Source: Octopus vulgaris (lineage: Eukaryota). Taken from it: a stretch of DNA of 64,000 bases. Under the pieces are notes generated by a model that did not search any database, was not told where the DNA came from, and worked only from the letters and a program-made list of their open reading frames with translations. The translations under genes and the position numbers were made by a program. The DNA is taken from positions 114,142,001 through 114,206,000 of the forward strand of contig OX597820.1 in the NCBI GenBank assembly GCA_951406725.2. Direction: 5' to 3'. Of this stretch, positions 1 to 64,000 are shown in pieces (within the stretch, counting starts at the first letter, position 1; every line of letters begins with the position of its first letter).

Positions 1-1010
1 GCAGCCACCTGGCTTCCCAGACCCCGGTCAAACCGTCCAACCCATGCTAGAACGGAAAACGGACATTAAACGATGATGATGATGATGATGAAAATCCTTT
101 CTTGTTTTGGCACGAGGCCAACAATTCTTGAGGAGTGTAGAAGTCAACTATATGAAGCTCAATTCTCAAACGGTACTTATTTTATTGACTACAAAAGGAT
201 GAAGGGCAAAGTCAACTTCACTGGCATTTGAAATCTGAACATAAAACCGGAAGAAATGCTGCTAAGCATTTGTCTGGTGCAGTAATAATTCTAATTCACT
301 GTGTTAATAATAATAATAATAATCCTTTCTTATTTTGGCACAAGGCCAGCAATTTTGAGGAGAGGGGGAAGTCAATTACATCAATCCCAGTGCTCAACTG
401 GTGCTTATTTTGCTGGCATCAAAAGGATAAAAAGCAAAGTGGACTTCAAAAAGCAAAGGCAGACGAAATGCCACTCAGCATTTTGTCCGACAGGCTAATC
501 GTTCTGCCAGCTTACCACCTTAATAATAATAATAATAATAATCATTTCTACTATAGGCACAAGGCCTGAAATTTGGGGCAGGGGGATAGTCGATTACATC
601 TTCCCCCAGTACTCAACTGGTACTTCATTTATTGATCCTAAAAGGATGAAAAGCAAAGTCGACCTTGGTAGAATTTGAACTTAGAATCTGAAGATGGATT
701 AAATGCCGCCATGTATTTTGCCTGGCATACGAACAATTCTGCCAGATTGCTGCCTTAAATTAATAATAATAATAATAATGGTTTCAAATTTTGCCACAAG
801 GGCAGCAATTTTGGGGCAGGAGATAAGTTGATTACGTCAACCCCAGTATTCAATCGGTGCCTATTTTAATCAATCCTGAAAATGAAAGGCAAAGTTGACC
901 TCGGCAGAATTTGAACTCAGAACGTAGGGAGAGGCAAAGTACTGCTAAACACTTCGTCCGATGATTCTGCCTGCTTGCTACCTTATTAATAACAATAATA
1001 ACAACATTAC

Positions 1011-1423
1011 CTTTTGATGGAACTGGTGAATGCTAGTTCTGTCTGAACTGTTCAATAGGTTTATATTTTCTGTTATCAAAGAATTTGATAGACTAATTGA
1101 GGAATTTGGTAGAATGTAAATGTCTTTAGTCACATCTGCTGACTGTAATGGAGTTTTACCAAGGGTTGGTTTGGGTTGAATTGATGAATGAGGGTGTGGT
1201 GAGAGTTGCTGCCGTTGCTCATGGTCTTCTTCTTCTTGAGAAAGGTTGCGGAACTCCGTGGAGCTGACATTATTTATGTTCAGGTCATCCACGACAGTTG
1301 GAAGGCTTGTGTAAGGTGTCATGGAGTCAGGATTGAAATTATCCATTTGTTGGAAGTCTCCATCATCATCCTCATTTGACACTGAGTTATATCTTGATGA
1401 CTGATTCTTCATTTCATCTGACA
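1011..1423 (-). CDS. Internal coding exon (413 nt, phase 1 to phase 0) of the BED zinc-finger gene; low-complexity S/N/D/E/Q-rich segment; gene continues beyond the left edge
   Basis: Part of ORF 978..1607. Polypyrimidine tract plus CAG acceptor before 1423 (alternative in-frame acceptor 6 nt downstream) and AAG|GTAATG donor after 1011. Phase matches the phase-1 donor of the 19018-19174 exon. Intervening exons cannot be excluded. Confidence 0.65.
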
Positions 1424-2343
1424 CTGGAAAAAAAAACAAAAAAAAACTGAAATGACAATACACCACATTCACTGTAGACCTTAACTTCCCACAAGACACT
1501 AAAGAAAAAAACACACCACATTCACTGTAGACCTTAACTTCCCACAAGACACTTATTAAGAAAAAAAAAAACTCCCAACAAAGACAACTTTTACATGGTT
1601 GCTTCACCTGTGAGAAACAGCACCCAAATCATCCTCAAAATACAAAAACATCTAATGGGGTGAAAGACTAAGTAAACACCAACAAAATTCAAACTTAGAA
1701 GTAAAAAAAAAAATGTTAGTCAATGCTGCAAATTATTTTGTTCAACCTCAATAGGTTCCATTAATCCATAAAACTAACGCTGGCTATTTTGGGAAACAAC
1801 CTTCAACATGTATAACATGTAATCAATTCCTTAGTTTGTGCAGTGATCGTGCTTTTGCACAGTGGTAAATGCCACTACCCTCCACTATTGTTGCTGAAAG
1901 AGCTAAAGTAGGTTTTACCTATAGAATGGCTCAAAATTACCCCCAAAACTGTTCAGAACACCTGTACAAGTTAATTTCTTGACATACTAAAGGCATGATT
2001 GATGCTAAAGATGGATTAGTAATAAAACTTCCATTCAACAAGATGTTTCCATTATTTTATTCAACACCCACCCACCTACCTAAACCTACCTACAAGGGGG
2101 TGCTGAAAAGTCCCTACTTTAAGGTTATCATGAAAAGCCTGGTTGGAGGCCCAACCTTCCAAGTTCTTTTACAAGGCTCAGTAAAACTGAAGGATTGCTG
2201 AATGAATCTGAGAGGGGAATATGTTGAATAAATAATAATTAACTGATTCCACTGGATTTTCTTTTACCCAAAGCCAGGAGTTTTTCAGCACCCCCTTATC
2301 TCTCTCTCTCTCTCTCTCTCTGTCTATATATATATATAAAAAC

Positions 2344-2389
2344 AAAACTGTCTGATGAACAGTAACATGAAACTCTGAGTAACAGTTTT
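2344..2389 (+). ncRNA. Minimal type I hammerhead ribozyme motif, intact core (Penelope-type)
   Basis: AAAACTGT-CTGATGA-ACAGTAACAT-GAAA-CTCTGAG-TA-ACAGTTTT: perfect 8-bp stem I, near-palindromic stem III, GUA cleavage triplet. Confidence 0.8.
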
Positions 2390-4647
2390 TGTGATATTTT
2401 TGCTGCGTTTTAATAGACCGTATTATTCTACCTCTGGTATTTGAGTACTATTTTTTCCACCTTGTTTCACATTTATGTACTTACTCTGGTATGTATATCT
2501 ATATATATTGGAAGATACAAATAAGATGATCATTTATTTTCAAATGCTGAGATAGTGTTTAAAAACAAATTATCCTCTTATATGTATCTTACAATATACA
2601 TTTCAACACTTAAAAAAATATATATATATTAGTTTGTTTATATTCATATACACATTATATATATACATACACACATACATATATATGAGGCCTTAAAAGC
2701 ATATCATCTATGTTTATACATCATCATCATCATTCAACGTCCGCTTTCCATGCTAGCATGGGTTGGACGGTTTGACTGTGGGCTGGCGAACCAGATGGCT
2801 GCACCAGGCTCCAGTCTTGATCTGGCAGAGTTTCTACAGCTGGATGCCCTTCCTAACGCCAACCACTCCAAGAGTGTAGTGGGTGCTTTTACGTGCCACC
2901 GGCACGGGGGCCTGTCAGGTGGTACTGGCAACGATCTCACTCGAATCTTTTTACACATGCCACCAGCACAGGTGCCAGTAAGGCGATGTTGGTAATGATC
3001 CCACTCAAATGGTGCCCTTTTTCATGCCACCAGCACGGAAGCCAGTTAGCCGCTCTGGCAACAATCATGCTTGGATGGTGCCCTTAGCACCCTACTAGCA
3101 CGGGGTACAAGTGCCAGTAAGGCGAAGCTGGTAACAATCACACTCGAATGGTGCCTTTTATGTGCCACTGGCACGGAAGCCGGTTAGCTGTTCTGTCAAC
3201 GATCACGCTCGTATGGTGCTCATGCCTGTCATCAAATTTCACTTTGATTTTGATTTCGCATCTGTACTCAATTTGTCCTTGAATCTTTTCCTTACATCTT
3301 CCAAACACCCACACCTCCTTCACTCTTCTGAGCATGCCACTATTCACTCAGCTGCTGTAATTCTCTACCACTCACCATCCATGGAACCACTTCCTTTTCT
3401 CATGCATTCTCAGTATTATCACTCCATTTTACCCTACATTCACCCCAGTTCATCTTCCACTATTTCCACCCTTATGTACTTCTAACTGCATCCTGGCACT
3501 GTGCATCTTTTTTGCACCACAACCCCACACACTTCACATCATGTGCTGCCACCTATCATCTCCCCAATCCACTCCTACTTCCTCCACCTTCTCCTGCAAT
3601 TCACAACTGATCATGTCTCCACCCGTGTTCACCACTCACTGCCTTTTCCCTCTATTTCTATCCCTGTTCGTCTGTCACCCTCCTCTCACACTTACTTCCC
3701 CATCCAAACCTCTTCTCTTGATAAGCACTGACATCTTCACCACCAATCTTGCCAACTGGGATAACCCTAACCCTAACCCCTACAGCAGGACACCAGTTCC
3801 TGTCTCTGTCATATTTTAACCTGGCATAAAAGGCCACTGCTCTCGGTACTATCTCTACCTCGTTTGAGGGAGCATGTCTTGCAAATTATTTGCTAACCTC
3901 ATGATGCTAATACCATTAAAAAAAAAAAGATTCAGTACATTCTGTAAAGTATTGGGAGATTATAAAAAACTGCAAAATAAATATAAACAAAAGTTATGGT
4001 GATCTTGTTTAGGAATCTAGTAGAGATTAAATGTGAAAGATGGTTGTCCCTTTAACATATACGTTGTTTTCAGAAATCATTAAAAAACATTAAATGCTCT
4101 GAATTGACCCAAGCAAGCGAGCGAGCGAGTTTGGTTTTTGAGTGGATGAGTGAGAGAGAGAGAGAGAGTGAGAGAGAGAGAGAGAAAGAGAGAGAGAGAA
4201 TTAAACTTCAGTTCATAAATATTTTATTGCCATCAAACAAATCTTTTAAAGAGCTGTTTGTTAATCTCATCATTGAATGTACATTATATATAAATACATA
4301 CAAAAGATTTTCATATATACACCCACAAGCGCATGAAAGTAATCTGGAAATACCTGTACACTAACAAAGGTGGCACCTGAAATTAAACTCCCAGGCAGAG
4401 CTCAAACAGCTCAAGATTAAAGTTTGAGCTGCCCTTTGGGTGTTGACTAAGCCTTTTCCACTGATTGTATGTATATATAAATACATATATCATACATTTA
4501 TGCAGTGCTCCAGCATGATCGCAGTCTAATGACTGAAACAAATAAAAGAATATATACATACTTTCACACACATACATATAAATACATATTATAACACACA
4601 TACATATAAATACATATTATAAACACACATTTATATATATATATATA

Positions 4648-4953
4648 CTAGCAATACACCCCAGCGTTGCCCGGGTGTTATGACCTACAGCCACATTGTA
4701 TTATCTGTTCCTTTCTTATGAACAGAATCGGCACACGAGGAGTATGAAGCAAACAACTCTTCTCTATAAACTTGTTTTTTGGTTATTCTCTGATGGACAA
4801 TGCTGCAGTTTCCATCTACCAAATTCAGTCACATACCTGTGGTTGGCCTAGGGCTATAGTAGAAAACACTTGCCCAAACTACATGCAGAGGGACTGAACA
4901 TGGAACCATGTGGTTGGGAAGCAAACTTCTCAACCACACAGTCAGTATTGCAC

Positions 4954-4992
<39 letters not shown>

Positions 4993-7900
4993 ACATTTGT
5001 TGTTAAATCGAGTATTGTGTCCCAGTATGTCTCAAGGTTAGCAGTTCATCAAGCAGAGATCTATAAAATAAATACCAAATTGAAATACGTACTGAGGCCA
5101 GTATGATCAATTGAATTTTTGAAGGTGATACCCCATCATGGCGACAGCTGAAAGACTAAACCCAGTAAAATACTTAATGGCTTCAAATTTAAAGTAATGC
5201 ATTACTAACCACAAGATAATGAGTTCAAAACTTTGTGCTGAACTTCCACTCTATACAATAACACTATATGTACATTGCAGTCTATTTGACTTCCAACAAT
5301 TAATAATTGTAATTTGAAGTTGAATGGTTAGCAATAAGAAAGATGTCCAGATTTCTTTAAAAATTATTGTGCAAAATATTTTGAGAAAAAGTACTTTTTT
5401 CACCACAAAATACACACACACACACACACACAGGTGTATCTGTGGTAAGTTGGGCTACTACAAAAAGCAGCCAAATCCCTCTTAAAACACACCCTTTCAT
5501 CAAAAGACATAGATTTACAGTATTTCAGGGTGAAAAAAAAAAAAACAAAACAAAACTATGTGATGGATCTGCTACATCAGAGGCAACTCTGGGCTAAACA
5601 AAACACAAACAAACATATTTCACATTAAAAGATTATCTACTATGTATAGGTATAGGAGTAGCTGTGTGGTAAGTAGCTTGCTTACCAACCACATGGCTCT
5701 GGGTTCAGTCCCACTGTGTGGCACCTTGGGCAAGTGTCTTCTACTATAGCTTCGGGCCGACCAAAGCCTTGTGAGTGGATTTGGTAGACGTCCCCGTAAC
5801 TTAGCAGTTCAGCAAAAGAGACCGATAGAATAAGTACTAGGCTTACAAAGAATAGATCCTGGGGTCGATTTGCTCGACTAAAGGCAGTGCTCCAGCATGG
5901 CCACAGTCACATGACTGAAACAAGTAAAAGAGTACTAAATAATACTAATAAAGTTGAAGGTATATCTTCAAAGTTTCATTCCCTGGTAAAACTCCCTGCA
6001 TTTTAACCCTTTTGTTACTATATTTCTAAGTAAAACAGACCCCTTATGAGTTTCAATTAAATTCTAAAATCATCACGAATTTAGACTGGTTTCATTAAAC
6101 AGCTACTTTACTTATTGATATATCAATGTGATTTTTGGAACACAAGTGAAGAAAAGGCTCTTAATCAATTCTATTGCATAACTTTTGTCTCTAAGTGACT
6201 TTAATTACAAGTAAATATATGTAAACCACAAGCTATCTTTTTTCTCAGTTTGTTTCCATAATGATTGCTTTAAACAAAATTACAAGCTTACATTTGATTG
6301 ATTTCTCCATATCTTCTGTTGAAACGCTCAAAATTCAGAACCATTGCTTTATCAAGCAGTGATTCTGAAATTGTTATCCACTTTAAAAGTTGGAAAAAAA
6401 AAAAAAATCGCTGAAGAGAAAATGTGGAAAAAAATCTCCCAAACTTTGCACAGCTCAGATATCACATCAAGCAATATCAGATACTGTAACTCGACTAATC
6501 ATGTGTTTTTACGAATGTACTAATGAGATTTGTGCTGAAATTCACATTTAAATATCAGCCGGCTTCAGCTAGGTTGGTTGTTTTCGTCCAGGTTGGGAAT
6601 GAAAAGGTTAAACATTTTCTAATTATGCACAAAGCTAAAGACCCTTAGCTAAAGGCCTCAAAATTGTGCAACCCAACCACATTTTCGAGGTTATTTTTGT
6701 TGTAAAAAAGATTTGTGCAAAAAATATACTTTATTTGATAGCTGAAAGATTACTGAATCTTTTGATACCTCAATACAACAAAATCGGAAACTCAGTTTTC
6801 AAATCTATGAGGTACAGCCACACACAAAAACTGTTTTATATATTAAGATATATATATATATACTATCACATACATACATTTATATTACACTAGCAATGCA
6901 CCCTGACATTGGCTGGGTGTTATGACCTACAGTCATACTGTATTATTTGTTCCTTTCTTATGGGGAGAATTGGCACACAAAGAGTGTTATGCAAACAACT
7001 CTTCTTTATAAACATATTTTTCGGTTATTTTCTGATGAACAAAGCTGAAATTTTTCACATCAAAAATGTATACATCGGCAGCTTAGATTAGAAGGAAATC
7101 CTAACATTGCCCCCAAATGACCTCAAAATTATGCAACCCAGTCTGGTTTTGGTACTAATTTTTGAAGTAAAATAGGGATGTTGTGCAAAAAACTTCACAC
7201 TGGTAGCTAAAAGATTGCTCAATCTTTTGATATCTCATACAGTAATATTGGCAACTCAGTTTCATGGCTACAGATTGGGTAACGCAGAAGCTGAAATAGT
7301 TCTTACCCACCCCATAATATTTGTTGATTACTGTGGACAACACTCTTATACATTAGCTTCCCCAATCAAAAGGCCATGTTCAAAAGTATTATGGTTTTCT
7401 GCAAGCATATTTGGTATCAGTTTATATCAATATTGAAGCCAACAGAATAAAAGAGGAACTTTTCAGGCTGTATGTATATGTACATATATAAGGATATGAA
7501 TAAACAGGGTTAGTGATGTGGGTAGTTTGGTATAAATGTATAGGAACGCTGTGCTTCTTGAAAATAGTCGAAAGGTTTTGGTCATTGCCTCATGTCTTTA
7601 CCACACTTGAATGAATATAGGCTCTTACTGTGCTTGATCCTTGGGGAAATTTTATTGAATTTAAACCTGAGAATGCTCCTTTGGCATTCCTGAGTCATTT
7701 GCTACCAAGAAAATCAACATGGACAAATTGTTTTTGGTAGTAATGCCAGAAACATAGTTTATGAGTCAATTTTCAGTTGAAAAATAGGGCTTTGTGCAAA
7801 GAAATGGTATCACAATATTTCTAAGACATTGTTTAATCATGGAATACTGAAGACATTCACATTGGCAGTTTAGTTATGGAACAAAGGCCATTATTGATGG

Positions 7901-8240
7901 AAAATGTGCCAATAATTGCTCCCAAAAAGCATGTTTTCTGGCCATTGACCAAAAGGGTTTAGTGCATCACAAATGCACTCACAACACTCCTTGTACCTTG
8001 TTGCATTTTTTGACACAAAATACATTAAAAGTGGCAATGTAGATTAGAAGCAAATCCAAATATTGCCTGAAAATGACCTCAAACTTGTGCAACCTGACAT
8101 CATTTGTAGTAAAAAAAAAGGTGTTGTGCAAAAAAACGTACTTTATTTGGTAGCTGAAAGATTGCTGAATCTTTTGACACCTCATACATCAAAAATTGGC
8201 AACTCAGTTTTTGAATCCACACACACAAACTCTGTTTTAT
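4648..8240 (-). mobile_element. Cluster of related Helitron-like fragments (3' ends near 4648 and 6890; further pieces at 6620-6850, 7090-7260, 8040-8240)
   Basis: Minus-strand GC hairpin CCCGGGCAACGCTGGG followed by CTAG|T at 4648; repeated homologous blocks. Confidence 0.5.
6007..6607. mobile_element. piggyBac-like non-autonomous element
   Basis: TTAA|CCCTTTTGTTAC ... GAATGAAAAGG|TTAA ends, related to the 43778 element. Confidence 0.6.
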
Positions 8241-8639
8241 AGATAACATGTACCAGATTTTTCTCAAAGTCACAGCTGCCTACAACCAGACTAAAAATAT
8301 TCTAATTCTTCACTGCATGATTTGTCACACAAGACACATACTTATTTTTAATTCATTAAATGTGTTGTGATTCCTTCATTTCAAGAAGTGACATTTGAAA
8401 AAAACTAATAAAAAAAAACATTTTGTAACCTTGTATAATCATTTTGTTAAAACCCACTTTGGCTCACTTCCCAAAAAGATTGCCAAATCCTATGATAAAC
8501 TGGAAAATACAATTTTTTTTTCCTTTTGAGAGAGATGAGTTGACAGATCTTACCAATAAAATCTGTGCAGCTTTTGTAAAAACTGTGAATGAGAATAAAT
8601 TCTTCAAGAGAACTGTTTATGTTTCAAAGAATTGCTTGA

Positions 8640-9155
8640 GTGAATCAAAGGAACAGATATATTTAATATTTTGTCTTCATGTCTGGAAACCAGAGGCCTT
8701 CCCTAGAAGAACTGCATTGGCATCTATATTGATGGTTCTTCATCAGTTACTGGTTCTGTAAAAGATTTCATTTCTGTTGTAAAACAAGAAAATGCAAATA
8801 CTGACTTCTATTCTTCACAAAGAAGTGCTAATTTCAAACCCCTAGCAAGAAAAGTCGCAAAACACTTTTGATGATGGTGGAAAAATAATCAACACCACTA
8901 AACAAAGATTAGTTCATTTCGGAAATGTTTAAAAGTTATGTTAAAGTTCACACACAGAGTACATAAAAATCTCTTGTTGCACAAAGAAATCAAAGAGACA
9001 GTGGAATACTTCTAAATAGGATTTTTGAAGTGGAAGATGAATTACAGGAATGGTTAAAAGAAAACAGCCCAGAGTTTATCAAGATGGAAAAGGGTTTCAA
9101 AAACTAGCCTACATAACAGATATTTTTCATCACTTGAATCAGCTGAACAAGTCTG
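8640..9155 (+). mobile_element. hAT (Charlie/Buster-like) transposase remnant
   Basis: Frameshifted remnants such as LHKEVL, NLLLHKEI and QKLAYITDIFHHLNQLN. Confidence 0.6.
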
Positions 9156-10659
9156 AAGGATACCAACTCCATCAAAGTGACTGGATCAGACCAGCTTTCA
9201 ACCTGTATCAAGATATTGGCATTGTCTCCTGACTCTTGACTTAAAAAAAAAAAGAGAGAAAAGTCTGGGGATTTAGCTCAGGGTATCAGTCTAAAAAGCA
9301 GGTAACATTTCTTGACAGTTAAATGTACTGAGGTAATGTAGAATAAAATGTTCAGCATTGAGAAAATGATTGCAATAGATCTGAACTCAAGAAAGTAAAA
9401 TGAGTCCAACCCATTCATTGCTAGTGTCACACTGAAGCATTGACAAGCTGAAATAAAAGTGCTGGTCTTCAGATCGCATTGATAATGTGTTGAGACTTTC
9501 TACAGTAAATACATTGCATTTCTAATCAAGAAACAGAACATTATCTCCAATTGACCGAATGAAATAAACATTCTAGCTTCTTTTGTGATTAGCAATAGGA
9601 AAGGTGGCATCCAGCAATAAAAAAGTTGGTTCAAATGAAACTCCAAACTTTACATCACTAAAATTACCAGCGAGAAATGTATATCAGATAGAAAAAAACA
9701 AAAAAACAAGCAAGAACTCCACATGTATAGATGATGAATTTAAGGCAGTGCGCAATGAATGAAGTATTATGCTAAAATACAACAAAATATCTCCACTGGG
9801 TTTGAACCCCCAATTTGCGAACTCTGATACATCAATCTATTGGGTTTATAATATTATTCTCTCAGAAATATAGACATAAAGAATATAGATATAAAAGTAT
9901 TAGCCTTATTTAGTTGATTCTGTTTCAAAGAGATTTGGCCATACCCTCACTTCAAACAGAATATTACTGGATCAGCTAATAGAGTCTATAGAAAGTAGTC
10001 AAAGGGATTTTTGATGCCGCTCAGTCCCATGCTATTTTTGGAATCCACAAATGTGAAACCAGACAATTATAAATCCTGGCAAATATATATAATAATCAAC
10101 ATACCAAGGACCTATGTTTCTCTTGGAAGCTGGCAAAAATATTCTACCCCTTAACTACTAATCCACTACAAAAATCAGAGGAGGCCCACAATGGAGAATT
10201 ACTCCCACATCTAGGATGGAGCTAAGCATACATAAATCCCAGACTCCACCCAAAGAAATGCCACTCAACTGATTGGCATGAAGTCTTTTGCCAATACATT
10301 CCAACTCCTGGTTCAGAAATGTGATGTCTCCTCTCTCTCTCTCTCTCTCTGTCTAAAAGCTATTTCAGAAGCATCTGCCCCATGGAGATGGCTTATCACA
10401 TATCACTTCCACTCAAGCTATTCTAACTCATTCATTATCTTCTATTCCCCTTCTCACCCATATGCTACCCTTCCCCACTCCCATCAGATACAATACCAAT
10501 TAATACATTCAATTCTTCCATGCCAGAATTCTGGCCCTCTGGAATCCATTCTCCACATACGTTTGTCAGTCTGTCTGTCTGTATCTCTCTTTCGGACTGC
10601 ATTGATTTTACCCATCTTGCAGAACCAGAAGAGTATGGGCTTAACCCCCTTCCTCTAGA

Positions 10660-11340
10660 CCAAAGGTTCTCAACCCATTTTGGCCAAAGGCCCCCTTTTG
10701 ATCCTTGGATGCCACAAATGGCATCCCCTAGAAAATATTTATATTTTTCAATATACTATTTATTTTGATATCAGCAGATAATGATTGAAAAAAAAAACGA
10801 AATAATGAATTGAAAGTTTGGTAATTGTATTTATTTCCACCATGTGACACTTATGAGATCAAAGTATTGTCTATCGAAAGAATGCCAATGAAATCATTTC
10901 AAATCTTTCTGATTTTCCTTATCAAAACAGCTAGAACTTGTACAACAATCTGACATATAAGTTATTGACACCTGGGAAGAGGATTTTTATGTTCAAGAAA
11001 GAGAGTGTATTTGATAGTAATTGTTGAAATACATATGTACTTCATATGAGTAGCAAATTGTGGAGGATGGTATTCACAGTACTTGGATCTAGTTAGTTTG
11101 AGTCACAAAATCAGCTCACTTTTAAAATGACGTAAAAAATATGAAAATTTGTCATATTAAATATTCATTTCTTAATCAGGATCTGGTTTGTTTCCTTCAC
11201 AAAATCTGCATTTTTTAAAAGGAAGTAAAAAATCTGAAAACTGGTTATCTTGATGCAGTTTTCCATGCTTATTCCTGTGAAGTCATGAACTTCTGGAGAA
11301 AAATTTGACACACACAAAATTTTTTTTTAATTCATGGTTT
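10660..11340 (-). mobile_element. hAT-like element end, decayed
   Basis: CAAAGGTTCTCAACC terminus typical of Charlie-type TIRs; internal sequence is weak. Confidence 0.4.
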
Positions 11341-11384
11341 TAAAATATGGACAGTCCATATTTTAGTGTCCAATGAAGGAAAGG

Positions 11385-11776
11385 TAAGCATAAGTGGGCT
11401 GGTTACACCCCTGGCATAGGCCACAAGGTTATGGTCTCACTTGGATTGCCGGGTCTTCTCAAGCACAGCATATTTCCAAAAGTCTTGGTCACTAGTCATT
11501 GCCTCGGTGAGGCCTAATGTTCGAAGGTCGTGCTTCACCACTTCATACCAGGTCTTCCTGGGTCTACCTCTTCCACAGGTTCCCTCAACTGCTAGGGTGT
11601 GGCACTTTTTCACACAGCTATTCTCATCCATTCTCGCCACATGACCATACCAGCGCAGTTGTCTCTCTTGCACATCACATCTGATGCTTCTTAAGTCCAA
11701 CTTTTCTCTCAAAGTACTTACACTCTGTCAAGTATGCACACTGACATTACACATCCATCGGATCATACTGGCTTCA
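11385..11776 (-). mobile_element. RTE LINE 3' ORF fragment
   Basis: LRWYGHVARMDENSCVKKC...GRGRPRKTW. Confidence 0.9.
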
Positions 11777-11796
11777 TATATATATATATATATATA

Positions 11797-12740
11797 CAAG
11801 CAAATGCCCACCCTGTCCATTGGGCAGTTTGTATAGGTGAAGAGAGTTAACTTGGATGGTGTTAAGTTGTGGAGATGTTTGGTGATCATATGGGGTTGTT
11901 ACTATTGGTTAGGGTGAATGCGATCTTTTGATGAAAGAAGCATTTGTTATCTTACTTATTTGGTAGTGCTCTGTGAACTTGTCAAACGGACTACTAAAAG
12001 TTAAGGGTGTTCCAATGACATAACTCAAAATGAAAGACTTGGAATGAAAAACATCTCAGCAATTTAGAAGCAGTAAAATTATTGTTTAGAAGTGACTGAA
12101 TTGTGATTTAAAAAAAACAACTTATTTAATAATGTTGATCGTTTACTGAAAGAATACTGAACATTGGTCGATTAATTTTATGCAGCTGTAAAACCTTATG
12201 GAGAATGTATTACAAAGAATCTGACAATTCTGCTTGTTATGAGAACCCCAAAATTTTATGCGTTTTAATAGCAATCAATTTTTTCTCTTTTTTGCTTAAT
12301 TAAAATGGTTGCCTTTTTTTCATGCCAGCTGTACTGGTGAAGAGAGTTAACGTGGACAGTATTAAGTAGTGGAAATGTTTGGTGATTGTATGTGGTGGTT
12401 ACTTTTGACTGTTTCTTCTCAATAAGGATAATTGATTGATAACGAATCTTAACACAATATATATAGTGGAATTGACATAGTGGTAAAGACAACAGGATAC
12501 GTAACAGTAGTTTTGAATAAAAATAAAAATGGAAGTTTTAATCATCTGATGGAAAGGCAAACATTACAAAAATAGTGATTCTCACTTTGAAACTGACAAT
12601 TTTGAAAATCTTTTTAGATTATGGAATGCCCCGCTCTCTCATGTATCCATGTTTAAAATTTCAGCACGATTGGATGAATAACACTCAAGTTATAAGCGCA
12701 CAAACAGACAGACAGAATGGGATTTATATATTATATATAT
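11797..12740 (-). mobile_element. Helitron-like non-autonomous element
   Basis: Minus strand begins TATATAATATATAAAT..CTGTCTGTCTGTTTGT and ends with a GC hairpin (TGCCCA..TGGGCA) shortly before the terminus; sits in (TA)n. Confidence 0.5.
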
Positions 12741-14935
12741 ATATGTATATATGCATACACACATACATTTCGTAGACTACGACTTCAGAAAAAGTATTTT
12801 TAGGATAAAATACACACAATATAAATGTTAACATATTAATTCATATAGTACCAACTAGTAAGTATATATTTAATAACGAACCATGTAATCCACACTCTTG
12901 AAAACGTATTCCTGTAAAATGTTGGGGTGGGGGTGAAATTTCCGTGGGTTCCACCCCCACCTCAACCCCTGTTTTCTGGACAAAACAAGTGATTTTGTAG
13001 CATATTAAGAGGCTACCGTAATTCATTGAATGTAAAAAAAAGAAACAAGCATTTTCCAATGATTCCGGGAAGGGGAATGGTGAAATTTTTGAGGGCCCTG
13101 AGGGCCCTCCCACCCATTTTCCAGATTAAAAAAAGTGCTTTGAGGTATATTAGGAGGTCACCACAATTCCTTCAATGCCCTCCAAAACAAATTTCTAACG
13201 ATTCTGGGATGGTGGGGGACTGCCCCCCCCCCCACTTTTTTCTGAACAAAAATAAGGGGTTTGCGGCACATTAGGGGGTCAGGGTACTTGATTCAATGCA
13301 AAAAATCCGAGGTTTTTCTTTTTCCCTAGTGAAATACACATGCAGTTGTACTTTCCAAAATTTACCATTATTTTCTATGTAAGCCCTTCGAAGTTACTTT
13401 AACAACTTTATCATTCAAATTTAAATAAATGTTGTTATTAAAAAACTTAAATATTTAAAAAAAAAAAAAAGAAAACTGAAAATAAAATACTAACAGGTTA
13501 TTAAACAAATTATTTTGTAAGTGACTTTATTAAATTTGTTCCGCTTACTCTGGAAACCTAAATCAATTTTCATATTTTCCCGGAGTTTTAGTTTAGTTAA
13601 TTATCCTGCAGATGTATGTCCCTAAAACCAAAGTTCACCATTAATTGACGCTACTTTAGTGAAGGATTACGATCCAATGCATTATGTCCATATGATGTGA
13701 GGATGTGTGTGACATGACGGAGATTTAGTGCTTATTTGAGACAGGTTGAACAACCACTTGTGTATGTAGAAGGTGGGGTGGCTTAGAAAGATGCAGGCTT
13801 GCAGAATATTGTGTACATTAAATCATGATCATGATGATGATCATCATCATCGTTTAACGTCCGTTTTCCACACTAGCACGGGTTGGATGGTTTGACCGGG
13901 GTCTGGGAAGCCAGAGGCTGCACCAGACTCCAGTCTGATCTGGTAGTGTTTCTACAGCTGGATGCCCTTCCTAATGCTAACCACTCAGCGAGTTTAGTGG
14001 GTGCTTTTTATGTGCCACCGGCACAGGTGCCAGGGGTGTCTGGCAGCGGCCACGATCGGTTGGTGCTTTTAACGTGCCACCGGCACGGAAGCCAGTCAAG
14101 GCGGTGCTGGCATCGGCCACATTCAGATGGTGCTTTTTACGTGCCACCAGCACAGAAGCCAGTCGAGGCGGTGCTGGCATCGGCCACGTTCGGATGGTGC
14201 TTTTTACGTGCCACCGGCACTGGCATCGGTCACGTTCGGATGGTGCTTTTTATGTGCTACTGGCACAGGTATCACAACTACTATTTCCATTGATATTTAT
14301 TTCGAGATACGTTGGTTAATACATAGTTTAAGACCTGGTCATGAAAACTATATTAACCTTCAGTCTCGCTGTGTGGCACCTATACTATAACCTCAGGTCC
14401 ACCAAAACCTTGAAAGTAGATTTGGTAAACGGAAACTGAAAGAATGCTGTGTGTATGTATGCATACTCTTTTACTCTTTTTATCTTTTACTTGTTTCAGT
14501 CATTTGACTGCGGCTATGCTGGAGCACCACCTTTAGTCGAGCAAATCGACCCCCGGGACTTATTCTTTGTAAGCCCAGTACTTATTCTATCGGTCTCTTT
14601 TGCCGAACTGCTAAGTGACGGGGACGTAAACATACCAGCATCGGTTGTCAAGCAATGCTAGGGGGACAAACACACACACATACACATATATATATATATA
14701 TATACATATATACGACAGGCTTCTTTCAGTTTCCGTCTACCAAATCCACTCACAAGGCATTGGTCGGCCCGGGGCTATAGCAGAAGACACTTGCCCAAGA
14801 TGCCACGCAGTGGGACTGAACCCGGAACCATGTGGTTGGTTAGCAAGCTACTTACCACACAGCCATATAAGAATTTTTTGCATAATGAGATAAAAAACCA
14901 AGGCTGTGTAGATATTAGAACATTTATAGATAAAA

Positions 14936-14988
14936 TGTCTTACAGCTGTTTCCAGGATATTTATTAATTATATCCTTCATCGGAGATG
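14936..14988 (-). ncRNA. Degenerate hammerhead ribozyme motif (core CCGAUGA)
   Basis: Minus strand reads TCT-CCGATGA-AGGATAT..ATATCCTG-GAAA-CAGCTG-TA-AGA; stem I is only 3 bp. Confidence 0.6.
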
Positions 14989-15613
14989 GTGTGGTGTGTG
15001 TGTTTCTCCCCTATCACTGCCTGACAACCGGTGTTGGTATGTTTACACCCCTGCAACTTAGTGGTTCAGCAAAAGGAACCGATTGAATAAGCAGTAGGCT
15101 TAAAAAATAAGTCTTGGAGTCGATTTGTTCAACTAAAACTTTTCAAGGCGGTGCTCCAGCATGGTCGCAGTCAAATGACAAATATATATATATATCATTT
15201 GTAGAAATACATAAATCTGGAGGAGAAGCACACTCTAAGATGTAGAGCAATTGCTGGCCAACCATGTCTGGCAATTATGAGACGAAGAGATTCCATGCTT
15301 GATTGCATTTGTTTGTTCCTTCTCAAGCCATGCCTGGCTCATAAGGGCCGGTTTCCCGGTTTCTTTGGCGTATAGGTTCCCCACCTGGATGGGATGCCAG
15401 TCCATCGCAGGTGAGCTGCAAGATGCAAGAGGAAAGAGTGAGAGAAAGTTGTGGTGAAAGAGTCAGCAGAAGTTTGCCATTACCTTCTGCCGGAGCTGTG
15501 TGGAGCTTAGGTGTTTCGCTCATAAACACACACATTGCCCGGTCTGAGATTCGAACCTGCGATCCCTCGACCGCGAGTCCACTGCTCTAACCACTAGGCC
15601 ATGTGCCTCCACC

Positions 15614-16030
15614 TTGATTTCATGGAAAATACTCGAGAACCCAGGCCCCTACATCAACAGGACAAAACAGTGCAAGTTATGCATTGCTGAATGCATGAGG
15701 ATCCTTAAAGATTTGCTTGTGCCATGGGTCATCCTGAATTCCAGGATGGAGATTTTTGAACCATGTCTGCATTTTAGAAAATTCCGAAGGAAGACAATTG
15801 TTTTCTTCCGTGGTGCTTTGGTGACCACAAGATGGCAGCACGGTCGATGATCGATGAACAAAGGCAAAGGGAGATAATTACCTGGAGTTTTATCCTTAAA
15901 AACGATGCGTTTCCCCCACCATATTTTAAAGAGGTCTCAGGCCAGCAGTGTTTTGGGGCCTGAAGATATGCTGTAAAGCTAAGACCCTTATGAGCTAGAA
16001 ACCTAGGGTAACCCCATAAACTGGCCTACC
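15614..16030 (+). mobile_element. Penelope-like retroelement 3' remnant (C-terminus of GIY-YIG endonuclease plus terminal repeat)
   Basis: ISWKIL...PY...KQCKLC..E..IL...LNSR.EIF..C.H..KF matches the Penelope C-terminal Cys/His pattern; followed by a hammerhead motif. Confidence 0.75.
15951..16020 (+). ncRNA. Hammerhead ribozyme motif in a Penelope terminal region
   Basis: GGGGC-CTGAAGA-(31 nt)-GAAA-CCTAGGG-TA-ACCCC, lying just downstream of a Penelope endonuclease remnant. Confidence 0.7.
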
Positions 16031-16472
16031 CCACTATGATATATATGTGTGTGTGTGTATTTCTCCCCTATCACTGCTTGACAACCAGTGTTGGTATGTT
16101 TACACCCCTGAAACTTAGCGGTTCAGCAAAAGAAACCGATTGAATAAGCACTAGGCTTAAAAAATAAGTCCTGGGGTCGATTTATTCGACTAAAACTTTT
16201 CAAGGCGGTGCTCCAGCATGGTCGCAGTCAAATGACTGGAACATGTAAAAGAATAAAAGAAAAAATATATATATCTTGTCAATGCATCAGATATCCGAAA
16301 AAGAAGCACACTCTGAAGCATGGAGCAGTAACGTATTTATCGGTAGTTAAGTCTACGTCTGGTCACAGAGTAAGAAATGGTTTCACATCCACAAAGAGCT
16401 TAGCCCCCGTGGATGGCTCCACAGACTCTAAAACTGAAGACCTGGAAGGCAGGAATCTGTGACGGATATATA

Positions 16473-17139
16473 CAATGTGTCCATAAAGTCATTATGGCAT
16501 TTCAAAACTATTGATGTAACTTGAAACACTGCACATTTCAAACACATGTTGAATATGAAACCAACCAATAAACTTTACTCACGTTTCTTCAGAACTTTGT
16601 GAACAGTGCTCTTCTTAGGGCCTACTTGCTTAGCGTAGACATGCACTGGTTTCTTTGAATTCCGTAGGTAGACGTCCCTTATAGCCTCAATAGACTCAAT
16701 AGTCACTCATCGGTAGTCTGCTGGAAGGTTTTGCAACCAGCAAGCTGCCAGTTTCCTTAAACTGGCGATTCCAACGGCGAATGCTGTTTTGATGTGGTGG
16801 CTCATCATTAAACACGCGACTATATTCATGACAAACACATGTCATGGATTCAAATTTCACAAGCCGAAGAATGCATTGAATTTTCCTTTACACTGTCCAC
16901 ATCTTGACAGATGAATCGGCTTGACTTGCTGTCATTTGTACCCGCATTTTCTTCACTATCCGACTGGAGTATCAATTGGGTGTATGTAGGGCAACAGATG
17001 GAAGCCACACTGAACTGCGCTAAACTGTACGCAAACTTTATTAGCTGGTCTCATTTAAGAGGTATATGAAATGTGTAGTGTTGGAAGTTACATCAATAAA
17101 TAATTTTAAAATCCCACCAAGACTTTAACGGACGCACCA
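16473..17139 (-). mobile_element. Tc1/mariner-superfamily deletion derivative with N-terminal HTH (DUF4817-like)
   Basis: TA-flanked imperfect TIRs (GTGTCCATAAAGTC / GACTTTAACGGACGCAC); remnant PPHQNSIRRWNRQFKETGSL...STVHKVLKKR. Confidence 0.7.
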
Positions 17140-19017
17140 TATATTATCTTTTGTCAGAAGAGAGAAGGTAGTGCCCATGACCCGTTACAAGACCTCCGAG
17201 ACAGGTGGGAATGAGGAAGGTATCCTCAAACCGGTACGTTACAACAGGATGGATTTTGCTAAAAACATCCAAGGTGTTAGGTGGTGGTGTTAAGCCGGGC
17301 GACACAGTATGTCTACCACCTTTGTAGACTATGATGGAGTTTGAATTCAGAACACAAACAACAAGAACAATTATCAGTCCGATGTACTTCAATTCCGCAA
17401 ATCTATTGCCCTAGATAGATAGACAGCCTATTTTTTAGTCGACCCCGAAAGGATGAAAGACAAAACTGGCCTAATAGACATGAGACCATAAATTTAAAAA
17501 TAGAAAATCGATTATCCTTCCCCCTACACACATACATACCCAGTATTTGACTGGTACCTGGAAGGATGAAAGGTGCAGTCCATCACGGCGAAATTCGAAA
17601 AACGTAAGGAGCAGCACCTGAATTCCGCTCCAAACATTTTGCAGTGCCCTGCTCCAAACGTTAGTAAGGTTTCTGTGTATGAGTATGCACAAGGCGAACA
17701 ACGGGAAGCTATCTGGTTGAAAAGAGAAAACTTTACAAGGGAAGCATGAAGAAGAAATGTCTTTCGGACATACGGGGAGAGGGCATTATTTGATATTATC
17801 GATCCCAGTATTTGACCCCGAAAGGATAATAGGTAAAGTTGACCTCGGCGGAATTTGAACTCAGCACGTAGAGATGGAAGAAGTGCTGTTAAGCATTTTG
17901 CATGATACACCAACCATTCGGCCAATCTAACGCCTTTTACTTTCCATTACAGGCTCAAGATCTGAAATTCTGGTGGAAGGAATTAGTTGATTACATCGAT
18001 CCGACTGCGAAAGCCTTTAATAATAATAATCCTTTCGTATCTGGCATAAGGCCAGCAATTTTAAGGAAAGTGGATTAATCAGTTACATCGAGTCCAATGC
18101 CTGACTGATACTTTATTTACTCGATTCTGGAGACATGAAAGGTAACAACAGCAGGGTTTGAACTCGGAAGGTAAGAGCCGGCAGAAACACCGCAAAGTAT
18201 TCTGATTTTTGCCAATGTACTGCTATTTCTTCTGACACTTTACGTTCTGAGTTCGACTTTGCCTTTCATCTTTCGAGATCGATAAAATAAGTTCCAGTTG
18301 AGCTCCGGGGTCGATGTAATTGACTAGCCCACCACCACCAAATTTCAGGCCCTGTATCTATACTAGAAAAGATTATTATTATGACAGACCGTTGACAGAG
18401 TGTTGGCAGAATCCTTAGCGAGCTGGATGTAATCCTTAGCGGTATTTCATCCGTTGCTACGTTCCGAGTTCAAATTCCGCCGAGATCGACTTTGCCTTTC
18501 ATCCTCTCAGGGTCAATAAATTAGGTACCAGAGAAACATTGGAGTCGATTACATCGACTAGCCTCTTCACCCCCAAATTTCAGGCCTTGTGTCTATTGTA
18601 GAAAAGATTATGACAGAACGAGTAACAATTGGGCATTTTAAATGTGGCAGTGTAAGGTAGTTGAAGGCATAATCCCAATTTTGGTATTACTAGATCTATC
18701 ACACTAAATTGAAGGGGTTAGGACGATCTTTATAGAAGTTTCCTTGACGAAGAGACGTCTCAATGACTAGTTTGGTTCAGATGACCAGCAGAAGAATCGT
18801 TAAGGCTGCTGGTGATAATAATGATACCGATGCTGAATTGTTAATCAAAACAGAAATAAGAGAGGATCACCTTTGTCGGAAGTGTTGTATAAATTCACAG
18901 ACAAAACCATCAATGTAAAGTAATACTGCATGAATGGAGGGGAAGAAAATTATTATGAGTCCTAGGAAGTGAGGAAAGACCTATTTTCAAGTAGCAATAG
19001 ACAGAAGGAAAACTTAC

Positions 19018-19174
19018 TTTCACACCAAATCTTACGGTGCCATACCCTTAGGTGACTCCTGAGGTTCGTGTTAGAGCGATGGTATCGAACATTCCTGCCA
19101 CATATCTTACAAAAGGCATCCTGAGCACTGACAGCCGTGAAATAATTCCAAACTATGCATGTTTTCCGTCGCAT
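19018..19174 (-). CDS. First coding exon of a BED-type zinc-finger protein
   Basis: MRRKTCIVWNYF...AFCKICGRNVRYHRSNTNLRSHLRVWH has the BED pattern (W-x2-F, C-x2-C, TNL-x2-H-x4-H). AAAATG start context and GAAA|GTAAGT donor after 19018 (phase 1). Confidence 0.8.
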
Positions 19175-19249
19175 TTTTCACTGTTTACTCAAAATCGCAA
19201 AACAAAGAAAACTCGGAATGCTGAAACGAAAATGAAAGTATTCCGATAT

Positions 19250-19296
19250 TTGTGTGTGTGCGTGTGTTTGTTTGTGTATCTCTCTCTCTATCTCCC

Positions 19297-19327
<31 letters not shown>

Positions 19328-19374
19328 GTATGTATATATGTGTGTATGTATATATGTGTGTATGTATATATCTA

Positions 19375-19407
<33 letters not shown>

Positions 19408-19435
19408 GTGTATGTGTGTATGTATATATCTATAT

Positions 19436-19502
<67 letters not shown>
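19250..19502. repeat. Compound (TG)/(TA) microsatellite just upstream of the BED-finger start codon
   Basis: Direct reading. Confidence 0.95.
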
Positions 19503-19506
<4 letters not shown>

Positions 19507-20044
19507 GAAATGAGGTACTCAGAAAATCGGATGGCTTTATATTTACAGATATTTATTTGTATATTACATTTTTTATACATCATATAACTTAGATCATGTA
19601 TTAGCGCTTTCTCCCATTCTAGTGGGGTTTTCAAATCAAACTAAGTTCCTGTGTGAAAAGTTTTGACCATTTTATAGTGGTATATAAATGGTGTGAAGTA
19701 TTTTGGGTTATACAAATGATTATTTCTGTTTAGGTAAAATATAACATAAAATCTATTGTTGTTATTTAGAGTGTCGGAAACATGCTTTGCGGTAGTTATT
19801 CAGGCCCTTTATGTTCTGAGTTCAAATCGCACTTAGGTCAACTTTGCCTCTCGCCTTTTTGTTGTCGTTAAATTGCAGAACCAGCCAAGTACTAGAGCCA
19901 ATGTAATCGACAAACCGTTTTCCCCCAAAATTGGTATCATAGTTCCTAAAGAAGACCCCATTATCATTTCTTATACATACAATATATATGTGTATATATA
20001 TATATATATACAACAATATTAAGGAATGGCCTTGATAAGCCATT

Positions 20045-20192
20045 CGACCCACTTGAAAGAGCAGCTAAACTCAAACCGCTAAATAGTTGTAATTCAGAAA
20101 AGCAAAGGAAAATAATGTTTTTATTTTCCTTTGCTTTTCTGAATTACAACAAATTCAGCGGTTTGAGTTTAGCTGCTCTTTCGAGTGGGTCG
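20045..20192. repeat. Inverted repeat, about 70-bp arms, 5-nt loop
   Basis: CGACCCACTTGAAAGAGCAGCTAAACTCAAACCGCT...AGCGGTTTGAGTTTAGCTGCTCTTTCGAGTGGGTCG. Confidence 0.92.
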
Positions 20193-21053
20193 GTTGACTA
20201 TTTTTTCTTTCTCATTGGACCGCTGGTGGCGAAAAATTTCTCTTGAATTTTTTGCTACCCTGATATTGATTAATATATATATATTATGGTTATTTGTTTT
20301 GCGCATTTTATCTAAGTTTTTTTTATTGTCTTCATATATTGTGTAACTCCTGTCTCCTGTTTCCGTGGAGCTGATATTTGTACATCCCCGTCATATCCTT
20401 GGTAACACGTTGCTGCTCATAAATAAACGAACTCTTGTTTATCAAAAAAAGAATGCGATTTATTATGTTATTAAATACATGTAACATAGGACTTGAATTA
20501 AAGTTACTTCTAAAATAGAAATTGTGTTTGACGAATAACGAAATGCTGTAACTTCATTCCTATTGTTTTCGTGCTTTTAGTTGTTTCCACATCATATGCC
20601 TATCTATGTTTTCACTATGGAAATATTTCCCTTTCATTCAATTTTCCAACTGCTTAAATGACATAACTATTTTTAAGAATAGAAAATAAACATTAAAAAC
20701 TGAAAGTGAATTTTTGAAATATAGCTGCTATACTGGATCAGTTGAGATAAAGTAGGCTTTGATCACGAAGGAGAAAAATAAAATCGATAATAAACTCTTA
20801 GTGATTTTTAAAAAAAATTATTTTTTAAATATAAGCGTAATATATCTTTATACTTTCCACTATTATTTAAATTTCGTTATTTTTTCTTTTTTTTTTTTGT
20901 CCAGATGTTTAAAGATATATATGTGTGTGTGTGTGTGTTAAAGTTGGCCAATGTGATTTGTGACTCCAGTAGTGCGAGGTAGGTTCTGTGTGAGGGAAAG
21001 AAACACCTGGGGGAGAAAAAAAAAAACAGGTCATTGCTACTACAGGTTAGAAA

Positions 21054-21090
21054 ATGTCCACGATGTCTGAACCACTTACATTAGAGAAAG
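21054..21090 (+). CDS. LIN7: LIN-7 homolog coding exon 1 (MSTMSEPLTLEK)
   Basis: AAAATG start and AAAG|GTATTT donor. Translation resembles the LIN-7 N-terminus (EPxxLERD) and joins exon 2 in frame. Confidence 0.9.
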
Positions 21091-21450
21091 GTATTTTCAT
21101 TTCAGTTTTATATATTTATAATATGTATACATATATTTTCTGTACATCAACCGTACGCATTTAGTACACCTCTATTTCTCGTATTCTAATTCTCTAACAT
21201 ATATTTATCAGGTTTATTTATTTACTTCTAAACTCAACTTTTAAGCAATTATGACACCTTTACCCAGGACGTCGTCTCTTCTCTATCGAATCACCGATTA
21301 TTTTTTTATACCGATTCTTCTATTATTGTATTTTATTTACTAAACTCTAACACATTTTCATTGATGTTTATGCGGCCTACTTGCATTCATAATAATACAT
21401 ATAATACACAACACATAATCCGAAATATTAACATGTGTATATATAAATGA

Positions 21451-21519
<69 letters not shown>

Positions 21520-24500
21520 TTATATACATACACACGCAAATCCATTTTACATGTGTTATATGTATTTGTATACTCATACACGTATCATTGAATGAATATA
21601 TTTGACAATTTAGTTTCTGATGTTCTGGGGGAAAAAAAAAGTAAATGAGATGGTCACGACAGGGACGCTTTCCACTACAGATCGGTTCTCTCAGGAGCTA
21701 AACAACAACTAAGTCTATTTCTAACAAATGTAGAATGGCTTCTGTGTGGTCGCATGATTTGCTAGAAATAACAGTTGAATCTCCCCATCCTTCAGATCAC
21801 ACCCTCCTGTCTTGAAATAGGAAAGGACAATTAAATACTGTACCTAATGTCTTATGTATACGAAATGACGAGATATATAATAAACTCAGTGAAAGCGTGT
21901 ATTGTTATTATTACTCACACATATCTACCTGATTTCTCTAGATAGCTTGTGTAGTGATTCTATTTTCACGTTAACATACCCATCTGCAACTTCTGCGAAG
22001 GGTTCGATTCCCGCCCTACATACACATTCAATTGCTTACATTTTACTTTTCATGGTGACGTCCTTTTAATTGTTTCAACTAATTTTCCAGAAATAGTTTC
22101 TATGTCAGGCATGACAATTGTACAAAATGACAGGCGTTACATTCCTCTGTGTGTCATAAGGAGACAATTTGTCGTTATCGTTTTGTAGGTATTTAGAATT
22201 ATCTGAATTGTTGGAACATCTTATCAAACTAAAATAAAAGGCAGAGTGCAAAGTTTACCTTTTGAGATTTCAAGAAATATACTTATTAATAAAACACTTG
22301 TTTCTTATATGAAAATAATAACTCTACTTTGAAAATGAAATTCACTTTTTAAAATTCATTATGAAAAACATTTCTGATTGCACTGGTTTAATTTAGGTTT
22401 TAGAAATTAATAATTTTAAAGCCTCATGAATCTGAAAATAATGTGATAATTAAAATAAAAAGGAAATGTTCGTTAATCATTTCAGCTCTACTTCCTGCTT
22501 AGGGTTAAACATTCCAGAATGCTTGTATTTTTCGACTAATACATATACATATATATATATAATATAAAATAAATATAAGAGAGTGGTCACTATATGGCTC
22601 ACTCTAGCACCAGTTAATCCAAAAGGTTTCAACCACAAAAATACATGTTTCCCATGAAAGTCAGTACGATGCTGCATTTATAATTAATTAATCATATATA
22701 TATATATATATTATATATATAAGCTGGCAGAATCGTTAGCACGCTGGGCAAAATGCTTAGCAGCATTTCATCCATCTTCATGTCCTAAATTCATCCGTGT
22801 TCACCATCTGTGGTCGACTTTGCCTTTCATCCTTTTGGAGTTGATAAAACAAGTACCAGTTGAGTACTGGAGTCGATCTAATCCACTCAACTACTCTCTC
22901 TAAATTGTTGACCTTGTGCCCGAATTTGAAACATTTAAGAAACAGACGCCCTTCAGTCATAAATGACCATGAGATTGCACCTCAAAGGTTCCCCTCCAAG
23001 GCACAAGTCTGGGCAAGGTTGTTTATGGAAGCCCAGCAGTCGCTCATACATACCAGCCTTTCCACGCCACCAATGGTATCCAAAGGAAAGGCAACGGCTC
23101 ATAGAGCTCGGCACCAATGACAGCGCAACTTATTACTACAGCTCAGTGAACTGAAGGAATGTGAAATAAAGTGTCTTGCTAAAGTCTAGGAATTGAACTC
23201 ACAACCTCTGAGCCATGTGCCAAAATTTGAAACAATTATTATCATTAATGTGGAGAGCTGGCAACAGTTTTTGCACGTTGAGTAAAATGTTTAGGGTTAT
23301 TTTTTTCCAGCTCTTATGCTAAGCTCAAATCTTGTTGAGACCAACTTTGCCTTTAGTCCCTCTGGAGTTGAGGAAGTAAAGTACCAATCAAGTACTGGGA
23401 TCGGTGGTAAAGACTTACCCCGTCCTAAAATTGCTGGTCTTGTGTCACAATTTGAAACCATTATTTGAAATCAGAAATCATTAGAGAAGCAGAATCATTT
23501 GAACATTTGAAAAAAAACATACTTAGTAGTATTTGTTCTGGCTCATTGTGTTACAAGTTCAAAACCCACTGAGGTCAACTTTGTCTTTCATCTGTTCAGG
23601 TTGATAAAATAAAGCACCAGTCAAATATTGGGGTCAATGTAATCAACTAAGCCTAATTCTCCCCCTAAAATTACAGGCCTTCTGTCAAAATTTGAAGCAC
23701 AAAGATAGCAGGTTGAGAGAATCGTTTGAGTATCAAAGTACTTGGTGATATTTTTTTTCTGGCATTTTACATTCTGTGTTCAAATAATGCTGAAGTCTTT
23801 TCCTTTTCATCCTTTCGGTGTCAATCAAATAAGTACTTAGAACATAAAAAACAAAATGCAAAGTAAAATGAGATAAGAGATGAAAAAGTAACAGTATTAC
23901 TTGATGACTAATCTATATTTGCATTTGCAAGTATGAGTTTTAAGTGTAAGATATCTTTTCACCTTCTTATCGTCATCATCATCATTTAACGTCCGTTTTC
24001 CATGGGTTGGACGGTTTAACTGGGGTCTGGGAAGCCATGGAGGCTGCATCAGGCTCCAGTCTGATTTGGTAGTGCTTCTACAGCTGGATGCCCTTCCTAA
24101 TGCCAACCACTCCGTGAGTGTAGTGGGTGTTTTTTACGTGCCACTGGCACAGGGGCCAGAGCAGGCTGGCAAACAGCCACGATCAGTTGGTGCTTTTACG
24201 TGTCACCGACACAGACGCCAGTCAGGCGGTGCTGGCATCTGCCACATTTAGACGGTGCTTTTTATGTGTCATTGGCATGGGTGTCTTAACTACAATTTCC
24301 ATTTGAATTTTTATTTTGATGTTGATGTACTTGACTCAACAGGTCTCCTCAAGAACAGCGGGTCACTCACAGCAAGCCGTCCTGCGAGCCATGCACTCAC
24401 TTCATTTGCCGGGTCTTCGAAGTCACAACATATCTCCAGAGGTCTCGGTCTTTCGTCATAGCCTCTGTACAAAGGTCATGCTTGACCACCTTGTCCCATG

Positions 24501-24929
24501 TCTTCCTGGGTCTACCTCTACCCTGGATTCCTTCAACAGTTTGGGGGTGGCACTTCTTCACACATCTTAACATGTATGAGTAATTTTCTTTGATTCTATA
24601 ACTGACATAATCTTTAAGGTAACATGTTAGTACTATCCTTAAGGTTGCATATATGTCTGTGTGTGTAAAATCTTTATTCTTATATATTTAGATGTGTTTA
24701 TATCTCTCACATGTATATGTATTTCTCTTTGAGAGAGTGTAGTGTGATCTTGCATAAATCATATTATTTTAATCATTAAACATTTGTTGGATGCTGGCAT
24801 GAGATGGATGGTTTGACAGGAGCTGCTAAGGTCGGGAGTCATACCAGGTTCCATTGTCTGTTTTGGCATGGCTTCTTCAGCTGGATGCCCTTCCTAACAC
24901 CAACCCCCTTTACAGAGTGTAGTGGGTGC

Positions 24930-25510
24930 TTTTTACATGGCACCAGCATCACTGCTTTTTATGTGACACCAGAAATGGTGCTTTTTACATGGCATCAGTG
25001 TCACTGCTTTTTACATGGCACAGGCACCAGTGCTTTTCATGTGGCACAAACATCAGTGCTTTTCACATGGCATAAGCACTGGTGCTTTCCACATGACACA
25101 AGCACTGGTGCTTTTCATGTGGCACAAGCATCACTACTTTTTACCTGACACCAGCACTGGTGCCTCTTACATGGCATTAGCATCACTGCTTTTCATGTGA
25201 CCCGAGCATCACTGCTTTTTATGTAGCACCAGTGCTTTTCATGTGGCACCAACATCAGTGCTTTTCATGTGGGACTAGCATCACTGCTTTTCATGTGGAA
25301 CCAACATCAGTGCTTTTCATGTGGGACTAGCGTCACTGCTTTTTATGTGACACTAGTATCACTGCTTTTTATGTAGCACCAGTGCTTTTCATGTGGCACC
25401 AACATCAGTGCTTTTCATGTGGGACTAGCATCACTGCTTTTTATGTGGCACCAGAACCAGAGCTTTTTATGTGACACCTGCACCAGATGCTTTTCATGTG
25501 GAACCAGCAC
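24930..25510. repeat. Minisatellite, about 21-bp unit (TGCTTTTCATGTGGCACCAGCATCAC-like), expanded inside an RTE tail
   Basis: More than 20 degenerate head-to-tail copies are visible. Confidence 0.85.
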
Positions 25511-25529
25511 TGATAGGGTCATCAAAAAT

Positions 25530-26670
25530 ATATATAACAGTTTCTATCACATGCCTGTGGGGAAAACTAGAAGTAGTTGAGAGCTTCCATTACCTCGGTG
25601 ACAAAGTCAGTAGCAGAGGTGGATGCTCTGAGAATGTAACTGCTAGAATAAGAATAGCCTGGGCAATGTTCAGAGAGCTCCTACCTTTGCTGGTAACAAA
25701 GGGCCTCTCGTTCAGAGTAAATGGTAGACTGTATGACGCATGTGTGCGAACAGCCATGCTACACAGTAGTGAAACATGGGCTGTGACTGCTAAAGACATG
25801 CCTAAGCTTGCAAGAAATGAAGCTAGTATGTTCTGCTGGATGTGTAATGTCAGTGTGCATACACAACAGAGTGTAAGCGCTCTGAGAGAAAAATTGGACA
25901 TAAGAAGCATCAGATGAGGTATGCAAGAGAGACAATTGCACTGGTATGGTCATATGTTGCATATGGATGAGGCAGCTGTGTGAAAAAGTGTCACACTCTA
26001 ACAGTGGAGGGAATCTGTAGAAGAGGTAGACCCAGAGAGACCTGGGATGAGGTGGTGAAGCATGACCTTCAAACATTGGACCTCGTGGAGGCCAACAAGC
26101 GACTGAGACCTTTGGAGATATGCTGTGCTTGAGAAGACCTGGCAAGCCAAGTGAGACCGTAACTGTGGCCTATGCCTGTGTTGCATAACTGGCCTATTTA
26201 AGAGTACCCTTCAATCATTGGGCAATAAACTGTGCTTGAGAAGACCTGTTGAGTCAAGTGAAATCATTGTACTACCTGACTGGCAGCTGTGCCGGTGGTA
26301 TGTAAAAAGCACCATTCGAATGTGGTCGATGCCAATCCCACCAGACTGGCTTCTGTGCTGGTGGCACATAAAATGCACCATACAAATGTGGTTGTTGCCA
26401 TTCTCACCTGACTGGCTCCTGTGCCAGTGCTTTTAAAAAGTACCATTCGAGCATGGTTGATGCCAGTACCATCTGACAGGCCCTCATGCCAGTGGCACAT
26501 AAAAAGCACCCACTACACTCTCGGATTGGTTGGCATTAGGAAGGGCACCCAGCTGTAGAAACCCTGCCTGATCAAATTGGAGCCTGGTGCAGACTTCTGG
26601 CTTGCCAGTCCTCAGTCAAACTGTCCAACCTATGCCAGCATGGAAAAGGACGTTAAACAATAATGATGAT
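25530..26670 (+). mobile_element. 5'-truncated RTE LINE with 3' UTR and (GAT)n tail
   Basis: KLEVVESFHYLGD...ARIRIAW...RLYDACVRTAMLHSSETW, then the repeat-rich 3' UTR. Confidence 0.9.
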
Positions 26671-26683
26671 ATATACATATATA

Positions 26684-27078
26684 GGCGCAGGAGTGGCTGT
26701 GTGGTAAGTAGCTTGTTTACCAACCACATGGTTCCGGGTTCAGTCCCACTGCGTGGCACCTTGGGCAAGTGTCTTCTACTATAGCCTCGGGCCGACCAAA
26801 GCCTTGTGAGTGGATTTGGTAGACGGAAACTGAAAGAAGCCTGTCATATATATATATATATGTATGTGTATGTGTTTGTGTGTCTGTGTTTGTCCCCCCA
26901 ACATCACTTGACAACCGATGCTGGTGTGTTTACGTCCCCGTCACTTAGCGGTTCGGCAAAAGAGACCGATAGAATAAGTACTGGACTTACAAAAGAATAA
27001 GTCCCGGGGTCGAGTTGCTCGACTAAGGGCGGTGCTCCAGCATGGCCGCAGTCAAATGATTGAAACAAGTAAAAGAGT
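26684..27078 (+). mobile_element. tRNA-derived SINE family B. Other copies: 5646-5935 +, 14466-14865 -, 34948-35185 +, 54395-54757 -
   Basis: A/B-box-like TGGCTGTGTGG and GGTTCAGTCCC, CORE-like ACCTTGGGCAAGT, internal (TA/TG)n, tail GACTGAAACAAGTAAAAGA. Confidence 0.85.
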
Positions 27079-27434
27079 ATATATAAGCGTTGGGTATGTT
27101 CCTAGTAGTTAACCAATGAAGCACATTCACTGCCTGTGGCTACCTGGCTTCATCCATGGTAATTATGCAATTGTTGCTGGATCTACCTCAGGAATTCCTC
27201 AGTGTACATCGAGTATCTGATCAGATGCTGTATTAAATTCAAGCGAAATAGTTCATTTAACAAGATACTCCTTGTTACATCACACTTCTGCACCAAGGGT
27301 GCATCACAACTAGTTGTATAGCTTCCCACCTGCGACAGATTGATGCAGGATGTGTTGAAACGATTGTTGTGAGCAATAAAGTTTCCCATGCATTCCATTT
27401 CCTGACTCTATCATTCATTTATTTATATATATAT

Positions 27435-27734
27435 CACCGTGAGCGACCAGGCTATCAGATGTTGCTACACATCGCTGGTCACAATGCGCTTTGCATAGTT
27501 TTAGCCTTCAAATGATGCCACCCCATTGGCTAAGTGAGCAGGTCAACAGAAGAAATTGTGAGAGAAAGTTGTGGTGAAAGAGTACAGCGGGGATTGCCAT
27601 CACTCCCTGCCGGAGCCTCGTGGAGCTTTAGGTGTTTTCGCTCAATAAACACTCACAACGCCCGGTCTGGGAATCGAAACCGCGATCCTACAACCGCGAG
27701 TCCGCTACCCTAACCACTGGGCCATTGCGCCTCC
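27435..27734 (-). mobile_element. tRNA-derived SINE family C. Other copies: 57322-57630 -, related 15322-15610 -
   Basis: Minus strand GGCGCAATGGCCCAGTGGTTAG...GGTTTCGATTCCC head with conserved body; adjacent to (CA)n. Confidence 0.8.
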
Positions 27735-28439
27735 ACACACACACACACATACACATATATATATATAAAGCTAAGTGTGTCAAGCTAAGTAAAATCTGTC
27801 ATCCTTACATACAAGCATGTCCTTTGCAGGTGCCATGTAAAATGCACTCATGCCAGTTCTGTATGAACACACCCATGCTGGTGGCATGTAAAAAGCACCC
27901 ACCACACTCTGTAAAGTTGTTGGCATTAAGAAGGGCATCCAGCCATAGAAACCATGCTGAAACAGACAATTGCAGTCTGGACTGCTCTCCAGCTGCCCAG
28001 CTCCTGTCAAACCGTCCAACCCATGCCAGCATGGAAAATGGACGTTAAATGATGATGATATACACACACACACACACACACATATATATAAAAACCCACT
28101 TTAGTATTTTGGTGTTAACTTTCTCTTTTTGTTACATAAATATCATATTCGTTTGCTCATTTAACAAGAAAGCAAAGCTGGTTTCCATATTCAGTTTGTT
28201 GCCAATCAGAAGTGGAGCTAATATGTTACCCAGTTTAATGTTACCACTCCAGGCTCTCTATATAACCCCCTACATGGATGCTTGGCCTACTAGAAACTAG
28301 ATTATTTATCCCATTTATTTATTTAAGTAGTTACACCAGTTAAAGTTCATTCAGTCAAAATCTTTATACCGCTCTGTCACTTAGAATTTGGTAAATACCA
28401 GTAATATTGTTTCATTGAGGAAATTAAATAGTATGGAAA

Positions 28440-29150
28440 CATACATGACTAGTGGCCGAGACCTTTGAAAATATGCCGTGCGTGAGAAGACCCGGCAAGC
28501 CAAATGAGACCATAATCTCGTGGCCTATGTCAGGTGGGTTACCAGCCCACTTATTGTACCTTTTCCTTCTTTGGACACTAAAACTCTGCATGCAAAGACC
28601 TGTTCAGGCAAGTGAAATCAAAAATAAAATTCAATGACTGGCGTCTGTGCTAGCGGGGTGCAAAGAGCACCATACGAGTGTGATCATTGACAGAGCGGCT
28701 AACCAGCTTCCTTGCCAGTGGCACTTAAAAGGTACCATTCGAGTGTGATTGTTACCAGTGTGGCATTACTGGCACTCGAGCCCCATGCTAGTAGGGTATT
28801 AAGAGCACCATCCAAGTGTGATCGTTGCCAGAGCAGCTATCTGGTCTCCGTGCCGGTGGCATGTAAAAGACACCATTCGAGCGTGATTGTTACCAGCATC
28901 GCCTTACTGGCACCCGTGCCGGTGGCATGTGTGAAAGATTCGAGCGAGGTCGTTGCCAGTGCTGCTTGACTGACCCCATGCCGGTGGCACGTAAAAGCAC
29001 CCACTACACTCTCGGAGTGGTTGGCGTTAGGAAGGGCATCCAGTTGTAGAAACTCTGCCAGATCAAGATTGAAGCCTGGTTCGCCAGCCCTCAGTCAAAA
29101 TCATCCGACCCATGCTAGCATGGAAAGCGGACGTTAAACGATGATGATGA

Positions 29151-29155
<5 letters not shown>
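28440..29155 (+). mobile_element. RTE 3'-tail repeat. Other copies: 1-90 +, 2720-3230 -, 13830-14290 -, 23970-24565 -, 27820-28058 +, 37525-37720 +, 42730-42990 +, 45365-45560 +, 48185-48450 +, 51245-51619 +, 52195-52705 +
   Basis: Shared GTGCCGGTGGCACGTAAAAGCACC units, GGAAGGGCATCCAGCTGTAGAAA and CCAACCCATGCTAGCATGGAAAGCGGACGTTAAAC(GAT)n; same as the tail of the 25530 LINE. Confidence 0.88.
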
Positions 29156-29192
<37 letters not shown>

Positions 29193-30200
29193 CCATCTAT
29201 GTTACCAGAACATTCTAGAAATTCATAAAACTTCTAAAAAAAAAAAGTTCTAGAAAATTCTGCCTCAGCAGCTTGGCACTGAATCTGTCTGAAATGTAAT
29301 GGAAAATAGGTCAGTTTCAAAACATTGATATCCTGGTCACAAAAGCAAATTTTGAAGGGAATAGTAGTCATTTCCTTTTATTCTGCAAAGAAGCAAAAAG
29401 CAAATAAATAGAAAACAGAAAATAACACTAACTGACTAAAGACAAAAAAACAAAAAATTTTGTTACACAATCTTATTTATCTTCATCCTGAATATTCTAT
29501 TTTCTTTCCATACTCTCTTATTATGTGACTTCTTTAAATGCTGGTGATCTAATTAATATGCCCACCAGTAGAATAATTGGATTTACTGCCTGTCTTTGCT
29601 GTAGAATGGTAGTAAATTTGTGGGATCCTGGTGGACAGTCCATCCCAGGGCAGCATGGAAAATAGTCATTAAATGATGATTACGTCTTATCTCAAGGCAT
29701 TTTTAATAGTCATGCCATATTGACAGCTGAAACTAAAGCTACCTGTTGAGGTTTTTTTATTTTAAATTATCACCTGTATAGGCTCTATGAGAGACACTTA
29801 CCATGGTGAAAGGTGAGCAAGTTGGAGATTGTTAATTTGAAAGAAGCAGTATGTCCTTGTATATAATTAAGTTATGCCACAGATTCTTTGTGGTGGTAAC
29901 AGTGTGATAGATTAGGTTTAATGACAGGAATAAAGGTTTCATTTTAACGTCCTTATTACTGCCACCACTCAAAAGCTCAGACTTTTTCAGTTATATTTGG
30001 TGTTGACTGTTGTTGCAGTAAAGTACTATTAAATTATTCCCTCTATTTAGACATGATGTTAAAATGTAAGGACCTCTACCCACTTGGTGATGAAATAGCT
30101 AGAAACCATGACGCTATGTCATACATAAATACCTTTGGTCTTTAATTTGGTGTAGTGAATATGTACGTATATATATATATACATGTTTAATGACAGGAAT

Positions 30201-30430
30201 AAGGCGGCGAGCTGGCAGAACCGTTAGTGCGCCGGGCGAAATGCTTACCGGTAATTCGTCTGTCATTACGTTCTGAATTCAAATTCCGCCGAGGTTGACT
30301 TTGCCTTTCATCCTTTCGGGGTCGATAAATAAAGTACCAGTTTCGCACTGGGGTCGATGTAATCAACTTAATCCCTTTGTCTGTCCTTGTTTGTCCCCTC
30401 TATGTTTAGCCCCTTGTGGGCAGTACAAAA
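30201..30430 (+). mobile_element. tRNA-derived SINE family A, young copy. Tandem arrays at about 90-990 -, 17290-18610 mixed, 22720-23840 +, 40640-41110 -
   Basis: Head GGCGGCGAGCTGGCAGAA..GTTAG, B-box-like TTCAAATTCC, core TTGCCTTTCATCCTTTCGGGGTCGATAAA..AAGTACCAG. Confidence 0.85.
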
Positions 30431-31744
30431 AAAAATAAATATATATATATATATACATGTATGTATGTCTGTCATGTTTATGGAGGTGTGGCTTCAAGTC
30501 TCATAGATGTTAAATGATGATGATGTTGATGAAACATGCTCCACTGGATGTGCAGCATCATTGTGTGTAATAAAAGCAGTAAAAATGTGTTAAGAGAAGA
30601 CTGTGTTGGTGTGGACGTGATGTATATGGATGATCACTCACAGTTGATGGAACCTGTGGAAGATGGTGAGATAGTGGTGAAAGCTGATTTTGGATTGCAA
30701 AGACTCATGACAAGAGACTGTGATGATTGGTGATTTGTTGTACTCGAGAAGACTTACCCAGCAAGTCTTCTCAGTCACAACATTGTGAATGAGGCTTTCA
30801 AAACATAATGTATCTGCATGCTATTCATTCAACTGAACCCCTTTATCTCAAGCCATACTTATCCCTCATTCTTATCATCTACATTTCTATCTCATTCTTT
30901 GATTAATATTTATCTCTCACTCCTTTCCACTTGCAACCTTCACACCTCATCACCCTAACACATCCCTCCATCACTCTCCTTATCTACTATATTATTCTGC
31001 TATTGTAAGAAACCTGTTTCTATATACCTTGCTATCATTGTTTTGTTGATTTTTGTGTATCCATGCTATAATCTCTTAAATATGTTACCATGTAAATTCT
31101 GACTCCTTGAAATCACTATTTTCCTCTTTTGAGTCTCGCTCCAGCTTTCCCCAAGTAAAGTGCAAAGTAAAGTAAAGTAAAGTGAAGTGCAAATCTCCTA
31201 TAAATTTGTTCCTACTCTCTGTCAACATAATTTAATTATTTTGTTATCATGTTTCTGTTTAAATATACTGCCTTTGTTTCAGTTGATTTTGAAAATAATG
31301 AATAATTTATTAAAATAACTTTGCCTTTAAGTTGGTGGTTTTAAACAGGAAGTTTGTATTATAGAACCAGGGGCAATCTCGAATGAATTTGTATCAAAAT
31401 GGTTAAAGCATCCACTCTAATTCTAATCCTTCCTTTCATTTGAGAGGGCTCTTTAGTCTTGCAAGTTACAAAGCAACCCCTATAATGCTGGTGCCATGAA
31501 AAATGCACCCAGTACATTTTGTAAAGTGGTTGACATTAGGAAGAGTACCCAGTCAGAAATCAAACCAAAAATCATGCTTGCATAGAAAGCAGATCTGAAA
31601 TGATGACGAGGAGGATACTATAGAATATAATTTACAAAAGTATGACTTGAAACTGCATCTGGTGGTGGGAACCTGGTTTGGTGAATTCCAGTGTTTTGAA
31701 GAGTATGAAATAACCTCTTAGCTACTAATTGTTCCTAGGTCTAT

Positions 31745-32020
31745 TCCAACCATAAGTAGTAGCACTTGTCAGTCTCATCTATAGATTAAATAACATATAA
31801 CCACTTGAGCTAAGACATTTTGCAATCATGGGATGCAGTATGGTGGACGTGAACTATTTTGACGGATGAAGTTATTCAGTGAATACTCAATAACTTCATC
31901 CGCCAAAATAGTTCACGTCCACCATACTGCATCCCATGATTCCAAAATGTCTTAGCTCAAGTGGTTATATGTTATTTAATCTATAGATGAGACTGACAAG
32001 TGCTACTACTTATGGTTGGA
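31745..32020. repeat. Near-perfect 276-bp palindrome
   Basis: Arms of about 136 bp with about 3 mismatches and a loop of about 4 nt centred at 31882. Confidence 0.95.
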
Positions 32021-32302
32021 GTAAATATCACTAGATGCTGAGTGGATAAACAGAAAACAAAGGTCAAACCAATTCCAGTTAGCAAACTACTGCTATCATC
32101 TGTAGTTACTGCATGCACAGTTGAGCTTTTTCTTTTAGCAAAAGACCAATGTGACTGAAGCCTAGGCCAGACATTCACGTGCCATTGCTTGATGTCCAGA
32201 CTGAGCAAGTTGCCTCACCTGGACACACAGAAATGGAAAGTAACACTGGAAATGAATCAAAATAAAAAAAGCAAGAAAAAGGCATGCACACTATCAGCTA
32301 TA

Positions 32303-32498
32303 CCAGGGGTCTCCAAAATGGTCAATCTCAACCCCTGGGGTGGGGTTGATAGGGGCTATTCACAGGGTCAATAAATGCCTGAAACTGTACATCTATTTCA
32401 TTATTATCTATTTATTTTTTTTGTACATGCCTGAGGGTTGATGAGAGGTCAAGGATTCCATGAAGAGGTTGATGGTCTAAAAAGTTTTGGGACCCCTA
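32303..32498. mobile_element. hAT-like MITE
   Basis: CAGGGGTCTCCAAA ... TTTTGGGACCCCT inverted ends. Confidence 0.5.
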
Positions 32499-33982
32499 AT
32501 CTATACACTACATCGTGAAATATTGGTGTTCCTTATAATTTCTGAAGCAACCTTAAATACTCATGTCATTGTCATAAACAGCTGAGCATCCTCCTGGATC
32601 TCACCTGATACTTGGGATGGAAGGCCAACCATAAAAATCTTCATTCTTAGTAAATATCACAGGTTAAAAAGATTACTGAGATACCACTAGACTGCTCCTA
32701 CTTACATGTTTGTTGGGCCCTTTTATTCAGTATGTCATTATAGTAATCAACAGGCAGTAGACCGACCAGCAGATTGCTTGGGCTGGTTTCTTCAACAAAT
32801 TGGCAGGAGGATATTGCATTAAATTAGGATTTAGAGAATAAAATTCATTTTCGTTCTTGGTATTTTTTTTTTATGCTTTTAGATGCTTTATGTTCATTTT
32901 TTGTCTCCGTAGAAATTTAAGTAGCATGTCTGAAAATGAAAAAGAAAAATATATCATTTATAATATGACCTGGGTATGACTATAAATTGCATCCGTTAGT
33001 GAGGCTCTGGTACGGGAGTTCCAGTGTTTTGGGGAGTATGGAACTACCTCATAGCTACTATCGTTCCAGGTCTACTATGACCTGTTATGTCCCAACTATG
33101 GGTTAACTAGCATATGTGATGACAATCCATCTAAACGCGGAACGCGGTGATGTAGAAATACCCTTGGTTGGTGTCAGGGCGTGCAGTAAAGCCATCTCAC
33201 TGCGGCCTGTTACTCGGTACTAATCACAGAGACTGAGAGAGCAGTCCTCATATTGTACAAGCATTTATCACTGTAGTTCAATGACATACCAATGCCTGTC
33301 TGGTGACCTCATTTGTCATTCCATCTGGCAATGGAAAAGTAGCAACATGTGTAGACCAGTTGGAAGCACATAATGCGTTACGACTGTCACCTATACTTGA
33401 AAGCTCACAGATTTGCAGTGGGACTGAATAGTCATCTGAGAGGTCAAGGATGGACAATCAGAAATGCCATTGACAACAGTGAATTACTAAGAGATGGCAA
33501 TCATCAAGTATGGTGTTTTATTGCTAACAAAATATACTATACAACGGTAATTAAATCAGTTTAATAGTTTTAATAATAACAAACTCATTAAATATTATTT
33601 GCACGAATGTGGAATTCCTGAATGTCTACAAAAATTCTAAGCTGTACTAGTTTATGTTAAAAAAGTTGGGGGGGGGGGGGCTAATGCTGTTTCGCACCTC
33701 TCCCTGAAAATGCATTTTTTTGAAAAAAATTTTTTCGGATTTCCACATTTTAGATGTCAGAGATTATGATTTGCAAAAAAAAAATGTTTTTAACCCCCCC
33801 CCCCTCTAGTTTTGACTTTGTTTTCTATAAAGAGATCGTACCGAATTGACGAACATAAGCGTTTTACTTGTGTTTGCCTTAAATAATTGTAAATAATAAT
33901 TTAATGTAAATTAAATTTATTTCACTTGAAATTCTATAAGTTTTCAACAGCGATTTAGCAGACATCTAGCAAGGCCAAGCTA

Positions 33983-34027
33983 ATCCAGACTGATGAAGGG
34001 CAACTACCCTGGAACTAGTCTTTGAAT
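33983..34027 (+). ncRNA. Hammerhead ribozyme motif with GAAA changed to GGAA
   Basis: ATCCAGA-CTGATGA-AGGG CAACTA CCCT-GGAA-CTAG-TC-TTTGAAT: 4-bp stem II, palindromic stem III, GUC triplet. Confidence 0.7.
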
Positions 34028-35483
34028 GCTGGCGTTGTTGGTGCTTATCTCCCCTGTTTGAAAACTTAAGGACACAGAACGTTGTGTCACGTAGCAAACT
34101 GGAAACGGTGTTTCCTAGGGCTAAATAACAGTAACATTCTTCCCTTTCCTGGGACTGCCACATTAAGTCGGCAATAAACCATCACTTTATCGTACTGCTA
34201 CTGCATAACACTCTCAGAGAGATTTAGAAATACAATATTTCTAATTTTAAATATAAACCATTTTACGAGAAACAAACATTAATGTTATGAAGTTTAATAA
34301 GGGGTTCAAACCGCCCCCCTTTAACATTTTGAGCTTTTCATCCATTTATTTATGTGTCTGTCTATCTATTTATTCCTGTCCGTTTACTTATAAAATATAC
34401 TTGTCAACTAAATGTGGCGGTCCTATAGAAGACGGTGTTACTGTTGTATTTAGCCACAAGAAGACATATCTATCTATTTCTTTATATAGACATCTTATTG
34501 CTTATTGAATTTAAAATTTTGAAAACCAGGTTTCTTGCATATTCGAAATCTTCGTCATCTTAAACATAGGTGAAAAGAATTCGCTAAAGTTCAAAATTTT
34601 CGATGTGTGTGTGTGTTGGGGTTATTTATTATTATTATTATTATTTTGCATATTCGTAATCTCCGACATCTAAAACGTAGAAATTGGAAATTTTTTTTTA
34701 AAAAAAAGCATTTTTAAATGAGAGGTGCGAAACTGCTTTAGCTCCCCCTTCCCACCACAAAAAAAACTATAAACTGGTAATTAATTGGGTGTAATTAATC
34801 TTAGTGGCGTATTATTTTTTTTTTGTAAATTGGGTGACTGTAGCATATCATTTCAATGTGGTAACTTTATCGGCGGAGTTCGTATCCTTTCTACTTCTGT
34901 TGCTAAACATTGCAATTTAATAGCAATACTATTAAATTGCAATTATAGGCGCAGGAGTGGCTACCAACCACATGGTTCCGGGTTCATTCCAACTGCGTCT
35001 TTCGGGCCGACCGAAACCTCGTGAGTGGATTTGGTAGACGGAAACTGAAAGAAGTGCGTCGTATATATGTATATGTATATGTGTGTGTGTGTGTTTACGT
35101 CCCCGTAACTTAGCGGAGACCGATAGAATAAGTACGATGCTCCAGCATGGCCACAATCAAATGACTGAAACAAGTAAAAGAATACATAAATGGTGAGCTG
35201 GTAGAATAATTTTCGTCCGTCTCATGTTCTGAACTCAAATTGCGCTGAGGTTGATGATAAAATAAACACCAGTTGAGGACTGTAATCAACTTAGTACTTG
35301 TAATCAAGTCGATGTAATCAACTTAGTACTTTCCCGAAATTGCTGGCCTTTGTTAATATTTCTCGCTCCAAGGCCGAATCGTTAGCACGTCGGAAACAAA
35401 ATACCTTCGTATATTTGTTCCGTTCTGAATTTAAATCGTACAGAGATTAACTTCGCCTTTCGTCCTTATTCGATCAATAAAGT

Positions 35484-35765
35484 GGTACTACTAGCGAACA
35501 GTGGTCCCGGTGCGCGCTAGCTAGTCGTGACTAGTCGATCCTTACTTTGTGTTTTTGTGTTTTATTTACTTTGTTTAAAAAATTATTTACTTTGTGTTTT
35601 TGTGTTTTATTTACTTTGTCTAAAAAAATTATTTACTTTGTGTAAAAAAAATTATTTTGTGTTTTATTTACTTTGCTAGGTAGTCGTTGTAGGATCGACT
35701 AGTCACGACTAGCTTGCGCGACTACGCGTGTGCGCGCACCGGGACCACTGTTCGCCTGTAGTACC
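35484..35765. mobile_element. Mutator-like MITE (282 bp) with 9-bp TSD, inserted into a SINE
   Basis: Long TIRs GGTACTAC..GCGAACAGTGGTCCCGGTGCGCG; exact TSD CAATAAAGT at 35475-35483 and 35766-35774. Confidence 0.88.
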
Positions 35766-38369
35766 CAATAAAGTAAAGTACCAGTCGAGTAAGGGAGTCG
35801 ATATAATCGACAATACTCATCCCCCCCCCCCAAATCTCGTACTTCTTGTTAAAAAACAATATTACATCCAAAGCTATTTCCGGTGCTCTGCTTTATTAGT
35901 TCCCTTTAATCGTTGTCGAGTACTTTTGAGTCACCATTCTCCATAAAATAGTAATAATATTACGAAATATGCATATCCTTGTAGGTACTCGATGTAAATA
36001 TTGGGGGGAAATATCCAGAAGTAGAACAAATCTGATAACTGACCATGTAAGTTGAATCTTCTTTTCTTTAACTATCAATATTAAACTAGTTATAACTATA
36101 ATGGTAGTTTCTAATTACTTTAAAATAGCTTAGTGCCCGTAATATGCTTAACTAGAGTAAGTTATTGATCCACGAAGCGCTGGGATTTGCACTTACATAG
36201 CATGACTACTGAGCACGGTTTATGAAAATGTGACCATCATGCATACATAAAATAAAAAGTTAAAATATCTTCTTGGTATATAATAGTGGCAATATCATCT
36301 GAAAAGTCATTAGTTGAGCAATTAGTCCTCTTGCATTCTGTGGGGTATCGGAGCGTTTGAGCGACATTAGACCCTAATAAACGCAACATAAATTAAATGC
36401 ATCTATCTGGGCTACAATCGTGGCCCATCGATCTGTGCCTGGCAGCCACGATCGTGGCCCGTCAAGCTTTATATGTTAACTGGTTTACAAATTACAAAAT
36501 AATATTAGCTACTGACAGATATTTTTTATCTTCTTCGCTGCATCATTATTTTGACGAAGGTAAAGAATACGCACCCTAGGCGTTTAAGGGTTAGGGTTAC
36601 GCCGAAAAAAAGGGTGGTGTGCGTATTCTTTATCTCAGCCATTATTTTCCCTTTAATACTTAAATAGCTCAGTGGTACACAATGGATATATACACCTAAT
36701 AGGCATTTTGTGACGTTCGTTCGTTATACGGCGCACAGTTGTGAAAAATTCCTTCAAATGGGACGGAAACTACTGATTTCAGAAAAGCGAATATTTTTTT
36801 TATGAAATTTTCTACAAATACCTTTCAGATAGTATAGATTCCTGCACAATCTGAAAAATATTTGTGTTAAATTTCACTAATAAAATATCAAGGGGGTGTC
36901 ATTCTATATTTATGTGCATGTATGTATATTATGCATACGCACATAAACACACACATACACAAAAATACATAACCAAGCGATTCAGCTGAAAATATTACGG
37001 TAATTGCCGAACAAATAATTTCACTTTTAATAAACTTTCTGCGGCCAAAAATAGCATAACTATACAAATAACTACTTCTCAAAAATTTTTACCCCATGCC
37101 ACACTTTAATTTTACAAAAAACAAAGTGCACCTACCATGAACCAAGTATATATCATCATCTTTTATTTTTATTTCTGCTGAAGCTAAAAGCAAGTTTCTC
37201 TAAAATTATATTTCTGTATCATTCACTGCATTCACCTCTATCCATCTCCTTTTGCACATTTGCAAACTTACCTACCCACTTATCCTGTCCAATCTCTTGT
37301 ACTACATTTCTTTTAGTCACCCTCCTAAGACTAGGGAGTACACCCTGATACCTCTTCAACACCTTCTTTTATTTCAATCTTGAGTACCTATGTATCTCCT
37401 CTACAGCAAAACACCTATTCCTTGCCCTCTATCATACTTTAACCTCTCATTATCTTGCATAAAGCTGCCTCCTTCAATGCTATATCACACTCAGTTGATG
37501 AGTCTTGTATGTTACTAGATGACTTCATTAGTGCCAGTATCTTGTAAAAAGCACCCTGTACACTCTGTAAAGTGGTTAGTATTAGGAAGGGCATCAAGCC
37601 ATAGAAACCATGCCAGACAGTGGTACTTACTATAGTCCTCTGTATTGCCAGCTGCTGTTGAACTATCCAACCTATGCCAGCATGGAAAACATGTTAAATG
37701 GTGATGATGATGATAATGATCTTTTAACATCCTTTATCTATTCTGGCATGCATTGGATGTTTTGACAGGATCCAGTGGATTGAAGGACTGGACAGCCTTT
37801 CTAATGCCATCCATTTTACAACATACTGGGTACTTTTATTATGGTACCGTCACTAGTGCAGCTATCATGTAGCTCGCAAGACTAAGCTCCCCTTTGTCTG
37901 GGTAGGGCTACAGTTGAGAGGGATGTGGCCTTATCCATGAGAGCTTAAAATATGAAGAGAAAAAATCAAAACAAAACAGGATTCTTTCTTTTGAAGAAGT
38001 ACATGGCTACTTGCATAGAAAAGTGAACAGGAAGTTTTAATCAAAAGTTTATTGTAAGATTTATTAATTTTTACTTGGACCCCATTCTGAAGTCCCACAT
38101 TCCACCAAAATATTGCCATGCTCCACCTTGAGGAACAGGTCTTAAAACAAATTTAAATACTTTCTCACTAGTCACCCACAGTCTACCTCTTCTGTTTGTT
38201 GTAAAACTTTAAAGCTTAGTTTGTAGAATCTTCTTGTAGTAAGGATTCTCTGGTGTTCCATAGTGAAATCATGTCAAGTGGGAGAAGGGAGTAAGGCTTT
38301 GTTAAATAGATTTAATTTTTGTAAGAATGGAGTTTCTAATTTTGTTGTACTCCCAATTTCTGACTATTA

Positions 38370-38396
38370 TTTGTGCTTGTTTATTTCCACTTCAGA
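38370..38396 (+). promoter_or_regulatory. Candidate 3' splice acceptor for the torsin exon
   Basis: TTGTGCTTGTTTATTTCCACTTCAG| with an upstream CTGAC branch-like motif; no ATG between 38396 and the torsin start. Confidence 0.55.
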
Positions 38397-38565
38397 GTAA
38401 TTGGTGTATATCTCCTTTGAACTAGCCAAGCAGTTGCTGTGATCATTTGAAAACCATACCATTTTGGACCGTCTTGAGGAAGTAGTCCTAATTGTTTTGA
38501 CTTTAAGTTTGGGAGATTTTCAGTTTCTCCCTTCATCATAAAATCTCTTGACCAGATAATCAGCA

Positions 38566-39501
38566 ATGTGGTTTGTTTCTTTCTTAATTTTCCACTTCTT
38601 ATTGCAACAGGGTGTATGCATCAACCCATTGTGTTATATAATAGACTGCTGTGACCAGGACATTATTTTGAATTCACAACAGTTAAGAGACGATCTGAAA
38701 AGTATGCTTCATGGTCAACATTTAGCATGGAGGACAATTGCTAATCATATAATTTCCCACTTTTCACAGCAGACACCCAGGAAAGCTTTAGTACTGTCAT
38801 TTCATGGAGAGACTGGGACAGGTAAAAATTATGCAAGTGAAATCATAATTAAAAATGTGTTCCGTTATGGAATAAAAAGTGATTTTGTGCATGTTTATCA
38901 TGCTGCAGTTCATTTCCCACATGAGTCCATGTCTCACATTTACATTGAAAAGTTAAAGCATGAAATTAAAAATGCTGTTTATCTCTGTCCAAGGGCTGTT
39001 TTTATTTTTGATGAGTTTCATTTAATGCCACCAAAGGTTATTGACATTCTCCAAGTCTACTTAGATTTCCATGCTGAAGTGGATGGCATCAACTTCCGTA
39101 AAGCTGTATTTATATTTATATCTAACCTTGCTTCAGAGAACATAAGAAACTTCACTATAAGCCAATACAAGAAAGGTATTAATCGACATGATATCAAATT
39201 GCGAGACTTAGAATTCAGTATTGCACATGCTTCACTCACTCAAAAGGGTGGTTTTTATGGTAGTGATCTAATTAAAAGTCATCTTGTGACTGCCTATATT
39301 CCATTTCTACCCTTACAGCGCACACATGTAAAACAATGCATCGATGATGAAATGAAACGACGTAATCCTCACAAGTTCTACAATGAAGAATTTATCGACA
39401 AAGTATTAATCGAATTACATTTTGTAAACAGTTTTTCAGAGACTGGCTGTAAACGTGTTTTTGAAAAAGTGGCTTTTGCTCTCATTAATGACGATCTCTG
39501 A
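38566..39501 (+). CDS. Torsin-family ER-luminal AAA+ ATPase (torsin-1A-like), single coding exon, nested in LIN-7 intron 1
   Basis: 311-aa ORF with signal peptide, CYIIDCC, LHGQHLA, torsin-type Walker A GETGTGKN, Walker B FIFDE, sensor 1 FIFISN, IPFLPL and sensor 2 GCK. Confidence 0.95.
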   Translation: MWFVSFLIFHFLLQQGVCINPLCYIIDCCDQDIILNSQQLRDDLKSMLHGQHLAWRTIANHIISHFSQQTPRKALVLSFHGETGTGKNYASEIIIKNVFRYGIKSDFVHVYHAAVHFPHESMSHIYIEKLKHEIKNAVYLCPRAVFIFDEFHLMPPKVIDILQVYLDFHAEVDGINFRKAVFIFISNLASENIRNFTISQYKKGINRHDIKLRDLEFSIAHASLTQKGGFYGSDLIKSHLVTAYIPFLPLQRTHVKQCIDDEMKRRNPHKFYNEEFIDKVLIELHFVNSFSETGCKRVFEKVAFALINDDL

Positions 39502-39647
39502 CCTTGATGGCTATTGCTCTAGTCTCTATTTTTACCACTGAAGACATAGAAGATTATTTTACTGTTATCCTCGGCTTGTGTTCCAAAGTAAGCATCTCTC
39601 AACTGAATTCACTTCATTGGAAAATCGATTTCACCTTTGTTATTTGT

Positions 39648-39685
39648 ATTAAAGTACTTTTTTTTAAAAGGTGTTGTGTTTTGCA
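39648..39685 (+). terminator. Candidate torsin polyadenylation signal
   Basis: ATTAAA at 39648-39653 followed by a GT-rich tract (GGTGTTGTGTTTTG). Confidence 0.4.
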
Positions 39686-39715
39686 TCTTCTTTGACTTTT
39701 GTTCACCTGTATATA

Positions 39716-40569
39716 CACAAGGTTTAGTCAAAAAGTATCTGACCTTTGGTGAAAAAACAAGTAATATTAAAAGAACTCACCATTTTGATTTAGTTTCCTT
39801 CGAAGTATTTGCCTTGGGAGTCTACACACTTCTGCTAGCATTCCTGCCACTGCTGGAAACATTTCTGGAAATTACTTTTTGGGATGCTGTAGAGCTGTGC
39901 CATCAAATTTTGCGTAATGTTCTCTGTTGACTCAAATCTTCTCTCTCTGAGTGATTTTTTGAGTTTTGTGATTAACCAAAAGTCACATGGAGTAGGAGGC
40001 CCGACGAACAAGTGGTGTGTTTTGCTTGAGGAGGAACACTTAGATGATGTGGGCAGAATGAGTGGGTGTGTTGTCATGGTGAAGTTACCAGTTCTTTGCT
40101 GCCCACAGGTCAGCTTGTTTTCATAGATGGTCTTCATAGACTATTCCTTGAACCTTTGCAATCATTTCATCGTTTCAGCTAGTTGATGGTCTGCCACAAC
40201 GTGGCTCACTGTCCACTGAGGTTTAGCCGTCTTTGAACCAGTTGCACCACTCCTTTATTTGTGTTTTTCCCATAGCATCATCTCCAAAGACCTTCTGAAT
40301 CTTCTCGATAGTCTGGGCTTGCATTTTTGGCAAAATTTGATACCCAATGTGCTCGGTCATCTTGACTTAAAAAGAAAAGTCACACAGCACACGCTTCACG
40401 TCTGTACTCAATGTGTCACTGTGGGCAAATGTCATAACCTACAGACACAAATATTTTTGCATATGCTCTGGTAGGACGTGGCCATCTAATACCCATGCAG
40501 ATTTTGCCCGCACATTATTATTTTGTGCAAAAAAAATCAAGGTCGGATACTTTTTGACTACACCTCGTG
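39716..40569 (-). mobile_element. Mariner transposon, internally deleted
   Basis: About 31-bp TIRs (CACAAGGTTTAGTCAAAAAGTATCTGACCTT and its near reverse complement); remnant PCDFWL..KLK...RRFES...FQKCFQQW. Confidence 0.88.
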
Positions 40570-43500
40570 TGTGTGTATGTATATATATAATTATTTTTGA
40601 AGGATACATTTATCTTCTGCAAGAATGTTTAAACAATTTCCAATCTTTTCTAAAGGCATAAGACCTGAAATTATGGTGGAGGATATTAGTTGATCATATC
40701 GACCCCAGTATTTTACTGGTTCTTAGTTTATCAACCTCGAAAGGATAAAAGGCAAAGTTGACCTTGGCGGAATTTAAATTCAGAACGTAAAGACGAACAA
40801 AATGTCACTAAGCATTTTGTTTGGCATGCTAACGATTCTGCCCTAATAATAATAATAATTGTAATCCTTTTTCCTATAGGTGCAAGGCCTAAAATTTTGG
40901 TGGAGGGATTAAGTCAATTACATCAGCCTGAGTCTATAAATGGTACTTAATTCATTGACCCCAAAAGAATGAAAGGCAAAGTCAACCTCAGCAAAATTTG
41001 AACTCAGGACGTAAGGACAGAGGAAATGCTGCTAAGCATTTTACCCAGCGTGCTATCAATTCTGCCAGCTTGCCGCCCTAATAATATAAATAATAATAAT
41101 AATAATAAATTACAGCTGAGTGTGTTTGATCACACCAAGGGCAACATGACTATACCTAGCAATGTTTTATGTCATTGTGGACTAACACGCTTGTGACTAA
41201 TCCTGTTTGGTGTATTGATTAGGTTATAAGTTAACTTGTGATTCATAACTTGATTATACATTTTATGAGGGAGATTTCTGTTGATATTGTCTCAAACTGC
41301 ACAGCACACATAATTGTGAATCTTGGGCTTCTGATTTAGATAACCACATCATTATCATCTTTCTAGCTACTCCTACCACCCTTATATATTGTGAGATAGC
41401 TATATATCTTCTCTATAGCAAGACCTCTATCACACTTTAGTGTCTCAATTTCTAGTGGTAATCTACCTCCTCTCTACTGGACCCCTACTTTGTTGAGGGG
41501 TCTTCTTTGTCTTGTGAGTTACTTAGTGGCATCACTACTGCCAGTGTCATATGAAAAGGATTGGTTTTTAAGCAAAGTTATCCAGCCATAGAGACCCTGC
41601 TAAAGCAGACATTGGAACTCTGCACAGTCCCCTGGTTTGTTGGTTCCTGTCAAATTATCCATGTCAACATGGAAGATGGACATTAAATGATTATGGTGAG
41701 GAAACTTTTGATGGTGCATAAATATATCTCATGTCAAAACCAAAAATTAATCTCACTCATATTTGACCATTGTAATCTGGAAAGAGTCACAGAATGAGGT
41801 TAATGTCTCCAGCCTGATATATTTAAGACATCAGGTTAGAAACATACCTTTACCTTCTTTTCACAACCAGAAATTTCCACATTTTTTCTTTCTTATTTCT
41901 AATGTTTTTATCAAATTGCGTATCTCTGAATTCTAGTGATTATCATTTAATTACTTATTGTTACCCACCAGTCTGTCTGTCCTCACTTTACTGGGTAAAC
42001 ATACACTTTTAATTTTATTTTTTTCTTCAGCTCTTATTAAAGGCCTCTTAAAACAATGAAAAGCTGTAATGTTCTGTATGTGTATATAAATATATTTCTC
42101 TGTATAATAAGCCAGTATGTTGGCTGGTTGGTTTATTTCTTCAGTCTCGCTCTACTTTGTATAGAGAGTAAAAGAGAATTAATGTACGTGGTGGAGGATG
42201 AGTGAAAAGCCATAAGTAAAGGGATACTCTACACATACTCAGTAAGGATCAGAGAAACTGAAGAGGAAATTAAGAACAGAGTATTTATGTGAGGTGTTCA
42301 AATTTTACAGAGATAAGTTTTTGCTGGAGTAGATTGTGATTATGTTGACAAAATATAGAAAAATATATATTTATTTTAAATATACAAATGAAAAATTTAT
42401 TTTATTTCATTTTATTTTCAGGTAACAAATATTTTTCTTTTGAAAATTAGTATTCATTTAATTATTTTGTATAATTGCCTAAGAAATTTGATATCAATTA
42501 AATTTCATTTATTATATTTATGCTATATTTCCTGATATTACCCATAGTGGTAAAAATATACTTCTAAAGATATATCATTCAGAATTGCGTATAAAGCTAT
42601 ATATATAATTTCTAGAAGAAGGTTCCTGACAGACCTTCAGTTCTTTCTCTCTTCATCTAGCAGATAGTACCCTTCATACAAATTCTGCATCCTGATATCT
42701 ATCAGGTTTGTGGCATTTGTTACATTAGACCATGCCAGTGCCGCCCTGACTGGCTTCTGTGCCGGTGGCACGTAAAAAGCACCATCCGATCGTGGCTGTT
42801 GCCAGCCTCGCCTGGCACGTAAAAAGCACCCACTACACTCATGGAATGGTTGGCGTTAGGAAGGGCATCCAGCCGTAGAAACATTGCCAGATTAGACTGG
42901 GCCTGGTGCAGCCTTCTGGCTTCCCAGACCCCAGTTGCACCGTCCAACCCATGCTAGCATGGAAGGCGGACGCTAAACGATGATGATGATGAGACCAATA
43001 CAAGTTTCTGCACAAACCATGCCCACTATAATAATATTCACTTTACAGGTTGTTCATCAAGCCAAAATACCAGCACTAATTCCGTCACACTTTCTTCTGT
43101 AGCAAAGGAGTACAAATAGAGGATGTTGCTAGAAGTCTTCAGATATAATTCAGCATTGTGTCTAAGGTCCCATATCATCATCTAACATCTGCATTCTATG
43201 CTGGCATACATGCATGTATTTTTATAGTTGTTTTATATGGTCATGTTACTGTTGTGTTGTTATTTTATTATGTTAAATTACATATTATTGTATGCTGTTA
43301 CCATTTAAATATATATTGTTTTCATTTGTCTACTTGAACGACTGTCTACCTTTCAATGTATTACTAAACAGCAGCAGATTGAATTGTTAGGTGTCTGTAG
43401 CTACTGACAAATAAAAAAGGAACTAGCTTGTGAAGGTATGATAAAGAGATACTTCTACTGTTGTGTGATAGTAAAATATGGCTATTACCCTTTTAATACC

Positions 43501-43777
43501 AATCCACCTAAAAGCCTTCCATCAAAAGTTCATGTTAGCTTATTTTCCAAATTCCATCTCATTAATGGCAAAGTTCTTACTAGATTCTTCGTTATTTTCA
43601 AAATCAAATTAAACAAAATTTGTGTATTTCATTAGTAATATGGTAACGAAAGAGTTAAATGTGAAAGATTGGCAAAAGCCGGAGGGAAATGGGTTGGGTT
43701 ATAATCCATTAGAGGTACCATGTTAACCTGCATGAAAGGCAGACAACAGGTAAGTTAAGAGGGTGATTGGGTATTAA

Positions 43778-43996
43778 CCCTTTCGTTACCAACCCAGCTG
43801 AAACCGGCTCTGGCTCTGTAGTACAAATGTCTTGTTTTCATAAGTTTTTAATTAAAATCTTCAATCAAACCTTAGTCACAATTACTGTTCCTAACACTAG
43901 ATGAATGATAACGAAGTTATTTTACTACATTCTTTGTTATATTTAAAGTAATTGAGAGAAACAGAACATCTCAAAATAAATACAGCAACGAAAGAG
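43778..43996. mobile_element. piggyBac-like MITE
   Basis: TTAA on both sides; TIRs CCCTTTCGTTAC / GCAACGAAAGAG. A related decayed copy lies at about 43485-43638. Confidence 0.8.
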
Positions 43997-45716
43997 TTAA
44001 AGACTTCAGCTGATGGATGATGCAGGAGATAGTTGTGCTGTATTGGAAAAAAATTGTGGAAGGATCAGTTGTTCAAATGTACTTTTATACAAGAAATATT
44101 GAAAACCTGAGACAAGTGGGAATATAGTGTGAAATCGACAGACATTGATCATAAGTTCTTTTAAAGCTTATAAATACACATGACTGACCTACTTACTTTA
44201 ATGAGTGAACCCTGGTAATTCTTTTAGGTGAGCAATGCTGCAGATATTGCTGGGTTTTTTTATTCCCCTCTTCAAGCTGTGACCCCACTTCAGTCTATGT
44301 TTCTCCCTTTTCTTCATGTTCGTCTGTGTACACACACCCACATCATGTTTAGAAGCACCCTTATTCACATCTATATACAGGTGTATGCACATAAACACAA
44401 AAACCACCACTAATATTAGAACATAAGCTAACTCCATGAGGAGTGACCTTAAAAGCATTGTCCAATGAGGGATATGCTAATCTTATCTCTTAAAACAGCA
44501 GAAAAACACAAATGCTACTCTTCAAGCAAACATCACATTACAGTTCTCTTAATCATGAGTCACACTCAGCTCGAGTCCTCAAACTCACTCCAGTTGTTGG
44601 GTCTATCACTAGGTCTCTCCGTGAAAGCTTATCTTTAACATATCTAGGATTGTAACCCACTGACTGGCTGTTTTCTTCAGGACCAGAAGATACTTTAGCT
44701 CCAAACACTTGTCAGTATTTTTATGTACTCAAGGTCCATGATAGAGCATTGCTCTCTCCTCCAAAAAATGGTGTCATTGCTACACAGTCCCTGTCAAACC
44801 ATCTAACCCATGTCAGCTGGGAAAGTGGACATTAAATGATGGTGATGAATATCATCAAACTGTTCTAATCATTATACCCAGTCCTCAGCCCTCTAGAATT
44901 CACTCCTTGCTCATAGCTTTCTTGTAGATGTTGAGTTAACAAAGGTTCAAGAAAATTTAATGGCATCAATCTCATTGGTCTAAGGGGTTTCTGCAATGGC
45001 CATGAACATCATTACTTCCATCAGACTCCAGCAAGTAAAAAAAGAAAATGAATGCATATGCATGTATGCTTATGAGATATGGTTTCATCTATTTTGTGTT
45101 ATGTACCACACTTTACCTTTCCAATGCTGAAGTTTTGATCATTCATAAAATTGCCCTTACTCCACGCACAGCCTGTAATTTGTAACCCTTGCCTTAACAC
45201 TATTTTAAACCCATTTTATTCTCATTTTCTTCATATTTTCTCTTTACTTTAATATACTATTTTTTCAACTATAACTAGGAAATTCATGTGCACACACATT
45301 TCATCAGTTACTTTCACTGTCAAAGCAAAATAGGTAAAATCAAAGATCATTTATTACAACATTACCGCCTGACTGGCCCTCGTGCCGGTGGCACGTAAAA
45401 GCACCCACTACACTCTCTAACGGAGTGGTTGGCGTTAGGAAGGGCATCCAGCTGTAGAAACATGCCAGATCAGATTGGAGTCTGGTTCGCCAGACCTCAG
45501 TCAAATCGTCCAACCCATGCTAGCATGGAAAGTGGACATTAAACGATGATGATGATGATTATACAGATTTATTATCAAAGCTAAATCACCCATAATAGTT
45601 CCATTTTTTTAAGGAGGTCTAGGACTGATTATCTAAATGCATCCTTTCATTCTTCTAACTTTTGTGTGTGGAAGGTGCACAGGTACAATTAACACTAAAA
45701 ATGTACAGAAAATAGA

Positions 45717-45911
45717 CTGCATCAAATGCCAAAGAGGAAAACTAAAAGTAGTCGATAGCTCCCATTACCTAGGTGGCTAAGTCAGTAGTGAGGGTGGATG
45801 CTCCAACAGCATAGCTGCTAGAATAAGCATCCACCCTTACTACTGACTTAGTCACCTAGGTAATGGGAGCTATCGACTACTTTTAGTTTTCCTCTTTGGC
45901 ATTTGATGCAG
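45717..45911. repeat. Inverted repeat, 86-bp arms, 23-nt loop
   Basis: 45717-45802 versus 45826-45911, with 2 differences. Confidence 0.95.
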
Positions 45912-45984
45912 GTCATGATTTCAATTCCTGGACCTGGTGGTGCATTGTGTTCTTGACCAAAACACTTCGGCCATGGGATGTGTA

Positions 45985-46295
45985 TGTCTCATTTTGTTCC
46001 ACTACCTTTTGCCATCTTTGAGGCAGCTTCATGATCCCATCCTCCCAGAACTTGGCACCTTTCTGGGTCATGAACTGATCTAAGTGTCTTTAGTCTTCCA
46101 AAGAATTGAAGTTCTTCCCATTAAGAGAATTCTTTAGGGATCAAAGTAAAGGTGCAAGGTCAGGTGAGTTCAGTGGATGTGGTAGGACATTCCATGCAAG
46201 CTGTACCAATTTTTGCTGGGTTTGCACAGATACAGGAGATTTAGAATTGTCCTGAAGGAAGATGACACCTTTCCAATTGGCCAATTCTGGACATT
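45985..46295 (-). mobile_element. Mariner transposase C-terminal fragment
   Basis: Minus-strand GVIFLQDN, WNVLPHP.NSPDLAP and GIMKLPQRWQKVVEQN remnants. Confidence 0.75.
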
Positions 46296-46818
46296 TTTCA
46301 TTGATTACCTCTTTTAATCAGTCTAATTTGGAACAATAATTCTATACTTTGTGAGTCATGTAGATGGAAACTATATAGAAACCTGTTGATTGGATTGTAC
46401 CTGTAATTCAAAAAGGTACTGGCATGTTTCCCACATGCTGTGTAGTACAGATTCGGCCTTAGAATTTCATTAAGTGCAGGCATGTCTTTGGAATAATATT
46501 TGACTGGCCAATGGAGATTTACCATATTCATCCTCTTTTGTTCTAGTATAAGAAACTATTATCTTTTCTCTCTGAAAAGGAGCAGTGAAGTAGAATAATC
46601 AGAAGAACATAGATTGAAATACCTTATGGTATTAAGATACTTTCTGAGATTAAATGCCACTGAGATCTGCTTTACTTTTCATCCTTCCAAAGTTAATAAA
46701 ATGCCAGTTAAGTACTAGGATTAATGTTCCATAATGTGGTTCATGTCCTCATCTGTTCCCTTCTCTCCAAATTTTTGGCTGGATGCTTCTGTAAGAAACT
46801 ACAATTATTAAGGTAGTG

Positions 46819-48990
46819 GCATTCATATAGAGACTTCAAGACAACAAGAAGCTCTCCATCAATCCCATCCATACTCCTGCAGAACCTTCCACAAGTCCTA
46901 TGGAATGTAGTTGTTTGCTTTTTTAAGGCCTACAAAACAAGCAGGCACCTCTTGGCTATACTCTCACAACTTCTTGAAAACTTGCTGCAGTGTGGTTGGC
47001 TGTGCTGCTTCTGGGGCAAAAACCAAACTGTTTGGTCAGCTAGATTGGATTCAAGAATATCCTTAGCATAGACGAGGCTTAACTAGAAGATTCCCTTTAC
47101 TGACGAGGCTTAACTAGAAGATTCCCCTATAATTAGAGATATTCCTCTTGTTTCCCTTTTTGAAAATTTGAATTACCATTCCTGATTGCCACTGCTTAGA
47201 TGCTTTTCCAGAGATTCTGGCCGCCTGGCACACCCAAGTCAGCCAGTGACTACTTTCTCTATGTAAGGCCTTTAAAATCTTAGGCTGGACTCCATCCTCT
47301 CAAGGGGCCTTGCTACATTTGAACTCTTTAATTGCTTTTGTGACCTCAGTCTCTGAGAAATTTGTCATTACTACAAGATGTGCTTCATGTAAGTCAGATG
47401 TTGTGACCAGGTTTAGATCAGTAAAGTTTTCTCTCCACCTTACAAGGCTGCATGAGGAGCCCAGCAGTCATGGAAGGGGACTTCTTATTACAAAATTGGT
47501 GGATAGTCTGCCAGAATATGTTATTTGCTGATTTAAAATGAAATTCCAGCCCAAAGTCCTCCCATGTCTTCACCTTGGATCCCTTTACCATCTGTGCTGC
47601 AATTTTCATGTCTTGTACTGCAAGCGCAAAGAGGAGAACTTATTTCCAAACCAAGCTTTGTAAGCCTTCTTTGCTCGGATGGCATCTTCAACCTCTTGAG
47701 CGAACAAGGGGTCCTCCTGCCACCCAGCACCATACTGATTTGCTTTTCCCTGCAGTATTTAACGGTTGAAGCATAAACTGCCAAACTGAACGGTCTCCAC
47801 TACCTTTCAACATCCTTAGTTTCTTCAAAGAGTTCTCTGAATTTGGATGCAATTGTATCGGCATACCTGGTCCTGACTTCTTTATCAACCAGTGCTTCCC
47901 ACTTTATCCTGTTGGTCAATCTGGGCCTGCCAGTTTTGTGGGTCTTCTTGGTTTTGGGCCATCTCAGGTTGCAGACAACTAGATGGTGGTCAGTTGGCAG
48001 CTCAGCTTCTCTCTTAATATGAACATCCAGCACAGAACCAGAGAGATCAAAGATGATAACAAAATCATTTACTAGTCTGTAAATACCATGCATATTTATG
48101 GGTGTCTTTGTGCTGGAAGAAGATGTTCATATAGAGAGCCTGTTACTAGAACAAATTTGATAAGGCCTCTATTTTTGTATTTAGGTACGTGGTCGATGCC
48201 AGCGCCACCTTGACTGGCTTCCGTGCCAGTGCATGTAAAAAGCACCAACCGATCGTGGCCATTGCCAGCCTCCCCTGGCACGTAAAAAGCACCCACTACA
48301 CTCATGGAGTGGTTGGCGTTAGGAAGGGCATCCAGCTGTAGAAACACTGTCAGATTAGACTGGAGCCTGGTGCAGCCTCCTGGTTCCCAGACCCCAGTCG
48401 AACCGTCCAACCCATGCTAGCATGGAAAGCAGACGTTAAGCAATGATGATGTAAGGATCACCATTCCTTCCAGTTACTCCTTTCCATGTCAGATCGTTGG
48501 TATTAATATGTGCATTCAAGTCTCCCATTAGGTTATATGGCTCTATCTTAACTGCATCTAAAACTGCAGTGACTTTATCAAAGAAGAATCTGCATTCGGT
48601 CTTTCTGTTTGCTGCATAAACTTGTACCCACAGAGGCCTATCTGTCAGCCTAAGCTTCCAGAAGCAAATCCCTCTTCTCGATAGGATGTAGTCCATAACA
48701 CATTTAGTGACAGTCAGGGACTCGTGAGTATTCTCACTCCAACCCGTGCAGTCATTCCTGGCACCATACCTGAATAGTGGAGTTTCCATCCTCCATCCAA
48801 ATCTTCAATACCAGGACCACAGAACTTTGCTGAGGAAACCCCCAACTATATGTAGCTGGTAACATCTGACCTCCTGCAACCGTTCCCTACCTCTTACCTG
48901 TAAAGGTTTTGACATTCCAGTTACCAACTGTCAAGATTTGCTCTCTTTGGGGTCTTGAGATACATAAACTTTGTGTGTCCCGCCTATGCT
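46819..48990 (-). mobile_element. RTE-clade LINE, inverted 5' part (APE endonuclease to N-terminal RT), decayed
   Basis: Minus-strand remnants GNWNVKT, VQVYA, LMGDLNAHI, TDHHLVVC, IFKKGNKRNISNYRGI, QFGF, LWKVLQEYG, LKSLYEC. Interrupted by an RTE-tail repeat at about 48185-48450. Confidence 0.85.
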
Positions 48991-48994
48991 TCCC

Positions 48995-50773
48995 TAGCAT
49001 TTGTGTTCAGATAAATGGTACTAAGTCGAAACTATTCAATGTGGGTGTCGGAGTCCACCAAGGATGCATACTGTCACCTCTCCTGTTCATAATCTTTATG
49101 GACAGGATTGACATGTGCACCCAGCTTGGAAATGGTTTCAAGACAAGCAGTTGTAAGATCAGTCAGTTAGAATTTGCAGACAACATTGTACTACTCAACT
49201 CATTGGAAGGTGATCTCTGACATGCATTTGATAGGTTTGCTACCAAATGCTGCTTTGTAGGACTAAAAATTAGTACTGCAAAGACTGAGACACTCGTCTT
49301 CTCAAGGAGGCCTGTTCAATGCACTCTACATGTGAGTGGAATTCCACTGAAATAGATGGAGGAGTTCAAATATCTCAGTCATTTTCATGAGTAATGGAAG
49401 ACATAAGCTGCTGCAGTATTGCACTGGCTTTAGTGTTCAGTTATCAGGAGAAAGGAGGTAGGTATAAAAATCAAACCTATTACCTTCAGTTTGGTGTTTG
49501 TGCCTACCCTTGCCTGTGGTCAGGAATCATGAATACAGGGTGCAGTGGTATATTTTTAATTTCGTGCATGTGCATTGTTTGTTTTTCATTTTGTCAACTA
49601 TAGTAAGGTCAGTTGGGCACCGTCTGTAAAAAAAACAGTACCATGATGCAATTCACTCTGCCAGAAATTTGGAAACGTCATGCTGTACTGGAAGCTCTAA
49701 TATGAACAGATGGTGAACACTCAGAACAACTTTTGGCTTGCCATGTCCCCAAAACATGTACCGAGAATAATAAAAATCAAACATCCAGTCAACATCATGG
49801 TGTTTGGAGTGTAGTGATGGTGATGTTATGCCTCCATTCATCTTCCCACATGGCCTCAGACTCAACATGGAGGCCTACATCAAGTGCCTGGAGGAGGTAG
49901 TGCTGCCCTGAGTCACGAGGGTGGCTGCTGGAAGACCCTGTATCTGGCAACAGGTCTCTGCACCATACTACACAAGCAGGAGAACCCAGTCATGGCTGTC
50001 ACACAATTTCTGCAACCACATCACCCTTAACATCTAGTCACCTAACTCCCCAGACTCTAATCCCCTTGATTATTATGTGTGGGGTGCAGTTGAGCGAGAG
50101 ACCAACATAACTCTCTGTAACACCAAAGATGAACTGAAGGCAAGGATTATGGCAGCATTCACCAACTTAAACAAGGAGACCATCCAGAAGAGTTGTAGGA
50201 GATTCTGAAGTCATCTGGAGGCCGTGGTTGAAGCCAATGGTGATTTTATTGAATAAATTTACTCTTTAGTACTTCAAGATATTTTTATGTAATTTTGGTA
50301 AATACATCTCTAAAATGGGATGTCAGTGTTATTTTCATTTTTGTGTAACTTAGGCAACAAAATAGTCACCCCACCCAGTACAGTTGCAAATGCAAGCAGC
50401 TGAGATGGGGTCTTTCCAAAATGTCTTTGGAGTAATATTACTTGATAGAGTTCATAGCCCAGAGACCAGGGAAGCACTCCAAGCAGAGCTGCCGCTTCTG
50501 AATTGAGAGATCACAACACCAATACTACAGACATATGGTAAAATTGTCCTGGAAAGAATCACTGAATAGGTTTTTATGGGCAAAACTGACTGCCAGGAGA
50601 TCCTGAAGTAGACCACAAGCAAGATTGTTGGATGACATCCATGAGCTTGGGGATCATGGATCCAGCTAGATCAATTGGAGCTGGTTGCTTCTGACAGGAG
50701 CTGATGGAAGGTGTACTTGAGGACTCTGCTCCCACAACCCTCCCAGGAATAAATGGGCAAAGGCAATAAGATA
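48995..50773 (+). mobile_element. RTE-clade LINE, 3' part (RT core to tail), decayed
   Basis: SICVQINGTKSKLFNVGVGVHQGCILSPLLF...LEFADNIVLL. Interrupted by a Tc1/mariner insertion. Confidence 0.85.
49536..50378 (+). mobile_element. Tc1/mariner-superfamily (maT/DD37D-like) transposon remnant nested in the LINE
   Basis: TA flanks and CAGGGTG.../...CACCCAG ends; remnants WQQxSAP, SPNSPDSNPLDYYVWG, VVEANGDFIE. Confidence 0.8.
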
Positions 50774-51648
50774 AAAGTAGTGAGGTGACAGAATTCTTAG
50801 TGCATTTGACAAAATGCTTAGCAGCATTTTTTCCATTCTTTTCATTCTATGTTCAGATTCTACATTCAACTTTGCCCTTCATCCTTTTGTGGTAAATAAA
50901 GGAATACCAATTGAATGACTAACCCTCTTCTACCAAAATTGCTGTACTTGTGCCAAAATGTGGAACAATTATTATTATGATCATCATTATTTCAGCTGAA
51001 GACACCGTTTCATTCTTCTAGAGTCAATAAAATCAAATATCAGTCAAGCACTGGTTTCAAGTTAATTGAATTATCCTTGTCTCCATGTTTTGGGCCTTTG
51101 CCTATATCCAAAACAATCATTTCTCTTCTGGTCTCCCTTTCTACCTACTTACCAGTGGCTTGTAAGTTTGTACCCCACTTCAAGAAATACTTTCACCTTA
51201 AACAACATATTTAACTCTACTTTCTTAATAGTTTGCATCGTTCTAGTAGGGTATTAAGAGCACCATCCACGCATGGTCGTTGCCAGAGCAGCCAACTGGC
51301 TTCCATGCCAGTGGCACGTAAAAGGGCACCATTCAAGCATGATCATTACCAACGTCGCCTTACTGGCACCTGTGCCGGTGACATGTGTAAAAGATTCAAG
51401 CGAGGTCGTTGTCAGTACCGCCTGACTGGCTCCTGTGCCGGTGACACGTAAAAGCACCCACTACACTCTCAGAGTGGTTGGCATTAGGAAGGGCATCCTG
51501 CTGTAGAAACTCTGCCAAATCAAGATTGAAGACTGGTGCAGCCATCTAGTTCGCCAGCCCTCAGTCATACGTCCAACCCATGCCAGCATGGAAAGCGGAC
51601 GTTAAACGATGATGATGATTTAATAGTTTTGTTTGTTTTCTATTTCAG

Positions 51649-51690
51649 ATGTTAACCGGGCAATTGAATTATTGGAAATTCTTCAAATGA
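51649..51690 (+). CDS. LIN7: LIN-7 coding exon 2 (42 nt; DVNRAIELLEILQM, start of L27 domain)
   Basis: TTTCAG| acceptor and A|GTGAGT donor; RAIELLE motif of LIN-7. Confidence 0.93.
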   Translation: MLTGQLNYWKFFK

Positions 51691-51762
51691 GTGAGTTCTT
51701 GTTTCTTTTGTATTTGGACCAAATTAAACCCTGGTTCTGTTATTCAAATTTAAGTTATTTAA

Positions 51763-51984
51763 CTCTTTAGCATTTAAACCAACCATGTCTGGCCCCCAAA
51801 TATTCTACCCATTTTATGTTCCAGACAACCCGATCAGACCTCTCCACCTATTCTACAATGTCATTCTAAAAATAACAAATCACATCACGGAAATCTTGAA
51901 GCTAAGAAATAATGCAGGATTAATTCAAAACAATGTAAATAAATAAGCATTACATTTGACGGAGTTGTCTGAATGCCGAAGGAT
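51763..51984. mobile_element. piggyBac-like MITE
   Basis: TTAA|CTCTTTAGCATT ... AATGCCGAAGGAT|TTAA. Confidence 0.55.
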
Positions 51985-54807
51985 TTAATCCAAACTTTCC
52001 ATCAAAATTTTGTATTTATATTTCAAACAACAGCTTAATAATGCCAAAGTTATTTTATTAAATTCATTATTTTGAAAATAGATTGAAACACAAGCAGTGT
52101 ATTTTAACAGAAATGTGGTAACAAAAGTGCTAAAGTGCTCTAAATTTAAACTTTGCATCACAATTTCATAAATCAAAAATAAAAATTAAATTCGATGACT
52201 GACATCAGTGCTAGCGGGGTGCAAAGAGCACCATACGAGTGTGATCATTGACAGAGCGGCTAACCGGCTTGTGTGCCAGTGGCACTTAAAAGGCACCATT
52301 CGAGCGTGATTGTTACCAGCATTGCACTACTGGCACTCGAGCCCCGTGCTAGTATTAAGAGCACCATCCAAGCGTGATCGTTGCCACAGCAGCCAACTGG
52401 CCTCCGTGCCAGTTGTACGTAAAAGACACCATTCAAGCGTGATCGTTACCAGCATCACCTTACTGGCACCTGTGCCGGTGGCATGTGTAAAAGATTTGAG
52501 CAAGGTTGTTGCCAGTGCCGCCTCACTGGCACGTAAAAGCACCCACTACACTCTCAGAGTGGTTGGCGTTAGGAAGGGCATCCAGCTGTAGAAACTCTGC
52601 CAGATCAAGATTGAAGCCTGGTGCAGCCATCAGGTACGCCAGCCCTCAGTCATACGTCCAACCCATGCTAGCATGGAAAGTGGACGTTTTAAGCGATGAT
52701 GATGATTATGATGTTCCAAACATTAGCTTAATAATGACAGTTACAACCACATGGCTTTGGGTTCATTCCCACTACACTGCATCATGGACAAGTGTCTCCT
52801 GCTATAGTCCCAAGTAAATTAATGCCTTGTGAATGAATTTGGTAGACAGAAACTGTGCAGAAGTCATCATATATATGATTTACAAATGTATGTATGTACA
52901 TGTGTGTATATCTCCCCGCCTCCTTGCTTGACAATCAATGTTGGTTTGCTTTTTGTCCCTATAACTTAGCAGTTCAGCAAAATAGACCATTGAAATAAGT
53001 ACCAGATTTAAAATATAAAAAACAAGTACTTGGGTCAATTTGTTTGATGTAACCCTTCAAGATTGTTCCCTAGTATGACTGAAACTAGTAGAAGGTGGAA
53101 GATTATTTTAAATAATACACTACCTTTGTTTCGGGTCACTACCTGAAACAAAGGTAGTGTGTTTCAACTGAAGTCTAGTAATGCAGAGTTTAAAAGCACA
53201 GAAGTTGGGTTCTGTTACAGTGAACACTTACTATTACATTTATTATCAGAGAGTTTTGATTGACATCTTATTAAATGTTACTTGATGAGAAGACAATAAT
53301 TATTATGGGTTTAAGCCAAAGTCGTGAGTTTAATCTTGATTAAACCATTGTTTTGGTGGTAGGCTGTAACTGTTAATCCTTTGAATGGTGAGCAATGGAT
53401 TGGTAGAATCCCTAGAGCATCAGACAAAATATTTTGTGGTATTTGTTCCAGCTCTTTATGTTCTGAATTGAAATCCTGCTGAAGTCAACTTTGTCTCCCT
53501 TCTCTCTTGTGTTGACAAAATAAAATAATTGATGTAATCAACTAAACCCATCCTCTCAAAAATTGCTGACCTTGTGCCTTAATTAGAAACAATTACACTG
53601 TGTAATGCTATTTTTGTCCTTGGGTAGCAGCTGTTATTTCCTATTTGCTTGCCCCTAGAAAGTATGAAAAACAGCTAATATTTCCTTCAAACTTTGCTTT
53701 CCTCAAACTTGTCTCCATTTGGACAGCTAGAAGTAAACTGAACTGTTGAGCCTATGATTCTGTATATATACTGCTATCTATGTTGCCAGAATGTTCTAGA
53801 AATCCTTGAAACTTTTAGAAAGTTTTAGAAAATTCTGCTTCAGCAACTTGGTGCTGAATCTGTGTGAGATGTAATGGAAAATGGGTCAGTTTCAAAACAT
53901 TGATGTCCAGGTCACAAAAGCGAAGTCTGATGGGAACAGTAGTCATTTTCTTTGAAAGAAACAAATAGGAAACAGGACTTCAAAGACAAAACACAAATTT
54001 GTTTCAGTGTTGTTAAATGTGGAGATAATCTTTAACATTGAGTGAACAAAAATTTAAAAATTAAACTCATTTAAAAGAAAATTTTAGTTCTTCCAATTTA
54101 CAAAAAAGGACATTTATTTATGAAAAAAAATTTTCTATCTTTATCAATCATTTAAGTGTGTAAAATATCTCTTTGAACCTTTCTGAATTTTTTTACCTTG
54201 ACCAACATTATCTCAGTTTTACTCTCATTTCATAGTTGAATATTAAGTATTAAAAAGGGGAATTAGCTGAATAAACAGTTGATCCTACAATAAAAAATAA
54301 CTTTTCATAAATTGTATAGCTTGTGAGTCCCTTTTAAGAATAAATGGATATGGTGTTGTCTGGATTCCCACTGTTCTGCATGTACCCTATGAAATATCTT
54401 TCTTTTACTTGGTTCCATCTTTAGACATTGGCAATGCTGGGACGCCACACTGGAGGGTTTGGTCGAACAAAATGATCCGAGTACTTATTGCTTTAGTCTG
54501 GTATTTATTCTGTTAGTCTCTTTTCATTGAACTGCTAAGTTACAAGGGATGTAAACAAACCAAACACTGTTTGTCAAGCAGTAAGGAGGAACAAATACAC
54601 AGATACACACTTGTGTGTGTGTGTGTATATATATATATATTATATGACAGACTTCTTTCAGTTTCCGTCTACCAAATCCACTCACAAGGCTTTGGTTAAC
54701 ACAAGGGCAATAGTAGAAGATACTTACCCAAGGTGCCACACAGTGGGACTGAACTTAAATGTGTGTATGTGTGTATGAACACTTAGCCTATGTTTGTTAT
54801 TTTTCAG

Positions 54808-54956
54808 AGGGTGAAATTGCTACACCTAATATGTCTGCCCTACAGAAGGTATTACAAAGTGACTTCCTACAGACTGTGCGAGAAGTGTACGAACATGTGT
54901 ACGAAACAGTTGATATCGCTGGCACTCGTGAAGCCCGTGCCAATGCTACAGCAAAG
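54808..54956 (+). CDS. LIN7: LIN-7 coding exon 3 (L27 domain: [27 protein letters not shown]...ANATAK)
   Basis: TTTCAG| acceptor and AAG|GTTGGT donor; strong similarity to the LIN-7 L27 domain. Confidence 0.97.
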
Positions 54957-55655
54957 GTTGGTGTAAAAGTTTTATTTCAGTTGTTTTTTTAGGTAGGTGG
55001 GTGGCTGTGTGTGCATGTGTGTCATCGTCATTGTTTTAACATTCACTTCTCAGTGGACATGGGTCAGACAGAATTTATTCAGCTAGATTTTCTATGGCTG
55101 GAGGTCTTTCTTGTCATTATCCCTCACTTGTTTCAAAGCAAAGTAATATTTCCCCAAGACCTGACATATTTTCATGGGAGATTGAAAATGAAGGACAGAG
55201 AGAGATAGTAACACACACACACTCAGGCATGCACTTATTCATATACACACACACACACACACATTTTAGGATTTTAATTTCTATTGATCAGATCTATTCA
55301 TATGAATTGGCTTGGCTCAGGGCTATAGTAGAAGACACTTGCCCAAGGTGCCACAATGTAGGACAGAACCCAAAGCCATTTGGTTGGAAGCAAACTTTTT
55401 AAGCACTCGGCCACACCTGCATGTATGTAGTTTATTGTGAGGCTTTGTGTGTGTATAAAGGTGACTGCTATATAGTGGAAATGTCTATACTCGAGAGGTT
55501 CTAAGAGTGTGTGTGTGTGTGTGTGTGTACGTACATGTGTATAGTTCTATGGAGGTGACATGCTATATCTGGATAGTTTTGTGAGTTTATATGTAGACAT
55601 GTCAGAATGTACTGAACTAGTTTCCTCCTATTTTATTATTTTTGGTCAATTGCAG

Positions 55656-55865
55656 GCAACTGTAGCTGCATTTGCTGCCAGTGAGGGACATGCCCACCCT
55701 CGTGTTGTAGAACTGCCTAAAACTGAAGATGGTCTTGGTTTCAACGTGATGGGAGGAAAGGAGCAGAACTCTCCTATATACATTTCCCGAATTATTCCTG
55801 ATGGCGTGGCCGCAAGAGAGGGTGGCCTTAAACGTGGCGACCAACTGATATCAGTCAATGGAGAG
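55656..55865 (+). CDS. LIN7: LIN-7 coding exon 4 (PDZ: [35 protein letters not shown]...[11 protein letters not shown])
   Basis: TGCAG| acceptor and GAG|GTAAGT donor; GLGF motif; near-identical to the LIN-7 PDZ domain. Confidence 0.98.
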
Positions 55866-56419
55866 GTAAGTCCTACTTATAAATGTTTAGACTCAGAGGT
55901 GATTTAGTAAAAGTATAGATTTGGTGATAGTTAAAGAATATTTATTTTATAGAGATTACCACTGATTTGAGAGATTACCACTGATTTAAGCAGCAATTGA
56001 TTCTGCACCAGAAGAGGAAATAATCTTAAGAATCTAGAATTCTATGGAACTGGCACACTTTAAAAAAACTATACACAAAGTGAAGATAATTTCGTTAAAT
56101 CACTAACTTTTCTTCTATGGTATTAAATATACTCTTATTCATCTTTGCTGTCCAAATTCATGGCACTAACAGCTCACAGTTATGCCTCATAACACCTTTT
56201 CTTATTTAATTATGCAAATTGTTCCAGACTATAAATGTCCTGCACTCTTTTTCTCTGTGTCTATGTCTAATATCTGGCAGGAGTCAAGATAGGACAGTCA
56301 CTGTGCTGTTATAGAAGAATGTGTCCAAAGCTATCCTCATGTCTTCAGGAAAAAAATTGACTTTTCTTTAATGGTATGTCATGTGTGTAGGTGGCCGGGT
56401 GTTCACCTTCCTGTCACCA

Positions 56420-57225
56420 CCTCTCGCTCAGAGTAAAAGGTAGACTGTATGACACATGTGTATGAACAGCCATGCTACATGGCAGTGAAACATGGGCTGT
56501 GGCTGCCGAGGACATGTGTAAGCTTGCAAGGAATGAAGCCAGTATGCTCTGTTAGATGTGTAATGTCAGTGTGCATACTCAACAGAGTGTAAGTACCTTT
56601 AGAGAAAAGTTGGACCTAAGAAGCATCAGATGTGGTGTACAAGAGAGACAACTGCGCTGGTATGGTCTTGTGACAAGAATGGATGAGAATAGCTCTGTGA
56701 AAAAGTGTCACACCCTAGCGGTTGAGGGAAACTGTGGAAGAGGTAGACCCAGGAAGATCTAGGATGAAGTGGTGAAGCACGACCTTCGAACATTGGGTCT
56801 TACCGAAGCAATGACTAGTGACCAAGACCTTTGGAAATATGCAAGCCAAGTGAGATCATAACCTGTGGCCTATGCCAGTGGTGTAACCAGCCCACTTAGG
56901 CATACCTTCTTTCATTGGACACTAAACTCTGCTTGGGAAGACCTGTTGAGGCAAGTGAAATTGAAATCAAAATCGATGACATCACCGCATGACTGGCATC
57001 CGTGCTAGTGGGGCGCTAAGAGCACCATCAGGGTGTGATCGTTGCCAGGGCTGCTGACTGGCCCCCATGCCAGTGGCACATAAAAAGCACCATTCGACCG
57101 TGATCGTTACCAGCATCGCTTTACTGGCACTTGTGCAGGTGGTATGTGACAAATAACTTTCAAGTGAGGGCGTTGCCAGTGCCGCTGCACTGACATTAAA
57201 TGACAGCGATGATGATGATGATGAT
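56420..57225 (+). mobile_element. 5'-truncated RTE LINE in LIN-7 intron 4
   Basis: Same family as 11385 and 25530 (REKLDLRSIRC..LRWYG..GRGRPRK); (GAT)n tail. Confidence 0.88.
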
Positions 57226-57262
57226 ATATATATATATATATATATTTATACATACATATATG

Positions 57263-57318
<56 letters not shown>

Positions 57319-57628
57319 TATCACTGTGATCACCCTGACCGACCAGGCTATCAGATGTTGCTACACATCGCTGGTCACAATGTGCTTCGCATTGTTTTAG
57401 CCTTCAAATGACACCACCCCGCTGGCTAAGCGAGCAGGCCAACAGAAGAAAGAGTGAGAGAAAGTTGTGGCGAAAGAGTACTGCAGGGAACGCCACGACC
57501 CCCTGCCAGAGCCTCGTGGAGCTTTAGGTGTTTTCGCTCAATAAACACTCACAACGCCCGGTCTGGGAATTGAAACTGCAATCCTAGAACCACGGGTTCG
57601 CTGCCCTAACCACTGGGCCATTGCTCCT

Positions 57629-57674
<46 letters not shown>

Positions 57675-58619
57675 ATATATATATACACATACATACATAC
57701 CTCTACATATGTGCATCTGCATGCCCACACACACACGGCAGGCCACTCTTAGTGCTATTTGTAGCATGTAACCCAGTACAACCTGTTGCATGGTTGGGCG
57801 TCAGCAACTGCTTGACATCCGTATCAAGCCTGCTGGTTATGGAGGATGAGTTTTGTTGGACACTCTGCAGGATGAAAAACAAAACCTGTCAAAGGATGGA
57901 AGAACTCAACAGTGTCAGTAGCCATCCAACATCTTGGAGTGAGAAACCCCAAGTCTTTGTTTAGACATCTCTCTTCTAAGTGATGTGTGTATGTAGACAT
58001 GCACATGCACAGCTATGTATATATATATATTATTATAATCATTTAATGTCCGCTTTCCATGCTGGCATGGGTTGGACGGTTTGACTGGGGACTGGTGAGC
58101 CAGAAATTCCAGCATAACAACAAAGTCATTGTGAATCCAGAGATCTGGCTTGTTTCTGAACTATTTAGCTTTGTTGGTGAGAATCTTAGTGGTGTTGTAC
58201 AAGCTGTTGTTAACTTTAAATTTCAACATTGTGACAGCCATTGTCTTTAATATTTAAGATAAGATAATTTGTGAGCAATGGTTGTCCTTGTTTACGAGTT
58301 GACAGCTACTATGTATATACGTGTATATGTATGCATGTAACTGTGTTTGTGTTTCCTTGTCTTAACCTCATGTGATAGTTGTAGGCAAGTCACTGTCCTA
58401 AAGACAGAGTCATTCATTTCTAGTCTTCTGTGAAAATATATCCATTCTGACCAAGGGGGAATATTACTTTACTTGGAAACGCATGAGGAAGGGCAACAGG
58501 AAGGGCATCCAGCTGTAGAAAATCTGCCTTAGAAAATTTCATATAACCCATGCAAGCATGGAAAAGTGTACATTAAGTGATGAGGATGAATGCATAAAAT
58601 ATTCCAATCCCTAAAAAAC

Positions 58620-59001
58620 GGCAGTTTTTAACATAATTTCTAGGTAACTAAGAAATTTTAAACTTTGTGTACTGGTAGAATGTGTTTATAAAACATATTT
58701 TTCTCTTGGCTTTATTGAGAAAATTCTATAGTTTGTTAGATATTTGTTGTTTTTTTTCTTCAATTTCTGCAATTTCAACCAATCAGTGACATCTGTTGAG
58801 GTGAAAAACATTCTGTGCCGTATGAATATGTCCCTCGTTTAAGAAACAGATTGGGTTTATTTACATTTGTGAAGAAAAAAGATATCCTTCCCCCTAACCC
58901 TAACTAACCCTAACTCTAAAACAGATTGAAATGCAATAGATCGATACTAGGGTCATAATTATGGGTGACAATTTCATATGACACCCCTAGAAAAAACTGC
59001 C
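58620..59001. mobile_element. Non-autonomous DNA element with short TIRs and internal telomere-type CCCTAA repeats
   Basis: GGCAGTTTTT ... AAAAAACTGCC ends; CCCTAACCCTAACTAACCCTAAC at about 58892-58914. Confidence 0.5.
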
Positions 59002-59763
59002 ATTCAAACGGAAAAGATCCAGTCATCATGTCTACTGGAAGTTCAATATCCGTCTGGTTCACTTTCCACTGTTTTAAAACAGTGGGGTTGGGAAAGAACA
59101 GGATAAAGTAGTAGTATTTAAAAAAGAAAAAAAGAAGAAGGGTCATTTTTGGAACAGGTTTAATCATAGTTTTGCTGTATGAAGATTGACATACTAAACA
59201 ACGATATTTATTCTATCTCTGTCTGAAAACATGGTGACAAAATGTTTTGATGATGAATGTGTTTTGAACTGAGAGAGGACATTATCAGGTTTATACATGC
59301 AGCCTGGCTTGGTGAAACACAGTATATATTTGTTGCTGAACTGATGTCAAACAATTTTATAAGTAAATGAACATATCTTATTGTTTCTTGGGAGGGTCAT
59401 CATGCCAATAATATTAAACACATACTGACCCAATTTCACTTCTTTATTGCTTGTCAATTGGTTAGTCATCACTTGTTTGTTTAACCTATTAGTTAAACAA
59501 TCAGTTGTTTGTCAAAGTCCTGGGGCATACCATTGATGAGGTTGCAAATGTCAATGAAAAGACTTTGACAAACAATTGATTAGCTAGTTGGTTAGGTAAC
59601 TAACCAATTTACTAACAGTAAAGAGATGAAATTGAACCAGTGCATGTGTGTTGTTATTATTGGTATAAAGACTTTCCCAAGAGACAAGATTTGTTCCAGC
59701 ACACAAGTTTACATCAAGAATCTTGCAAACCAAATAAACTTACTTTCTCCTCATATTTTACAG

Positions 59764-59818
59764 AGTGTGGAAGGAGAACACCATGAGAAAGCTGTGGAAC
59801 TGCTCAAGAATGCTGTGG
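59764..59818 (+). CDS. LIN7: LIN-7 coding exon 5 (SVEGEHHEKAVELLKNAV)
   Basis: TTTACAG| acceptor and G|GTAGGT donor; PDZ helix B sequence. Confidence 0.96.
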
Positions 59819-60082
59819 GTAGGTGTCTTCTTTCACAAACTCCCAGGCTGGAAGGTTTTCTTTTGTCATTTAAATATTTCCATTTGCTAGAGCTATGATG
59901 TTTTATCCAAGTCATACGTGGTTATGTGGTTAAAACTTCTTAACTACATGGTTTTAGGTTCAACCCTATTGTGTAGTACCTTGGGCAACAGTCTTCGATT
60001 CTAATCCTGGGCTGACCAAACCCTTGGGAGTGGATTTGGTGGATTGTTTCCAATATTTTATATATTTTTTCATCCGTTTCAG

Positions 60083-60183
60083 GTACAGTTCGATTGGTTG
60101 TGCGGTATACACCTAAAATTCTCGAAGAAATGGAAGCCAGATTTGATAAAACCCGTTCTGCTAGACGAAGAGCTTCACCTTAG
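60083..60183 (+). CDS. LIN7: LIN-7 final coding exon ([33 protein letters not shown])
   Basis: TTTCAG| acceptor and TAG stop at 60181-60183. The six exons sum to 594 nt, i.e. 197 aa plus stop. Confidence 0.96.
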
Positions 60184-60564
60184 ATTCTTCATCAAGTTCA
60201 GGAGGGATTTATATTTCCAACCATTCCACCCATGTGATTAATTTCCATGGGATCATCTTCAAACGCCTCCCACCCTCCTCCATTTCTCTTGTTAACTTTT
60301 CGGATGTAGTTAGTTGGTCTTTTCAATAATCTGTATATCTTTGTAAACTGCCGAGTTAACCCACTTCATATGAGACACATATTTCAAGAAAATTTTATCA
60401 TCAAGGTTTTCCCTTTCTTTTCCTTTTTATTCTAGAAATGTATTCTTGTCTTCTTCACAAGATGTAAAAATTGATTTCTGTGGTCCTCTTTTATTGAGGC
60501 AACTTTTCAACAAGGAAGAAGACTCACATATAAATGTATGCATGTATAAGTGTGCAAGCATGCA

Positions 60565-60626
<62 letters not shown>

Positions 60627-60672
60627 AGAATAAAGGATACGTACGCCGCTATATATATATATATATATATAT

Positions 60673-61015
60673 AAAATACAAAATGGGACAAGAACGTAAA
60701 ACATTCAGAAGACGATACAAAAAACATGGATGGGTCATTCGAAGCCTTTAATCTTCAGTCAAGAACCGGATCATCCTCGCAATTTCGGCTGATTAATCTT
60801 GAGATTGCTCCAATCTGACCAGCCAAGATTTCCAAGGAATCTAATGCGCTTAGCTTAGTTTTTCCTTGGGGCTGGCCAGATTGGAGCAATCTCAAGATTA
60901 ATCAGCCGAAATTACAAGGATGATCCAGTTCTTGACTGAAGATTGAAGGCTTCGAATGACCCATCCGTATTTGTTGTATCGTCTTCTGAATGTTTTGCAT
61001 TCTTGTCCCATTTTG

Positions 61016-61021
<6 letters not shown>
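60673..61021. repeat. Inverted repeat, about 150-bp arms plus flanking (TA)n, downstream of the LIN-7 stop
   Basis: AAAATACAAAATGGGACAAGAA...CAATCTGACCAGCC versus its reverse complement; spacer about 45 nt. Confidence 0.93.
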
Positions 61022-61058
<37 letters not shown>

Positions 61059-62221
61059 TGTATGTATATGTGCAGATATATGTATACACACACACACATA
61101 TGCATACATATTTACAACAGTACTCACTGATGTGTGTCTATATATACATGCATACATGCATGTGTATGATTCTGTTTGCATATATGTGGTACATGTTGAA
61201 TACATTAAAATTTATTATAAAACTTATGAGAAATGGTCTTTTGTTTCTTAATGTTGCAAACACTTGAAGATGTTATTCTAAACAGGTCTTAAACGAAACA
61301 AATCTGTCATTTCAATCAAGCAGCAACTATCTCAGTCTGTAATGTACCAAACAAGAAATTACAACAGCTGGCAGCCATTCCATAAACAAGCTGAGATATC
61401 CCATGAACATCATCAAATATATTGACTTCGTACCAATATAGATAACCGTACACAGGCTTAGAACTAAGCTATTCAATGGTAAAGTAGAATAGGATTTAAA
61501 AAGCAGTGTTACTTGATCTGGCAGTTACATCCATCAAAAGTGTATGAACATAGTTATCATTCTTAACAGAGCAAAGAAACTATATTCTAAAATTCAAAAC
61601 CAGAGGTTACAATTTCAAATCTTGTTGATGGTTGTGTACCATTATTTAAATAAAATGGACGGCATTAAGGAAGTGTTTCTGTTTACATAATATAAAGGTG
61701 ATATTTTTCCCAGATTATCATCATTGTCATTGTTTCTCAAGAGGGCCATTATGCCAATAATGAACACACTCACCAGTTCTACTTCACTTCTTTATTTTTA
61801 TATTTGCCAATTGGTTAACCGTTTAATCATTAACTAATCAGTTGTTTGATTAATTATTTGGCCGACCAATCAATCAGCTAGGTTTTTGGTAAAATCCTTT
61901 CTTCACCATCCATGACCTGATCAATGACATGCTCTCCAGGTCTGCTTCAGATCTGTCTGTCTGTCTGTCTCCTAGTTTACAGGTTCTGCATATTTATATG
62001 GATTTGAATGAGAATGTATGTGAGAGAGAAAGAGAGACTGTGCCTGTGAGCGCATGTTTGTGCATGTGCACACACATACACACATACTTAACTATAATAT
62101 CCACACCTTACACAGACATGAACATGCACTCACATCCACACACATTTACACACGTCCTCTCTCACACACATACTCACATAATCCACTGCCACACAAATGC
62201 ACATCAGTACCTACAAACATG

Positions 62222-62231
62222 CACACACACA

Positions 62232-62304
<73 letters not shown>
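62222..62304. repeat. (CA)n(CT)n microsatellite
   Basis: Direct reading. Confidence 0.95.
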
Positions 62305-62307
<3 letters not shown>

Positions 62308-62513
62308 TTCTTTCTTTCATTCTGAGGTTGCAAATAACAATGAAAGGACTTTGACAAACCTAGCTGGTCATTGATTGACTGAATGATTGGCAAATAAAGA
62401 TAAAGAAGTGAAACAATGTGTTTATTGGCATATTGACCCTCCCAAGATACAACAAAATACAAGTTCACATCAAAAAACTCAAAAACGAAATACTGAAACA
62501 AAATATCATTGTA

Positions 62514-63781
62514 TTAGGTTGTTCGGAAAATAATGACCGATTTTAAAAATAAGCCTATATTCTTAAAAGACCGAACTTGTACAAAGGTTTAATTATTCAA
62601 AATATGATCCCTGGAGAGCTCTGTATTTCTCTCATTGCTTAACAGGGTCATTTATGCATCTTTGGATAAAAATCCAAAGGTTTTGATGCCAAGAAATCCT
62701 TGAATTCAGTATCACCTCAGTTTTGGAATTGAAGGTTCTTTGCCTTAAAAAAGTGTCTAAATGCTTGAAAAAGTGGTAGTTGGTGGGCGAGAGATTTGGA
62801 GAATATGATGGATGTGGTAAAAGTATCCCAAGTCTGTGAGCTTCTGTAGTATCATCCTGGAAATGTGTGGTTGAGTGTTATGGAGCAGAAATGGACCACA
62901 TCGATTAACAAGTGCAGGTCTTATTTTGCTCAATTGAACATGCATTTCTTCCAGTTGCTTACAGTAAACTTCCAATGTAATATTCTGGTTAGGTTCCAGT
63001 AATGGATGACACCAACAGTAGATCACCAGACAGTCACCATAATCTTCTGCTGATGCAACTTCGGTTTTGGGAATTGGTTGGGTGCTTCATCATGATCAAG
63101 CCATTGACTTGATCACTTACGATTATCATAAAGATTCACTTTTCATCACAAGTCACTGTTTGATCAAGAAATGGGTCATTAGAATTTCACAGAGAGAGCA
63201 TCAAACACACCTGAAAATGCTGAGTTCTTTGATTTTCATTGCAGTTGTGCCAGAGCCATGTATCAAGTTCTTTCACTTAGCTGATTTTCTTCAGGTGATC
63301 TGATACTGTTGAAACACTGATACCAAGTATATGAGACATTTCTCTGGCACTTTGTCATGGCTTTTGTTCGACTATTGTTTTCAAATGTTGATCATCAAAT
63401 CAAGGGTGGATGGACATCCTCTAGCTTCTTGATCTTCAAGGCTCTCATCCCTACTACAGAATCTCTCAAACCACTGTTGTACCATCTGATCACTAGTGGA
63501 CCCTTCACCCCATGCTCTGTTGATATTGGTAGCAGTTTGGGAAGCATTATGTCCAAGCTTGAATTCATGCCAAAACAGTAAATGCATTTCTTCTTTTTCA
63601 TGTTTGAAATTAAGGATTTCTACACTTCAAAATTATATTCTGAAAGAAATCAACAAGAATTGAGTACACATCAATGATTAAGCATGTAAAATTTTGTCTG
63701 AAACACCATAAAAATAACATCTTAAATTGAATTTGAAGAAATGTTTCCAAAAAATCGGACACTATTTTCCAAACAGCTTAA
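62514..63781 (-). mobile_element. Near-full-length (1.27 kb) decayed mariner, Hsmar1/cecropia-like
   Basis: TA flanks and TIRs (TTAGGTTGTTCGGAAAATAATGACCGATTTT); FKLGHNASQTATNINRAWGEG...WFERF...LEDQE HTH and RPALVNR remnants. Confidence 0.9.
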
Positions 63782-64000
63782 TAGTTGTCATTGTTATCAT
63801 CATCATGTTTCCATGCTAGTATGGGTTAGATAAGTCTGCTTCATCACAGCATCATTCTGTTGTCAAGGCTCAGTAGCAAGTGATTATCCTTCACCAGATC
63901 TTCCAATGTTTTCCTCAGTCTTTCTCTTCCATAAACTTGTTCCATTTTGACCACCGGACTTTTCTTCACCCAAATATCATCCTTCATACTGGGTGTTTGG

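Follow-up and report, generated by a model that had tools for sequence, protein, structure and literature searches.

Two layouts in which a complete gene lies on the same strand inside another gene's intron are already known, one with an intronic promoter of its own and one with a first exon shared with the host. Inpp5f_v2, an imprinted retrocopy in an intron of Inpp5f, is transcribed from its own CpG-island promoter (available text of PMC1796624), and in the cholinergic locus of Ixodes, VAChT is located in ChAT intron 1 with a shared exon that was confirmed by RT-PCR (available text of PMC7524744). Antisense arrangements make up 71.3% of the D. melanogaster nestings, and among the same-strand internal genes, 71.5% are intronless (available parts of PMC5174743 and PMC11694760); same-strand intronless nesting is not rare (PMC5174743).

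Here, we analyzed a torsin gene inside intron 1 of LIN-7 in a stretch of 64,000 nt of the Octopus vulgaris genome (the window), which has features of both layouts. As with Inpp5f_v2, a same-strand gene with a CpG-rich 5′ end lies in a host intron, and a predicted torsin–LIN-7 fusion would splice to downstream host exons as the Inpp5f_v2 transcripts do; unlike Inpp5f_v2, the octopus duplicate is of DNA type, with the intron and the flanking DNA copied along, torsin comes with a poly(A) region of its own, and promoter and chimera are predictions. As in ChAT/VAChT, a complete ORF is found in a single exon with a splice acceptor in the host's first intron, and this layout is exactly that of the original prediction, according to which torsin may be an alternative terminal exon driven from the LIN-7 promoter. 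However, ChAT and VAChT serve one pathway, whereas LIN-7 and torsin are unrelated, torsin has a free-standing twin and a candidate intronic promoter, and the shared exon is hypothetical. Same-strand nested pairs of Drosophila and mammals likewise combine a short intronless coding gene with a long 5′ intron (available parts of PMC5174743 and PMC11694760), and compared with these, nothing is new here except which genes are paired and in which lineage. Utp14b in Acsl3 intron 1 was set aside as a precedent, as exon sharing is not evident in the available part of that source (PMC5750009). A literature search for a torsin–LIN-7 intron pair, octopus lin-7, and cephalopod torsin found no paper on the locus.

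Results

The nesting of torsin in LIN-7 intron 1 is real, because six exons of the window, separated by five GT-AG introns, translate exactly to the octopus LIN-7 protein P0260, and the whole torsin coding gene lies inside the first of these introns in the same orientation (Table 1). The intact intronless ORF described originally is present, and its product matches the Pfam Torsin profile (PF06309) with an E value of 2e-41, and TOR1A_C with 23.3 bits, which is under the cut-off of 27. The protein has a hydrophobic N-terminus, residues that we take to be Walker A at 81, Walker B (FIFDE) at 146, and the C-terminal cysteine motif GCK at 294, and it ends with DDL. Domain, Walker motifs, GCK, and hydrophobic N-terminus are as in the torsin family of ER AAA+ ATPases; compared with that family, the octopus coding sequence is intronless, and Octopus has two close torsin paralogues and a distant third.

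Table 1. Features of the LIN-7/torsin locus (window coordinates).
Feature	Position	Strand	Remarks
Candidate LIN-7 5′ non-coding segment	20905-20978	+	donor A at 3′ end; sequence only
LIN-7 coding exon 1	21054-21090	+	12 codons + 1 nt; donor B at end
LIN-7 intron 1	21091-51648	+	30.5 kb; host of torsin
CpG-rich island	34001-37000	.	in otherwise CpG-poor intron 1; candidate torsin promoter; several small repeats within
Duplicated block	35841-44785	+	second copy at G000:C9 (~38.973-38.983 Mb); DNA-type, ~9 kb; LIN-7 exons absent
Candidate non-coding torsin first exon	35925-36046	+	two-copy sequence; ends at donor CAT/GTAAGT; inferred
Branch-point-like CTGAC, pyrimidine tract, and acceptor	38360-38395	+	kept in C9 copy
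Predicted torsin 5′ UTR portion of terminal exon	38396-38565	+	ATG-free
Torsin ORF	38566-39501	+	311 aa; intact; single exon inside LIN-7 intron 1
Internal donor CAG/GTAAAA	38813-38829	+	cut after 38821, in Walker A codons
Torsin poly(A) region	39638-39705	+	ATTAAA 39648; GT-rich tract; conserved in C9
LIN-7 exons 2-6	51649-51690, 54808-54956, 55656-55865, 59764-59818, 60083-60183	+	

Splice sites were rated by a simple consensus scoring made for this analysis, with donors scored out of 7. The acceptor after 38395, which precedes the torsin ATG by 170 nt without an intervening ATG, is as strong as it had been claimed to be: it is unusual compared with chance, because no more than 2 sites in the 30.5-kb intron have all three acceptor features (13 under looser terms), and it is probably used. 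The claim that torsin has its own ATTAAA/GT-rich signal is also borne out, with an identity to the C9 copy of 64/68 in the poly(A) region versus 88/120 in the remaining 3′ UTR (P 0.0004). Donor A (GAG/GTAGGT, after 20978) indeed lies 75 nt upstream of the LIN-7 ATG, but its strength is not unusual and within chance, because 61 of the 1,830 GT sites of intron 1 reach its score of 5/7 (P ~0.26 within 150 nt). Donor B reads AAG/GTATTT, and a hypothetical join from 21090 to 38396 would place a 13-codon ORF ahead of torsin, a proposed reading frame that the sequence confirms. The LIN-7 5′ region has one match genome-wide.

The C9 copy of the duplicated block, which is on another chromosome, has an intact torsin ORF with 83% amino-acid identity and the same acceptor. 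Because the intron was copied together with the ORF, and the flanks as well, over ~9 kb, a retrocopy origin of the C9 twin, by which a spliced leader might have come to light, was rejected, and the alignment indicates that the nested torsin arrived or left within a duplicated DNA block. Parent and daughter were not separated by rate (8–10 vs 7–9 unique changes, five outgroups). Upstream homology extends to 35841, and the segment 35841–36160 has two matches genome-wide, on C7 and C9. Inspection by eye of the 113 filtered ORFs from 120 kb of C9 revealed no coding exon of another host gene around the torsin. The C9 unit probably works without LIN-7, because LIN-7 exon 1 is absent there and three O. 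sinensis RefSeq accessions exist for the C9 protein. C9 also has 2.1 kb of upstream DNA (L011 3372–5515), with its CpG peak and other donors, among them TCG/GTGAGT at L011 3615 (5/7); since the window copy is without this DNA, the nested gene may have lost its native first exon. The C9 CpG peak overlaps a high-copy repeat in part, and further CpG peaks exist elsewhere on C9, at least one of them over a retroelement fragment.

Because of this overlap and the repeats within the window island, CpG o/e was re-measured with repeats masked, and it was 1.05 at 34–37 kb versus 0.13–0.30 in the flanking DNA. It peaked at 1.26 in a 2-kb window, and the maximum of the 119 windows elsewhere in the LIN-7 gene body was 0.57; this is the only CpG-rich island of the gene body, and the duplicated block begins inside it. 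In a repeat-family control, the 21 other copies had CpG contents that tracked those of their flanks (rho 0.56, P 0.008), and of all 22 copies, the one in the island was the richest in CpG. In octopus, gene bodies are the methylated part, and one large class of genes is without methylation at the promoter/start site (available text of PMC9476566). The donor at 36046 is identical in C9 and scores 6/7, as high as only 8 of 1,830 GT sites, but it was picked after the fact, and a 6/7 donor is expected by chance with P ~0.10 in 410 nt and ~0.37 over all aligned upstream DNA. The candidate first-exon segment is 80% identical between the copies versus 87–92% for intron blocks. CpG drops ~1 kb past this donor in both copies, and ~1–2 kb past LIN-7 exon 1. 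Two other donor-like sites were dropped, 38291 with its score of 3/7, and 36560 as part of a repeat that is missing from C9.

The O. bimaculoides predicted protein XP_014788654.1 consists of torsin residues 1–85 joined to LIN-7 exon 2, and joining donor 38821 to 51649 gives this in-frame fusion with a frame that is open in the O. vulgaris genome. Because of this predicted protein, the splicing of torsin and LIN-7 is probably interwoven, with the torsin exon probably able to enter the splicing unit of LIN-7. The fusion protein is carried by two EukProt ids; a search across the junction gave 98 candidates with two torsin fragments and no second fusion. The public O. sinensis model of the nested orthologue has 265 aa and is without the N-terminus, and that of O. 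bimaculoides has 275 aa, with the 36 missing residues matching the in-frame GT-AG interval 39098–39205. The nested torsin differs from O. sinensis at 6/265 residues, and the C9 protein is identical to its O. sinensis counterpart. The nested protein sequence itself had no entry in the searched protein collection, a search for named torsin accessions of squid or cuttlefish, as needed for synteny, found none, and a metagenome scan (28/64 parts) gave 11 loci with best-segment identities of 24–43%, none close enough to help.

Discussion

We consider it fairly probable that torsin, a nested duplicate gene, has its own promoter in LIN-7 intron 1. Transcription would start in the CpG-rich island, which would be unmethylated and act as promoter, and a short non-coding exon would be joined from donor 36046 by a 2,349-nt splice to the acceptor at 38396, with the mRNA ending at the ATTAAA. 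Promoter and gene would have been duplicated together before the O. bimaculoides split. Because torsin and LIN-7 share the strand, some transcripts probably cross over, with torsin RNA being spliced from donor 38821 to LIN-7 exon 2, and a minor share of LIN-7 RNA perhaps terminates in the torsin exon. An unmethylated island could alternatively be an enhancer.

Indirect evidence leans against the shared LIN-7 promoter as the main route. If torsin served mostly as an alternative terminal exon for LIN-7 transcripts, spliced from donor 20978 or 21090, with its own first exon lost or never present, neither the conserved donor nor the 3-kb CpG island in the intron would be accounted for, and we regard this as rather unlikely, although a strong acceptor in intron 1, the conservation of the poly(A) region there, the absence of the C9-type CpG-rich upstream DNA, and the ChAT/VAChT precedent speak for it. 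The two EukProt ids of the fusion may reflect two 5′ leaders, which would also fit. A 172-aa LIN-7 form without exon-1 coding sequence (three accessions for O. sinensis and three for O. bimaculoides) agrees with donor A use, but an intronic exon would yield the same form. The chance-level strength of donor A and the C9 torsin without LIN-7 exon 1 argue against this route, and so does the sequence around the donor. There is an acceptor-like site immediately upstream of 20905, and an exon starting there would put a 32-codon upstream ORF over the junction to torsin; moreover, a CCAAT box usually places the start site further downstream, which for the CCAAT at 20948 would mean beyond donor A. Improbable, in our estimate, is a single transcription unit from which splice choice produces LIN-7, torsin, and the torsin(1–85)–LIN-7 fusion. 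If it existed, the fusion would carry its L27-PDZ scaffold into the ER by means of the torsin signal sequence, one mRNA would have the torsin exon as its terminal exon and another as an internal one, and the torsin poly(A) site would set the LIN-7 dose.

We regard it as very improbable that the nested torsin is in decay or hardly expressed, with the C9 copy being the working one. The incomplete public models, the missing protein entry, and the six differences from O. sinensis versus none for C9 would fit decay, but the 36-residue gap matches an in-frame GT-AG interval, the poly(A) region is conserved, and the catalytic motifs are intact. Between the two copies, there are no stops or indels in 933 nt versus 13 indels in 1,351 nt of the adjoining intron (P ~1e-4). 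The NG86 dN/dS is 0.30 but probably skewed by transitions, and site classes were therefore added as a second measure: non-degenerate sites changed less than four-fold sites (56/591 vs 18/89, P 0.005), but no less than intron sites (153/1,306, P 0.15), the latter being in favor of decay. The two copies diverge equally from O. bimaculoides (19 and 17 of 199 columns). With an ORF free of stops and indels, signals of purifying selection, and orthologues in two other Octopus species, the nested torsin is apparently functional.

In summary, the octopus locus is likely an ordinary case of gene nesting, for which some cross-talk in splicing is predicted, and either outcome would involve no new mechanism. 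The locus contains a second torsin that is apparently functional and is represented publicly by truncated models or by none. The nested copy and its free-standing twin are a natural experiment that asks if a duplicate placed in a same-strand intron retains its own promoter or uses that of the host. If the LIN-7 leader turned out to be the main source of torsin mRNA, the locus would represent a ChAT/VAChT-like unit specific to the lineage, and a standalone counterpart would be at hand for comparison.

Results

An intact torsin gene in the first intron of LIN-7

All coordinates of the original prediction were correct on re-check, and the torsin ORF is intact (Pfam E 2e-41), with Walker A, Walker B, GCK and C-terminal DDL motifs. 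As the six LIN-7 exons, joined across five GT-AG introns, translate exactly into the octopus LIN-7 protein P0260, torsin lies, as had been proposed, on the same strand within the 30.5-kb first intron. A second intact copy, 83% identical, is found on another chromosome, C9, and a third, distant copy on C2. The C9 copy was ruled out as a retrocopy, since the intron and acceptor were duplicated as well; it is a DNA duplicate. The 5' region of LIN-7 matches the genome only once, and inspection by eye of 113 filtered ORFs from a 120-kb stretch of C9 revealed nothing recognisable other than torsin and pieces of transposons.

Features of the window and of the C2 locus
Feature	Position	Strand	Observation
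Candidate neighbouring ORF	978–1412	minus	144 codons; acceptor-like tract; CpG-poor zone; no Pfam hit
Acceptor-like site	20880–20905		strong; 16/17 pyrimidines; upstream of donor A
CCAAT	20948		near LIN-7 5' end
Donor A	20978		75 nt before LIN-7 ATG
LIN-7	21054–60183		six exons
Donor B	21090
Inverted-repeat elements	33674–36888		small, clustered in/beside CpG island; different insertions at C9 counterpart
CpG island	34–37 kb
Island segment	35841–36160		exactly two genome matches, here and upstream of C9 torsin
Collinear C9 matches	35841–44785		torsin acceptor and its intron included
Island donor	36046		CAT/GTAAGT
Intron end and 5' UTR	38001–38565		91–92% identical to C9 (four-fold coding sites 80%, 3' UTR 72%)
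Torsin acceptor	38396
Torsin ORF	38566–39501	as LIN-7	311 codons
Fusion-type join	38821 to 51649		38821/GTAAAA; in frame
GT-AG interval	39098–39205		in-frame, 108 nt, in torsin ORF; matches the 36-residue gap of P0002
Torsin-like ORF (L003)	C2, about 120.158–120.159 Mb	minus	distant, also intronless; pyrimidine tract before; modest CpG peak 3–4.7 kb upstream

By its sequence, the nested torsin looks functional. In the 933 coding nucleotides compared with C9 there is no stop and no indel, versus 13 indels in 1,351 nt of the adjoining intron (P about 1e-4), and non-degenerate sites are less divergent than four-fold sites (56/591 vs 18/89, P 0.005) and not less divergent than the intron (56/591 vs 153/1,306, P 0.15). 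The poly(A) region is 64/68 identical between the copies, the rest of the diverged UTR 88/120. The two copies have diverged equally fast, with changes in 19 and 17 of 199 columns, and each pairs in the tree with its own O. bimaculoides orthologue; the duplication is therefore older than that split. Two observations speak against function: for both O. sinensis and O. bimaculoides, the nested orthologue is represented in public databases by truncated models, and the window torsin protein was absent from the protein collection searched. A decaying copy is nevertheless very improbable. The interval matching the gap of the O. bimaculoides torsin model P0002 represents either a cryptic intron or a patch introduced by gene prediction, and the high identity around the 5' UTR may reflect constraint or gene conversion.

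Splice sites, CpG island and a predicted fusion

Splice sites were ranked by our own simple consensus scores. The torsin acceptor is strong, as predicted, being one of two intron sites that combine a pyrimidine tract, an AG-free zone and a branch-like motif (on looser terms, 13 intron sites share this combination). The supposed strength of donor A did not hold up: it scores 5 of 7, is equalled or exceeded by 61/1,830 GT sites, and has a P of about 0.26 in 150 nt. Because of the acceptor-like site before 20905 and the CCAAT, the LIN-7 start site is not placeable from sequence; the former suggests a further LIN-7 5' exon upstream. The minus-strand ORF may belong to a neighbouring gene as one of its exons.

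Octopus gene bodies are enriched in methylation, and a large gene class has none at promoter and start site (PMC9476566), so that retained CpG can be taken as an indirect sign of DNA that has long stayed unmethylated. Low CpG prevails through the LIN-7 gene body, with two exceptions, the region near the 5' end and the island. In the island, CpG o/e is 1.05 after repeat masking (flanks 0.13–0.30); the best 2-kb window reaches 1.26, the maximum elsewhere being 0.57 (119 windows). In one repeat family used as a control, CpG content follows flank CpG in 21 other copies (rho 0.56, P 0.008), and the island's copy is the highest of 22. The island donor scores 6 of 7 and is identical in C9, and CpG drops about 1 kb past it in both copies.

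One member of the LIN-7 cluster is P0266 (XP_014788654.1, 'lin-7 homolog C-like isoform X1', O. bimaculoides), a predicted record sourced only from EukProt and MetaClust. Its residues 1–85 are nested torsin (78/85 identical to the window copy, 63/85 to C9), and what follows is LIN-7 from exon 2 on. This predicted fusion shows that O. bimaculoides has the nesting too, and it suggests that some RNA joins the torsin exon with LIN-7, but it gives no indication of the 5' end of such RNA. NCBI now gives the X1 label to a 197-aa form, so the fusion record may have been dropped; no further fusions were found among 98 candidates. Donor 38821 lies in Walker A codons and is also present in C9, so it can be put down to constraint on the protein. 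A LIN-7 form of 172 aa beginning at Met26, represented in O. sinensis and in O. bimaculoides by three accessions apiece, would be obtainable from donor A or the candidate intronic exon alike.

Discussion

Judged from these features, the main source of nested torsin mRNA is probably its own intronic promoter. The island segment would comprise this promoter and a short non-coding exon, copied together with torsin. Three O. sinensis RefSeq accessions represent the C9 protein, and thus the C9 gene unit probably works without LIN-7. Against an own promoter, the nested copy lacks 2.1 kb present in C9 (in part a high-copy repeat), a stretch that includes additional donors and the window where C9 CpG is highest; the nested torsin may thus no longer have its native first exon. 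Between the copies, conservation of the candidate exon segment reaches only 80%, less than in intron blocks, the island donor was chosen after the fact (chance 0.10–0.37, depending on span), CpG also peaks at other C9 places, and the island may instead be an enhancer.

That the LIN-7 leader, spliced from donor A or B, is the main source, as originally predicted, appears unlikely. It has the ChAT/VAChT layout; in ticks, RT-PCR has confirmed that those two genes share exon 1 (PMC7524744). Minor splicing of LIN-7 exon 1 to the torsin exon fits an own promoter and would not alone prove the LIN-7 leader to be the main source. The preferred own-promoter model would resemble Inpp5f_v2, which lies in an intron in the orientation of its host, has a CpG-island promoter and yields transcripts spliced onto host exons (PMC1796624), although nested torsin, unlike Inpp5f_v2, is not of retro-origin.

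Same-strand nesting had been called rarer than antisense nesting, which stands for Drosophila (71.3% antisense; same-strand internal genes mostly intronless; PMC5174743) but not for mammals, in which the two orientations are broadly similar (PMC11694760). A literature search on the torsin/LIN-7 locus found no paper. The nested torsin is real, and its kind of arrangement is already known.
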